Part shown: in pieces, positions 1-64,000 of the stretch
How the letters are laid out: every line of letters starts with the position of its first letter
How positions within the stretch are numbered: the first letter of the stretch is position 1
Assembly: GCF_023055435.1 (NCBI RefSeq)
Contig: NW_025963868.1
Coordinates: 25,234,001 to 25,298,000, forward strand
DNA from: Haliotis rufescens
Lineage: Eukaryota
Direction of reading: 5' to 3'
Length of the DNA stretch: 64,000 nucleotides
Position numbers and translations under genes: made by a program
The notes under the pieces: generated by a model
What the model was told of the DNA's origin: nothing
The model's database searches: none
The model's input: only the letters and a program-made list of their open reading frames with translations

Positions 1-164
1 TGAGGTTTGTATCATGTCCGAGATCAATTCAAGTGTAGACATATTTTTAGGCTTATATCGCCACCAACACTTATGATTAGATTGATGTGTTATACTGGAA
101 AATGTAGAATGAGTGGTATTGCCTCTGTAAATTTAATTTGAAGTAGATTTCAGTTTCTTGCTTT

Positions 165-600
165 GTAGAACAATGTGGGCCCACATTTTAGAACATAGTT
201 ATAAGTAAGCCAAGCTAATGAAGCTTAGCGATTTTGTAATGTGGTCCCTCCTGTTGCAATCACTATGACGGAAGAACGTCTACCCAGTAGCTAGGCGATC
301 ACAAATGTGGGCCCACTTGTTTCGATCACCATATATGATGGGAACAATGTGGGCCCACATTTGAGAAAACGATTATCAATATTTAAGTAGAATTTCGCGA
401 TTAATAAATGTGGTCCCTCCTGTTGCAATCAATATGACGGAAGAACGTCTGCCCACGTTTAGGAATTGATTATCAGAACTAACGAAACAACCTAACGAAG
501 CTAGGCGAAATACAAATGTGGGCCCATTTGTTTCGATCACCATAGATGACGGGAAAAATGTAGGCCCACAGTTTAGAAAATGGTTATCAGCACTAAACCA
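165..600. repeat. Degenerate ~170-210 bp tandem repeats built on AATGTGGGCCCAC, possibly subterminal repeats of the adjacent Sola-like element
   Basis: AATGTGGGCCCA-like motif at ~172, 305, 346, 515 and 557; block GTGGTCCCTCCTGTTGCAATCA.TATGACGGAAGAACGTCT repeated at 241 and 411. Confidence 0.7.
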
Positions 601-869
601 ATCTTAGAAGATGAACGGATGGAAACATAAATATATAATGCATTCAAACATTTAATTAAGAATACGTTTTACCTTAGGGATAAGCTGGGCATTTAATAAC
701 TGGACCAACAACGTACAGCGTGGGTGACGCCATTTCTCGCAAATAAGAAAACAACGGAGATAGCTCCCGACGCAGATCCAAGGACAAAGCACTTCAGATA
801 ATAAGAGATGCTGACTCTGAGATCGAAAATGAGTCATCTTCGGACCATTACACACCACCAGACAAAAAT

Positions 870-1797
870 GCTTCCCACAGACAATCGTCTTCAGAGTCTT
901 CCGATGACAATGAACCCTTATTTTGGATCAAATGTAGGAAACGCAAGAAGCATGCACAGAAAAATGATGTACTAGCCAAAAGTCAGCGGACTAAATCACT
1001 GGAACAGACATCAATTCTGAATGAAATAATTGACGATATTCATGAAACTGAAAATGAACAAAAGGGGCCAATGTTATCCAGGAGCCATAAGACAATGAAC
1101 GAAAACAAAAGAGAAATAATGGCGAGGAATATATTAACACACGAGGCAATCGTGTTCTTATGAGGCAATGCAAACCATGCCCTTGTAAGTGCAAATAGTC
1201 CTGCACAATCTTAGGCGATGAGGACCAGATTTATGTTTTCATTCCTATTGGAAGTTATCATATGAAAGACAGCGTGACTTTCTGAAACACCATGTGAAAG
1301 TGACAGACAAAAACCGCAGGATAAAAAAAAGGAGCTTCATCAAGTCGTAGCAAGACCTATGAGTATTATCTGCCTTCAGGACAAAATAAAGTTGCAAGTT
1401 TGTAAAGCCTTTTTCTTGTCAACTTTAAACATGGGTGAGAAGACAGTTTATTACACTATTGCAAAACGCTGTACTATCCATTAGGTTGATCAAAGAGGAA
1501 GAAAACCTCCAAAGACAAAACTTCCTGTAGAAGCTCGAATTGGTGTTCGGAAGCATATAATGTCCTTTCCGAAAGTTGAGTCCCATTACTGTAGACTGTC
1601 TACACAGAGACAATATCTTTCAAAAGACCTGTCAATTTCCAAAATGTACATGCTCTATAGAGAAGACTGCAAAAAGAAAAATCTCATCCCAGTCAAACAC
1701 CACATGTACGCACGTATGTTCAGATAAGATTTTAATTTGGGATTTCATTTTCCTAAAAAGGACTCATGTGCCTTCTGTTTTTCATATCAAAACATGC
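870..1797 (+). pseudogene. Sola-type DNA transposase relic, N-terminal half, with stops and frameshifts
   Basis: Manual translation of 1395-1797: VCKAFFLSTLNMGEKTV..RGRK..HIMSFPKVESHYCRLSTQRQYLSKDLSISKMYMLY..*DFNLGFHFPKKDSCAFC, the FPxxESHYxR and FNLxFxxPKKDxCxxC pattern I associate with Sola transposases; two in-frame stops. Confidence 0.7.
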
Positions 1798-1799
1798 AA

Positions 1800-2092
1800 C
1801 ACTTCTAATTCACTGGCTTCCAATCATCCCATCAGCTTCCGTGGTTGTTTACCCTGTCCCATTAGTCATTCACTGGCTTCCAATGATCTTAATCAGCTTT
1901 CTGTGTCCATCAATCAATTTACTGTATAATCATTGATGTTAATAAGTATATATACCTATGTTGTTCAGCACTATCCATCACCTGCTTGATAAAGGTGTTC
2001 GGATCTACACCGAAACGTCGCACTAATTGTTGTTCATCCATAGAAATTGTCTTTCTTCATCACACCAACTTCTAAATGCCACTGAAAGAAGT
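1800..2092 (+). mobile_element. Penelope-like element terminal (pLTR) fragment that truncates the Sola relic
   Basis: TATA-like TATATATACC followed by TTGATAAAG-stem-CGAAACGTC, the hammerhead-type signature of Penelope pLTRs. Confidence 0.55.
1983..2022 (+). ncRNA. Minimal type I hammerhead ribozyme motif, U3-A8 variant
   Basis: TGC-TTGATAA-A-GGTGT(TCGGATCT)ACACC-GAAA-CGTC-GCA: stem I TGC/GCA, stem II GGTGT/ACACC, palindromic ACGT stem III, GUC cleavage triplet. Confidence 0.6.
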
Positions 2093-2217
2093 CAGATGGT
2101 ATATATATTTAATTAAAATGCCAGCCTAAGGGAGACCAGATGGTATATATATATATTTAAATACCAGCCTAAAGGTGACCAAATAGTATATATATTTAAA
2201 TAGCAGCCTAAGGGAGA
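2093..2217. repeat. Three ~40-bp tandem units (CAGATGGTATATATATTTAA..CAGCCTAAGGGAGA)
   Basis: Direct inspection. Confidence 0.7.
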
Positions 2218-3259
2218 TAAGGGTCCCCTTGCACAAAGCGATCTTTACAATTATTGTAAATCCTTAAGATCGCGATCTTAGGCTTCCGCTACAATTGCCA
2301 TCCACTTGCACAAAACGATTGTAGGCTAAGATCATTGTAAGCTACAATCGAAACTTACAGTTGGTCCGGACAATCGTCCAAGATGGCGTCTACGGTGCTA
2401 TTTTTGCGAAGAATATGACAGTTTTATTAGGAGAGAAAGGGTTTTTTAGAAATAGAACCATGCAACTCGAAATTCTAAGTGACGACGAGCTGTATGCGCA
2501 ATACAGAATGCCTCGTTCGTCTTTGTTCCAGTTATTGGACAAAGTCCGACCATTAATAGAGCACCCCACAAAACGTTCGTACGCCCTAACGCCAGAGACA
2601 CAGTTTCTTGTTACACTGCGTTTTATAAGTAAGGGTGGGTTCTTGCTCGAGATGGGTGATCTGCACGGTGTGCACCAGTCCAGTGTGTCAAGGGCATTTC
2701 ACAGAACTGTGTCTGCCCTGAGCACTGTGTTGGAGAACGTCGGATTACCAGAACCTGCGTCCTTTCCTGCCGTTATGTGTGGCTTCCACAAGATCGCGGA
2801 GAAGCCCTTATACCCATAAAACGACCTAGCGGGGACGACGAATCGGCATTCGTGTGCAGGAAGGGGTTTCATGCCATCAATGTACAAGCCGTGTGTGATG
2901 CGAAACTTCAGTAAAAACACATTTTCATTTAAATAAAACAAAAAGCATCATAATAGTACTTCACGCACATGCTAATAGATACTAACATAATGCGTGGAGA
3001 TAAAAGTTGACATTTTCCTTCAGCTGATCAGTGTATACATTAGCATCGACCAATAAGAGGACAGAGGCCTTCAACGGGTTGCCACAAGAGGCACGATTGA
3101 GGATAGATAATATTTCAGTTTATCGTGTTTTTGATCAATATATTAACGAATGTCATTGCTTATCACTATGACATGACCATACTCAATCCTTTTGAAAAGA
3201 ATAAATAATCGTATCTTGTTTGCACCAATGTAACTATCAGGCTATTTCTATATTTCTTC

Positions 3260-3425
3260 GGTTCGGTCGGGTAGCCTAGTGGTTAAAGCGTTAGCTCGTC
3301 ACGCCGAAGACCTGGGTTCGATTTCCGACATGGGTACAATGTGTGAAGCCCATTTCTGGTGTCCCCCGCCGTGATATTGCTGGAATATTGCTAAAAGCGG
3401 CGTAAAACCATACTCACTCACTCAC
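3260..3425 (+). mobile_element. tRNA-derived SINE family A (~165 bp, (ACTC)n tail)
   Basis: A box TAGCCTAGTGG, B-box-like GGTTCGATTTCC, tail GCTGGAATATTGCTAAAAGCGGCGTAAAACCATACTCACTCAC. Confidence 0.9.
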
Positions 3426-3446
3426 TATATTTCACCATAAATTATA

Positions 3447-3605
3447 GGGGCGGTCGGGTAGCCTAGTGGTTAAAGCGTTAGCTCCTCACGCCGAAGACCT
3501 GGGTTCGATTCCCGACATGGGTACAATGTGAGAAGCCGATTTCTGGTGTCCCCCGCCGGGATATTGCTGGAATATTGCGAAAAGCGGCGTAAAACCTCAC
3601 TCACT
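3447..3605 (+). mobile_element. tRNA-derived SINE family A, adjacent second copy
   Basis: Same sequence; TSD CACCATAAATTATA on both sides. Confidence 0.9.
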
Positions 3606-5791
3606 CACCATAAATTATAGGAACACACAAATTATTTGAAGCGCCTGTAAAATGAACAATATATAATTTGTGTTACAGAAAACAAAATTATCACATCGGG
3701 TGTATTTAACGAAGTTGTTTTTATTTAGTGATATAATATATGAAAATGTGAACATTTTGAAAGTATAGGTTAAATACAACAATAGAGGGGCATCATAAAA
3801 TGAAAATTATTTCCATCACAGACAATTACATCTTTGAGTGACATATATTTATGTACAGCCTTTGTTCCATTTCATTTCCTTCTATAGTTTTATGAGATAT
3901 GGAGGCGGTCCAACTGATAAAGGAAGGAGGGGGATGGTGGTTCAAATATAGATCAGGAATGGCAAAACCAGTATGGCTAATTAAGTCCTCTTACCTTAAT
4001 AATAATGTTTTTCATTACACTGATTTTAATTCTCAAACATTTCATTCAGGGTCACCAATGTTGTTGCAAGGTGGCCTGGAGGAAGCCAGGACTCTGTCAT
4101 AGCAACTGATTTATGACACCCATATAATATGCTAATCCTAATTGTTACTCCCCATTTTTGTGTACATCAACTGTCTGTCATCCTGAACATCTCGTTCAGT
4201 ATGTCACTGATGAATTTCTGTTTACATTTATATTTTATTACTAACTAAATGTCAGGTGACCTTGGCTATATAAGCTTTGGTCCAGAGAGAATGAAAAGAG
4301 AAAAGAAAGGTCCTACCCCTTAGCCTAGCTAGGGTTAGGCTGGGTGCTCCGGGGCACCTAGACAACAACCACAGCCACTATGTGCTGACCTGGCAAATAG
4401 TGTCTTTTGTATGTATATATCTACATGTATAAAGTAAAACTTTATATACCGCAAGCCATCGTCTCCAAGTTTCCACTTCCTACTGAGAACCATACGTCTG
4501 CCTTTTGCATATATGAGTATGCAAATTATTCCTTAATCAACCTCAGACCGCCACGTGTTGTTAACTCTATGATACTGGCCAACAGCCTTTCGGACAGACA
4601 TTTGAGTCCTCTCCTCCAACTGGATGGCTTTTGGGAGATTCTGGTAAATAATTTTATTTTTCATCATTTTGAAAATAAAAACAAATCACACAATTAATAA
4701 GTGACTCACTTACCTTACAGAAAACATTCACCATTAATTTCAAGCTTACACATCTCAAACAAGCAACTTCAATCACAAGTAACTTCATAAATGTAATATG
4801 TTTTAAACATGTATTATTAACCAAAATATCAATGTAGTGAACGTTTTTCATCTTCATATAGATATGCATGCAGGCCCTGGCTCCTAACACCAGTAGGTGC
4901 TGCCACTACATGGCCACAACACAGGTACAACACTGCCCACATGAAGACCAGAAACACCATTGAAAGGGCTTTTGGTGTTTTGAAATCAAGATTCAGGTCA
5001 GTGAATAAAGAATTAGAGTTTTTAGTGGAATTATATCATTCAGCTCTCATATATCATATAGATTCTGGAAAAACAAATATTTAAAACCTCCTATTATGTC
5101 TACAATGATTTGGCAAACTAGATTTATTCAATTTCTGAAAAGGAAGAGATTCATTGAATTACTTTTTATGAAACATTAAATTTTGCTGTTTTGTTTTGCC
5201 TTGAAATGTCTTAATTCCAACTTTTAAATTATGGAGATACCATTGTATTAATTTCCAAATATAAATTATTTTCAGATGCCTACACAAATCATCCGGGTCC
5301 CTTCAATTTACCCCCAAGAAATGTGCACAAATTATTATGGTAGCATTTAAGCTACATACTTTCTGTATAGAATCTCGGCTGGCCAATCCACCTGCTCTGG
5401 AAGAAGAAACTGTCCCAGAAATTAATTACACCTATCAGGGACCTCTGAATGATGGCCACAGGATGAGGAAGGAGTTAATCCAGAACAAATTTGCATAAAT
5501 GTCAAATGTAATAATCTGACATTTCCAAATGTACATCATATACTAGTCTTGTTCCAATACTTGAATATGATGTATTTGATTCATATAGATGATTAAGTAA
5601 ACTCTGTTAACAAAACAGATAAGACAGGAAATGTTGCACCATAATATCAACATTTATTGTTTATGTAGGGATGAGGTGCTGTATTATCTATTTACATTTA
5701 TATATTTACACGCACACACACACGAACACACTTGAGTGAAATAACACGAAGAAATGACATCATCACATTTTGTATATTTTGTAGAAATGTA

Positions 5792-6045
5792 TGTTTGTTT
5801 GTTTGTTTAACGCCGCACTATTCCAGCTATATGACGGCGGTCTAAATAATCGAGTCTGGACCAGACAATCCAGTGATTTACATCATGAGCATCGATCCGC
5901 GCAATTGGGATCGATGACATGTATCAACCAAGTCAGCGAGCCTGACCACCCGATCCCGTTAGTCGCCTTTTCGACAAGCATAGTCGCCTTTTACGGCAAG
6001 CATGGGTTGCTGAAGACCTATTCTAACCCGGAATCTTCACTGGTC
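5792..6045 (-). mobile_element. Short retroposon family B (~265 bp, LINE-like head and tail, (AACC)n/(AAAC)n end)
   Basis: Matches the repeat consensus GACCCGTGAAGATTCCGGGGTAGAATAGG...GCTGGAATATTGCTGAGTGCGGCGTTAAACAAC. Confidence 0.9.
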
Positions 6046-6600
6046 TTATAGTAATGTAGGTCATCAGCCCAAATTCACAACATACAATTGGTCACACTGT
6101 GCTCCGGAAAAACGTGATGTACAGAACAAATTGAAAAAAATAGTATGGTAATATCCTAAGATTATTGGAATGATAAATGTACATAGCAAGAAATATATTT
6201 TTGTTTCAGAATTTTGTCACACTGAAAAATGCCTGTTCCAAAGCACATTTACATCTCAAAACATTATGAAATAAACGATTGTGTTTGTGAAAAGTTTTCA
6301 AATAAAGAGCGATATACCGATAACAAAGACTTCAACTTCGAAGACCAGTTAATCTCACCATGGCGTGCACTTGGATTTAACATATTGTATTTTTTTCTAG
6401 GGTATCTGATATCTGGCATTATTAACAACTGAAACCAGTATAGAGTTACACGTTTAACTTCTAATCTGCATTAAATGACATCATTAAAAGAGATATTGAT
6501 TTTATTGTTAAATAAGAAATGTATCTAATTTGAAATCTAAGTGAATTTAATCATGGGGGACAATGTGAAAGGGGACTTAGGGATTTGTTTTTCATCAAAA

Positions 6601-8130
6601 TTAACATCTCCTCGTCAATGGCCAATCTCTTTTCCTCAACAGCCTGTCGCTCCTCTTCAATGATTGAGCCAGTCTCTTCCTCTCAATGTCCAACATCTCG
6701 CGCAGCACCTGTAGTTTCTCTCTCAAGGCCCGTGAAGATTCCGGGGTAGAATAGGTCTTCAGCAACCCATGCTTGCTGTAAAAGGCGACTAACGGGATCG
6801 GGTGGTCAGGCTCGCTTACTTGGTTGATACATGTCATCGATCCCAATTGCGCGGATCGATGCTCATGATGTCAATCACTGGATTGTCTGGTCCAGACTCG
6901 ATTATTTACAGACCGCCGCCATATAGCTGGAATATTGCTGAGTGCGGCGTTAAACAACAAACCAACCAACCAACCAATCTCTCTCTCTCAAGATCCACAG
7001 CGGTTTGGAAATTTGGAGATTTTACTATTTAATACAGAAATTAAGAATCCATTTAAGTAATTGTTGCTATAATACAGACAATGCAATTAAACGTTGCTGA
7101 TATATCTCACTACTGTTATAAAATACTACATTAAAATTGTTCATAGAGAATCATGAAATAAATACAATTGTGAAAATGGAAATGTTTAACAAACCTAATA
7201 TCTGTTTACGGTACCTGCGGCTATTCTCTTAACTGCTGTCTTCTGTATGAATCCTAGGAAATGAAGGAACATCCATACTTTTATGGACAGAAGCATAAAC
7301 ATTGATCAGCAAGAAATGAGTACTGTTCAGAAAATGTATATTGTCCACAACAAATAAGAAAAATGTAGCCATTATGAAACAATTCAGTGTTACATTACTG
7401 ATAAAATGAAATGTATAATGTAAGTATAATATGCTGATTTCAATCACCTGTGGGAGAAAGTTACCCCTGATTGAGAGCTTTCTGTCTCAATAGGGTCTTG
7501 ACAGTCAGGGACATCAAAGGTGTCGGGGACATCTACAAAAAAGTAAAACTTTAAACATGTTATTCACAACAAGAAATTGAGCAACAATTAATGATTTACA
7601 TTAGACGTTAATTGGGTTATTTTGTTGTGAGTATCCAGTTGTTTCAAAAATTGATTTGCATTTTCCAATGAAACAGTTAAAGTATTTTTTGCACTTACCG
7701 CCACACAAACCACTTCGAGGCCACCAGGAATACCATCGATCTGGAAGGTAAGTATCAAGAATATAGCCTTAAAATATAAATTGATATAATATTGTAATCA
7801 GCGGCCATTAATTTTTATTTGAAATAAATGAAAGGCTATTTTCTTAATTTTTGAATGGATGTAGGAAGCTTTAAAAACATTAATATCAACCAGCATTTTA
7901 CTGGCCTTGGCATATTTGCACTATGTTATCATATTAATCTTTGATCAAACTTAAAAATTCATCACCATGCTTGTACTGTGTATATAAAAAATATGGATAT
8001 ATACCTTATTTTCCAAATCGGAAAATGTATTTGGATCAGGGCCTCCTCCTGTTTTGCTCAGCTCCCTCTTTCTTGTTTGTTCCTTCTTCCTCATTTGACA
8101 TCTGTATTATCACCAATCTTGTCAATATTA
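6601..8130 (-). pseudogene. Harbinger Myb/SANT-like partner protein, 3' exons
   Basis: Exon remnants RKRELSKTGGGP (~8040-8075), DGIPGGLEV (~7710-7738) and coiled-coil REKLQVLREMLDIERKRL (6601-6727), interrupted by a family B retroposon. Confidence 0.65.
6728..6977 (+). mobile_element. Family B retroposon, single-hairpin variant, inserted in the Harbinger Myb exon
   Basis: Consensus match; flanked by TCTCTCAAG duplication. Confidence 0.9.
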
Positions 8131-8249
8131 GGTTCTTAATACGCACATACTTAAAGATACCCTTTTGGTTTTGTTAAAACATTTATTTTGGGTGCTTAAC
8201 AAAAATATTTACTGCCTTACGTGTACTCAAATCAGGCAGTTATTTCTGA

Positions 8250-8774
8250 GACCCGTGAAGATTCCGGGGTAGAATAGGTCTTCAGCAACCCATGCTTGCC
8301 GTAAAAGGCGACTATGCTTGTCGTATAAGGCGACTAACGGGATCGGGTGGTCAGGCTCGCTGACTTGGTTGATACATGTCATCGATCCCAATTGCGAGTT
8401 CGTTCCATTTCTTTCAAACATCGGACCCATTCCGTTTGCTCGAGCCGACGGCACTGGCCCTAAACATAAACTTAAACATGGTAGTATAACGAAGTTGCAA
8501 GTATACGTGATCACGTTGGTTGGTTGTTTAACGCTTCACTCAGCAATATTCCAGCTATATGACGGCGGTCTGTAAATAATCGAGTCTGGACCAGACAATC
8601 CAGTGATTGATATCATGAGCATCGATCCACGCAATTGGGATCGATGACATGCATCAACCAAGTCAGCGAGCCTGACCACCCGATCCCGTTAGTCGCCTTT
8701 TAAGACAAGCATAGTCGCCTTTTACGGCAAGCATGGGTTGTTGAAGACCTATTCTACCCCGGATCTTCACAGGT
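8250..8774. mobile_element. Family B 5' half (+, 8250-8396), 101-bp module (8415-8515) and full family B copy (-, 8516-8774)
   Basis: Consensus matches; the module recurs at 25205-25305. Confidence 0.85.
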
Positions 8775-9354
8775 AGCTACAGACCATGATCCGATAAATA
8801 TGCAAATGAGGTCACCTTTAGGAACTGCTTTTAATACCACATACATCAATATGATGCCGTCTTTCTCAATAAACTGTTGACTACCATGTAATGTACACAT
8901 TATATTTAGATAGGGGTTTCTGAATGTGTCAAGGAAACATGCCTGTATTTGGCACAACATGATAAATTGGACAAGTCACTCAAAAATTATATAGATACAT
9001 GGTTTCTAAAGCGACTCTCATTGAGTGAAATTACATCTTAAACATCCATTATTTTAAGATTGACATTACATGATAAAGAGAATACGCTCCTGTTTCGTTA
9101 TCGCTTGAATTATACTATTCTTATCTCTAAAATGATATTTATGATACAGAAACACACCTGGGCCCGGTTGTTCAGAACCCGGTTAACTCTAACCAGCCGT
9201 TAAGTCAGTGTTAACTCTCCGTTAAATTTAACCAAATGGCTATGTTGTTTCCCAAAGCATGGTCATCTTTAACGACTGGTTAAACACCCGTTAAAGTGAA
9301 CACTCCTCCCGACCTCCGTTAAATACTTAACACCTTGGTTATATTTGAAACAAA

Positions 9355-11200
9355 ATGGCGTTCATGGTTAGGCCTAGCGCCGCTTTCATGGTTCCAGTGA
9401 GTGAGTGAGTGAGTATGGTTTTACGCCGCTTTTAGCAATATTCCAGCAATATCACGGCGGGGGACACCAGAAATGGGCTTCACACATTGTACCCATGTCG
9501 GGAATCGAACACGGGTCTTCGGCGTGACGAGCGAACGCTTTAACCACTAGGCTACCCGACCGCCCCTTCATGGTTCCAGAGGTTAATGCGAGGCAACAGA
9601 AGCGATTCCGAGCTGTTAATTTTGCATTAATGAACTACACAGACAGTGAACTTCGTGATAGGTACAGATTTGGGCGGGAATCTATCAACTACATCGCCAA
9701 TATATTGAGGGAAGGTTTGGAGCGCCCTACACAACGTAGCCATGCTCTAAACGTCGATCAACAACTGATGATAGCTTTCCGTCTTTACGCAAGTGGTAGT
9801 TTCCTTCAAGTGATTGAAGATACGATAGGGGTGGACAAAAGTACAGTTTCACGTGTCATAGTCGATGTGACTGAGGCCTTGGTTAAAAGGAAGAACGAAT
9901 TCATAAAATGGCCAACACAAGAATGCTACACATACGTCAGGTTCAAGATGGATTTTTCGCCCTTGGTGGTTTTCCGAGTGTCCTAGGTTGCATTGATGGT
10001 ACCAGCTTAAGTTAATCGGAAAGGATACCACAGTATCAACGTACAGGCAGTGTGTGACCACGAAGGTACGTCTTGTGAGATTAGAGTACTGTCCCTTTTT
10101 GCAATTAGAGTAGCTTCCCTTCCAAGGTCTATAAAATTCCGCATTAAAAAGATTCGGAATTAGATAAATAATGAAAGGTTTGAGTAAATGCTCTTATTAC
10201 TCTTAATACAAATGGGATATTCTAGTCAGCTAACAAGGGATGTTTTTAAAGTTCTGTTCAGCTCTAAGCTGTGTCAAGAGACTGTAATTTTAAGAAAATA
10301 TAGCTGTAAGAAGTTTGAAATATATAATATATATGCCTATAATAGAAAATCCATTAATCCATCACGAACATTGCTTTTTTTTAAAAATTATTGTCTAATT
10401 TGTAGGTAAATTTACGAATGTGTGTGCTATGTGGCCGGGATCAACTCATGATAGACACATATTTAGAACCTCTACTTTGTGTGAATACTTAAAGAAGTCG
10501 CACACTTCAATATCAGATGGCTTTCTATTGGGAGACAGTGGATATCCTTGCAGGCCTTTTCTCCAAACCCAATACATGACTCCACAAGGCAATGCTCAGC
10601 AGAGATACAAGGACAGCTTGTGTGCTACAAGAGTTACAATAGAAAGAACATTTGGTCGATGGAAAAGACGGTTTCATGTACTTCATTCTGAGGTAAATAT
10701 GCATAGTATATTTGTGTACTTAATTTGACCAATGTTTTACTTTTCTACATCTAATCTTGATTTTTTTCATCAGTTTAAGGTTTGGAGTCATGGTGTTGTG
10801 TGTTCGAATGCTTCACGTTTAACATCGACCACATAGCAGAAACAAATAATTTTCCAAGAATCCTAACTAACATATCCAATTACTAGTAATTATATTAATG
10901 ATTCAAAGAAGCAAACAAGTTGCTTCTAAAATGTAGATTTTAATGTGACATTCTGTATTTATGTATTTGACACAAACATTTCTTGTTTATTCAACAGATG
11001 AGGATGAGTCCACGCCGTGGGTGTCAGATTGTCCTTGCCTTTGCTGTCCTCCACAATATATCAATATTACTGAATGAGCCATTACAAGATGACAACGACA
11101 ACCCAGATGAACAGCCAACAGTGGACACATGACGGAAGGCATGATTGACGAGGCATTAGAGATCATATTACCAATACCCTCTTCTCCAGCCAATAAACTA
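9355..11200 (+). pseudogene. Harbinger transposase, three exons, disrupted by a SINE insertion, frameshifts and a deletion
   Basis: [16 protein letters not shown]-like [16 protein letters not shown]; GCIDGT (~9987-10005); NRKGYHSINVQAVCD; WPGSTHD, LLGDSGYP and IERTFGRWKRRF in exon 10406-10692. Confidence 0.9.
9398..9566 (-). mobile_element. SINE family A inserted in the transposase coding exon
   Basis: 13-bp TSD TTCATGGTTCCAG at 9385-9397 and 9567-9579. Confidence 0.95.
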
Positions 11201-11259
11201 CAAACAGAGGACACAAGAATTAAATATAGTGATAATGAGACTGCAGGTTTATTACATTA

Positions 11260-12993
11260 TAGAAAGTAACAGTTGAGATGGACTGAATTGTCAATATCAT
11301 CACGTTGCAGTATTTGCTCAAGAAGTTGAATTTGTAGCTTAAGTTTCTTTTTTTCCATTTCCTGTTTTTTCTAGCTCTCCTGATAGAACTCTTTCCTGTA
11401 ATTGATAGACTCTTTCTGAAGAACTGAGTTTTGTACTTTCTTTTCTGTACTTGAGTTGCCTGGCTGGACGTCCGTCATCAAGTCTTGGTGCTGCTTCACT
11501 GTGCTCTGTTTCTTGAGATTTTCTGACTTCAGGACTTTGTGATGTTGGGGTTGAGGTAGTAGCTGCTGGAGTAGGATCTGAGGCACCAGTTGGCAACCCA
11601 GGATCAGCCACTGATGAAAGTTCAGCACAACCTGGAGGAATAAACAATTATCAATATAAATATTTCTGGTTTTGTCTGTATTTCTATTAGGGATTACGGC
11701 TTAAGAATACTTATATACGGATCTACTCTTGTTTTAATAATTTATGATTCAGAGAAAGACAATATACTATGAATGTTATTGGCTATTAATGTGTTGACTA
11801 ACATCAACAGAATATTCACTTCATTGCGAATTCAGGAGACCGAAATTATCTTGACTGTGTCTTTATGGCTCTGACTACTCGTTTCGTCTTAATGTGTGTA
11901 ACTGAATTATTCATTTTATTATATTTTCATTAAATTCATTTTACTACCGCTTTACAATAATTTACCTTACTGACCTTGACCTCTACATATGGAGGAGCGG
12001 AAGCGTGCTCATAAATAATCTTTGCTCACAGATGAATTTGTGAAATATAAACGTGACCAAGTCAGGTTTGTCATAAGTTTTTGGAATAGCATTAATAGCA
12101 TTACTTTACGTATCCACTGTTACAGCAGATATCCCGCTCTTGCTAAAGCAACAGGCTTTGGACTCGATGTTGACACAACAGAAGAGAAATTGCGTCACAT
12201 TCCGTCGCCTGATGGAGGTTCACGAAATTGTGTTCAACAATCTTATTTTTGTTTCTACGGTTTACAGCATCGTGGACTGGGTTGATATAATAATAATACT
12301 CGTGAATCTCACGTGAATAGTAAAAGTTCATACAAAGTTGGCTGCATTGTCCAGATATTGTAGAGATGGGAGGCAAACACTTCTTTCGAAAAAGTTCAAG
12401 GTCATGTCTAAATATAGAAAAGGGATATTCCGTGTCAACATAAACAGACGACTTTCGAAAGTATGAAAATGAGTAGGCGGCTTAGTAAAATTCCATAGAT
12501 ATACACTTATTTCAGCACAGATTGACAGGGTTTTATAAAATATGTTTCTATGAAAGCACTTACTTGGAAGAATTTCCGATTCTAAGCCCCTTGATATCCC
12601 GCTGAAACTTGCTGAATCTTGCATTATCTCAATAATTCGAGAAGTAGCCTGACTCGGTTCGGATGGTGGGGGTCCCCCTCCGGTCTTCCTCTGTTGCAGC
12701 CTGTAGTCCGTGAAGGTTTTCTTGGCCTTTCTTGTCATGTTGCTCCATTTCTCCTTCACCTCATCAACAGATCGAAGCGCTACGCCCTTCATGTTAACTG
12801 CCTTGGTGATAGCCATCCAAATAGCAGACTTCTTCTTATTGGTAACTTCACTGCTCAGTTTTCCATGAAGTACTTGTGAATTACTCTCCACCATTGACTG
12901 GATGATATTTTCTCCATCCACAGAAAAATTCCTGATTCTTTTCTTTCTTATTTTCCTTGGAGTTTCCTCAGTCGTCGACGCTGTTTCGGCCAT
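11260..12993 (-). CDS. Harbinger Myb/SANT-like DNA-binding protein; exon 1 is 12993-12564, later exons near 12030-11975 and 11631-11260; the 3' end may be frameshifted
   Basis: RIRNFS..LHGK..KKSAIWMAITKAVN..RSVDEVKEKWSNM..KTGGGP..FSGISRGLE; GT donor at 12563; C-terminal coiled coil. Confidence 0.8.
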
Positions 12994-13386
12994 TATTCGA
13001 TATGACACAGTGACGGAAGTACTAACGCTTGGAATTCTGGGATAATATTTAACCTAATCGGTGCTTTAACCAAGATGTTAAAATTTAACCGAGTGGTTAG
13101 ATAACCTAATGGTTATCTATTGATCCTGCAACAGTATTTTAACGGCTGGTTAACTAACGTGTGGTTAAATATTTAACGGTTGGTAAGGAGTTAACCTGAC
13201 GTTAAAATAACCGGGTTCAGAACAACCGGGCCCTGGCCATTACATAATCTCTATGTACTGATCAAATACTGACATAAGGTACACATACGTTCTACAGCAA
13301 TAAATAATGCACACCATCACTATAGGTCTAACTTATTGTAACTTAAACATGAAAATCTTAGCCGTTGGCTTGATATGCTTGCTTGC

Positions 13387-13615
13387 TTGGTTTGTTGTTT
13401 AACGCCGCACTCAGCTATATGACGGCGGTCTGTAAATAAATCGAGTCTTGACCAGACTATCCAGTGATTAATATCATGCGCATCGATTTACACAATTGGG
13501 ATCGATGACATGTTTCAACCAAGTCAGCGAGCCTGACCACCCGATCCCGTTAGTCACCTTTTACGGCAAGTATGGGTTGCTGAAGACCTACTCTACCCCG
13601 GAATCTTCACGGGTC
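13387..13615 (-). mobile_element. Family B retroposon
   Basis: Consensus match. Confidence 0.85.
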
Positions 13616-15618
13616 CTGCATATCTCATGCGACACAAACTAGAATCATCTGAAACAGCATGTTGAGAAGAGTTCCTCCACTTTGTCTTAAAATACCCAAT
13701 AGACTGAACCCAATTAAGGGAGTAAAAACATATTGAATACGCAAAGACCAATGTTAATGAAAACGTGAGCAAATACTCAATGGACATTATCTGGAGTCTT
13801 GCACAGAATTAGTAAAATCCTAATACTTTATTATATTTGTAAGTCAAGTTGATGCCGGATAAGTCTTATAAAATGTATGTTCTTATTCAATCTTAAAGCA
13901 ACTGCTGCAAACGTTTGGTACTCTTTTGCCTCATTGTTTTTCTATCATTGAAAAGTTTTGTTCGGATTTTCTTGTATGCAGCCTGCTTGTCCAGATGTAT
14001 CAGGCAACTTGGTCTAGACCGATCTAGGAATTCCATTATTTCCATTTTACCTGTATAAAAATCACAAAACATTGATGAATTGATTGAAGTAAAAAAGCAA
14101 AAACAAAAAACAGTATAAGCAATCTCAGAAAGAGTAAAATAAAAGTGACAGCATGGGTAAGTATCATTCTGAAATATTCTAACTATCCTTGTCAGTTTGT
14201 AAATAATCATAGACCTGACCAGGCACACCAGTGGTTGACAGCATTATAGATGTAATCTTATTTCAATCATTAATGACAAATATTAACATGTGCAAACTTA
14301 TAGACTTCGACAGTGAAATAGTTCAATTAATAGATAAAAGACATTTCAAAACATTTGTTAATAGTCATTGTATTTTTCTTCATTGGTTGAAACATATTTT
14401 CCTGCTGGAAAAATATTATGTTGCCGTCAATCTCACAATCTACCCGGTATCCCAAAAATGTATTTTATAAAGTAAAAAAATCATTTATACTTATCCTTAC
14501 TTATACCATCCTTAGTGATAAGCAAAAGTATGAGTCAGGATAAGAAAAAAATTATTATATGTTGTAATCTGCCACACTATGATGCATCAGGCTAACCTAG
14601 ATGCATGTTCAGTCCTATAGGTTTCATTTCGACTTGTGAGTTGATAGGTCAGAACAAGACAAGTACTAGTATATATAGTTTTCACTTAAGAATTGAATGC
14701 AAAATAGAGCCACCCTAGCTCACCTGAATTTTAAAGAAAACATTTGTATAATTCAAACAAAGTTTAATCTTTCTGACCATTGTGGACAGACCCTTTGATT
14801 AAAAACAAAGTTGGAAGCACTTCCGGTTTAATTTCAGCCAATCTCATGCTTGATCACAAATGAGATTAAGATAGATGGCCTCGAGCTCTGTAACATGCAC
14901 TTAAAAAAAATAGGCATATTCATCATATCATTTCAAACTTCACAAAGTGCAGGATTTTGCAGCAGTAGCAGTAAAGCTCAGACAAAACCGGAGCATGGAG
15001 CTGTTGAATGATACATACATAGGAATAAACCTTTATTAAAAGCAACTTACTGGGAAGGTACCCTTTGTTGTCTCCATTTTCTCTTCCTCTGAAAGAAAAG
15101 AAATCATCATTAAAATTCTGAATGGACGCTTCATCCGTTTTGGTCCATGTAACCGGAATGTTGATTAAGATCTTAGCATGTGGAAGTTTAATTCTTAGCT
15201 CAGCTTCCACGCAAAACATTGGTATATCCTACAAACTGAAATCACATTCAAGTGCAAGATTTTCAACCATACCATAATACGAACTAGTCACAAGTATATG
15301 TTTTTTACTTGTGTCATAGAAGGCTTTGTTCTCTTTTGGGACCAGAAATTTGATTTTCAAGGCGGTAGGGAAACATTGGCTGATTCGACTCGCCCCAAAT
15401 TGTTACTTTCCAGATGAGTATATATCGTTAATATACAGACTTAGCTAGGTATTAAAGATTTACTAGACCTGGGTTTCTGTGACAAAAAAAGACAGATTGC
15501 CCAAGGGTTAAGGTATCCCAAGGATAAGTAGAAATTAGCCCTTTTTAAGGGTTTTGCAATATATTATCATTATAAGGACTAGTGGACAAAAACTGTTAGT
15601 TTCTATCGCTGTTAATAT

Positions 15619-15924
15619 GGTTTGTTTGTTGTTTTACGCCGCACTCAGCAATATTCCAGCTATATGACGGCGGTCTGTATGTAAATAATCGAGTCTCGAC
15701 TAGACAATCCAGTGATTGATATGATGAGCATCGATCCACGCACATGATTGTTTAACGCAGCTATATGACGGCGGTCTGTAAAAAAAATCGGGTCTGGACC
15801 AGACAATCCAGTGATTAGTATCATGAGCATCGATCCCGTTAGTCGCCTTTTACGACAAGAAGTCACCTTTTACGGCAAGCATGGGTTGCTGAAGACCTAT
15901 TCTACCTGGGAATCTTCACGGGTC
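15619..15924 (-). mobile_element. Family B retroposon with internal duplication
   Basis: Consensus match; TSD CTGTTAATAT. Confidence 0.85.
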
Positions 15925-16036
15925 CTGTTAATATTGCGTTTGTTTTGCTGCATTTGTTTTGTTCTGTTAATATGGCAAAACTAATGCAAACCACTGACCG
16001 GAGGCTGCAGCTGTCTTTTGACCAACTGCACGGCCT

Positions 16037-16660
16037 TGGTTTGTTGTTTTACGCCGCACTCAGCAATATTCCAGCTATATGACGGCGGTCTGTATGTAAA
16101 TAATCGAGTCTCGACTAGACAATCCAGTGATTGATATGATGAGCAACGATCCACGCACATGATTAACGCCGCACGCAGCTATATGACGGCGGTCTGTAAA
16201 AAAAATCGAGTCTGGACCAGACAATCCAGTGATTAATATCATGAGCATCGATCCACGCAATTGGGATGGATGACATGCATCAACCAAGTAGGCGAGTCTG
16301 ACCACCCGATCCCGTTAGTCGCCTTTCACGGCAAGCATGTGCTGCTGAAGACCTATTCTACCCCGGAATCTTCACGGGTCCCACGGAAATGGGATCGATG
16401 ATATTCATCAACCAAGTCAGCCAGCCTGACCACCCGATGCCGCCTTTTACGACCAGAATAGTCACCTTTTACGGCAAGCATGGGTTGCTGAAGATCCATT
16501 CTACCCCGGATTTTCACGGTCGGGGATACGATGACATGCATCAACTAAGTCAGTAAGCCCGATTACCCGATCCCGTTAGTCGCCTCTTACGACAAGCATA
16601 GTCACCTTTTACAGAAAGTGTGGATTGCTGAAGACCTATCCTACCCCGGATCTTCCTGGG
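16037..16660 (-). mobile_element. Cluster of tandem full and partial family B copies
   Basis: Three 5' heads end at ~16380, 16521 and 16660. Confidence 0.85.
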
Positions 16661-17076
16661 TTGCTAAGTTTTACTTGACCTGGGTTTCTGTGACAAAAGT
16701 AGCAGACTGCTACCAGGAATCCTTTGCCTTCATCCCTTGTTATGAATTCCGTAAATGCAACCCAAAATGATCATGGTTACCAAACCTACTTGAAGTCAGA
16801 CAATCATAATTTGACAATCAAGTCATTATGTTGATTTATTCATAAATAACAAATTATATTACCACCTAAAACTCTGAACATCACATGCAAAAAAGTTAAG
16901 AGAAACCACAAAGCAACACATTCCCAAATAAATAAGTATACATAACTCCTACTCGGGAACTTAAGGCTACACATTACTTTTCTCTAGTATAGTTATAAGA
17001 AGGGTGTACTTTAGTACTTGGCATCATTAATGTCATTGGTACTAGCATTTACAAATAATTTGATCAGACATTTGAT

Positions 17077-17350
17077 TTGGTTGGTTGTTTTGTTGTTTAA
17101 CGCCGCACTCAGCAATAAATAATCCAGCTATATGACAGCGGTCTGTAAATAATCGAGTCTGGACCAGACAATCCAGTGATGAATATCATGAGCATCGATC
17201 CACGCAATTAGGATCGATGACATGCATCAACCAAGTCAGCGAGCCTGACCACCCGATCCCGTTAGTCGCATTTTACGACAAGCATAGTCGCCTTTTACAG
17301 CAAGCATGGGTTGCTGAAGACCTATTCTACCCCGGAATTTTTCACGGGTC
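17077..17350 (-). mobile_element. Family B retroposon
   Basis: 12-bp TSD TCAGACATTTGA. Confidence 0.9.
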
Positions 17351-18276
17351 TCAGACATTTGAATCCAAATGTATTTATTCAAGAGCTGCACATTTACCTC
17401 TCCTCTGGATCAGTTAATACTTATTTCAAGTAGGTATCATGTTGAATATTGTCATGGTAGAATGGAGCTTAGGCGCTTGTTTCAAATTATATGAGACACC
17501 TAATCAACAGTGAGACTAGCCTAAAATTTCAAAACACAGCAGGTTTACTGACTGTTCGTCAAACTGTCAATATTTAGAAGAATTTCCTATCGGTGTTTGT
17601 AAAATCATGTAATGTCCCTTGGAAACCCCTGTTACATAACTTCTTGTCAAATGTCCCCGTGGGGACCCGGGGAAGATAAACAAGAATGTGTCCTCAGTCC
17701 CCCAATGCTGGTCGTAAAAGGCGACCTAATTGGGCAGCCTGTTTGCCGTGGGCTGCGACCCTGTGTCGGCAGAGGAAGGGATTCTTGTGGTTGAGGGCGA
17801 CGGAGCCGGCAAATAGTGCTCCTTAGTCCAACACACCACTTCGACCCTAACTTTGCCTAGACGGGCGGTAGAATGGGCCCGATTCTATCAATCGGCTGGT
17901 CACGTCATGCCCTGTGCATAAAATATTTCATGCACACTTTTGATGTTAAAAAAAATAATTTAACCTAAATGTATATCATATCTAACAATCTATAAAACTT
18001 GCTTAGAGCCCTATGCCCAGAAGGCGGTGGCTCATGGGCCAATCTGGTGATGCTGACCTCCGAATTCTGTACTTCTCCAATTGATTGTCATGGGCCGAAC
18101 CAGCCTGACCTTTAATTTGGTAGAATTCTATAGCTCTTCGTGTCAAATTTGCTGGAGTATACCACCCCTTTATCCCCAGTCTTTGCAGCTTGGAAATCCG
18201 CTGCAGCATAAGACTGTCCTTGTAGACATTCCATGGTGGGTGGGGAAAAGGGGTGCCGAATCATTTTCCTTTCGAC

Positions 18277-19524
18277 ATGGCTTCCCAACACCCTGGTTCA
18301 AAACGTAGATACATAGAATCTGACAATTCACCTGACGAAAATACCACCAACCGATCTGACTATTGGCCACGTTTTTTGATTATCGAAGCTTGTGACAAAG
18401 AACCAATAAAACTAAATCCGTTTGCAATCTCCAAAGGTATCGCTGGTGCCTGCGGAAAGGTTACAAATGTCACCAAGCTTCGATCCGGTTCTCTCCTTGT
18501 GGAATGTGCACAGAGACAGCAATCCATCAATCTTCTCGGTTTGAAAGAGTTTGTAAATATCAAGGTTGCTGTCTCTGAACACAGGACACTGAACTCATGC
18601 AAGGGAATTGTCCGTGACAGGGCTCGCTGCCTGTCCGGCATGACCGAGGATGAAATAGTCAAAGAACTTGTCCAGCAGTCTGTCACAGCTGTTAAACGAT
18701 TCACTGTCAAAAAGGATGGTTTGGTTGTAGATACCAACACCTATCTCTTCACTTTCGCCCGTTCGAAGATTCCACAATCGATCAAAGCCGGTTATTGTAA
18801 CATCGGAGTGGAGGTGTATATCCCCAATCCACTCCGGTGCTACACCTGCCAAGCGTTTGGACATGGATCCAAGTCCTGCCGTGCCTCTGCTGTCTGTTAC
18901 CGCTGCGGTGACAAGCATGAGGCCACTGACTGCAGGAAGGATGTGAAGTGTTCGAACTGTGGTGGGAGCCATATGGCATCTTCCAAATCCTGCCCTGTCT
19001 GGCAACATGAATTACAGATCATGAAAATCAAGACTGAGCAAAACCTCTCCTACTATGAAGCTAAGAAGAGGGTTGCAGGTTCTACTGCAACCACTTCTTC
19101 TATCTCTCGTCCTCCTGTCACCACTGCCTCTATCGACTGCCAGACTGATCTGACATGGGTCAAGTCTGTGCAGCCACTTCCTACTGCTTCACTCGTTAAA
19201 CCAGCTGTGACACCTACGTCTGTGACTCCTAAAAAAAAAACTGTAAAAAATGTTGAGTCTCAGACTCCTAAAGCAACATCAGAATCAGAACCAGAACCAG
19301 TTAAACTGTCAAACAGGGAAAAGAAATTATTGAAAAAGAAGCAGCTGAGAGAACAGCTGCAAACACCAAAGGCCACCTCTCCTTTAGAGGTCCCAGTAGA
19401 GGTCCATAACTCCTTTGGTCCTCTGGACATGGAGGTAACTCCATCTCCTCATGATACCAATAGGAGTACCACAAAGTCTTCCTCACGTTCGCGTGACATT
19501 TCTCCCGTGGAAGCACCACCATGA
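18277..19524 (+). CDS. LINE ORF1, gag-like nucleic-acid-binding protein
   Basis: PRFLII..NPFAI..KLRSGSLLVE; YIPNPLRC; three CCHC knuckles (CYTCQAFGHGSKSC, CYRCGDKHEATDC, CSNCGGSHMASSKSC); first ATG at 18277. Confidence 0.92.
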   Translation: MASQHPGSKRRYIESDNSPDENTTNRSDYWPRFLIIEACDKEPIKLNPFAISKGIAGACGKVTNVTKLRSGSLLVECAQRQQSINLLGLKEFVNIKVAVSEHRTLNSCKGIVRDRARCLSGMTEDEIVKELVQQSVTAVKRFTVKKDGLVVDTNTYLFTFARSKIPQSIKAGYCNIGVEVYIPNPLRCYTCQAFGHGSKSCRASAVCYRCGDKHEATDCRKDVKCSNCGGSHMASSKSCPVWQHELQIMKIKTEQNLSYYEAKKRVAGSTATTSSISRPPVTTASIDCQTDLTWVKSVQPLPTASLVKPAVTPTSVTPKKKTVKNVESQTPKATSESEPEPVKLSNREKKLLKKKQLREQLQTPKATSPLEVPVEVHNSFGPLDMEVTPSPHDTNRSTTKSSSRSRDISPVEAPP

Positions 19525-22500
19525 ATCCACAAAATATAATACAATGGAATTGCAGAGGTCTTAAGAAGAATTTTAATGAAATACAACTTTTAATTCAAGA
19601 TTTTAAACCGTCAGCTTTTTGTCTCCAAGAAACATATCTAAAAAACACAGATCTATTTGATATCCGTCAGTACAGTTCTTACCACTCGTTTTCCCCTCCT
19701 GGTGATAAAGCTACAGGAGGTGCCTCTATCCTGGTGAAGCAGGGCACTATCCATGGCCCTGTTCCACTCAATACTACGCTACAAGCCGTTGCTGACCGTG
19801 TTACTTTAAACATAGTGTTTACATTATGTTCATTGTATCTTCCACCTTCCTCAACTATCCGTCAATCAGATCTTCAGACTTTGTACGATCAGCTCCCGAA
19901 GCCCTGTATCATCATGGGCGATTTAAACGGTCATAATCCCCTATGGGGGAGTACTGACATAAATAAAAAGGGAAAAGTCCTTGAAGATTTTATCTCAAAC
20001 AATGATTTATGTATCTTCAATGATGGTAATACCACATATCTTCATCCCGCCACTGGCACATACTCTGCCCTTGACCTTTCACTGACAGATTCAAATATTT
20101 TAAATGAATTCGAATGGTCTGTCCATGATGACCTTTGTGGAAGTGACCATTTTCCAACAATACTTAAAACTATAAATCCGTCTGACGAACCACCTTCAAC
20201 AAGGTGGAACTTTACAAAGGCCGATTGGTCTTTATTCCAAACACTTTGTTCTGAAAAACTAAAACCTGAAAGTTTCAGGAATGTTCCTGATCCTATACAA
20301 CTTTTTTCAGATAAATTAAATGATATTGGAGACGAAAGCATTCCTAAGTCCTCTGCAAACCCCCATATACGTAAACCATGGTTCGATAACACTTGTAAAC
20401 AAGCTAGGAAAAATAGGAAGAAAGCTGAAAAATATTTCCGACGACATCCTACCGTCCACAATTTGAATAACGTTAAAATCACGGGCGCTAAAGCGAGACG
20501 TACCTTTAAACAGAATAAACGTCAATCATGGAGGAACTATGTTTCAAAAATTAATTCCCGCACACCTATGTCCAAGGTGTGGAACATGATTCAAAAGATT
20601 AAGGGGAAAGGGTCAAAATCTGGAGTTCACCATCTCAAAGATGGTAATACACTTTTAACAACTAAATCTGAAATAGGCAACAAACTTGGTGACACTTTGG
20701 CAAATCATTCCTCATCATCAAACTATAATCCTCAATTCCAGAGGTTTCAAAAACAGCAGGAAAAGAAAACAGTAAATTTTAACTCTGATAATGGTGAGGA
20801 CTATAACGAAACATTTTCACTCAATGAATTATATACTGCCCTAGGACAATCTCATGACACTGCAGCAGGAGCAGACAACATCCACTATCAGCTCCTGAAA
20901 CACTTGCCCGATTCATGTTTGGAAACTTTACTTAATATATTTGATGAAATATGGACAACCGGAAATTTCCCTCCTTCGTGGCACAATGCTATTATAATTC
21001 CTATTCCAAAGCCTGGACGGGATCACACAGATCCATCCAACTACCGTCCAATATCATTAACTAGCTGTGTTTGCAAAACCATGGAGCGAATGGTCAACAA
21101 TCGATTAGTCTGGTACCTGGAGACCAATAACCTCCTGAGTGACATCCAGTGTGGTTTCCGAAAAAACAGAAGTACCATTGACCATTTGGTGCGTTTAGAA
21201 TCGTTTATTAAAAATTCCATTGTCAACAAACAACATACTGTATCAATCTTTTTCGATCTAGAGAAAGCATTTGATACAACGTGGAAACATGGTGTTTTAA
21301 AAGATTTGCATGAATTTGGATTGAGGGGCAGATTACCTCAGTTCATATCTAAATTTTTAAACAACAGACAATTTCACGTACGAGTGGGCTCTACCCTGTC
21401 TGATCAATTTGATCAAGACCAGGGCGTCCCTCAAGGCAGCATACTGTCAGTCACCCTTTTCAGCATCAAAATTAATAGTCTCACTAAAGTATTAAACAAT
21501 AGCGTTGATGGTTCACTTTTTGTGGATGATTTCAATATTTCTTGTCGTGGTAAGAATATGAATACAATAGAAAGACAGCTACAGCTCTGTCTTAACAAAA
21601 TTCAAAAATGGGCCAACGAAAACGGCTTCAAATTTTCTAAATCCAAAACAAACTGTATTCACTTTTGTCGTAAATACAAACCTCACAAGGATCCAGATTT
21701 ATTTTTAGATGGTACTCCTGTCAAGGTAGTAGAGGAGGCCAAATTCCTGGGCCTCATATTTGACCGTCATCTCACATTCTTACCACACATTAAATATCTC
21801 AAGGCAAAGTGCCTGAAGGCTCTCGACTTGTTAAAAGTCGTTTCAAATTCCGAGTGGGGAGGGGATCAGACCACCCTCCTTCACTTGTACAGATCGTTAA
21901 TACGCTCCAAACTGGACTATGGTTCCATTGTCTATGGTGGAGCCTGCAAAAGCAATTTAGAAAAATTGGACACTGTACACCATCAAGGCCTAAGACTCTG
22001 TCTTGGAGCTTTTAGGACCTCTCCTGTGGACAGTTTGTATGTGGAGGCCGATGAACCTTCACTCGAACTGCGCCGCATTAAACTTTCACTGCAATATATC
22101 ACTAAATTGCACTCAAATAAATCTAATCCAGCATACAATTGTGTGTTCCACCCTCAATATGAAAACCTGTTTCAAAATCTCTCAAACCTGGTTCCACCAC
22201 TTGGAATCAGAATTCAAACACACATCACTACAGCTAAATTGGATTTAAATATTATTTCACCTCACCGTCTTCTCCTCCCTGGCAGATGGTGAAGCCAGAA
22301 GTAGACCTCACTCTAACCAATCTAAAAAAGTCGGATACCAATCCTTTGGTATATCAACAATCATATAACCAATTACGCTCCAAATATAATTCTCACAGGT
22401 CCATTTTTACAGACGGGTCCAAGGATGGTGGCAAAGTTGCAAGTGCCACCGTCATTGGATCCAGAACTGTCTCCTCAAGAATATCTTTACAGCTTTGACC

Positions 22501-23166
22501 TATATCAAACATCAAAACCAATCCAAAAATTTCATCATTTTCTCCGATTCATTATCATGCCTTCAGGCACTTAAAAGTATCTCCTCAAATCATCCTATAA
22601 TCCTTGACATTTTAGAACTCTATAATGATCTTTCTACTGGCCAATGTGACATCGTCTTTTGCTGGTTACCAAGTCATGTAGGCATAACAGGTAACTCAAA
22701 AGCCGATACTGCAGCTAAAGCAGCTCTTGAAAAACCGTTGTCTCCACTCTTTATCCCGTACAGTGATTTCAAACCAACCATCAAATCTTATACTCGGGAT
22801 CTCATGCAAAAGAGGTGGGACACCCAAGTAGGAAGCAATAAACTACACGAATTGAAACCAACAATCGGTCATAACTACTTGGGTTGTCAGTCAAGACATG
22901 ACGAGATCGTTTTACGACGGTGTCGTATTGGCCACAGTCGGTTTACACACGAATATCTGCTGAAGACAGATGAGGACGAACCTCCTAAGTGTATCCCTTG
23001 CGATGAAAGGTTCACCGTCAAGCATATATTGCTTGACTGTGTGGACTTTGCAATCGCAAGGGATTCACATTATCAAAGTGTAAATCTAAAAGATCTCTTT
23101 TCCCGTGTCAACGGGCATCTCATCATAAATTACTTGAAAGAAATTGGTCTTTATAATAAATTTTAA
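19521..23166 (+). pseudogene. LINE ORF2 (APE endonuclease, RT, RNase H, CCHC), broken by a frameshift near 22280 and a deletion in RNase H near 22480
   Basis: IIQWNCRG, GDLNGH, SDHFP; YRPISLTS, DLEKAFD, GVPQGS, FVDD; IFTDGSK, SDSLS, WLPSHVGITGN..AD; CIPC..H..C; the conserved FxAELxAI segment is missing. Confidence 0.9.
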
Positions 23167-23805
23167 ATATGTATGTGAATAATTAAATGCTTGTTTTTAA
23201 ATTTGGTGTAATGCTATTAGCAACTGACATTATTAAAGGCTCTGTCCATTAATTGTCATCAATTGTTTTTAAATATGACATTGTATAAATAACTAAATTG
23301 TGTATATATTAGCTTGGTCTCGTCGCTCTATGGCTGAAATAATGCCGATGCGACGTTAAATTTTAACTCACTCACTCTTGTCAAATGATGTCTTAGAAAA
23401 AGTTACCATTATCCATGGCATTCAACATCTTGCCCATTACTGACACCTCCCGTATTCCAATTGGGCACTGATAGTTCTCCTTGTTGTTATGGGCTTCATA
23501 TGGCCCATGCGGTCCAGGAAGGCTTTCTGGTCTGTGGGGCTCATGTCCAGGCTTGCATAATATGTCGAAACTCGGTGGCGATTACGGGTGGCATTCCCCC
23601 ACACTCATGCTTGTATAAATACATCTCTCACTGACTGCCGGCCAGAGCAATGGCTAGAAGAACCTTTTGTTGCAAAAAGGAAGACGTTGGTGTCTCGGAT
23701 CCCATTTTCTTGTCTTCCTTTAAGCAGTATTTGTGTAGCAGGGATAATGTCCTCTGGTATAAGTACTGGTACCAGTTTTCTACCCTTGCCTTATAAAAAA
23801 AGGAT

Positions 23806-25333
23806 TTGTGAAATAATCGAGTCTTGACCAGACAATCAAGTGATTGACATTATGAGCATCGACCCACGCAATTGGTATCGATGGCACGCATCAACCAAGT
23901 CAGCGAGGCTGACCACCCGATGCCGTTAGTAGCCTTTTGCAACAAGCATAGTCACCTTTTACGGCAAGCATGGGTTGCTGAAGACCTATTCTACCCCGGA
24001 ACCTTCACGGGTCGACAGTATAGTTAAATACCCAAATGAAGTGAAAAAGATTTTCTTTAAAGAGAATAAAAAACAAAACCTTCTCTTATAACACACTATG
24101 AGAGAATTTATTTCTTAAATCCAGAGCCTTTGGAACATATATTCGTCATGGAAAAATAGTCATGAACTTCGAACTGCAAGCATATCATTTCTGTATTTTA
24201 GTTATAGTTAGGCCTGCAAAAATCAAGAGCTCAAAGGCACTGAAGCTCACCTGTTTTTTTTCTATTGCAATCGTTTAGATAATAATCCAAATGCAAACCA
24301 AGATATATGCAAAATATGAGGGTGATTGGATATTGTTAATAGCATGTCAGCATTATTCATACTGTCATGGCAATCTGGACCAGACAATCAAATGATTGAC
24401 ATTATGAGCATCGATATATATAGAAATATGCATCAACCAAGTCAGCAGGCCAGGCCACCTAATTTTGTTAGTCGCCTCTTACCACAAGCATAGTTGGCTT
24501 TTACAACAAGCATGTTGAAGGCCTATTCTAACCCGGATCTTCACAGGTAAGTCTGCAAGTAATTGGATCTAGGCAACACAAATGATACACGCATTTCTGG
24601 TTGAATGACCCTAGCCCCAAATTTCTTCTAATCATGTTTAATTATTTAACACATGCTGCTCTGTAAAAAGTAGGTCACTGTGACCTTGTTCTTATTTACT
24701 AAACCTTTCCAGAACCTATAGTTGACTTAATTTCCCGTGATCACTGATAAATTTTAAGCATCAAGTGCTTGCATTAGAGGCGACTATTGGGATCGGTGGT
24801 CCGGCTCGCTGACTTGGTTCATGCATGCAATCTAATCCCAATTTCTGTGGCATATTTCTTCAGCAACCCATGCTTGCCGTAAAAGGTGACTATGCTTGTA
24901 AAAGGCGACCAACGGGATCGGGTGGTCAGGCTTGCTGACTTGGTTGATGCATGTCATCGATCCCAATTGCTTGGATGGTTGCTCATGATATTAATCACTC
25001 GAATGTCTGGTCCAGACTCGATTATTTACAGACCGCCGTCATATATACATTATAGCTGAAATATTGCTGAGTGCGGCTTTAAACAACAATTAGGTGGATC
25101 GATGGTCATGCTGTCAATCACTGGATTGTCCGGCCCAGACTCTATTATTTACATATAGCTGGAATATTGCTGAGTGCGGCGTTAAACAATAAACCAAACA
25201 AAACCAAACATCGGACCCATTCCGTTTGCTCGAACCGACGGTACTGACCCTAAACATAAACTTAAACATGGTAGTGTAACGAAGTTGCAAGTATACGTGA
25301 TCACGAGTGCGGCGTTAAACAACAAACCAACCA
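23806..25333. mobile_element. Several family B copies (23806-24014 -, 24375-24547 -, 24772-25333 + composite including the 101-bp module)
   Basis: Consensus matches. Confidence 0.8.
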
Positions 25334-26452
25334 GGTATTGAAGCAGGAAAGAAATGAGATTTACTGCTTGGGGCATCAGCAAGAGTTGTGGGCAACTTTG
25401 TGCTAAGACAGGTACAACTATCATATTATGGATAGCAGGCACTGAAGAGGACTTCGGAAGATTAAGTTGGAGTGTTGATAGCCAAAATACAATATTATGG
25501 CAATGATGTAATTAAGGTAGTATTTTTACAACTATTAACAAAGATAACTGTTGTTTCATTTTACTATAGGAATGTCCATGTAGGAAAGACAATCTGAATT
25601 GGCCAATCAGGTATTTCTCTGCCTCATCGTGTATTTCTTGAATTTGTTTTGAAGGGACCCACACTCCATCCATTGCCTCTTCCCATTCCTTTATCAACAT
25701 TCGGGATGGCTCATCCTCACGCCTGCCATTATATAGGGTGAGGCGAGCCACTACAAGGGATCTAAGCCAGGCATAGGCAGGTTGCGGGAATTGCTTTAGT
25801 TCGCAAAGTCGCGACACTTCCTTTGCAATGAAATCCCTCAGAATCTTCAAAGATTCTTCATCGGGCAGGTTGCCCGGCCTCCTGTCCTGGCTTTATCTAG
25901 GGAATTGGAAATTTGATAATACCTTTATTCCGAAAAAAATCTCCTTTGCACGATAGCATTGAGATTTAGCTTCAATCCATGCTTTTCTTTTCCATTGTCT
26001 CCTTCGGCGTGTGTATTTATGGCTTCCCTTAGCGTTGGCAAATCTTTTCTCAAGAACATGTCTTCAGTTGAAACATCATAAGCAATCAGGTTTCGAAATT
26101 TAATAAAAAGACGGGCCAGCTCTCTCATTTCCGTCATAACACATTTTCGTATTTCTTCTCTTTTCGACTTTTCTGATATTCTTTAGCAGAAGTGTCTGTA
26201 TTCGACTTGCTGTATTAAACCATCAGACTGGCAGAGCTTGCCCAACTGCTGAATCTCTAAATTTCTGTAAAATTTGATCATGGAACTCATGATCTTTGTG
26301 ATGATTAATAAGCCATTTCATCGATTACGTCACAGTTTATGTGCACATACGCGTCACGTGATACACAATAATATTTCGAGGGACAAACATTGCAGTTTTT
26401 CGCGCGCCTCTATTTGACAGTTGTTTTGACGTTTACCCGCATCCGTATTAAC

Positions 26453-29400
26453 ATGGCTTCTACATCGCCTTTGTTTAACGTGTCTCTGCTGCCTGAAGAT
26501 GTCCCTGGAGCTCAGTTTATTTATCCAGACGTCGACAGACATTCAGTTGTTCAGCTGAAACGGTGGTTGGAGTGCCGAGGCCTGCCGATGACAGGAAGGA
26601 AGACCGAACTCGTCGAAAGGTAAGTCGTCTTATTTATTGGTTTTCGTTAAAAATAGTATATGTAAGTTATGAGAATCTATGAAATATATATCTTGGTAAA
26701 GGTATCGTGCCGTGATTGTTATCACAATGGTATTACGGTACTCTGATGATTAACCCGATGTGCATATAATTTACGAGACAGACGTCATATCAAAATCCAA
26801 ACCGGAAGTGATTTCCGTAATATTTGTTCATGCTAATAACGGATAATACTGAAATACATTTGTGTGTTTCAACTCCATAAATGTATGTGGGAATAATAGA
26901 AATCTGTCGTATTCGTTATCAGCATGACATTTGCCTGGATGAGAGAATTCGGGCACTAAACGTTCGTCTGAAAAAGGGCAATAACTGTTCCAGTTTTCAC
27001 CGTTTCATGGACACTTAGGCCTAATACGTCCATGACCGTTCTAATCTAACAGCTTGGGCTATAATCCGGTAATTACTATATTATTTTTATTATACTCACA
27101 TGATGACCACAACCTGGTCTGGCAGCCCCAATACTATATGTAACTCTGTCAATGATTCTGTTTACACATGCAAACGTTTTTGTTATTATTACTATTATTT
27201 TCCAGATTTTTTAAGGCATAAATAATCCCACACAACGAAAATTTCCACGCGAAAATATAATTGAATTACCAAACAACTTTATAGCCATTTTCATCTCTAT
27301 GTAGTGTTTTTCTTCACACACTTGGGCTAATATGAACATAAGTATACAATTAATTTATTTACTTATATGCATAATTATTACTTCAAAATGACAACTGGTT
27401 CAGTATATGACACCATTGCTTCAGGTCACGAGTAAGAGCATTTCGGCATTTTCGAAATAAAACGGGTACCTAACCCTAATGATCGTAAAGGGGTGATTGA
27501 TCTTGTCAGTATTCTTCATGAAATTGCTATTTAAAAAAAGAAAGTATGTTTATTACTATACTCTGCAAAAAACTTGATCCTATTATCATGATTACCCAAT
27601 AACAATGATTAAAGTGATTGGACTAATATTACTAGTAATAATATAGATGGAAAGTAATCATGCAATCATTTACTAGTAAGCTCAGGGGTTGGAAACTGAA
27701 TTCATCTACTCATTAATCAATATCTGAAATTGTAACATAACTGATGTTTATCCATTGTTTTCACACAGATGTCAAGAGTGCATCACAGCTCAGCAGAACA
27801 CGAACATTGCCATTTCCATTGATAATGGGAAATGGTACCAAATAAAGGTTCAAGATGTTTTGGCATCTCTTAACAGGTAACTATGAGGTTTCAATTCCAG
27901 ATTTTATCTTTGACCAAATGCAAAGACTGCGTAAGAATGGGTTGAAATATTATTGATGCATTTCCATTTCTGGATTGAAATGGCATTGAATTCTGTTAAC
28001 TTTTGTCAAATGGATTTAATATTGTGAACAACATTTGTAATGGAACATCATTTAAAAAGTACCCAAAAAGAAAATGTAAGGGAATTTCCATTACTGTTCA
28101 CAGCATATTTATTCTGAGAAAATTATATTAATCACTTAAATACATTTGTAATTGAATTAATCAACTCATAAAAGAATTTGTTACAGGAATCCGAAAATAT
28201 TTTTCCATCAGGTTGAAATAAAAATGTTCGTAATATTTTAATTTTCAAAAGCTTCATGTCTTAATATGGGCGTTGTGAAAACAATATCCTTTGGGTCTTC
28301 TGTCATGAAATCCCAGGAACCCACCCGCAAATTAAATCAAATAATTGGTCCCTTAAGAAAGATAATACTTGCATCACATATATGTGATTACAATGTCACA
28401 TAGCTCGGTTTTAAGGAAGTTGATTATACTTGCACCAGGTGCATGTTGACATGAAAACCCAGTTGCACCAAACAAAATCAGCTTGTCCCCTGGTCCAATA
28501 AATATATCAAAGTTGAAACAGGCTGGTCTGCTGCCCGTGTCTTGTTTATTTTTGGATTATTGCTGTGAAGCGTAATAGGAACATTTGCACACAATCTAGA
28601 AGTACCCACAATGTGACAATGTCAAGCCCACGAAATCATGACAAATTACAAATAACACAGATTAGTTATGTAGTATGGTAAATAAACTGTACAGGTATTG
28701 AATGTGATCCAAGATTGATGTGTGGATACACAAGGGTTAGACTTATAGACACACAAATTTGGAATTTTACATGCATTTAGTGCATTTTGACATCAATATT
28801 AGGTTGCATGTTACAATAATATGTTGCACTGGTGCATGAATTATATAGCCAAATAGATACATGTGTCATGATTGTGTATTGCACTATTTTCTCTTTGTTT
28901 TACAGTTCAAGTCCGTGTTCGGCTGTGAGGCAACCTCCCACACCACCTATCACTGGATGGAAGGCCTTCCCTTCTGGCAACATCCCACCAACCTTCTCAT
29001 ATGGCGATATATACCAGTATATCATTGCATCAGCCAGACTACAGCCTCTACCACAAGTCACTCCTGTCAATGACAGTGATGATGATGATCAGGACAACAC
29101 CTTCAGCACTGCAAAGCCAATGAAGAAGGGACGAGCTTTTTTTAAGCGTGGCCACATACAAAATATTGAAACATGTTCTAAAAATGAGTATTATTATCTT
29201 AAATGTGAATGTCTTCCATCATACAGACTAGGTATGATGTACCATGTACATGTTACTCTTGATAATTTTGCAGTCATCCAGGATGCATCATGTGATTGTG
29301 TAGGTTCAGCCACTGGACGTTGTAGCCACATTGCAGGATTGTTGTTTGCATTAGAGGATTATACTGTCAACTTTGGCTATACAGCACCCTCATGTACTTC

Positions 29401-30442
29401 TTTCTCTTGTTCCTGGAATAAACCCCGAAACAAAACTAGAAACCCACAACCTGCCCACACTTTGCAGTACAGCAAAAAGAGAGCTCCTAACCGTGTTATT
29501 GATCATGACCCATGTCCTGTTGCAGATCAGTCTCACAGAGCTGACAGTAGTTTTGCAACTGCTTTCATTTCTACTGCACTTGCCTTGGATACAAATACTT
29601 CATGGCAGAGTATCCTAGAAATTACTTATGATGATTATGAATTGTCTAATGACTTGAAGTTATATCTCATGGATAAATGTGATGTTTTCATTGAAAATGT
29701 GAAAGAAAGTACTTCAGAGTATGGAGTTGGCCCTTGTGAAGTACCTGGTACTGTGGGTCAAGCAATTTCTGATCAGTGGCATAATGCCAGGTGGTACAGA
29801 GTGACAGCATCTATTTGTAAAGACTGTTCTATGGTATCCACAGATCGAGGTAGATTTCGCTTGTTATCATCACATGTATGGGGTATTGATTGTTTTAATA
29901 CTGTTGACATGAGGTATGGATCACATAATGAAAAAAAAGCCTTTGAAGACTATTCATTAAAATATGTAGAAACATTTACCTGCCTTGCAAGTGGTTTCTG
30001 GATAAATTCGAAGTATCCTGAACTAGGATGTAGCCCTGATGGCATCTTACAGTCTCTCAGTACAGATGTGGCTGATGGTGTTTTAGAAATTAAGTGCCCA
30101 TCAGTACTTGAAAACATTAATCCAACTGAGGCAAAAGAAAAACTTACAAAGAAGCAATACTATTCATTTTGCAGCACTTTCGAAAATGGCAGACTGAAAT
30201 TGAAAAGGAATCATAAATATTATTTCCAATGTCAAATGCAAATGGCCATCTGTGAAAAATCTTTTTGTGACTTTGTAATATGGTCGCCTGAGGGTATGTC
30301 AGTAGAAAGAATACCCTTCAATAAATTATTTTGGGAACAGACATACCGCCTCTTGAAAATATTTTACAAAAATATTCTAGTTCCTGAGATATTTGAAATG
30401 AGAGTACCAAGAAAGCTACTTCCCTTTGATCTGTCCAAGTAA
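26453..30442 (+). CDS. SAP + SWIM + YqaJ/lambda-exonuclease-like protein; exons 26453-26619, 27769-27876, 28906-30442; 603 aa
   Basis: SAP: VVQLKRWLECRGLPMTGRKTELVER; SWIM: CDCVGSATGRCSH; YqaJ: WHNARWYRVTAS, YGSHNE, GCSPDG, LEIKCP, YFQCQMQM; GT-AG junctions are phase-compatible (1812 nt). Confidence 0.9.
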
Positions 30443-32710
30443 GCATAACAAACATGTAACATGAGTGAATGTCCATAAAAAACAAGACACAGAAGTTAAT
30501 GGTCAGTGTGTTACATTTATTCACTTCAACATTACTTTGATCATAGAACTGAATCACATGATGTATTATTTCGAAATTTAACTGCATCTGCCGTCTTGTT
30601 TATTTGACTTATTGACTTTTGCCATTGACTTTTTACATTTCTTGGTGTGAATGTTGTCCAAACTGCATGAAATTGCTTAAAATGCAATCAAATGTTTAAA
30701 ACATTTCGGGGGGGGGGGGGGGGGGGGGACCCCCCTAGACTTTTCCTCTTTTTTCCGGGAAAACCTGCTCACATCCCTGTGTATAATTCAGCTTTTTTTT
30801 AATACACTGTACAGTGTATCCTTGTGAGGTTGTCATGATTATTAGTACAATATACTTCATGTGTAAACTTGACATTATACTAGGTGAGCTCCATATCGTA
30901 CCACACTTATGGTGAATATTTTTCTTGTGCTGCATTCATAAAGCAAGTGAAACACCTTTGCTCCCAGTTAGTATGGTGAGGGCTAGTACTTGTTCTCATT
31001 CAAGCTAGTAAACATTTCAACATTTTTTCACTTCTAATTGTACATATGCAATGTGAGAATGATGAAAGTTAATAACTAGTATGCATGGTGTACAGCTTTA
31101 GCAAAGCAACTAACTGTATTCAAGTTATGTTCTTACGAATACATTTGATAACTAAAAAACACCAATTTTAGATTTCCGCAGTGTTTATTTGCCTCGATTT
31201 ACAACCACGATAACAAAAATGTGAAGTACTGTCATTTGTAATTATTTTTATACTTTATGGACTAAGTATTTCACAAATGTGGATACAAGTTAACTTTGAT
31301 CAACACAGCATGAAGAAATTTTGTCGCATAACTACTTACTGATGCAAGTACATGTACTGTCATAAATCGTACATATGTAATGAAGAAGATTCAAAATTGC
31401 ATGTGGTACCTTCAGAATCAGGAAGGAGAAAAGGACACATTTGAGTTTAAATACATAATATGTAATAGAAACAATCATATCATGAAAACAAAACCAGTAA
31501 TGACTTCCTGAAACATTTGTTATTGTTTTCAAGGAACAAGAAGTACTAAGTTGACACAATCAGAACATATTTTTCATTGTTTAGAGTTTAACAAACAATT
31601 ATGGCGGTGACAAAATGGTTGGGCTGAAAGGCATAAAAATGTTTTGCATATCTACAGCGGTAATGTTATTAATATTTTTCATTATTACTATTTTCAAAGT
31701 AATAGTTACATTGTTGGAATATTATTTTATCATAAACTAGATCAGTGGAGACATGCAGATACTGTTACAATTGAAACAATGGTTGTGAGTGTGTAGTTTT
31801 TTTAATATAACCACGAATCATACTTCTCGCTGAGTGATACCTCCGTAATGTTTACTCTTGTAGTCTTGACATGTCAATTATTCACGCTGTACAAAAGTGT
31901 GCATACCTCCTATACGGAAACTGGGTCAAAGTTTCAGGCCTGTTCCCAGGACAGACATATCAATTTGTACAACAATACCATGTTCAAATGATCATTCCAA
32001 TACATGCTGCAGTTGTTGGGAAAAATACCTTGATAAACAGTGAAATAATTGTAATACCTTGTATTCTAATAACAGTTATGACGATACATCTCACCTTCAG
32101 GGACATGTCATAACACAGGTGAAGTACTACAGCCAACAATGCTGTTAAATATTGAAGTGGTTCAAAGCTCATATGATGATGGCTGCATGTCTTTGAAGAA
32201 AGTTTAGCATGATTCCAAAAACGATTTTCTGGGATAATATGTATGAACATTATGACACAGAACAGATCAAAATTGTGAATGATTCAAACATCTACATTCA
32301 CAAAAATAAAACTGATTAACTAATTAGTAGCTATTTGATAAGGACGCAGTGAAAACTGAAACAGACATGAGTCTAAAATTGTTCACCAGCGCCAGCCGTG
32401 GACATATACATGAGGTGTCAATAAAAAATTGACGTGCAATATTACTCTTTGTTATTATTTCTTGCTGCAGGTAGTGACAAGTCATGATTGATCACCGATA
32501 TATGGCATCGCAAATGGAACCTGGCGAAAGATGCTGAGTGATGACTTGGTTCATGATGTACATGTTTTAGTGAGCTTTTTATTGTAAAAAAAAGTAGTAT
32601 TTATGAGATATTGAAAAATAATCAGCCGATAACGACAACTACTCGGACTAGAATAATCGTACCTCCTATCACATGTATTATAAATTCAATCATGGTAATG
32701 GGCTAATGCC

Positions 32711-35484
32711 CTATTTAACAAGTGGTGGCTGATAGTTGGAAAGCATTCCTATAACAAAAACTATCTGGGACGCTAAGTGTTTCATTGAAAGAGGAATAAC
32801 TGTGTTTAATATACGATACTCCCTCAACCTTCCCACTGATCTCTCCACATGTATTCTTGTTCTAGCAATAGATCGAGTCAAGATATCTTCTTGAGGAGTC
32901 AGCTTGTCCCTTTTGCCTAGAAATGGAGGAATATTCAAGTGTGCTCTACGGCTCATGAGGAGATCTTTGATATTGAAGCCTCTATCGGCTAAGATCAAAT
33001 CACCTGGGTTAATTTTTTCCAGAAAGCCTGATTTCCTGATAATATCTCTGTCTGATATGCTACCTTCATATGCATCAGACAAAAATGTAACAGCACCAGT
33101 TGGAGAAATACCAAGTAAAACTTTCAAGGTGTTGTGAGTTTTGTACTGAGAGTACATGTTACCTTGCTCACCATAATCACTTGGTCGCTCAGAAAACACT
33201 TCGAAACAATCAACAATAACTCTGATGTTTTTGAAGCTTTTAAACACAGATGGCAATGTTTTCCTGATAAGATGTCTAGAAGGAAAGATGTGATCTTTCA
33301 AAGTAATAAATTTCATGTACAGAAATTGAATCCAAGTGGTAATGATACAGGAAACAGAACCGACACTGATGTTATATCTATAGGATAAATCTTTTGTTGG
33401 AAAGTTTCTCCTTAATCTGACAAGTGTCAAAACAAGCTGGTCTTTGATTGATAAAACCCGGCACTTGCCAGGTTTACTGGAACTTATCTTATTTCCACGC
33501 CAGTAACAGATGTCATTTACACCGTCACCAAGGGAAGCAAAAAGATGATTAAAATGAACAGTTTTCATGCCAGTATAGTACTTGAATTTCTTCTTATTAG
33601 ATACCAAATTATTAAATAGTAAATCACAGCTTTTGTTGTCAAGATCCCTGCTTATTTCACAATCCGAATCAGGGACTTGTGCTGTCATCTTTTCATAAAT
33701 TTTAGATACCAGAATGCTGGAACACACAAACTCAGTCTGATTAGACTCATGCTTCGTTGTTGGCATTGCTTGGCAGGCAGCATCACTGGACCTGAGCTCA
33801 GTCAAGGTAGCCTCTTCTGTGTCAGCACCAGTAGCACAGACATTCTGTTCCTGTTGACATAAAAATTAACTAATGATACATAATGTTTGATCATCAACAT
33901 CTAAGGCATGGTTAGGAAATTGTTGTATCTAAGTGGCAATGTCATGGTTGAAGTAAGTTCCTGGTGCCTGAGTGAGTATGGCTTTACACCGCTTTTAGAA
34001 ATACTCCAGCAATATCACGACAGGGGACACAAGAAATGGGCTTCACACATTGTACTCATGTGGGGAATTGAGACCATTCTTTGGCATGGCGAGTGAACAC
34101 TTTAACCACTAGGCTACCCCACCGCCCCTCCTGTTGCCTTGAGGTCATACTTGTAAAATCTATTATTTCAACAATACCATAATACCACCTATTACAATGA
34201 TTGCATCAGCTGCTATTAATAAGATAAACAAATGGTGAACAAACAACGTGCTTAAATGCTTAATGCATCAATGAAAACAGTGTTATCAATTTCAATGAAA
34301 TTGAAAAGGGCAGGGAATAACTTTTAAATTACAACTGCTTATTATCTAGCCATGGTGAAATGACATTAATGAGTCTAACCCTTTAAGGTTAGGTGTAAGG
34401 CGACATTTTCATAAACAAGTTATCTGCTGAAGCTAACACTGACTTGCAACTATGTCTATATTCAAAGTAAATATTCCTTTAGGATAACATTATTAATGGT
34501 TTACATTCCAAAATTGCATACCATAATTTTTTTTACTTAAACAAAATATGGATCTAATATTTACCATTGTTTACACGGTTAAATATGATTGCAGAGCCCA
34601 TTTTACATCTGATTACAGGCTTAAATAAAAAAAACTTTACAAATGTAATACATTTATGGCAATACAAAATTTGGTCCATACCAATTCAGTATTGACTGTT
34701 TCCTGCCACTCCAGGTGCTTTCTAGAGGTGTATGGGTGGTCAGCTGCACACACTGCAAGTAAAGATAGGCCATCACCTGCTGTGGAAGTGGGCTCCAACC
34801 TGGATACCTTACTTGGAAGGGGACATCTCACCACAGGGCTCTTTCTTTTCTTAGAAAATTTCACCACCTAGAAAAAAAATAATATATGGACTGCACAAAT
34901 CTGCCACTATGTTTGGAACATGGGCCTAGAATCTACTTATTGCTCACATGGTTGCTTTAATCAATTTTCCATGACATTTGAACCCAAATTAATGTTGTCA
35001 TAATTCCTAATTAAATAAATCTAAATCAGTTGTTAAATCTGAAAACTTCACCAAATTGACAAAATGTGGTATGACATATCCAGTAAACACTTTGAACATC
35101 GAACATTAATTTGACCTTCTAGGCCTAGTCTACCTATGGTGGTATCGACATAGATCTAGATCTATGTGTCTGACGTTATATTGAAAAAAATACACAAATC
35201 ATAACACGTACCTGATCAAATGTATATGTTGCCGGGATAGGATCGGGATGTTCAAGTGAAGGACCATTCCCGCCGATAAAGTGCTTTGAACATATGTAGG
35301 TGTACTTGTTGACCTTGTCCGTCGTAAAGCCCTCTCGACGACAGGCGCGAACCCACCTTGTACACTTCTCAGGCTGCTTGTGAAACTTAGGAAACAAAAT
35401 AAAATGGATCCCTGCCATGTCAGGCCTATCCGTATAGCGGTTGTCACTTCGGCAGATCCCATACGCACAGTGTTTAGCTGGCAT
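32711..35484 (-). CDS. THAP + HTH + DDE_Tnp_4 transposase; exons 35484-35212, 34867-34682, 33850-32711; 532 aa
   Basis: THAP: CAYGIC..FPK..W..C..ICSKHF..PIP; HTH: LVLTLVRLRRN..DLSYRY; catalytic IVDCFE, LADRGF, RIHVER; phase-0 introns, no stops. Confidence 0.92.
33968..34128 (-). mobile_element. SINE family A (diverged) in the ISL2EU transposase intron
   Basis: Consensus match. Confidence 0.85.
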
Positions 35485-36011
35485 CGTGTTAAAATATCCG
35501 AAACCCCGCTACGATTCTAACAAGCGGAAGAGGGACAAAATGGCAATGTTTGTCCCTCGTTTTTCGCGCATGCGCGAACCCAAAATAGAGCGGAAGTATC
35601 TAAAATTCTATTTTTAGTAGTTTGGCCTTGTTGATGAAATGGCTTATTGGAACTAAACATTTTGGGGATACTGGATCTGCTGTATTGGTATCACATGTTT
35701 TCCTATGGCGATAAAAAGTTATATTTAAAAGAAACCGTTTACACCTGCTACACATTTTCAATGAGTCTTCATGTTTCGGTTTTCTTTCCCTCATCATCAG
35801 GATTTCTTCTTTTTGATTTTTGAATTGTTCTAAATTGTATTCAACCATTCCCTCTCTCCGTTTCTGATAAAAAAAATGGGTGCGTTCTTTTTTACTTTTG
35901 GTCAAAATAAGCTTCACTTCATCATTCATATGGTGCTGTCTAATGATGTGTCTATTTAGTTTTCCCCCGCTTACAATCTTCTTGCCCCGCTTACAATCTT
36001 CTTGCAGTATG

Positions 36012-36280
36012 GGACCCGTGAAGATTCCGGGGTAGAATAGGTCTTCAGCAACCCATGCTTGCCGTAAAAGGCGACTATGCTTGTCGTAAAAGGCGACTAA
36101 CGGGATCGGGTGGTCAGGCTCGCTGACTTGGTTGATAAATGTCGTCGATCCCAATTGCGTGGATCGATGCTCATAATATTAATCACTGGATTGTCTGGTC
36201 TAGACTCGATGTTTTACAGACCGCCGTCATATAGCTGGAATATTGCTGAGTGCGGCGTTAAACAACAAACCAACCAACCA
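36012..36280 (+). mobile_element. Family B retroposon inserted in a Crypton coding exon
   Basis: 12-bp TSD TCTTGCAGTATG. Confidence 0.9.
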
Positions 36281-36608
36281 AAATCTTGCAGTATGTGCAG
36301 AATCTGTCAGGTTTCTGAGAAAGAAAATCTCATATACATTGTACTGTAAAAAAACAACAACAATATGTTATTGTACATTGTATCCATGTGGGTAATCAAC
36401 CCCGACGTTTGGTGTAACGAGCAGACGTTTTAACCACTAGGCTACCCCACTGACCCCAGTAACATACTAACGACACACCCAAAATAAAACTCATCACAAG
36501 TAATTTCATGAGTGAATGACCTTCAAAATGACTGTTTTTTTACACAAACTAGACATGTCTAGTGTTTACTCACATTTTTACTCTTGCGGCCTTGACCATA
36601 TGCGAAGG

Positions 36609-36850
36609 GACCCATGAAGATTCCGGGGTAGAATAGGTCTTCAGCAACCCATTCTTGTCGTAAAAGGCGACTAACGGGATCCGGTGGTCAGGCTCGCTGA
36701 CTTGGTTGATGCAAGTCATCGATCCCAATTTGGTGGATCGATGCTTATGACATTAATCACTAGTTTGTGTGGTCCTGACTCGATTATTTACAGACCGCCG
36801 TCACATAGCTGGAATATTGCTGAGTGCAGCGTTAAACAACAAACCAACCA
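36609..36850 (+). mobile_element. Family B retroposon, single-hairpin variant
   Basis: 14-bp TSD ACCATATGCGAAGG. Confidence 0.9.
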
Positions 36851-37917
36851 ACCATATGCGAAGGACACCCAAAAGAATGTGTTAAAGAGATCAAATACTA
36901 GCGATCATCTATATAATCTCTAACATCTGTTAGAAAACAAAATGTGGCCTTAAAGCTCAACCTAAAGAAAACATATTAAGTAAGCACAATACCTTGGAGG
37001 ATGAACGGAACATTTTTGCTCCTTACATGAGCAATGTTTTACATAATTGCCAAGAACTAAGATGCCATCGTTCATGGTTGGCATCTGTCCTCACTTTGAT
37101 AACCACATGATACACTGTAAGCAGACCTGACTTGGTTACTTAAGAAACACTTGTCTCAATGATAAATTACATTGTACTGGATCTGCGTCATGTGATTCAT
37201 TTTATTGTTTCCAAAATAACCTCAATTATTTCCAGATACAAATGGGACACATTTCTGCATTGATTTGCAGCAGTTTATAAAATAGGAAACACTGCATTAT
37301 ATCATATCTATCATCTCTATCTTGCTGCTTTGTCCCTCTTACAAAGAAACTCTGCAACCTATAACATTGCATATCAAATTTCAAAGGAATATTTTTATCA
37401 AACTATGTTGGAACTGTATAAGCATACCATTTATATCATATTTATGCAAGTAAGGTTCCAAAAGAATTCATTTTCCCACTTCATTTAACTGAAGTCCATA
37501 AAGAAAGCCAATAAAAAATGATAATAGTTTCAGTGCCAAATATCACAAAATACTTTCACACACTTCTATTAACACTAACTTTAATAGGTTTTTCCACATA
37601 TGACTTTGTGACACAATACAAGAAACCATTTCAACTTTTACTTGGAACTTGCTTCAATGCCTGAGATAAACTTTCATTACATACTTTCTTTGAAGTCGTC
37701 TTTGAGCATCCTCCAGCATCACTGGCATACTCCTGAATCATCAAATTTTTAATACATGCACACCGTAAGCATGGCAAGAGGGATACTATTGGGCATCTGC
37801 ACACAAGAGATGACTGCAGGGATGATGTGCAGACTTGCATACATACTGTGGTTTGGGACACACAGGCTAGACTGTCGGTCAGGGTTTTTCCTTAATCCAA
37901 AGTATAGCTGGAGGGTT

Positions 37918-38107
37918 ATAGCAGTAGTTGTAGTTACATATTAGTAGTAGCTGTAGTAATTGTAGTAATAGTATCAGTAATTGTTGTAATAGTATCAGTA
38001 ATTGTTGTAATAGTAATAGCTGTAGTAATAGTAGTGGTAGTGGTAATTGTTGTAATAGTAATAGCTGTAGTGGTAGTGGTAGTAGTAGTAGTTGTAGCAA
38101 TAGTTGT
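37918..38107. repeat. Imperfect (TAG/TTG/TAA)n trinucleotide microsatellite
   Basis: Direct inspection. Confidence 0.9.
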
Positions 38108-39275
38108 ATGTTCTTAATTGAGTTACCTTCTCTGATCATACTCTCATTTGGGTTAACGTTTCAATTTGTAAAACTCATGCTATCTATACATATTTATGAG
38201 TGATAAATATCACAATACATTTAAAAAGTCTTGTACAAACAATAATCATATAATATACCTCTGAAATACTGTGTATCTGTACTACAACATGACTTATTTG
38301 TCAAATATGATCTTACAGAAAATACACAATAACCAGTTTCCAAATGCTAATCTGACTTCTGACTTAACGGTGTGTTAGATTTGTATCTTATGTTTCCATG
38401 TATACCAAAAAGCCGATACCAATGATTATAGTAAAAAATCACACATTGGTAATCACACCATGAAAAACACTTCATAATAATCCCCTTGTCTTTGTTTGTA
38501 GACACTACATGTGTAACCAAAAAATGATCACGGTTACAAAACATATTACAAATCAAACAAATCATTCTTTGACAATCATGTCATTGTTATTGATTGGTTC
38601 ATTGAAAGCAAATATATTACCAAACAATATTGTGAATGTCATCTGCAAGAAAATACAGAGAAACCACAAAGCAACACATTCCATCACAACTCAATATAAA
38701 TGTATTGTGTTTCTATTCTCTATTCTCTAATTTCTTCTTTGGGATCTTCATTTATTGCATTAACTTTTAACATGAATCTTATGACAAGGATCCCTTGACT
38801 TCCATGCTTAATTTCAAACACAGGAAAATGTATTATCCTGTTGAACTGATCTTGTTCAAGCCAAAGAAAATCGAAAATGAATAAAGCCACACACATGTAT
38901 ATATCTTATTCTTATTTCAACCTACCAAAGCAGTTTGGCAGGCAGAAATTTGTAAACAATAAAGTCTGTAAAGTCTAAGTTACAGGTTATTTTATATATA
39001 CCTAAGTAACAAAGTGTTTCCAAGTATAAAACAGTGGAATAGATAGCACACAAAAACATAATGAAGATGAAATGAAATGCACCATACCTGATGCTTTTTC
39101 TGCTTGACTGCATCAAAGGGTGGGTCCACAGAAAGGTCACCTTTAAATAAAAAAGAGGAGCAAAATATCATTTCATTTCAAACACTAGAAAGTGTTTGCA
39201 AGGACTTATAGAAACAGAAGAACCATAGTTAGGATGTATTTCCACTTCAGGTTTAATGACAACACTTCCACATCA

Positions 39276-39861
39276 GACCCGTGAAGATTCCGGGCTAGAA
39301 TAGGTCTTCAGCAACCCATACTTGCCATAAATGGCGACTATACTTGTCGTAAAAGGCGACCAACGGGATCGGGTGGTCAGGCTCGCTGACTTGGTTGATG
39401 GCATGGGTCGATGCTCAATCACTGTCAATCACTGGATTGTCTGGTCCAGACTTGATTATTTTACAGACCGCCGTCACACTGACTGACAAGGTGTCAAAAG
39501 TCATACATTCACAAGTTTTGGTGACAGTAATCTACTGACCTTTCTCTGAGACTTCGATTCCTTTTTCGGCTTGCATCTCCGCATTAAGTATCTACCCGTG
39601 AAGATTCCGGGGTAGAATAAGTCTCCAGCAACCCATACTTGCCGTAAAAGGCGACTATGGTTGTCGTAAAAAGCGCCCAACGGGATCGGGGGTCAGGCTC
39701 GCTGACTTGGTTGATACATGCCATCGATCCCAATTGCGTGGGTCGATGCTCATGATGTCAATTACTGGATTGTCTGGTCCAGACTCGATTATTTTACAGA
39801 CCGCCGTCATATAGCTGGAATATTGCTGAGTGCGGCGTTAAACAATAAACAAACAAACAAA
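39276..39861 (+). mobile_element. Composite: partial family B, ~115-bp local duplicate, full family B
   Basis: Outer near-perfect TSD ACT(T/A)CCACATCA; the middle part matches 40050-40166. Confidence 0.8.
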
Positions 39862-40165
39862 ACTACCACATCAACATTAAGGAAAACAAATATGAAACAG
39901 AAAGTCCTGTGCCTCCAAATTTAATAGTTTACATAAGAACAGTTACCTACTTCTGGCATTATAATGATGTCACTGCCTGTCAGCAATAAGATGTTTTCAG
40001 TGCTAGTAACAGCTTTACATATCGATAGACAATAAACCATGACATAGGCTCACACTGACCGACAAGGTGTCAAAAGTCAAACATTCACAAGTTTTGGTGA
40101 CAGTAATCTTCTGACCTTTCTCCGAGACTTCGCTTCCTTTTTCGGCATGCATCTCTGCATTAAGT

Positions 40166-40623
40166 ACATCCGACTTCATCATGTAGTCAAGTAGCTACAC
40201 ACGACTTCATCATGTAGTCAACAATCTACATCCGACTTCACCATGTAGTCAAGTAGCTACATCAGACTTCACCATGTAGTCAAGTAGCTACACACGACTT
40301 CATCATGTAGTCAGCAAGCTACATCAGACTTCACCATGTAGTCAAGTAGCTACACACGACTTCATCATGTAGTCAACAAGCTGGATCAGACTTCACCATG
40401 TAGTCAGCAGGCTACATCCGACTTTATCATGAAGTCAACTAGCTACATCAGACTTTACCATGTAGTCAAGTAGCTACACACGACTTCACCATGAAGTCAA
40501 CAAGCTACATCAGACGTCATTATCTAGTCAGCAAGCTACATCCGACTTCATCATGAAGTCAACTAGCTACATCCGACTTCATCATGTAGTCAAGAAGCTA
40601 CACGCGACTTCACCATGTAGTCA
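40166..40623. repeat. 31-bp minisatellite, about 15 units (CTACATCCGACTTCATCATGTAGTCAAGTAG)
   Basis: Direct inspection. Confidence 0.92.
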
Positions 40624-40785
40624 GACTGTCGGAAAGAAAGTGCCTTGCACACCGACATAGCTAAAACATCTCTCCCTGCTTTCGATTTCGTTATAAAGTC
40701 TCATCCTGCACGCCGACATCGTTATAACATTTCTCCCTGCACACCGACTTCGTTATAACATATCTTCCTGGATATATGTACGAAG

Positions 40786-41025
40786 TTAAACGCCGCACTC
40801 AGTAATATTCCAGCTGTATGAAGGCGGTGTGGTAATAATCGAGACAATCCAGTGATTGACATCATGAGCATAGATTCACGCCATTGGGACACGATGACAT
40901 GCATCAACCGAGTCAGCGAGTCTGACCACCCGATCCTGTTAGTCGCCACTGACGACAAGCGTAGTCGCCTTTTACAGCAAGCATGGGTTGCTGAAGACCT
41001 ATTCTACCCCGGATCTTCACGGGTC
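40786..41025 (-). mobile_element. Family B retroposon
   Basis: Consensus match. Confidence 0.85.
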
Positions 41026-42223
41026 CTATGATTTAAAGGGCGGTCTGTTTGGACAGATACAGGTAAAACCCAATTCCCTCACCCACTTTTCGATCTACAA
41101 CCAAGGACAAGTTACCTAAGCAAGTTACCTAAGGTGAGTTCCGATTGACTTCTCAGCGGTGCACATGAGCGGGCTTCAGGGAAAATAATTGCTCGCTCCT
41201 TAACCAATCAGCTAATATTTTAATGAAAGGTGAGATAAGTATTCATCGACCTAGGGACAAGACCTCCAAGTTCAAATAATGGAATCATACAGCGCCTCGT
41301 GAACTGCCCTGTGCAGCGTGAACACTTGAAGGGAGATAACTCTAGTGGCTATTATCAGTGAACTCTAGTGGCTATTATCAGTGGAGACCAATTCACAGAA
41401 AATAACTCATGGCCTCCCCACAAACGCGTTGTTGAAGGATTTCCACTTACTGACTGTCTTTTAACTCGAGGCCCCATGTGAATTTTCATGTGTTCTGCAT
41501 TAACACCTATTTAGTGAATATTTGAAGAAATACAATTTTTATCTTTATTTGCTGTTAATTAAATTAGTACATACCGTGGGGTAATGGAGAGACTGGTCAT
41601 TTGTCTGTCATCTTCAACACCAATATACTCCGTTGTCAGAATGATGAGATCTGATTGGTCCACGAGATCTTGATAAAATACTGTGTAACCCGCCTTGGGA
41701 ATACATTTCTTTGCGGGGGAATCAATCTTTTATACCCCACCACGAGCACTACAGTCTGATGGTGCATTTTTTATAGACAGAATAAATCCTTTATACCCCG
41801 CTTCAAAGCAAAACGCCGCTAGCTTTTTCCGAGCCAGTGGATGACAAGTGAAGCTGACCTCAGTTTAATCGAATAGTTGTTTTCTATCAATTTGGAATTA
41901 ATTTGAATTATTTTACAATGTTATATTAAATCATTTCGGTAAGTTAAATTCGTTGCAGCAGGATTACGGCGTCCCCCCTCGCCTCCAGCTCGTGTTATAA
42001 AACCTAACGCGGGACGCATAAAACCACATCAACACCGATTTAGTGACTATTTGAAGAAATACAATGTGTATCTTTTGGGGGTATTAATTAAATCACTCCA
42101 TACCATGACCATGGGCCAATGGGGAGATTGGTCATTTGGTTGTGCATCTGCAACACCAGTATACTCATTCTATGTATTTCTGTTCTTTTCCAAATCGACC
42201 GTGATTCATTGAACATACAATCT

Positions 42224-42765
42224 TCACATCTTGACTATTGTAATGCTTTGCTTCTTGGCCTACCATAACATCTCCAAAGCTCCAAAGCTCCAAAGCTCCA
42301 GCGCATCCAGAACTGCCCTGCACGGCTAGTCACTAAGATCAAAAGACGAGATCACGTGACACCAATATTAAAGGACCTTCACTGGCTAAAGGTGGTGGAC
42401 CGTATCAAGTACAAGGTCTTCACATTGATCTTCAAATCAAGACACGGTGCTGCACCAGCATATATCAAGAACATGATTTGTGAGTATGAACCTAGACGCA
42501 ATCTGCGTTCAGGTGATCACAAATTACTGTGCATATCCACGTCACGAACAAGCAGATTTGGTGATCGCTGCTTTGCACGAGCAGCTCCAATGTTATGGAA
42601 CAGCCTACCACTTGACATCAGAAGTTCCCAAGAACTGGGCAGCTTCCAGCGCAGACTGAAGGCCTACCTCTTAAGGAACACACTTACTTGCAGTAGAACT
42701 CCATCAGTGTTAGAGTTTCCTGCAAGCGCTTTCGAGCAGTTTTCTCAACTGGATAGCAGCGCTAA
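42224..42765 (+). mobile_element. L2/CR1-group LINE 3' fragment
   Basis: LDYCNALL..LQRIQN..ARL..HVTPILKDLHWL..RIKYK..APAY..RNLRS..FGDRCF..AAPMLWNSLP..F..RLK; 3' AAGCGCT..AGCGCT tail motif. Confidence 0.85.
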
Positions 42766-43008
42766 GGAAATGCTCAGTTATTTTAAATGTGAATTGATAA
42801 AACCTAACTGACGAAAGCAACTATTGTCGAGACTTTAGAGCTGCTTCGGTCAATATCAATTTTGATAAATGATGTTCAACGATCCCCTAAATCAAACTCA
42901 TTCACGCTAATGATAAATACAGTGGATCAATTCGTTGCCAAACCTTTTCGAATCTGATTCGACTGGCACAACGCTAAATTGTGCTGTCACTGTTCCTTCT
43001 AAACTGAA

Positions 43009-43277
43009 GACCAGTGAAGATCCGGGGTAGAATAGGTCTTCAGCAACCCATGCTTGCCGTAAATGGCGACTATGCTTGTCATACGAGGCGACTACCGGGA
43101 TCGAGTGGTCAGGCTCGCTGACTTGGTTGATGCATGTCATCGTTTCCCAATTGCGTGGATCGATGCTCATGATGTCAATCAATGGATTGTCTGGTCCAGA
43201 CTCGATTACTTACAGACCGACATCAAACAGCTGAAATATTGCTGAGTGCAGCATCAAACAACAAACAAAGAAACAAA
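43009..43277 (+). mobile_element. Family B retroposon
   Basis: Consensus match. Confidence 0.85.
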
Positions 43278-44399
43278 TATGTTTTCGACATCATTGGCCC
43301 ATGAGCAAGCCTTCCATCGCTGCTTTTACTTAAAAGTCCTTGCCACGTGAAACGGAATAACGAATTATCGGGATGTATAATTAACGAAGCTAACTGCATA
43401 TGTGATATTATTATTCCTCAAAGTGAGATTGACCAGTCAGAGAGCAGAACTACTGATCCCACATGAGCCCATATACCGTCCGTTAAAATCCAAGATGGTT
43501 GATACTGACCTAATATGAGACTGTATACCGTCAGTAACAGCCATTTTGGATTTTCCAACACCCACCTCACATATTTCACATGAAAATTCGGGTACAGAAA
43601 CTCGTAATTCGACACTGTTTTGTGTTTTAATATCATTAATGTTGATGTGCAAGGACGTTAATGTTTTTTTTCGGATCACGTTCGTGACTTTAATAAAGAT
43701 GATATAAAGTTAAAATTATCAACAAAGTCTGGCCTCTGAGGTTTGAAGAGTAGTCTCCCTTTGACCCTTAACGTCCTAGGTTCTAAGTATTAAGTTTTGA
43801 GTTTCAATACTTATAAAGTGAAAACAAACCATTCCGCCTATAAGTACTATTACTTGCAGTAAACATTGGAAAGTGCGCTTTTCAAGAAATGTCCATTTTC
43901 GAAGCGATAAACATCACCATTGAGTTTTGATCACGTGGTTATAATCCGTGTAAGAATCAACAGTCAGATGACTGCGAACGGCTATATTTACAAGTGACCT
44001 TGGTCATTAGCGCTCTAAATATTACATCCATTTCAAGTATCGAGGGCAAAATGTGCATGCTCAGCACTTTTAGTGCTTTTAGCCAACAGGCAGAGGCCCC
44101 CAAATATGGCACAATTGCAGATCTGTATGATATCCGGTTATATGTGCGCATGCGTAATGTCCTCATGAACTGTGCCGATCTAGAGTAATTATTTAACGCT
44201 AATTTTTTATAAGATCTTAAAAGTAAACGTTGTGCTCTGCTCTGCTGTTTATTTTGGCAAGAGCACTTTACGTCACAAACAAATTTCACCTAGTCCTCTA
44301 TTTCCTTTCATTCGATACCGACGACCAATGAAAGCTGTGTTTAGTGTCGTCCAATTGCACGTGGAGGCTACAAACAGGTGAGCTTTGTCCCACAACGAC

Positions 44400-44976
44400 A
44401 CGAAAAAGCTCATTTCTTGGCGTTTGGAATAGAGTTGATATTAATGTAAATGCACACATCGGAACATCGCCATAGGACGTATGCAAAATGTCTTCTGTTG
44501 CACGACTCTTCAACGTCTTCCACAACACCACTTGCCGCCTTTCTTGCCGGCCACTGCAGACCGTCCGAAAACCGGCCGACCAAGGGTTACCCCTGCACAG
44601 GATCGCGATATTCGACTGTTCCACCTACGTCATCGCAATGCCACAGCTCCGGAGACTGCAGGACGCATCCCTGGTTTGAGGAGGATATCGGACCAGACTG
44701 TCAGGAACCATCTTCGCGAGGCTGGAATCCGACCCAGAAGACCAGTTATCGATATCGTCCCTTTTTTTAAACAGATCCATCGACAGAGACGCTTGCGTTG
44801 GTGCCATACCTTACAGCCTTACATACCAGAATCTGAGAAACTGGAGACGAGTGTGGTTAAGCAATGAATTACGATTTCTTCTTCACCGGCAAGATGGGAG
44901 ACAACGTGAGAGTTTAGCCCCACATTGCAATTGTGTACGTGAATTCGACAATTTCAGTTTTCAGTGGCGGTAGTGT

Positions 44977-45034
<58 letters not shown>

Positions 45035-45105
45035 TTGGAGGGCATATCCTACACCTCGAGATCTGACTTGGTTGTGGTTCAGGAAAATGTGACAGCAAAT
45101 CGCTG
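44400..45105 (+). pseudogene. Tc1/mariner transposase fragment with an internal (GT)n expansion
   Basis: DRPKTGRPRVT..QDRDIR..ISDQTVRNHLREAGIRPRRP..RLRWC; WRRVW.S.E.RF; GGSV(CV)nW..IS. Confidence 0.8.
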
Positions 45106-45556
45106 TACTGTACTACACACTAAGGTGATCGCCATATGTTGTATGGGGGCAATACACTTCAGCTTCTTCACTGTGTCTGTGTTAAAACTGTCCTCAATTA
45201 TTTGGTGCAGTATATCTCCATTCTAACTGGTCAAAATACCCTGAAATCATTCGCAACCACTCCATGGGGACTGAAGATTAGACTAGGACCCCGTCTTACA
45301 AGGTACGTTTATCCCTAAGGTGATCGTAATTGCCATGTTTAGCATAGGCTTGCGATAGTTGTAGCGCTGAGGTTGCTTTGTTGAACAGAGCACTGGTCGT
45401 CAGTTGCCTATACTGATCCTGTACTGGATTGTCTGGCCCCGTCTCGATTATGTTACAGGGTGCCATGAGAAAACGTAGTCATAAACATAGAACATAGTTT
45501 GTTTGTTTATTTGTTGATTAACGCCGCAGTCTGGCAATGCAAGGATTTATGGGTAG

Positions 45557-45624
45557 GTGAAGTGAGGTGAAATTGGGTTTTATGTCGCGTACAATATTAT
45601 TGCACTTATATAGTGACGTGCATG

Positions 45625-45671
<47 letters not shown>

Positions 45672-45933
45672 TGCTTGTACTCGTCCGGATTTATGCCGAT
45701 TTATAGTGCTAGCTCACTAAGATACCATGCCTCAGTTTTACATGAATACCCCACTCAGACACAGTATACTGACTCTGAGCCGACCAGTTTCAGCCCCTTA
45801 ATGCCGAGCCCAAGAAAGGGTAACAACAAATACTAAATCTCTAACGTCTTTTGGTATGTTGCGGCCGGGTATTAAACCCCGGACCTTCCGCTCTCCAGGC
45901 GGACGCTCTGCCACTTGACCATGGAAGTTGTCT
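45557..45933 (-). mobile_element. tRNA-derived SINE family C with internal (CA)n
   Basis: tRNA-like head on -; 13-bp TSD GATTTATGGGTAG; a second copy lies at ~61476-61820. Confidence 0.8.
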
Positions 45934-46277
45934 GATTTATGGGTAGACATGTCAGTGATGTTAACCATAGCAAAGACCTCGTTTGGGGTTAACCCGCTCC
46001 TTGAATCAGCACATGTTAAAGCCTATTAAGAAATCTATACTTATCACAAAGCATTATAAAGTATTATCACGCGTTAGCTTTATGAAACATAATCAGGGTG
46101 AATCTGGAATTCTTCCACGATCAAAGGTTAATTGTTAGCCTAATGGAAGCAACTCTGCATGGCGAATTGCAACACCTTTGACGTCTTGGTCACCCGTACT
46201 ATCATAATACTATAACAAACATTGTACTGTGCATTGTATTCTGTATGTACGCGAACTTAAAGATACAGACTGTCTGA

Positions 46278-49125
46278 TCAGAGAGTTCCGACAACAAGAG
46301 CAACACTTGACATCCGCCCTTCCCGATTGGGCAAAGTGGTACTTGGCCACGTTCTGGTTCTGCTTCAGGAACGAGACTGGAACTAGATATTGCATCGTCA
46401 TACATATTGTCTCGTATTTACCGTTGTTTTGCCGATGTAGGAAATAAAATGAGTTGAGGGAATTGCCGTTAAGCTGCACCGATGTTGGTTTTGGATTGCC
46501 GGTCTTGTCACCGAGGCTAATGCAGACTCGCAGATACGCGTACTGGATATTGCTCATATGGCCAAGATTGATGCTGGTGGTGACAACGTTGTTCTGTATT
46601 GGTTTAGCAACATCTTGTCCGTAGTGGACAGTTTCCGTGATCGTCTTGCTGTGAGCAAAGTTGAAGGCAGTTTGGAATTTAAGATAGCAGCTTGCCTCAG
46701 TCGGCAGGCTGACGACTCTGTTGTTGAGGTGGACGTTTGATTCCTTGTCCCGTATTGTAACCTTGTGGGAGTTCAAGTGGACACAGGACATCACTGCCGT
46801 AGACGGATTCATCCATCCGTGATCAAACTTGACCTTGACCTGGGTCGGGTGCGTGTCAAAGTTATGCAGAAGAAGTACAACCCTCTTTGAAGTTGGATCC
46901 ACTAAAGCATGCGATGCCACGAGTCTCTCAGCTCCATGGAATTGACTGTCTGTTCGCAGATACGTCATGCGATTTGAAAGCACCTGCCAGAAGTGATACG
47001 CCTCGGCTGTTTTTCTCTCGTGGTTGTTGGTGTCCAAGAGACTGTAATCAATGCTGGCTTGCCCAAAACTTTCTCTTTGTCCAAGCAAGAACGCCACAGC
47101 TCTGTCGACCACTCCACGATGATTCAGCATGGTAAACATTTCTGCATCAGTGGGTTAGGCTTCTGCATATTCACACCTATGATAGACCCCAAACCAAAGG
47201 CTGAACAGATGATGGGAATATCTTTACCTGTTTTCGAATGGGCATAACTTTCAATTAGATCTATTATCCCAACAAAGCGGGCTTCATTCGAACCTGAGAA
47301 GTAGTAGGATTCTCCTGTGATGTGCATATGGCTGAAAGGGTGAAAGGAAATGAAGTCAAGGTGTTTGACCGCCATGTCCAAAAACTCCTTGATATTTTCC
47401 CAAACCTTAAAGTCGTGTTTGTCCAGCTGACCAATGGCACCGGAATATGCCGGACCTCCAACTTTAACGTGTGGTAGAGTAGCCTTGACCTTTGCATTGG
47501 CGGCTTTGTGGTAGTCAGTAATCTGTGTCCAGTTAACGTTGTATTTCCACATACCGTCGACTTCGCTGATTGGTTCAAAGTATGGCGGTGTGTCAACCTT
47601 GGTTCCATCATGGACGGCCTTTAGCAACATGGCAGCCATATCAGCAGCGGCATCCACGTTGTTAGGGAAGTGGCCTTTGTGTTGAGATGTGTCCATCCAG
47701 TGTGGCCAGGCATCGGCTAGGGGAGATACATAAATAAAATTTAATGCATTTAACTATGGTGTTCATTAAGTATCTAAAAGTATCCCAACAGATTTAATAT
47801 TGCTAACATTTCTTGAGGCCTTTTTTCTGTCTTTATTTCCTGTTACATTATACTATTGGCTGTGTTATATCTCGAGTTCGGGCCACTGGTTGTGGTTCAA
47901 TGAGAATCTCTCCTGCATGAACGTCAATGTCATATCTTGACCACTTGAAAATGATTCCTTGGCTTGTTATAGACTAACGTTTAGTGCCGGATTTAGTCTT
48001 GTTAAGAAGATTATATGTACAAAATGCATGGTAAAAGGCGGTTGAGACTTGCTAAATCATTCTAGAATGAGTTTGATTAATCGTTCTATGGGACACAGAC
48101 AAGCATAGTTTGTCTCCCAGACCTTTTAATTTCTGTCAAACATTAGTAACTACTTCGAAAACACAAGCTGAATGTTCACAAGCGAACCATCAGCTACACT
48201 GTCTTAAGATGAGTATTCTTATGTTCTCTCAAACAAATTATGCATGACGATATAATAGATATTATCATTTTCATTTTTGGTCTTTCTATTTCATGGGAAT
48301 GATGTGTAAAAGCAAATGCAGCTTTTGCATCGTTAAAAGCTGTATGGAAATTAAAATTTTTCAGAATGTCATCAAGGTTAAAACTGATCTGACCTCTAAG
48401 ATCCATCATGATTTCTCTCCCCGGGGTTCGTCCGTATCCATCTCTGTTGGCAGAATATATAGAAACTATGTTCTGCTGGAAGCTTGCATTCCGGAAGTAA
48501 GCTGGATCAGCATAACCCTTCCGGTGAGGATCTTGTGGTGCCTTCACACAGTGTCATGATCATGACATTGTTGTAACTCATAGGGATGCTAACGTGAGTG
48601 TGTTGTACGTCGGGGTGTGCTGACGTGTGTGTTGTACGTCGAGGTGTACCAATGTGAATGTGTCGTTCATCGATGTGTACTTCGGTGAGTGTGTTGTTCA
48701 CCGAGGTATGCTACATTGTGTTGTTCCTCGAGGTCTGCTGACGTCTGTGCTATACGTTGAGGTGTGCTGACGTCAGTGCGTTGCACATTGAGGTGTGCTG
48801 ACGCGTGTGTGTGCTGTACATCGGGGGGCTGACGTGTGTGTGTGTTGTAATATGAGGAGTGCTGACGTGTGTGTGTGTGTGTGTGTTTGTGTTGTACATC
48901 GAAGTGTGCTGACGTGTGCGTGTGTTGTACATTGAGGTGTGCTGACGTGTGTGTGTGTGTGTGTGCTTGTGTTGTACATCGAGGTGTGCTGACGTGAGTG
49001 TTAAACATCGAGGTGTGCTAACGTGTGTGTGTGTGTGTGTGTGTTCTACATCGAGGCGTGCTGACGTGTGTGTGTGTTGTACATCGATGTCTGCTGACGT
49101 GAGTGTTGAACATCGAGGCGTGCTG

Positions 49126-49166
<41 letters not shown>

Positions 49167-49487
49167 GTACATCGAGGCGTGCTGACAGGTGTGTGTGCTT
49201 TACATCGGGGGGGGGGGGGGGGGGGGGGGGGGGCTGACGTGTGTGTGTCTTGAACATTGAGGTGTGCTGACATGTGTGTGTGTTTGTGTGTGTGTGTGTG
49301 TTGTACATCGAGGTGTGCTGACGTGTGTGTGTGTTGTACATCGAGGTGTGCTGACGTGTGTGTTGAACATCGAGGCGTGCTGACGTGTGTGAGTGTTGAA
49401 CATCGAGGTGTGCTGACATGTGTGTGTGTGTGTGTGTTGTACATCGAGGCGTGCTGACGTGTGTGAGTGTTGAACATCGAGGTGTGC

Positions 49488-49523
<36 letters not shown>

Positions 49524-50622
49524 CTGTTGTACATCGTAATGTGCTGACGTGTGCGTGTGTTGTACATTGAGGTGTGCTGACGTCAGTGCGTTGTACATTG
49601 AGGTGTGCTGACGTGTGTGTGTTGTACATCGAGGTGTACCAGCATGAGGAGTGTTACGTGTGTTGTACGGTGTCCTGACACTGATTGTGTTGGTCATCGA
49701 TGTGTATCACCGCCAGTATGCTGTACATGAGTATTACCAACGTCAGTGTGTTGTACATCGAGGTGTGTTAGCATGTGCTGTACATCAATTTGTGCTGGAG
49801 TGTGTTGCATATCAAGGTGTTTTGACGTGTGTTGTACATCGATGTCTACTAACGTTAGTATGTTGTACGTTGATGTTTGTTGTCGAGGATGTGTTGTATG
49901 TAGGGGCAAAATAAAATATGTACATTTTTTTTATTATATGGGGCTGTAAAGGCATTCTTTTTTTTTTTTAATCTTTTTCAAATCCATTGCTAGGATTCGA
50001 TAAGAGTTGCAGTGATATATGAACAATATCTGTCCATGATCCTAGCACACAAATAACGATTTGTAAAAATAAACTCGATCACAAAATTCAACGTTTGTAT
50101 CAACACCTCGATCTTCATCCTCGTGTTTATTCAGGTTATAAAAGCTTGTACGTCCCAGTACTTACTCGGGTAAATATATAACATCAACACTAACGAATAA
50201 CCGGTCTCGATTTTCCCACAAAACATGTTCCATTGGGGGAAAAAGGCAAAATTGCGGTGAAGATTAAATGAATGGATCACTACAAATCAATGATAACAAC
50301 GGGTGTTCGCGAAAAGGGTAAGCATGTCTTGCCCTACCAGCAGCAGAACACTTAATATGACCACACCATCTACCTTCTCAAAGGCTCCAATATCTCCTTT
50401 GTTCCAGCGTGCAGCCCTGGCACCAGTTTTCTTCACGTACTGGATGATACTGGGCTTATCAAACCCCATCTTGCCGTTCCAGCGATCAGGATCAAACGTC
50501 TTCCGTCCTCCTTTGAGGACGAAATCCTGAAAGATTGTCACTTGATACTGACCAGTGACTAGGCACAACATATAAACTATGATTGCCACACAGAGTGACA
50601 TCTTGGCTGTTGAGAACGACAT
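46278..50622 (-). pseudogene. Secreted GH86 beta-porphyranase/agarase-like glycoside hydrolase; exons 50622-50374, 48541-48394, 47716-46278; two frameshifts
   Basis: Signal peptide MSLCVAIIVYMLCLVTG; QDPHRKGYAD; YFEPISE; VKVGGPA; DFKVW..FLDMA..LDFISFH; GSNEAR..IDLIESY; PIICSAFG; C-terminal beta-sandwiches ending MSSVALVVGTL* in an alternate frame; phase-compatible GT-AG introns. Confidence 0.75.
48580..49900. repeat. Compound minisatellite (TTGTACATCGAGGTGTGCTGACG plus a variable (TG)n spacer) in GH86 intron 1, with a long poly-G run near 49206-49233
   Basis: Dozens of units visible; accounts for the His/Thr-rich ORFs in the track. Confidence 0.93.
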
Positions 50623-50854
50623 TGTTTGCCGGAATGTAGGATAGACGGCAGTTGTCCTGTATATCAGGTGAGGAACGCAGGCGGGTCAAGGTTTATCTGA
50701 TATAAAGTTGGCTGGTTGTGTAGGTCAAGATGACATTTGTACATGAGAAAGAGACATTTGTTTATGAGACTGTAATGATTCATGTTGTTTTTGCAATGAA
50801 AAAGTATGCAACTATCTAACCCTGATTGTAATTTTGTTTGTCAACACTATGCCA

Positions 50855-51482
50855 TGTGTGTGTGTGTGTTTGTTTGTATGTGNNNNNNNNNNNNNNNNNN
50901 NNNNNNNNNNNNNNNNNNNNNNNNNNNNNNNNNNNNNNNNNNNNNNNNNNNNNNNNNNNNNNNNNNNNNNNNNNNNNNNNNNNNNNNNNNNNNNNNNNNN
51001 NNNNNNNNNNNNNNNNNNNNNNNNNNNNNNNNNATGTATATGTGTGAGTTCGTATGTGTGTGTTTGTTTGAATGTATATGCGTGTGTTTGCGTGTGTTTG
51101 TATGTGTGTGTTTATGTATGTGTGTGTGCGTGCGTGTGTTTGTGTGTGTATGTATGTTTATATGTGTATGCGTGTAATTGTGTGTGTTTGTATGTGTTTA
51201 TGTGTGTGCGTGTCGTGTGTTTGTGTGTGTATGTATGTTTATATGTGTATGCGTGTAATTGTGTGTGTGTTTGTATGTGTTTATGTGTACATATGTGTGA
51301 GTTTATGTNNNNNNNNNNNNNNNNNNNNNNNNNNNNNNNNNNNNNNNNNNNNNNNNNNNNNNNNNNNNNNNNNNNNNNNNNNNNNNNNNNNNNNNNNNNN
51401 NNNNNNNNNNNNNNNNNNNNNNNNNNNNNNNNNNNNNNNNNNNNNNNNNNGTTTGTGTATGTGTATGTTTGAGTGTGTATGT
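50855..51482. repeat. (GT)-rich microsatellite containing two assembly gaps (N at 50883-51033 and 51309-51450)
   Basis: Direct inspection. Confidence 0.95.
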
Positions 51483-52710
51483 CATAGATTGTTCAGTGAG
51501 AGGAGGCGGCGACCATTTTCATGTGACCTCACAACTGTGAACTTACGCCGAGGGTAAACTTGAAGGTACAACTGTGGTGGGCATTCTTGTAATTTCGACA
51601 TAAACACAAGTAAATAGGCCGAGAGTAAACAAGTAAATACGCCGAAAGTGCATAACACTTGCATTGAATTTTTCAAAAGCATAGCCCCTTGCAAGAAATA
51701 CTATGTATCTGCACTGAAATGTCACCACTTTCTTTAGAAGTAGCTGACGAGGTTCCAGTTTGCTGTTTTTTAAAGGGTAGTGGTTTGATAACGAAATCGA
51801 GGTCACCAGCTGTCCCTACTGATAATGAATGAGATGTTTTCTTCAAATTGTTCTTCCAATTTATATGGAAAAACATATTTTGAGTTTGCCACAAGAAACT
51901 AATTTGGGGTGAACAAAACTTGTGACAAAATTCTAGGTGATTTCTTTGGCCTAATTTGCGGCATGACGTGGCTGAAATTTGCAAACCCTTCCACATATGT
52001 CCAATGATTGGCAGATCTAATCAGGATATCTCAGCAGCAACCTTGAAACACATGCCGGTAGGGCCATCATTGATTGCGTGGTCATTTTCTTAAAACTAGG
52101 TCAGGTAATCAGTCCATGCTTACTTTCATGTGTGCTTTCAAAGAGCTATCACTTTATGGAAACTTATGGCTCAGGTGATTATCTAGATAAAGTTCTTCAC
52201 TATGGTTGGTTTTGCAACAAGCTATGCAACAGTTAGGCATAACTCAGTTTAAGTCTAGTGCCTCTCATCCCGAATCTCAGGGAGCCAAAGAGAAGTTCAT
52301 ATGATGAGGATTTACTGTTTTGAGACTGAGAAGGATTGGGGTGAAGGCATTTATTTGTTGTTGTTTGCTGTTTTGGAGTCAGTGTAGGTGTCCTTAGCTT
52401 GTCTTTGGCCACACTGTTCATGGACCTTTCAATCACTTGAAGGAGCATTGGGTCAATGATAGCTCTGAAAGGACTTTGTTGGAGTATGTGTATCATTCCA
52501 GGCATGGCTTTTTATCAAGCTTGTGAGTTGCTAGGAATCATATAAAATAATCTCAGGACAAAATGAAAGTACACTATGACAAAAAAGTCATATCTAATCA
52601 GAACAGGAGAGAAGTCACAAGAGAGGAATTTCAGTGATAAAATGTTGGTGTTTGTGCCTGGTCTACCATTACGTGCTAGGTACAAGGGTCCATGTGTCCA
52701 ACTTGACTTT

Positions 52711-53078
52711 TGTTTGTTTATTTGTTTGTTGTTTAATACCGCACTCAGCAATATTCGAGCTATATGACGGTGGTCTGTAAATAATCGAGTCTGCACCAGA
52801 CAATCCAGTGACTGACATCATGAGCAGCGATCCATGCAATTGGGTTGGTTGGTTGGTTGGTTTGTTGTTTAACGCCGCACTCAGCAATATTCCAGCTATA
52901 TGACGGCGGTCTGTAAATAATCGAGTCTGGACCAGACACTCCAGTGATTGACATCATGAGCATCGATCCACGCAATTGGGACATGCATCAACGAGCCTAA
53001 CCACCCGATCCCGTTAGTCGCCTCTTACGACAAGCATGGGTTACTGAAGACCTATTCTACCCAGGATCTTCACTGGTC
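52711..53078 (-). mobile_element. Tandem partial and full family B copies
   Basis: Consensus match. Confidence 0.85.
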
Positions 53079-53139
53079 CACTGCCTCGTGGACATTGTAT
53101 CAGACTGTGATACTGATGAGAATTGTGGCTTTGTCAAGT

Positions 53140-54110
53140 TTGATGGCATTCTGGTGAGGATCTTCTGGTGCCTTGACGCAGTGGCATGATCATGACAGAG
53201 TTGTAAATCTTAGGGATGCTGACGTGCGTGTGTTTTACATTCAGGCGGGTTAACGAGAGTGTGTTGTACATCGAGTTGTGCTGACCAAATTATGTTTTAT
53301 ACTGAAGTATGTAAACGTCAGTGTTTATACTATGAATTGTGCTTACATGAGTGTGTTGTACATCGAGGAGTTTTAACACGGATGTGTTGTTTGTTGAGGC
53401 AAAATAGCACCTGTCAATTATAAGGTGTTCATAAAGGCATACATCCAGCAGGTTTTGTTACAGATTCATTTCTAGGATTCGATAAGCGTCATACAATCTG
53501 TCCATGGTTCTTGCCATGCAGTTGCCATCTTGTTGACGACTAGCAGAAAAATACCTTTATAAATATTAACTAATCGCATGTATAAACTAAGGCGTTCAAG
53601 GGATATTACGAGTTTAGCATGTGTGTCATCCCCTCGACCTTCATACTCATGTTCATTCAGCTTATGAAACCTTGAACGTCCAAGTGATGGCTTGGGTAAT
53701 TATAGAAAGCCAAGGCAAGAGAATAACTAGTCACGACTTTCCTACAAAACAAATTCCATTGGGAGCAAACGGCAAAATGCAGTGAAGATGAACAGATCAC
53801 TGGAAATGAGTGATACCACCACGACTTGTTCTGCATGTCCAGCCCCATCTTGCTGTTCCAGCAATCATAATCAAACATCTTCCGTCCTCCTTTCAAGAGG
53901 ATTTCCGGAAAAAGTGTCACTTGTAATTAAACCAGTGACCAGACATATCATATAATCTATGATTGTGATCCATAATGACATGTTGCTTGTTGGGAGCGAT
54001 ATTATTTGCCGGAATGTGGGATGGACGGCAGTTGTAATATCAGGTCAAGGTTTATCTGACTTAAAGTTTGTTTTTGTAGGTCGACATGACGTGACATACA
54101 TTTGTAGACA
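53140..54110 (-). pseudogene. Truncated duplicate of the GH86 gene 5' region (promoter, exon 1, intron 1, start of exon 2)
   Basis: VTLFPEILLKGGRKMFDYDCWNSKMG versus VTIFQDFVLKGGRKTFDPDRWNGKMG; acceptor AG|GCACCAGAAGATCCTCAC; homologous intron blocks. Confidence 0.85.
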
Positions 54111-54537
54111 AAACTATCTATGTCTTATCATTGTGAAAGCATTCAAATATTTAGTTAGTGAGTGAGTGAGTGAGTGAGTTTGATAACGTCGAGCGCAAAG
54201 TCCGTCATCAGTGCATCCATCCCTTGAAGCTGAAACATTGCTTGGATGATTTCAGAAGAAAAAAAAATTCTCAAAAAGGGTTAATGGCTATTAAGTAATG
54301 ATGCCTAACGTGTATGTTCCATTGTCTGCTATATAATGCATTTTGATCATGATTCACTCTTTAGGTTTTGACTGAACGCAGTTGGTGGGAATAAGTTCAC
54401 CAAGGATTTATTGCACAGTAACCAATGAATACAATCGTAAGAAATCAACGAAAGATATAATTCATTATTATACAGTTATACGACACTATTTTGCTTACAT
54501 GTGCTTTTTTGGGAGATGTAGAAATAATTAAATGGTA

Positions 54538-56121
54538 TCATGCGGCTGTTGGGTTTTGTAACATGAAATTAAAGTATTCTTTATGCTTGAACAGGTAAGG
54601 CAGGTCTTTCAATACGTAAATGTCAGTCAAGCAAATTGGATCGGAATGTGTCTTTCCATCAAAATATTCCCCTTTTCTAAACAGAGTAGCAACGTAGTCA
54701 AATGTGCATTTCTCTGGGTAGTCCCCCCATCGGGGGAAGTCAGCATTAATAGCAGAAGTCAGCTTCGTGATAACCTCCCGTGGAGAGGAGAACCATGATG
54801 CATGCCACCCAGCATAGTTGTCAGGTGATCCGATGAGCCAAGTTTCAAACATGCCCCAGGGGTGATTTCCTTTCTGGAGCTGTCGTATCACTCCTTTACT
54901 TCCACGAATAGCATCACTACTTCCTTTATAGATGTCTCTGAGCATCTGAATACTACACACTCCTACAACCGTTTTAGGGTGCTTCGTCATTGACCAAAAG
55001 AATCCATACATAAAACTGTGAAGAACAAACCCAACAGGGAAGGGATAGCCATTGTGAAGTTTGAGGAAGTGCAGGAGGTTTACAATTGGCGTTTCGTCGG
55101 TGTCCATAAATACAAATAAATCATCTTTTCTGAGCCCTGAGACTCTGGCCTCTACTGCAGGTGCAAGGTGCTGACGGATGTAAGTTTCGGCTATCCAACC
55201 ATTCAATCGTCCGCCAGCTGGGAATGTGTCCAGGTAGACATGCATTATCTTATGGTGGAATCGCTTCATGTAGCCTCTTCTCAAATTATGTAATAACCTT
55301 AACGGTCGTGGATCTCCATGTCCTGTATAGTTGGATTCCAGAATCACAAACAGATCCACGGCTGAGTGCACCTGTAACATCTTCAGCATCAGTACATGAT
55401 GCTCAATATTGAATGTCATGGCTAGAATCAGCCGTCGTGGCTTTTCTCTTGGCGTGATGATGTAACTGCGTGACAGTTTGGACAAGGCAGTCTTCACAAT
55501 GCTTGGCACAGAACAATGTTTGCCTGCATAACCTGAGCTGCACACACAGGTCACGTTAGGACCCTGCTCCTGCACTTTGGATGTACCTGGTTTAAAGCAT
55601 TTTAGCTTTCCGTTTATAAACGTGAAATCCTCGTTACTAAGATCTGGAAGAGTAAATTTCCACGGCTTTTTCAAATCATAATCTTTATACAAATTAGGAC
55701 CATCGTCTTCGGGTAGAGTCAGTGGTTCGGTGTTGTTTATTGAAAAGAAGTAGTCTATTGAGGAATACCACTTATCGAGATGGCTTATTTCTCCAGGTTC
55801 AAAAGGAAGCCATCTGTTTGTAGTATTCAAGTGACAGGACGTACCAAGATATCGGTGTGGATACAATGTATGATCAATGGTTTTGTTAAGACTTGACATT
55901 GACTTCGACGCCCCCAACAGTTTACTTGTGTTGAGCGAGTACACACGATGTGTTAAAGATGTAACCATTTTTAAACCATCGACAGGAACTTTCAAAGACA
56001 CACTGGTGGATGTGTCGGTCATTCTGAGTAGCACTATCAAGAGGAAGACGATCTGTGCACAGATGACAGCAACGACTGCCCTTGACACCCCATATTTTAT
56101 GAACATTCGTAAAATACCCAT
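54538..56121 (-). CDS. MGAT3: Beta-1,4-mannosyl-glycoprotein 4-beta-N-acetylglucosaminyltransferase (GnT-III, GT17)-like; single coding exon
   Basis: Type II TM anchor; CVCSSGYAGKHCSVP; PRRLI..FNIE; VDLFVILESNYTGHG.PRPL; DTDE (DxD); YGFFW; AGWHASWF; KLTSAINADFPRWG; first ATG at 56121; splice acceptor near 56263. Confidence 0.9.
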   Translation of the reverse strand: MGILRMFIKYGVSRAVVAVICAQIVFLLIVLLRMTDTSTSVSLKVPVDGLKMVTSLTHRVYSLNTSKLLGASKSMSSLNKTIDHTLYPHRYLGTSCHLNTTNRWLPFEPGEISHLDKWYSSIDYFFSINNTEPLTLPEDDGPNLYKDYDLKKPWKFTLPDLSNEDFTFINGKLKCFKPGTSKVQEQGPNVTCVCSSGYAGKHCSVPSIVKTALSKLSRSYIITPREKPRRLILAMTFNIEHHVLMLKMLQVHSAVDLFVILESNYTGHGDPRPLRLLHNLRRGYMKRFHHKIMHVYLDTFPAGGRLNGWIAETYIRQHLAPAVEARVSGLRKDDLFVFMDTDETPIVNLLHFLKLHNGYPFPVGFVLHSFMYGFFWSMTKHPKTVVGVCSIQMLRDIYKGSSDAIRGSKGVIRQLQKGNHPWGMFETWLIGSPDNYAGWHASWFSSPREVITKLTSAINADFPRWGDYPEKCTFDYVATLFRKGEYFDGKTHSDPICLTDIYVLKDLPYLFKHKEYFNFMLQNPTAA

Positions 56122-56694
56122 CTTTAATTTGACTCTGTAGTAGGTCACAGAACCCTTGATGATCAGGACATGTGAACGTTGATGGTCCTATCAGCAATTA
56201 AGTGCTTTATTGAAAACCTTCCAATGGTTCTATTTTCTTAAAGCTTCTGTGTCGATCATACACCTGTAAATAAAAACAACAAATATCAATACCAATTCAT
56301 GATAGAAATAACGTTTGATGAAACCAGAAAGGGGGCAATACTCATGCCATGCAAATACGAAAACGTCGGTTGTTTTCGTATATGGCCATTGAACGAAAAA
56401 TCGACGTTTTCCGGATGCTTTCTAACCATCGACTTTCGTCCAAATATCGTCGTTATTTGACATCGGAAGTTTCTCCAGGTTCTTGATTGACATTGTCAGT
56501 AGACAGCGTTTACCAGTATTTCTATTTCTTAGCTTCCATTTGACAGCTCTGTTTGTCAATTAAATACATGGTTGCATAGTTGCATGCGGCACATATAATT
56601 CTCTATGGTATTTATCCCAGTTCTGGTCGCTATACACGTGGTCCGGCCGTCTCACCTTACTAAGAATATGATCAACACTTTTAGAAGAGATATG

Positions 56695-58681
56695 CGTGTA
56701 AATAGAGGTTATCACGCGAGTGTGTTTGGGGATGGTAAATATCCTGCATTAGGAATAAACATAGCTAAACGAGCTAAATACATAGTGTTTATTCCTAATA
56801 CAGGATATTTACCATCCCCAAACACACAAGCGTGATAACCTCTTTATCATATAATGTCATTCTTTAATTCTGTGCTTCAAAATTGCTTTCCCTCTCTCAC
56901 AAACATTACCGAAACATTGCGAGTTTTCCTGGAATGCGCGCATTAATATATAATACGTCATAGGGTAAGTGATGGGTCAGTCGGACAGTGACAGAGGCCA
57001 ATATTGTTCCAACTGAAATCTGTTTCTTATACAGTTGCGAAGGAACATATACGCAAAACAACAATTGTTTTGATTTGCCTTTCGCGGCAATCCATCGGTC
57101 TGTCCGCTAGAGTAACTGCCCTTTGTCAAAGGGAAGCTACTCTAACCCTAGTCTATGAGACGTCACGGCCACGGTCAGACGTTGTTGACCGTCGGTCTGT
57201 CATAACGTTAAGAAGTGTAGTCAGATGTACACACAGCCACAAAACGAAACAAGGTAACAATTCAAACATATTTGGTTCCAAATCCAACTATTTTAATTTG
57301 TGGAGAAGGTTTCAAGCCGCAGAGGTCTACAAGCACAGATATGGCTACTGATCCCGCTTGGCTAGGCCTCGTGCCCTCGCAAAATTGTTTCTAAATTTAT
57401 ATCTCCAAAGTTGCCAAAACTTATAAAATGCCTTAGCTATGTCACAGTTAGACACTGATTTTCAGTATATTAGACTGTTCTTTTGATAATAATAGCAATT
57501 ATCCCTGTAGTTTATCCAGATTCCCGATGGTTAATTCTGACTCGATCGCTAAATGATGAGGGCGACGCCATGTTTGTTTATAAACAGTGAAAGTAGTCCC
57601 TACTTGACCTTTGATATTTGCATCTCTATCCGCATATGACCCCAACGGATATCGTTTTTATCCGTTGGCTTTATCCTGCCGAGAAACCTACTCATTATAT
57701 GATAAATAGATAAAACGGATAAAAAACGATATCCGTTGGGGTCATATGCGGATAGAGAAGCAAATATCAAAGGTCAAGTAGGAGTACTTTCGCTGTTTAT
57801 AAACAAACATGGCGTCGCCCTCGTCATTCGGCGATCGAGTCAGAATTAACCATCGGGAATCTGGATAAACTACAGGGATAATTGCTATCATTATCAAAAG
57901 AACAGTCTAATATACTGAAAACCAGTGTCTAACTGTGACGTAGCTAAGGCATTTTATAAGTTTTGGCAACTTTGGAGATTTCGAAACAATTTTGCGAGGG
58001 CACGACCCGAGGCCTAGCCAAGCGGGATCAGTAGCCATATCTGTGCTTGTAGACCTCTGCGGCTTGAAATCTTTTCCACAAATTAAAATAGTTTGGATTT
58101 GTTACCTTGTTTCGTTTTGTCGCTGTGTGTACATCTGACTACATTTCTAAACGTTATGACAGGACAGACCGACTGTCAACAACGTCTGACCGTGGCCGTG
58201 ACGTCTCATAGACTAGGGTTAGAGTAGCTTCCCTTTGACAAAGGGCAGTTACTCTAGCGGACAGACCGATGAATTGCCGCGAAAGGCAATTAAAAACAAC
58301 TGTTGTTTTGCGTATATGTTGCTTCGCCACTGTATAAGAAACAGATTTTAGTTGGAATTATATTGGCTACTGTCACTGTCCGACTGACACATCACTTACC
58401 CTGTGACGTAATAAATATTAATGCGCGCATTCCAGGAAAACTCGCAATGTTTCGGTAATGTTTGTGAGAGAGGGAGAGCTATTTTCAAGCACAGAATTAA
58501 AGAATGACATTATATGATAAAGAGGTTATCACGCTTGTGTGTTTGGGAATGGTAAATATCCTGTATTAGGAATAAACACTATGTATTTAGCTCGCCAAGG
58601 CTCGCTAAATACAATGTTTATTCCTAATGCAGGATATTTACCATCCCCAAACACACTCGCGTGATAACCTCTATATACACG
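56695..58681. repeat. ~2-kb imperfect palindrome made of two inverted copies of a non-coding, hairpin-ended element (Crypton-like non-autonomous, inferred)
   Basis: Arms 56695-57666 and 57714-58681 with a 47-bp spacer; each outer end is itself a ~150-bp hairpin; TTTATCATATAAT/ATTATATGATAAA motifs. Confidence 0.9.
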
Positions 58682-58890
58682 TTTTTGAGTATACACGACA
58701 AACTAGACTTCGGCTGCTTGTGCCGAAAACGAAGCTGACAAGTTCCGCCAGTCTTCTCATACCGATCATCATTACATGTACAGCTGAAGCATTATTAATC
58801 TTCCCATCAAATATATTGTACAAATGTTGTTGTTTTTTAAAAAAAATTGTGACATATATCTGTTATGTATTGTATTTTTCATGTGTTTTT

Positions 58891-59935
58891 GACCCATGAA
58901 GATCCAGGGTAGTATAGGTCTTCAGCAACCCATTTTTACCGTAAAAGGTGACTATGCTTGTCGTAAGAGGCGACTAACGGGATAGGGTGGTCAGGCTCGC
59001 TGACTTGGTTGATGCATGTCATCGTATCCCAGTTGCGTACTGATGTCTGCTTGAGTCTTCTTGGTGTTCTACCCATTGAATACCATATAGATCAAAGAAA
59101 GTTGTATTTCCTGGAGCGCATCATCAACATGAACCCGAAGTTCCTGCCTCATCAGCTGTTCATGACCAGACTGATGTGTTACATTCACCAACTGACAACC
59201 TCATCATCAGGATTTGTTCCAGACGTCATCAGATTGTTATCCAAATACAATCTCATGGATCCTCTGCTGTCGTTCCTGCGGAATGGTATCTTCATAGGGA
59301 AACAGAGATGGAAACGATTAGTGAGTAAAGCACTAAAATCTCACCATGTCTCAGCCTGGAGGCAGAGACTTGCTGCTGATCCAGATCTCCAGATGTTTAG
59401 TCGAATCCATCGACTATATGATGTCCATCCAGCCTGGCAGATCTCCTTAGACGACCCAACTCTGGGACTGAACTCTAACTTTGTGAAAAGGACGTGTGCC
59501 ACCGCAAAGGACATGTGTGATACAGGACTGTGCCACAAATGTGGTCTTGTGTATCGTGATCCAGTGACACATGCAGTTGTTGAGTGCGAATGTACGTGTG
59601 ATATTCGGGATGAGCTCTGGATGGAGTTGATCAATATCGGTGATGTCGACTTTAGCTGCTACCTGCATAGTATGGACTCAGCAAAGCTCACTGAATGCAT
59701 GTTGTCTTGTAGAACAGATTACAGACTATGTGACAAAGATGCTGATGACTTTGCAAGAGTGTGTGTTAAATATGTCAAGCCAATGTTTAAAATGGTGTTC
59801 AACTAACTCTCAATACATCAGCATTACCATTCTGCATATTTAATGCAAAATAATATGTTGTTCTCATAAATGTTCATCTATTATTTTCTGCTTTTTTTGT
59901 ACTCTTCTTTATGGAGGAATAAAAGGTTATATATA
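58891..59935 (+). mobile_element. Chimera of a family B 5' half (58891-59039) and the 3' fragment of an unrelated LINE ORF2 (59040-59806) with AATAAA and (TA)n tail
   Basis: SLLGVLPIEYHIDQRKLYFLERI..WK..V..W..CHKC..H.VVEC..R..LW resembles a LINE ORF2 C-terminus. Confidence 0.7.
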
Positions 59936-60178
59936 TATGACCCCAACGGGCATCGTTTTTATCCGTTGGCTTTATCCTGCCGAGAAACCTACCCATTATA
60001 TGATAAACCACCAGTCAGTATGGAAGTGGAAGTTGAACACTAAACGCCAGGTAAGAGTTCACAATAAGACCAATAGAACCGGCAGACGGACTTCTGTTTT
60101 CAATTTAGGAATTGTCCGGTCAAATACCTACCACTACGGCGGATATGAGTTGGATACAGATTCCTTACTGTAACACTA

Positions 60179-60343
60179 GTGAGTGAGTGAGTATGATTTT
60201 ACGCCGCTTTTAGCAATATTCCAGCAATATCACGACGGGGGACACCAGACATGGGCTTCACACATTGTACCCATGTCGGGAATCGAACCCGGGTCTTCGG
60301 CGTGACGAGCGAACGCTTTAACCACTAGGCTACCCGACCGCCC
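60179..60343 (-). mobile_element. SINE family A
   Basis: 13-bp TSD TACTGTAACACTA. Confidence 0.93.
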
Positions 60344-60789
60344 TACTGTAACACTAACTGAACACAGGTAAATGATATGTAATCACCATACATACATTTA
60401 TAACGTTTGTCAATAAGATTTTACGAAAATTACGTTTTTTTATTTTCTTTTAATCTGTAATTCATGCATATAAAACCTAATTATGACAAAGAAACCTAAC
60501 ATGCTCAGTAAATGATATACTGTTAAATTAAACTGTAACAGCTTCTGATTTCATAGCTCGTCCATGATGATTACCAATTATGGGATGGGTGATGAGTTCA
60601 AATTTATGCCGATGTGGGAGTCGAAACGTTATGATTAACAAATGAATAATGCTCTCGGTGCTCTCGGTAAATAAATTTTGACATGTATTTCCTGTATTAA
60701 TTGGAACATATCATTATTACATGTCCATGGTTTGTTCTATCTTCACAGGTCTAATGGTTGATGGATCAAGTAGTAACAGAAAGGAGCCA

Positions 60790-61042
60790 ACTGGAACAGT
60801 ATTCCAGTTATATGAAGGCGTGTCAGCTTAAAGTGGGAGGAAAGCCCGAAGTGATGCAGATCCCAGACGTTTACCACTTTGGTGAAACCCACAAGGACGG
60901 GAATGGTACTGACAAACCTAGAAACATTATCGGGGCGAACCGGGATTCGAACCCACAATCATATGTTTCTGGTGTGTCCAAGGGACGCAACTCTGCACAG
61001 CGAATCGCGGCGCCTCAGACGACTGGGCCACCCGTGCCCCCT
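60790..61042 (-). mobile_element. Diverged tRNA-derived SINE of another family
   Basis: B box GGTTCGAATCCC on -; tail TCATATAACTGGAATACTG resembles the shared LINE-like tail. Confidence 0.55.
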
Positions 61043-61475
61043 TGACCATTAGTGAACGATATAAGATCATCCATATATACGAAAATTATCGTATAAACAT
61101 ACATATCTGTTGATGAAGTTAATAAATCTTATATAATCTTGTTCCGTGTGGGGGTTGTCGTTCGAGTCAACTTTCGCGATTCAAAATCCTTGACGTTCAT
61201 GTTTGTTTGTCTGTTCATAATGAAATACATCGGATTATATTCAGATATGGTTCTATGTAACCGCCTAACCATTGGACATTAATCTTACTGTTGCCGCACG
61301 GCTCTATGCATACATACAGTCAAGTCCCGTTAATCCCACATGGTTGGTTGCATATGATTATGTCGGATTAACGAGTATGTCGGATAAACGAAATGAAGTA
61401 GAAATAGTATCAACGTTTGTGATCGAATATCGGACAACTACACGTCAGCTTCTATTAGTCCGGACAAACTTATAG

Positions 61476-61820
61476 ATTTTAGTAGTGCTAGCCAACTAAG
61501 ATACCATGCAGCAGTTCAACATAAATGAGTGAGTGAGTGAATATGACTTTACGCCGCTTTTTGCAACAATCCAGCAATATCACGGCGGGGTGCACCAGAA
61601 ATGAGCTTCACACAATGTACCCATATGGGGAATCGAACCCGGGTTTTCGGCGTGACGAGCGAACGCTTAACCACTAGGCTACCCTCCGCCCCTTAACATA
61701 AATACCCAAATAGCTAGTATACTGAACAGTCCTTGTTTTAACCCCTTAATGCCGAGCGTCAGGCAGGGTAACAAGAAGTACGTCTTTTAACGTCCTTTGG
61801 TATGACGCGGCCGGGGATAT
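61476..61820 (-). mobile_element. SINE family C copy interrupted by SINE family A (61525-61692)
   Basis: Matches 45700-45870; family A flanked by AACATAAA. Confidence 0.8.
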
Positions 61821-63059
61821 CCGGTCTTGACAATGGTGACTTTCGAGCGTACATTGTAATTCAGTCTGGATAAAATACACGCCAACATCTGTGTCAGGAA
61901 AGTTACCACGGGCAACCTCCCCTTGTCATGTACGCATCTCGACAGCCCTTCTGCCTAGAACGTATCTTTTGTAAAGATGGACTTGAGTTCCAGTTGCTAG
62001 GGCTTTGATTAGCTTTATGACCTATTACGAAGTAGATTGAAGTATTTTTAAGGAGTAGCCCATGCCACTAAATCAGAAGTCTCACGAAACAGCTGCTATA
62101 GCGTCGCCTCTGACAAGAGTTGTTTGCATGGTCATCGACTGACAATCCTTTATGGGAACCATGTCAGTGATCTCTACGAGCTGCAGATGTATATATTGTA
62201 ATTGTCAGACACTGAAGTGTACAACACGGCTCTTCATCGCGTGACCCATGGAACCTTTCCATAAGCATCATTAAACAAAAAGTCTGTGATCTGGCAAAAC
62301 TTTAATCTCTATAATCAAAACCAATTGTCGTTTCTGCGTATTTTATTCATCTTCACCCTTCTCAATACCATGTCAACCCACATCTCCTGTATACGCATTT
62401 TACCAATGGAAACAGCCGATGACAGAAATGTGTTTAATACACTGAAGGTATTACATGGCGCAGGTTTGTCTATTTCTCGGTATTACATAAACTGTAACAG
62501 TCGGTGTTCAATACTGTGCTCTCCCCCTCTTGTTTCACAACACCGGACTCCCCACCTGGAATACCCACACACCGAGGTGTTGGCAAATCTTTAAGGGTCA
62601 ACGGTGTGTGGCAGCAGGTGGATACACGACAATTAGCCTATCAACTTCAAAGCGATTGACTCTGTTTAGTAAGACTCACGAGTTAAAGACATTGGACAAT
62701 TTCTCAATAACATCGCTACAATAAGCGTTAAAAGCCATTTCACAGCGGGAATAGAATACATTACCATCTGTGGTGGTCGTCGACACATGCCGTCTTGCAC
62801 ATGTTGGTTTTATCAGCATAATCGTGTAACACTTTTTTAAAACCAAATAAATTAATTTCCCCACGCCTCGTATACAAACGTGTTGTCTATATGCATGAAA
62901 TAAATAAACAATTATCGCTCGGTGTTTACACATGTAGCAAGATTGACCGACCTCGACTGAATAATATATATTTCTTTCCTTCTTTAAACAAAAAGCAGTG
63001 TCTGATCCACACACACTTACAAGCATTTGCATACAATATGGAAACACCGCCCAATTTTA

Positions 63060-64000
63060 ATATAGGTGTAAATAGAATGTTATTATAGATGTATATGAAA
63101 TATCATTTTAGATGTAAATAGAATATTATTATAGATGTAAATAGAATATTATTGAAATGTACTGAATATCAAAGCGGATGTTAATATAATATTATTATAC
63201 ATGTAAATATATTAGTTTAGAGATGTAAATATAATATTAGTGAAATATACTGAGCATCAAAACAGATGTTAATATAATATTATTATATATGTAAATATAA
63301 TATTATTCGAGATGTAAATAGAATATTATTAGAGACATAAATAGAACATTATTGAAATGTACTGAATGTCCTAACAGTTGTAAATGGAAGTTTTTTTAAA
63401 TGAACTGAATATCAAAACAGATGTTAATATAATATTATTAAAAATGTAAATATAATATCATTAGAGATGTAAATAAAATATTATTAGAGATGTAAATAGA
63501 ATATTATTGAAATGTACTGAATGTCAAAACGGATGTTAATATAATTTTATTATATATGTAAATATAATAGTTTAGAGAGGTAAATAGAATATTATAAGAG
63601 ATGTAAATAGAATGTTATTGAAATGTACTGAATATCAAAACAGATGTTAATATAATATCATTATAAATGTAAATATAATATTATTATAGATGTTAATATA
63701 ATAATATTATAGATGTAAATAGAATACTATCATTGGTGTTAGTAGAATATCATTATTGATGTAAATAGAATATTATTATAGATGTAAATAGAATATCATA
63801 ATAGATATATAAAAATATGATATGATTATAGATGTAAATAGAATGTTATTATATATGTAAATAGAATATTATTATAGATGTAAATAGAAAATACTTATAG
63901 ATGTAAATAGAATATTGTTATTGATGTAGTTAGAATATCATAATAGATGTATAAAAATATAACATTATTATAGAAGTAAATTGGATATTATTATAGAAGT
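63060..64000. repeat. AT-rich ~22-bp minisatellite (AGATGTAAATAGAATATTATTA) with higher-order variants; runs off the window
   Basis: Direct inspection. Confidence 0.92.

What the first reader, a model, noticed from the sequence alone, without database searches (positions are those of the whole stretch)
17654..17740. Conserved, covarying structured RNA motif at the exact 5' end of both the Nimb-like LINE and the family B retroposon
Seen: the LINE begins CCCCG-TGGGGAC-C-CGGGG-AAGATAAACAAGAATGT-GTCCTCA-GTCC-CCCAA-TGCT-GGTCGT(AAAAG)GCGACC-TAA-TTGGG. Family B (e.g. 36012) begins CCCG-TGAAGAT-TC-CGGGG-TAGAATAG-GTCTTCA-GCAA-CCC-ATGCTT-GTCGT(AAAAG)GCGAC-TAA-CGGG. The stems differ in sequence but keep pairing (TGGGGAC/GTCCTCA versus TGAAGAT/GTCTTCA; CCCAA/TTGGG versus CCC/GGG). 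The 5'-terminal CCCG can pair with the loop CGGG, giving an H-type pseudoknot, and the hairpin followed by C-TAA is invariant. Established: several non-LTR clades (R2, RTE, L1Tc/Ingi) use 5' HDV-like ribozymes. Inference: this fold ends like an HDV J4/2 strand (CUAA before the closing stem) but has no HDV P3/P1.1, so it may be a different 5'-processing ribozyme, an IRES-like element or an internal promoter.
Basis: partly seen in the sequence, partly recalled or inferred. Interest (0 to 1): 0.85.

Follow-up and report, generated by a model that had tools for sequence, protein, structure and literature searches.

The report
Structured RNA head of abalone LINE
The 87-base motif is a real folded RNA domain that opens one abalone jumping gene (LINE) and its very abundant short partner, but it is not the self-cutting RNA: in about 1,200 sister LINE copies a tiny HDV-like ribozyme sits just in front of it, and this window's lineage has lost that ribozyme.

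Summary
Window 17654-17741 is the exact 5' end of a 5.7-kb APE/RT/RNase H LINE flanked by target-site duplications. Family B, a ~270-bp partner, carries the same module 2-4 nt from its own 5' end. One helix, H1 (7 bp), is paired in all 25 sequences compared and has double compensatory changes at three pairs. The other proposed pairings are invariant or poorly kept.

The interpretation needs revision. In 33 of 34 divergent sister LINE families of this genome (Haliotis rufescens by ORF1 hits), the motif is internal. A conserved 57-58-nt leader precedes it. That leader has every sequence feature of a P4-less HDV-like ribozyme, and target-site duplications place its G1 at the element start.

The motif fails every HDV-like test and matches no Rfam family. 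The window's LINE clade begins exactly where the ribozyme would end and propagates without it. B keeps only the ribozyme's first ~14 nt.

Most likely the motif is a non-catalytic 5' "head": a start-site or promoter element plus a structured 5' end. A new ribozyme is not excluded (about 0.15).

Other notes of this scan had already reported the ribozyme and a "second module" behind it on other DNA of this genome.

The parts
17654..17741 (+). The motif: first 88 nt of the leaderless LINE (domain 2 of the clade's conserved 5' UTR)
   Evidence: Covariance model R1 scores it 116 bits. Homology of more than 25 genome copies starts at 17654.
17660..17696 (+). Helix H1: 5' strand 17660-17666, 3' strand 17690-17696, A-rich loop that contains CCGGGG
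   Evidence: 100% paired in 25 sequences. Pairs 3, 4 and 7 change on both sides. G.U pairs fit only the + strand RNA (further G-C state).
17654..17673 (+). Possible pseudoknot H2: 5'-terminal UCCCCG (17654-17659) with CGGGGA (17668-17673) in the H1 loop
   Evidence: Complementary and chosen by the nested MFE fold, but nearly invariant, so not tested by covariation.
17701..17734 (+). Bipartite hairpin: H3 (17701-17705 with 17730-17734), internal loop UGCU / C-NAA, H4 stem-loop (17710-17726)
   Evidence: H4 is 92% paired but has no double changes. H3 is 75% paired and its fifth pair is AU/UA/UG or unpaired.
17654..17914 (+). Conserved 5' UTR block, of which the motif is the first third
   Evidence: Across 33 sister families the first ~320 nt (leader + motif + ~180 nt) have column identity 0.88-1.0, against 0.4-0.6 at the ORF1 start.
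17654..23377 (+). The LINE: ORF1 18277-19524 (CCHC knuckle), ORF2 19521-22292 (APE + RT), RNase H-like piece 22495-23166, 3' stem-loop and (ACTC)n tail
   Evidence: Target-site duplication ttgtcaaatg at 17644-17653 and 23378-23387.
36012..36283 (+). Family B copy. Its head (36012-36104) has the 22-nt duplicated hairpin unit, its 3' module is LINE-like, and its tail is (CAAC/CCAA)n
   Evidence: Target-site duplication tcttgcagtatg at 36000-36011 and 36284-36295.
36609..36853 (+). Family B copy with a single-hairpin head (36609-36680)
   Evidence: Target-site duplication atatgcgaagg at 36598-36608 and 36854-36864.
60175..60341 (-). tRNA-headed SINE with the same LINE-type 3' stem-loop and (ACTC)n tail but no motif. 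It serves as a comparison element
   Evidence: Rfam tRNA 30.1 bits. Sequence and target-site duplication tagtgttacagta.

Best explanation
The motif is a genuine structured RNA domain, but it is not the clade's ribozyme.

Shown: In the ancestral and majority layout of this abalone I/Nimb-like LINE clade, the 5' UTR opens with a 58-nt P4-less HDV-like ribozyme with these features.
- P1 is 1-7 with 31-37, including a G1.U37 wobble.
- P2 is 10-16 with 52-58.
- P3 is ACC/GGU, and L3 is UCCUCGU.
- A GG dinucleotide is available for P1.1, and J4/2 reads C-UAA.
The motif follows this ribozyme with no spacer. The window's LINE clade (88-, 84- and 79-nt head forms, H1 5' strand UGGGGAC) starts at nt 57-58 of that layout and has no ribozyme. 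Family B joins the ribozyme's first ~14 nt to the motif, deleting the catalytic core, and its H1 3' strand has been re-matched to the new 5' strand.

Inferred: In these ribozyme-less elements the motif acts as a non-catalytic 'head', equivalent to the tRNA head of an ordinary SINE. At the DNA level it would carry the start-site-proximal element: a CYCGTGNNGA box lies 2-4 nt inside all three kinds of 5' end. At the RNA level it would fold into H1 (perhaps pseudoknotted with the terminal CCCCG) plus the H3/H4 hairpin, burying and marking the 5' end of the transcript.
For: The motif is real and selected as RNA:
- H1 is 100% paired, three pairs show double changes, and none of 500 shuffles reaches the observed covariation score.
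- Pair 3 takes four states: G.U, G-C, U-A and A-U.
- B's H1 3' strand differs at 4 positions from the leader-type LINE and restores pairing with its new 5' strand.

A ribozyme sits upstream in sister families:
- 33 of 34 families carry the leader plus the motif.
- Rfam RF02682 aligns over its whole model at 22.6-28.5 bits.
- My descriptor finds the full P1/P2/P3/L3/P1.1/J4/2 set only in the leader.
- Target-site duplications abut G1.
- The ribozyme core occurs 1,243 times in the genome.

The window clade lacks the ribozyme and has no ribozyme-bearing masters:
- The leader is absent from the window.
- No exact match was returned that joins the leader to UGGGGAC; the listing begins at one mismatch, and its one nearest case reads UGGGGAG.
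- Copies range from 84 to 100% identity, all with the same first base.

The motif plays the role of a head:
- A tRNA-headed SINE carries the same LINE-type 3' module and tail but no motif. The motif is therefore not needed for trans-mobilisation and occupies the position of a promoter-bearing head.
- The first base lies 0-1 nt before the H2 strand in the LINE but 2-4 nt before it in B. That fits variable start sites better than a structure-fixed cleavage site.
Against: - No promoter assay or RNA 5'-end data exist. The RNA runs offered were unitig contigs of uncertain type and small-RNA libraries with almost no reads.
- The 5' end of the leaderless LINE is precise to the nucleotide in more than 25 copies, which is more typical of processing than of Pol II initiation.
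- A DNA promoter does not explain why an RNA helix is maintained, so two functions have to be assumed.
- The CYCGTGNNGA box is a by-eye observation. Its second copy lies inside the ribozyme core and may be coincidental.
- The whole first ~320 nt is conserved, not just the motif, so part of the conservation could reflect 5' UTR exchange between families.
Confidence: 0.5

Rival explanations
1. The motif is itself a self-cleaving ribozyme, either of a new class or a rearranged descendant of an HDV-like ribozyme. It would cut at its own 5' edge, which would let the leaderless LINE clade and B dispense with the upstream HDV-like ribozyme.
For: - The 5' end is nucleotide-precise in more than 25 leaderless copies, with no ribozyme-bearing masters.
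- Pairing can start at the first base (H2), as in HDV P1.
- The motif's 3' half reads UGCU-GG-hairpin-C-NAA-helix strand. That order is collinear with the leader ribozyme's P1 3' strand, P1.1, P4, J4/2 and P2.
- Every known LINE/partner pair that shares a 5' module shares a ribozyme (PMC3383444, PMC3414825).
Against: - No Rfam ribozyme family matches, even at E<=10.
- The HDV-like descriptor gives no solution for the 88-, 84- or 79-nt leaderless heads and only chance-level ones for B; 8-9% of shuffles do as well.
- The strand order is wrong for HDV: the partner of the strand that follows C-NAA lies immediately before the hairpin.
- The putative catalytic C is base-paired in the LINE.
- The first base sits at different distances from the fold in the LINE and in B.
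- In 1,200+ leader-type copies the element starts at the ribozyme's G1, not at the motif.
Confidence: 0.15
2. The motif is mainly a binding platform for the LINE's own proteins, comparable to the 5' protein-binding RNA of R2. The machinery would recognise or complete the 5' end through it, and B copies it to be mobilised more efficiently.
For: - The structure is selected at the RNA level in both the coding LINE and non-coding B.
- It is conserved far above ORF1 across families.
- B also copies the LINE 3' recognition module.
- The R2 precedent is from my own knowledge and was not checked here.
Against: - A tRNA-headed SINE with the same 3' module and tail spreads without the motif.
- B keeps only the first ~75 nt of a ~320-nt conserved block.
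- No protein-RNA data exist.
Confidence: 0.2
3. The motif is a helper domain of the upstream P4-less ribozyme, stacking on P2 and aiding folding or translation of the uncapped product. In the leaderless LINE and B it would be a carried-over relic.
For: - The motif abuts P2's last base with no spacer in 33 families.
- P4-less ribozymes lack the usual stabilising domain (PMC10879173).
- Peripheral domains activate large HDV-like ribozymes (PMC4908430, abstract).
Against: - H1 has been actively re-matched in exactly the lineages that lack the ribozyme: B and the 88-, 84- and 79c-nt forms.
- About 9,700 near-perfect B heads exist.
- B is non-coding, so a translation role cannot hold for it.
Confidence: 0.1

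Closest known systems
Pr77 / L1TcRz of Trypanosoma cruzi L1Tc and its partner NARTc (PMC3383444, PMC3185411, PMC4035085)
   Same: In both systems a LINE of the RNase H-bearing I/ingi group and its non-autonomous partner share the first ~77-90 nt, and an HDV-like ribozyme is present at the LINE 5' end. The Pr77 'dual system' idea (promoter plus RNA element in one short head) is also proposed here.
   Different: In L1Tc the shared 77 nt are the ribozyme. Here the shared part is the domain behind the ribozyme. B and the window's LINE clade lack the catalytic core. Promoter activity is untested.
R2 5' HDV-like ribozyme and R2 SIDEs (PMC3414825, PMC3774820)
   Same: Non-autonomous derivatives arise by internal deletion and keep LINE 5' and 3' ends. 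The ribozyme defines the exact 5' junction.
   Different: SIDEs keep a working ribozyme. B's deletion removes P3, L3, the P1 3' strand and J4/2. The elements here are not site-specific.
Minimal (P4-less) HDV-like ribozymes: drz-Mtgn and phage theta ribozymes (PMC10879173); Rfam RF02682
   Same: This comparison concerns the 58-nt leader of the sister families, not the motif. The leader has the same nested double-pseudoknot layout, almost no P4, an L3 of the UCCUCGU type and a GCUAA J4/2. RF02682 aligns end to end.
   Different: The leader sits in an animal retrotransposon and scores below Rfam's gathering threshold (28.5 against 44 bits). It is absent from the window. The motif itself does not belong to this family.
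Twister T-variants at the 5' end of Schistosoma Perere-3 (PMC8501958)
   Same: A small RNA motif heads a non-LTR element. Twister also has a stem / internal loop (GC ... RUAAA) / stem arrangement that loosely resembles UGCU-hairpin-NAA.
   Different: Twister's invariant L4 (GUCCCAAGC) and its two pseudoknots are absent. There is no Rfam hit. A twister cleavage site would fall inside the motif, not at its 5' edge.

Membership tests
HDV-like ribozyme (applied to the motif, 17654-17741, and to the B head) | P1 helix starting at +1, with its 3' strand directly following a P3 hairpin | tested here: not met
   The descriptor search gives 0 solutions for the 88-, 84- and 79c-nt heads. B gives a 6-bp P1-like pairing plus P3 but no credible P2 or P1.1, which is at the level of shuffled sequence.
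HDV-like ribozyme (applied to the motif, 17654-17741, and to the B head) | P2 whose 5' strand lies between P1 and P3 and whose 3' strand follows J4/2 (C-NAA) | tested here: not met
   The strand after C-NAA (17730-17734) pairs with 17701-17705, immediately before the hairpin, so the pairing is nested and not pseudoknotted.
HDV-like ribozyme (applied to the motif, 17654-17741, and to the B head) | Match to curated covariance models (RF00094, RF02682, RF00622, the drz families) | tested here: not met
   There is no hit at E<=10 on 17600-17800 or 36590-36720. The same search finds the leader of sister families.
HDV-like ribozyme (applied to the 58-nt leader of sister LINE families, outside the window) | P1 (7 bp, G1.U37), P2 (7 bp), P3 (3 bp), 7-nt L3, P1.1 GG, a J4/2 C, and a cleavage site at the element's first base | tested here: met
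   Self-cleavage itself was not tested.
Twister, hammerhead, hatchet, pistol, hairpin and twister-sister ribozymes | Match to the family covariance model and its conserved core nucleotides | tested here: not met
   Rfam 15 gives no hit at gathering threshold or at E<=10. Twister's L4 is absent by eye (for the consensus).
tRNA-, 7SL- or 5S-derived SINE head (for family B) | Head homologous to a Pol III gene with A and B boxes | tested here: not met
   ARAGORN finds none in the window. Rfam finds a tRNA only at 60268-60339, in a different SINE. B's head aligns to the LINE 5' UTR.
LINE/partner shared 5' head (Pr77 type) | The same first ~80 nt at the 5' end of an autonomous LINE and of a short non-autonomous element that also shares the LINE 3' end | tested here: met
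LINE/partner shared 5' head (Pr77 type) | Internal promoter activity of the head | not testable with these tools
   This needs reporter assays. The RNA runs on offer gave no 5'-end information.

The most novel reading that the evidence does not exclude
The motif is a new kind of 5'-end-defining RNA: a self-cleaving fold descended from a duplicated HDV-like ribozyme but with a different topology. It would have taken over from the upstream ribozyme in one LINE clade and would head the genome's most abundant retroposon.
Probability: 0.15. Interest if true: 0.85.

Novelty: new variant of a known kind. Interest (0 to 1): 0.55.

Why it matters
LINE/SINE partnerships are normally explained by a shared 3' end. 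The few cases with a shared 5' end (L1Tc/NARTc, R2/SIDE) share a ribozyme. Here one genome holds a natural comparison:
- about 1,200 LINE copies headed by a P4-less HDV-like ribozyme followed by the motif;
- a long-lived LINE clade that has lost the ribozyme and begins with the motif;
- a retroposon with about 9,700 near-perfect heads that keeps the motif but has deleted the ribozyme core.

This makes it directly testable whether a 5' ribozyme is dispensable for a LINE, and what short sequence can replace it (promoter, protective fold or new catalyst). It also shows that a reading made from one window can mistake the second domain of a bipartite leader for the processing element.

Tried and rejected
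- **Other Rfam ribozyme families** (twister, hammerhead, hatchet, pistol): searched at gathering threshold and at E<=10 on the window, the LINE head and a B head. Only noise came back: a lncRNA fragment and a flavivirus xrRNA on the wrong strand.
- **Threading the motif onto the HDV fold by eye, in several registers**: rejected because of strand order, and confirmed by a descriptor search with shuffled controls.
- **An HDV-like topology for B** (P1 GGG/CCC, P2 CCCG/CGGG, P3 = H1): the helices are too short, and the LINE does not share them.
- **A B-specific P2 (GAUUCCG/CGGGAUC)**: not conserved in the LINE.
- **Covariation for H2 from B subfamilies**: one copy has CCAG/CUGG, but two other CCAG copies are uncompensated.
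- **MFE z-scores** are unremarkable, -0.5 to -1.6.
- **RNA evidence**: the runs offered were contigs of uncertain type and small-RNA libraries. There was no usable 5'-end signal.
- **RT stalling at the ribozyme as the sole source of leaderless copies**: rejected because no ribozyme-bearing master with the clade's H1 exists.
- **L098**, the one family without the motif, is a truncated or interrupted copy and is uninformative.
- **PMC3308841** (Ruminski 2011) is not held in the library.

Full report
**1. What is at the coordinates**

It is the first 88 nt of a 5.7-kb LINE on the + strand, 17654-23377.
- ORF1 (18277-19524) has a CCHC knuckle.
- ORF2 (19521-22292) has an APE endonuclease and a reverse transcriptase.
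- A weak RNase H match lies in 22495-23166.
- The element ends in a stem-loop and an (ACTC)n tail.
- It is flanked by the 10-bp duplication ttgtcaaatg at 17644-17653 and 23378-23387.

A whole-genome DNA search found more than 25 copies, at 84-100% identity, whose homology starts at exactly 17654 with unrelated upstream DNA. The 5' end is therefore real and precise. ORF1 homologues name the genome as Haliotis rufescens.

**2. Family B**

B is a ~270-bp retroposon. Two copies in the window are 36012-36283 and 36609-36853, both with target-site duplications.
- Its 3' end resembles the LINE 3' stem-loop.
- Its 5' ~75 nt resemble the motif.
- The hairpin core occurs 30 times in the window against 0.05 expected.
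- A 34-nt B head pattern occurs 9,743 times in the genome with at most one mismatch.
- Most young copies carry a 22-nt tandem duplication of the hairpin unit.
- With target-site duplications resolved, B begins GA or GGGA before CCCG. The duplications often end in GG, which suggests microhomology at a GGGA end.

**3. Which pairings are supported**

I compared 25 sequences that represent the distinct head forms: the 88-, 84-, 79a- and 79b-nt LINE heads and B.
- **H1** is paired in 100% of cells. Three of its seven pairs changed on both sides: pair 3 is UA/GU/AU, pair 4 is GC/AU, and pair 7 is CG/AU/UG. None of 500 shuffles reached the covariation score, and slid controls fell to 34-59% pairing. 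A further leaderless form adds G-C at pair 3. The G.U pairs make sense only on the + strand, so this is selection on the sense RNA.
- **H4** is well paired but shows no double change.
- **H3**'s fifth pair is AU, UA or UG in 9 sequences and unpaired in 11. Its other departures come mostly from B, where the 3' strand CGGG pairs better with the 5'-terminal CCCG than with CCCAU.
- **H2**, the terminal pseudoknot, hardly varies.

The 'CCCAA/TTGGG versus CCC/GGG' claim and the 'invariant C-TAA' claim do not.

**4. The finding that changes the reading**

I fetched 1.6 kb upstream of ORF1 for 34 divergent LINE families of the same genome. Their ORF1 proteins are about 41-55% identical to the window's. 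Model R1 found the motif in 33 of them, about 620-650 nt upstream of ORF1.

In all 33 the motif is not terminal. A conserved 57-58-nt leader precedes it, and the flanks diverge just 5' of GGCACUC. The leader folds as a compact HDV-like ribozyme:
- P1 is 1-7 with 31-37, including a G1.U37 wobble.
- P2 is 10-16 with 52-58.
- P3 is ACC/GGU, and L3 is UCCUCGU.
- GG at 38-39 is available for P1.1.
- P4 is almost absent.
- J4/2 reads C-UAA.

Three results support this fold. Rfam's RF02682 aligns over its whole length at 22.6-28.5 bits, which is below the gathering score. Nested folding alternates between P1 and P2+P3, as expected for a double pseudoknot. A descriptor I wrote recovers the complete set of helices in the leader only. 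Two full elements have target-site duplications that abut G1, and the ribozyme core occurs 1,243 times in the genome. Self-cleavage itself was not tested.

I reached this. Afterwards I found that other notes of this scan report the same ribozyme, and 'a second module stacked directly behind' it, on other pieces of the genome.

**5. Where the window's elements stand in that layout**

The window has no leader. Its LINE begins at nt 57-58 of the leader-type layout, which is the last base of P2.

The leaderless state is a clade character. The 88-, 84- and 79c-nt heads all have the H1 5' strand UGGGGAC, and this leaderless head occurs 118 times at up to one mismatch. A pattern joining the leader to that strand returned no exact match; the listing begins at one mismatch, and its one nearest case reads UGGGGAG. 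These elements therefore propagate without the ribozyme. The 84-100% identity range, with one constant first base, shows they have done so for a long time.

B's first ~14 nt resemble the leader's first 14 nt (P1 and P2 5' strands), and then B runs straight into the motif. The catalytic core has been deleted. B's H1 3' strand differs at four positions from the leader-type LINE and restores pairing with the new 5' strand.

**6. What the motif is not**

It matches no Rfam family at E<=10. It fails the HDV-like descriptor, where B's few solutions are at the level of shuffled sequence. Its C-NAA is followed by a strand that pairs immediately upstream of the hairpin, so the HDV strand order is not met.

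Its 3' half (UGCU-GG-hairpin-C-NAA-strand) is collinear with the leader's P1 3' strand, P1.1, P4, J4/2 and P2. This hints at an old duplication of the ribozyme. I hold that only as a weak inference.

**7. What it most likely does**

- The motif is not uniquely conserved. The whole first ~320 nt of the 5' UTR is 0.88-1.0 identical across families whose ORF1 start is 0.4-0.6 identical.
- B keeps only the first quarter of that block, so the function B needs lies there.
- B is non-coding, so that function is not translation.
- A tRNA-headed SINE in the window (60175-60341, minus strand) has the same LINE-type 3' module and (ACTC)n tail but no motif. The LINE machinery can therefore mobilise RNAs without the motif, and in B the motif occupies the place of a promoter-bearing head.
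- All three kinds of 5' end carry a CYCGTGNNGA box 2-4 nt from the first base, seen by eye.
- The first base lies at different distances from the fold in the LINE and in B. That fits start-site choice better than a structure-fixed cleavage site.

I therefore read the motif as a non-catalytic head: a start-site or promoter element whose transcript folds into H1 (possibly pseudoknotted to the very 5' end) plus the H3/H4 hairpin, giving a buried, marked 5' end. Confidence is about 0.5.

The nucleotide-precise LINE 5' end and the maintained RNA helix keep a ribozyme reading alive at about 0.15. A protein-platform reading stands at about 0.2 and a ribozyme-helper relic at about 0.1.

**8. Limits**

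- The RNA runs gave no 5'-end information.
- Copies of a transposon share descent, so cell counts overstate the number of independent events. The H1 argument rests on lineage-level states, each seen in several copies with different flanks.

Noticed in passing
window 15640-16700 (- strand): This is a composite family B element. It has three tandem 5' units (motif plus ~55 nt each, joined at ...GCGTG|GGACCCG) and repeated 3' units. Several genome copies show the same head-to-body junction. It looks like template switching at the RNA 5' end, or monomer amplification as in mouse L1 promoters.
   Followed up: partly
window 60175-60341 (- strand): This is a tRNA-derived SINE (~165 bp, Rfam tRNA 30.1 bits) with target-site duplication tagtgttacagta. 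Its 3' stem-loop and (ACTC)n tail match the LINE 3' end, so it is a second, conventional partner of the same LINE clade.
   Followed up: partly
L117, L118 (G000:C568:1011900-1013000) and L119 (G000:C334:64069900-64070200): These are tandem satellite-like arrays with ~52-nt and ~75-nt units. Each unit begins with the motif's 5' half (CCCCGTGGGGACCCGGGGTAGA...).
   Followed up: no
L081-L114, leader positions 43 and 51: The ribozyme leader comes in two linked variants: A43 with C51, and G43 with A51. These do not form a standard pair. In the G43 form an alternative hairpin (32-37 with 42-47) could sequester the P1 3' strand and the J4/2 C.
   Followed up: no
window 17414-17653: One 324-nt contig of run X1 matches the flank up to 17653 and then continues for 84 nt unlike the LINE (record 1). 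This may be an empty-site allele, meaning the insertion is polymorphic, or only a unitig branch at a repeat.
   Followed up: no
window 19521-23166: In this copy ORF2 stops at 22292, and the RNase H-like part lies in a separate ORF (22495-23166). The copy may be broken there. It was not compared with other copies.
   Followed up: no
window 17890-17990 and L081-L114: After the ~320-nt conserved 5' block comes an AT-rich, length-variable stretch. A second almost invariant 20-nt island (TGGCTCATGGGCCAATCTGG, identity 0.98) follows, about 250 nt before ORF1 (window about 18020-18045).
   Followed up: no

What the first reader, a model, noticed from the sequence alone, without database searches (positions are those of the whole stretch)
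46278..50622. Bacterial-type GH86 porphyranase/agarase gene with spliceosomal introns in an animal genome
Seen: a signal peptide, two GT-AG introns with compatible phases, and animal SINEs and MGAT3 as neighbours, which argues against contamination. Established: characterised GH86 beta-porphyranases and agarases come from marine and gut bacteria and act on red-algal galactans. Inference: horizontal acquisition by a seaweed-grazing mollusc followed by intron gain and local duplication, i.e. an endogenous red-algal galactan digestion gene family. The family call rests on motif recall, not a search.
Basis: partly seen in the sequence, partly recalled or inferred. Interest (0 to 1): 0.8.

Follow-up and report, generated by a model that had tools for sequence, protein, structure and literature searches.

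The report
Broken abalone copy of GH86-like gene
This is a frameshifted, decaying duplicate of a real, intron-bearing abalone gene related to bacterial red-seaweed-digesting enzymes, and its branch of the family has lost the residue those enzymes need to cut sugar chains.

Summary
It has a signal-peptide-like start and two GT..AG introns. The joints match spliced RNA contigs. The family call holds. A mollusc-only profile hits solved GH86 agarases/porphyranases at E 3e-42 to 8e-28, against 1e-4 for GH39. A model of the intact paralogue superposes on GH86 structures at TM 0.80-0.83.

Two points change the reading:
- **The window copy is broken.** It has a 28-bp deletion at about 47145-47148, which leads to TGA at 47124-47126, and a +1 base at 46320/46321. 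Unspliced contigs of two other runs carry both changes. The spliced transcript seen comes from the intact paralogue 135 kb away (17 of 17 diagnostic sites).
- **Its subclade has Ala at the catalytic nucleophile.** This holds for 7 of 67 other loci plus the window. 58 of 67 keep Glu. The subclade is still under purifying selection (dN/dS 0.12-0.32).

The family has at least 73 matches in this genome, which I infer to be Haliotis rufescens. It also occurs in mussels, a pearl oyster and a chiton, so acquisition predates abalones. This scan flagged the same family in four other windows.

The parts
50374..50622 (-). Exon 1 (249 nt, 83 codons, ends in phase 0). It holds the ATG and a signal-peptide-like N-terminus.
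   Evidence: ORF; translation and length; the 3' boundary fixed by the spliced-contig joint 48540->50373 in X3 and X9.
48542..50373 (-). Intron 1 (1832 nt, GT..AG). It contains a 27-33-bp minisatellite at about 48598-49855, TG runs and a G27 run at 49207-49233.
   Evidence: Joint; intron ends GTAGAT...GAAG; tandem repeats.
48394..48541 (-). Exon 2 (148 nt, ends in phase 1).
   Evidence: Bounded by both joints; translation; aligns with the N-terminal part of GH86 proteins.
47717..48393 (-). Intron 2 (677 nt, GT..AG, pyrimidine-rich acceptor).
   Evidence: Joint 47716->48394 in X3 and X9; intron ends.
46278..47716 (-). Long last exon. It covers most of the GH86 barrel plus two beta-sandwich domains, and is broken in this copy.
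   Evidence: One open frame of about 500 aa in most paralogues, but two ORFs in different frames here.
47145..47148 (-). Site of the 28-bp deletion relative to L002, L003 and L005. It causes a frameshift.
   Evidence: DNA alignment. Contigs of X3 and X9 (paralogue and orthologue) carry the 28 extra bases. Contigs of X1 and X2 cross the site without a gap.
47124..47126 (-). Premature TGA created by the frameshift.
46320..46321 (-). One extra base (A on the coding strand) relative to all four close paralogues. It changes the C-terminal tail.
   Evidence: One search shows 'left out 1' at 46320 in the X3 and X9 contigs, and an X1 contig matching the window with 0 gaps.
47199..47201 (-). GCC (Ala) codon at the position of the GH86 catalytic nucleophile (BuGH86 Glu322).
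   Evidence: HMMER alignments to 5ta1/5ta0; family alignments; coordinates.
47562..47567 (-). Ser-Glu where the family has Asn-Glu. The acid/base Glu is kept. The otherwise invariant Asn is lost only in the window copy.
   Evidence: Asn is in 78 of 78 rows of A3. Paralogues have the other base at 47566.
47334..47336 (-). Phe codon where the family has Tyr (F-H-x-Y motif).
   Evidence: Tyr in 70 of 71 Glu-bearing rows and Phe in 7 of 7 Ala-bearing rows; coordinates.
46228..46277 (-). Probable 3' UTR up to a poly(A) site.
   Evidence: Loose end of 24 T before 46228 in a contig of X9, a run under a different species label. Not shown for the window copy itself.
53100..54010 (-). Degenerate partial duplicate of exon 1, the start of intron 1 and the first bases of exon 2. 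It abuts a dispersed repeat.
   Evidence: tblastn of exon 1 gave 53837-54002 at 58-66% identity. The sequence was read. An equivalent fragment with an in-frame stop lies upstream of the L003 gene.
52850..53080 (+). SINE-like dispersed repeat inside the duplicated block.
   Evidence: 5958 first-look candidates in the genome, of which 40 were scored. The rows at 95-96% identity lie at the matching places beside L002, L003 and L004. No tRNA gene was called.

Best explanation
The feature is a pseudogene. It is one of three block duplicates within about 140 kb of a 32.7-Mb contig of the red abalone genome; the species is inferred. The intact parent copy (L003, 135 kb away) has three exons, is secreted, and belongs to a large mollusc family descended from GH86 agarases/porphyranases.

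The window copy kept its start codon, signal peptide and both GT..AG introns. It then lost 28 bp in the last exon, which gives an early stop after about two thirds of the barrel. It also gained one base near the 3' end and lost an invariant active-site Asn.

Independently of that decay, the whole subclade it belongs to replaced the catalytic nucleophile Glu by Ala and a conserved Tyr by Phe. The acid/base Glu and the rest of the fold were kept. That subclade has 8 loci here and orthologues in H. rubra and H. asinina.

Inference: the intact members are secreted, non-hydrolysing or mechanistically altered galactan-binding proteins. The window copy makes no functional product.
For: **Frame breaks**
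- One search shows them against L002, L003 and L005. Searches give the ORFs and stops.
- Contigs of X1 and X2 reproduce both indels with 0 gaps.

**Transcripts**
- The only spliced contigs carry the intact form. The X3 contig matches L003 at 17 of 17 listed differences.
- The L003 gene has an intact exon 1, exon 2 and GT..AG introns.

**Substitution pattern**
- Window-specific substitutions are 2 synonymous to 9 non-synonymous. L003-specific ones are 4 to 1.

**GH86 membership of the family**
- The mollusc-only profile A4 hits 5ta1 at 3.4e-42, 8h97 at 1.5e-41 and 4aw7 at 8.1e-28.
- BPA_C is above the Pfam cutoff in P0001 and P0002.
- The AlphaFold model has pLDDT 92.3. Its top 7 Foldseek hits are all GH86, at TMq 0.78-0.83.

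**Nucleophile**
- Glu in 58 of 67 loci, Ala in 7, not covered in 2.
- In A3, 71 of 71 rows have Glu against 7 of 7 with Ala, and 70 of 71 have Tyr against 7 of 7 with Phe.
- E322 is the nucleophile and E322Q is inactive yet binds substrate (PMC5849685, passages).

**Selection**
- dN/dS is 0.12-0.32 in 3 Ala-clade pairs and 0.15-0.39 in 14 Glu-bearing pairs.
Against: - All runs laid were contigs, which drop rare variants. A low-level spliced transcript of the window copy cannot be excluded.
- X1 and X2 may come from the individual that was assembled, so the indels could still be one allele rather than fixed.
- The window-lineage substitution counts are small (11 changes).
- The early stop lies in the last exon, so a truncated protein of about 330 aa could in principle be made.
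- No binding or activity was measured for any member. Loss of hydrolysis in the Ala clade is inferred from one bacterial mutant and from general retaining-glycosidase chemistry.
Confidence: 0.82

Rival explanations
1. The window copy is a working gene, and the two indels are assembly or consensus errors.
For: The region holds homopolymers, a minisatellite and N gaps nearby. The two indels together sum to -27, so the far 3' end returns to the original frame.
Against: Contigs from two other runs (X1 records 1 and 2, X2 record 11) cross both sites with 0 gaps and 0-2 mismatches. The 275 codons between the indels would still be read out of frame, with several stops. The copy also lost the invariant Asn and shows a neutral-looking substitution pattern.
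Confidence: 0.05
2. The gene, or its intact parent, is an active endogenous red-algal galactanase. It would use another residue or an altered mechanism in place of the missing nucleophile.
For: The fold, the acid/base Glu, and the conserved His119, Asp146 and Asn419 are kept. Purifying selection is as strong as in Glu-bearing paralogues. The parent is transcribed and spliced.
Against: Glu is replaced by Ala and the conserved Tyr by Phe in all 7 clade rows of A3. The milder E322Q change already inactivates BuGH86. The window copy itself is truncated.
Confidence: 0.12
3. The family is not a bacterial transfer into molluscs. It is an old eukaryotic gene, or came from another eukaryote.
For: The nearest outsider to the mollusc clade in the tree is P0047, which the database lists only from EukProt as a transcript-style name. 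Introns are shared by all copies seen here.
Against: - P0047 is only about 25% identical to mollusc proteins, and could itself be a contaminant or a separate transfer.
- All named non-mollusc relatives and all solved structures are bacterial: Flavicella, Bacteroides, and rows with T9SS sorting domains.
- No other animal phylum appeared among 105 hits or among the 20 top-ranked hits whose clusters I looked up.
- The tree is unrooted.
Confidence: 0.15
4. The stretch is bacterial contamination of the assembly.
For: None beyond the bacterial affinity of the family.
Against: - Two spliceosomal introns are removed in RNA contigs.
- There is a poly(A) end.
- Host dispersed repeats, a LINE and a GT17 gene flank it.
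- It lies on a 32.7-Mb contig.
- There are at least 73 related matches across 11 contigs.
Confidence: 0.01

Closest known systems
BuGH86, endo-beta-agarase of Bacteroides uniformis NP1 (PDB 5TA0, 5TA1, 5TA5 as listed by the tools)
   Same: Best sequence and structure match: E 1e-8 for the window's exon alone, 3.4e-42 for the mollusc profile over nearly full length, and TMq 0.82-0.83. Same layout of one barrel plus two Ig-like domains, and the same Asn-Glu acid/base motif.
   Different: About 19% identity. The mollusc proteins are eukaryotic, intron-bearing and carry a signal peptide. The window's clade has Ala at Glu322 and Phe at the conserved Tyr. The window copy is frameshifted.
BpGH86A beta-porphyranase of Bacteroides plebeius (PDB 4AW7) and the GH86 agarase Aga86A_Wa (PDB 8H97)
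   Same: Same family-level matches: E 8.1e-28 and 1.5e-41, TMq 0.80 and 0.83. The Pfam domains PF18206 and PF18040, named after this porphyranase, are found in mollusc members.
   Different: Substrate specificity cannot be read from these similarities. RefSeq's names for the mollusc proteins ('beta-porphyranase A-like', 'beta-agarase-like', 'funoran endo-beta-hydrolase-like') are automatic.
Glu-bearing GH86-like paralogues of the same genome (for example the arrays on C445, C601 and C90 at 23.88-23.92 Mb), flagged earlier by this scan
   Same: Same three-exon plan with a last exon of about 500 aa, the same family clade, and the same secretion signal type.
   Different: They keep the nucleophile Glu (58 of 67 loci) and are the better candidates for real galactanases. 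They are 36-50% identical to the window's exon.
Catalytically dead glycosidase homologues that became binding proteins, such as chitinase-like lectins and Klotho (recalled, not from a call)
   Same: The fold is kept, catalytic carboxylate(s) are replaced, and the protein is retained under selection and secreted.
   Different: They belong to other families (GH18, GH1). No binding has been shown for the abalone proteins.

Membership tests
Glycoside hydrolase family 86 (GH86) | Significant full-length sequence similarity to characterised GH86 enzymes, better than to any other GH family | tested here: met
   Window exon alone: 5ta0/5ta1 at 1e-8, 8h97 at 3.8e-8, 4aw7 at 3.1e-4. Mollusc-only profile: 3.4e-42, 1.5e-41 and 8.1e-28, against GH39 at 1.3e-4.
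Glycoside hydrolase family 86 (GH86) | Fold of an (alpha/beta)8 barrel followed by two Ig-like beta-sandwich domains | tested here: met
   Tested on the intact paralogue L003 (97% identical over the first 184 residues of the exon). The model has pLDDT 92.3. The top 7 PDB hits are all GH86 at TMq 0.78-0.83, and the next hit has TMq 0.42. In the window copy the sandwich domains are out of frame.
Glycoside hydrolase family 86 (GH86) | Acid/base Glu in the Asn-Glu motif | tested here: met
   Glu is present at 47562-47564. Asn-Glu is in 78 of 78 rows of A3. The window copy alone has Ser in place of Asn.
Glycoside hydrolase family 86 (GH86) | Catalytic nucleophile Glu (BuGH86 Glu322) | tested here: not met
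   Ala at 47199-47201. Ala is also found in 7 of 67 other loci and in H. asinina and H. rubra proteins. Glu is found in 58 of 67 loci and in 71 of 71 other rows of A3. The residue's role comes from passages of PMC5849685.
Glycoside hydrolase family 86 (GH86) | Hydrolysis of agarose, porphyran or related galactans | not testable with these tools
No paper on an animal GH86 was found.
Processed-by-decay duplicate (unitary pseudogene copy) | Frame-disrupting changes relative to intact close paralogues, present in independent data | tested here: met
   28-bp deletion and +1 base. Both were seen in contigs of X1 and X2. Independence from the assembled individual is not known.
Processed-by-decay duplicate (unitary pseudogene copy) | Relaxed constraint on its own lineage | tested here: inconclusive
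   2 synonymous to 9 non-synonymous window-specific changes, against 4 to 1 on L003. The counts are small.
Processed-by-decay duplicate (unitary pseudogene copy) | No mature mRNA of its own | tested here: inconclusive
   Only unspliced, low-depth contigs match the window form. The spliced contigs are of the L003 type. Contigs show presence, not absence.
Horizontally acquired animal carbohydrate-active enzyme gene | Integrated in host chromosome with introns and host transcripts | tested here: met
Horizontally acquired animal carbohydrate-active enzyme gene | Restricted animal distribution and one animal clade nested among non-animal sequences | tested here: inconclusive
   Every named hit is a mollusc. 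37 mollusc-side rows form one side of a branch with SH-aLRT 100. However, the tree is unrooted, most outsiders are unnamed, and the nearest one is a EukProt transcript.

The most novel reading that the evidence does not exclude
Abalones turned part of a horizontally acquired GH86 galactanase family into a secreted, nucleophile-less pseudoenzyme lineage. That lineage has Ala for Glu and Phe for Tyr, and has been kept under purifying selection since before H. asinina, H. rubra and H. rufescens split. It would bind red-algal galactans without cutting them, for example as a lectin-like sensor, a substrate-holding partner for the active paralogues, or a gut or immune recognition protein. The window shows this lineage still duplicating and decaying.
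Probability: 0.45. Interest if true: 0.65.

Novelty: new variant of a known kind. Interest (0 to 1): 0.5.

Why it matters
Digestion of agar and porphyran by marine herbivores is usually credited to gut bacteria. A large, transcribed, host-encoded GH86-like family would change that picture for abalones, mussels, pearl oysters and chitons. It would also give a clear case of an ancient transfer followed by intron gain and massive expansion.

This window adds two cautions for anyone counting such genes. Not every copy is intact: here one of three neighbouring block copies works. One whole branch also lacks the catalytic nucleophile, so it should not be scored as an agarase. If that branch proves to be a binding protein, it would be the first GH86 pseudoenzyme known to me. 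My knowledge here rests on the literature searches, which found no paper on an animal GH86.

Tried and rejected
**Rejected readings**
- **GH39 membership.** Pfam gave only a sub-threshold GH39 hit on the exon (18.8 bits against a cutoff of 26). GH39 structures score 1e-4 and TMq about 0.46, against 1e-42 and 0.82 for GH86.
- **A tiny 35-nt third intron bridging the two ORFs.** I considered this while reading. Paralogues show a 28-bp deletion at that spot instead.
- **Contamination and assembly error.** See the rival explanations.

**Donor taxon: not obtained**
- It found nothing for P0047 or P0019.
- The search for homologous proteins with P0047 showed only that it comes from EukProt.

**Tree**
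- The mixture-model tree did not finish. MAFFT timed out and IQ-TREE was unfinished.
- The tree I report is LG+G4 'quick' with SH-aLRT only. treekit warns that this setting is more prone to long-branch artefacts.
- 22 of 61 long-exon ORFs were used as representatives at 80% identity. Six loci with open frames under 430 aa were left out.
- Five fragmentary matches were never fetched.

**Other limits**
- I did not check intron positions in mussel, oyster or chiton genes.
- Supplementary files of papers were not consulted. Those of PMC13342648 (the HGT compendium) might list mollusc genes that its main text does not name.
- A recount gives 58 and 2.
Full report
**What is at the coordinates**

The gene lies on the minus strand. 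Four ORFs line up with GH86 proteins: 50287-50622, 48194-48547, 47124-47696 and 46210-47139. Laying contigs of four public runs on 46150-50700 gave two joints, 48540->50373 and 47716->48394. Both have CT..AC ends on the plus strand, which is GT..AG on the coding strand.

From those joints the model is as follows:

| Part | Coordinates | Size and phase |
|---|---|---|
| Exon 1 | 50622..50374 | 249 nt, phase 0 |
| Intron 1 | 50373..48542 | 1832 nt |
| Exon 2 | 48541..48394 | 148 nt, phase 1 |
| Intron 2 | 48393..47717 | 677 nt |
| Last exon | from 47716 | long |

- Exon 1 begins with a signal-peptide-like stretch. I read this by eye and ran no predictor.

**The window copy is broken**

In the genome's other copies the last exon is usually one open frame of about 500 aa. 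Here it is split into two frames. I aligned the window with its four closest relatives, which are 97.6-97.8% (three of them) and 89.7% (L005) identical in DNA. That alignment shows:

- a 28-bp deletion at about 47145-47148, absent from L002, L003 and L005;
- one extra base at 46320/46321, absent from all four.

The deletion shifts the frame and gives TGA at 47124-47126.

The changes are seen in other data. In one search the contigs of X1 and X2 match the window with 0-2 mismatches and no gap across both sites, so the indels are not peculiar to this assembly. I cannot tell whether those runs come from the assembled animal. These contigs also cover introns at the same low depth, so they show DNA or unspliced RNA, not a mature message.

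The spliced contig of X3 (1820 nt) carries the 28 bases and lacks the extra base. At all 17 of 17 listed differences it has the letter of L003. L003 lies 135 kb away on the same contig. It has an intact exon 1, exon 2 and GT..AG introns. X9, a run under another species label, also gave a spliced contig, and another of its contigs ends in a poly(A) tail at 46228.

On the window's own lineage I count 2 synonymous and 9 non-synonymous changes, against 4 and 1 on L003. One of the window's changes removes the Asn of the Asn-Glu motif, which is present in 78 of 78 aligned family members. I read the copy as a pseudogene.

**Family**

- **The window's own pieces give only weak hits.** Pfam on these gave sub-threshold hits to GH39 and PF18206.
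- **Against solved structures the catalytic exon alone hits GH86.** It hits BuGH86 at 1e-8, a beta-agarase at 3.8e-8 and BpGH86A at 3.1e-4.
- **The family is small and mostly mollusc at the top.** A HMMER scan of 1.84 billion representatives with the intact L003 exon found 279 proteins at E <= 1e-3 and only 9 at E <= 1e-30.
- **The best hits are RefSeq proteins of Haliotis and Mytilus.** Their automatic names include 'beta-porphyranase A-like'.
- **Full-length mollusc proteins carry BPA_C, some also PF18206.** BPA_C exceeds its curated cutoff in P0001 and P0002; both domains were hit only in P0005, below cutoff.
- **A profile of 35 mollusc sequences only (A4) matches GH86 structures over nearly their whole length.** The values are 3.4e-42, 1.5e-41 and 8.1e-28, with GH39 far behind at 1.3e-4.
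- **The structure agrees.** An AlphaFold model of the L003 exon (pLDDT 92.3) has GH86 entries as its seven best PDB matches (TMq 0.78-0.83). The next family is at TMq 0.42.
That condition was best hits in GH39.

**Missing nucleophile**

- **Role of the residue.** PDB entries 5ta1 and 5ta0 differ by E322Q. The paper calls E322Q an inactive nucleophile mutant that still binds the oligosaccharide (PMC5849685, passages read).
- **What aligns there.** In every alignment that Glu faces Ala in the window and its close relatives.
- **Counts within the genome.** Across 67 other loci of the genome, 58 have Glu, 7 have Ala (L002-L006, L008, L009) and 2 do not cover the site.
- **Counts in alignment A3.** 71 of 71 Glu rows stand against 7 of 7 Ala rows. 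The same 7 rows have Phe where 70 of 71 others have Tyr. From memory, in clan GH-A that Tyr supports the nucleophile. No call showed this.
- **Other species.** Database proteins of the clade from H. rufescens, H. rubra and H. asinina show F-H-P-F in 8 of 8. The Ser-Ala motif was found in 7 of 8, and one did not match my pattern.
- **Phylogenetic position.** The clade is one branch of the tree (SH-aLRT 99), sister to Glu-bearing copies.
- **Selection.** dN/dS is 0.32, 0.27 and 0.12 in three pairs, the same range as 14 Glu-bearing pairs (0.15-0.39).

The lineage is therefore maintained and expressed, but it should not work as a retaining hydrolase. Binding without cleavage is my inference.

**Size and spread of the family**

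- **Matches in the genome.** The genome (1.33 Gb, 615 contigs) gave 73 matches to the catalytic exon, in arrays on C445, C601, C599, C90, C190, C11 and C1. Some may be haplotigs. For example, L002 on C285 is 99.3% identical to L003.
- **Species identification.** The lengths of seven contigs equal those recorded for Haliotis rufescens RefSeq proteins. This is why I name the species, and it is an inference.
- **Distribution across taxa.** A search with a mussel protein listed 105 proteins. Every named one is from Haliotis (four species), Mytilus, Pinctada imbricata or the chiton Liolophura sinensis.
- **Tree topology.** In a tree of 99 rows, the 37 mollusc-side rows form one side of a branch with SH-aLRT 100.
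- **Timing of acquisition.** The family is therefore older than abalones and occurs in filter feeders.
- **Donor.** It is open. The nearest outsiders are P0047, listed only from EukProt, and a metagenomic 'agarase', P0019.

**Local history**

- The block around the gene includes a degenerate partial copy of exon 1 (window 53100-54010) and a SINE-like repeat (52850-53080).
- The repeat recurs at 95-96% identity beside L002, L003 and L004. The partial exon-1 copy was found again upstream of L003.
- The whole block was therefore duplicated after those events.
- Of the three C90 copies, L003 is intact. L004 has several deletions and the window copy is frameshifted.

**Literature and earlier notes**

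- Searches for GH86 with abalone, Mollusca or metazoa, for porphyranase with Haliotis, and for the RefSeq names found no paper on an animal GH86. I saw listings and abstracts only, plus passages of PMC5870069 and PMC13342648.
- This scan flagged the family in four other windows of the same genome. Those notes agree with the family-level reading.
- As far as those short notes show, the pseudogene state and the nucleophile loss are new here.

Noticed in passing
window 18253-22292 (+): Two adjoining open frames of a LINE: a 423-aa zinc-knuckle ORF1, then a 923-aa ORF2 with endonuclease and reverse transcriptase domains. Both are uninterrupted, so this may be a young retrotransposon copy.
   Followed up: partly
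window 54538-56148 (-): Single-exon 536-aa ORF with a glycosyltransferase family 17 (MGAT3-like) domain, Pfam E 1.1e-19. It lies directly upstream of the partial GH86 fragment.
   Followed up: partly
window 28832-30442 (+) and 32711-33805 (-): A 536-aa ORF with a YqaJ-like recombinase domain, and a 364-aa Harbinger/PIF-type DDE transposase with its HTH. A Myb/SANT-like ORF lies at 12328-13008.
   Followed up: no
window 48598-49855: Intron 1 holds a 27-33-bp minisatellite (unit like GTGTGTTGTACATCGAGGTGTGCTGAC) mixed with TG runs and a G27 run at 49207-49233. The same intron is only 1058 nt in the L003 gene, so the array length varies between copies.
   Followed up: partly
P0047 (protein): The nearest non-mollusc relative of the mollusc clade in the tree is listed only from EukProt, under a transcriptome-style name. 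It is about 25% identical to a mussel protein. Either a protist also carries a GH86-like gene or it is a contaminant.
   Followed up: partly
L006, L008, L009 (G000 C1) and P0002, P0206: The second branch of the Ala clade has also replaced a His kept in 69 of 71 other rows by Phe, and an Asp kept in 61 of 71 by Asn. This is further erosion of conserved sites in a lineage that is still under purifying selection.
   Followed up: partly
window 50302-50339: A stretch of about 38 bp in intron 1 attracts very deep contigs (depth 57-270) that run on into unrelated sequence on both sides in all four runs. It is probably a piece of a highly expressed or highly repeated element.
   Followed up: no
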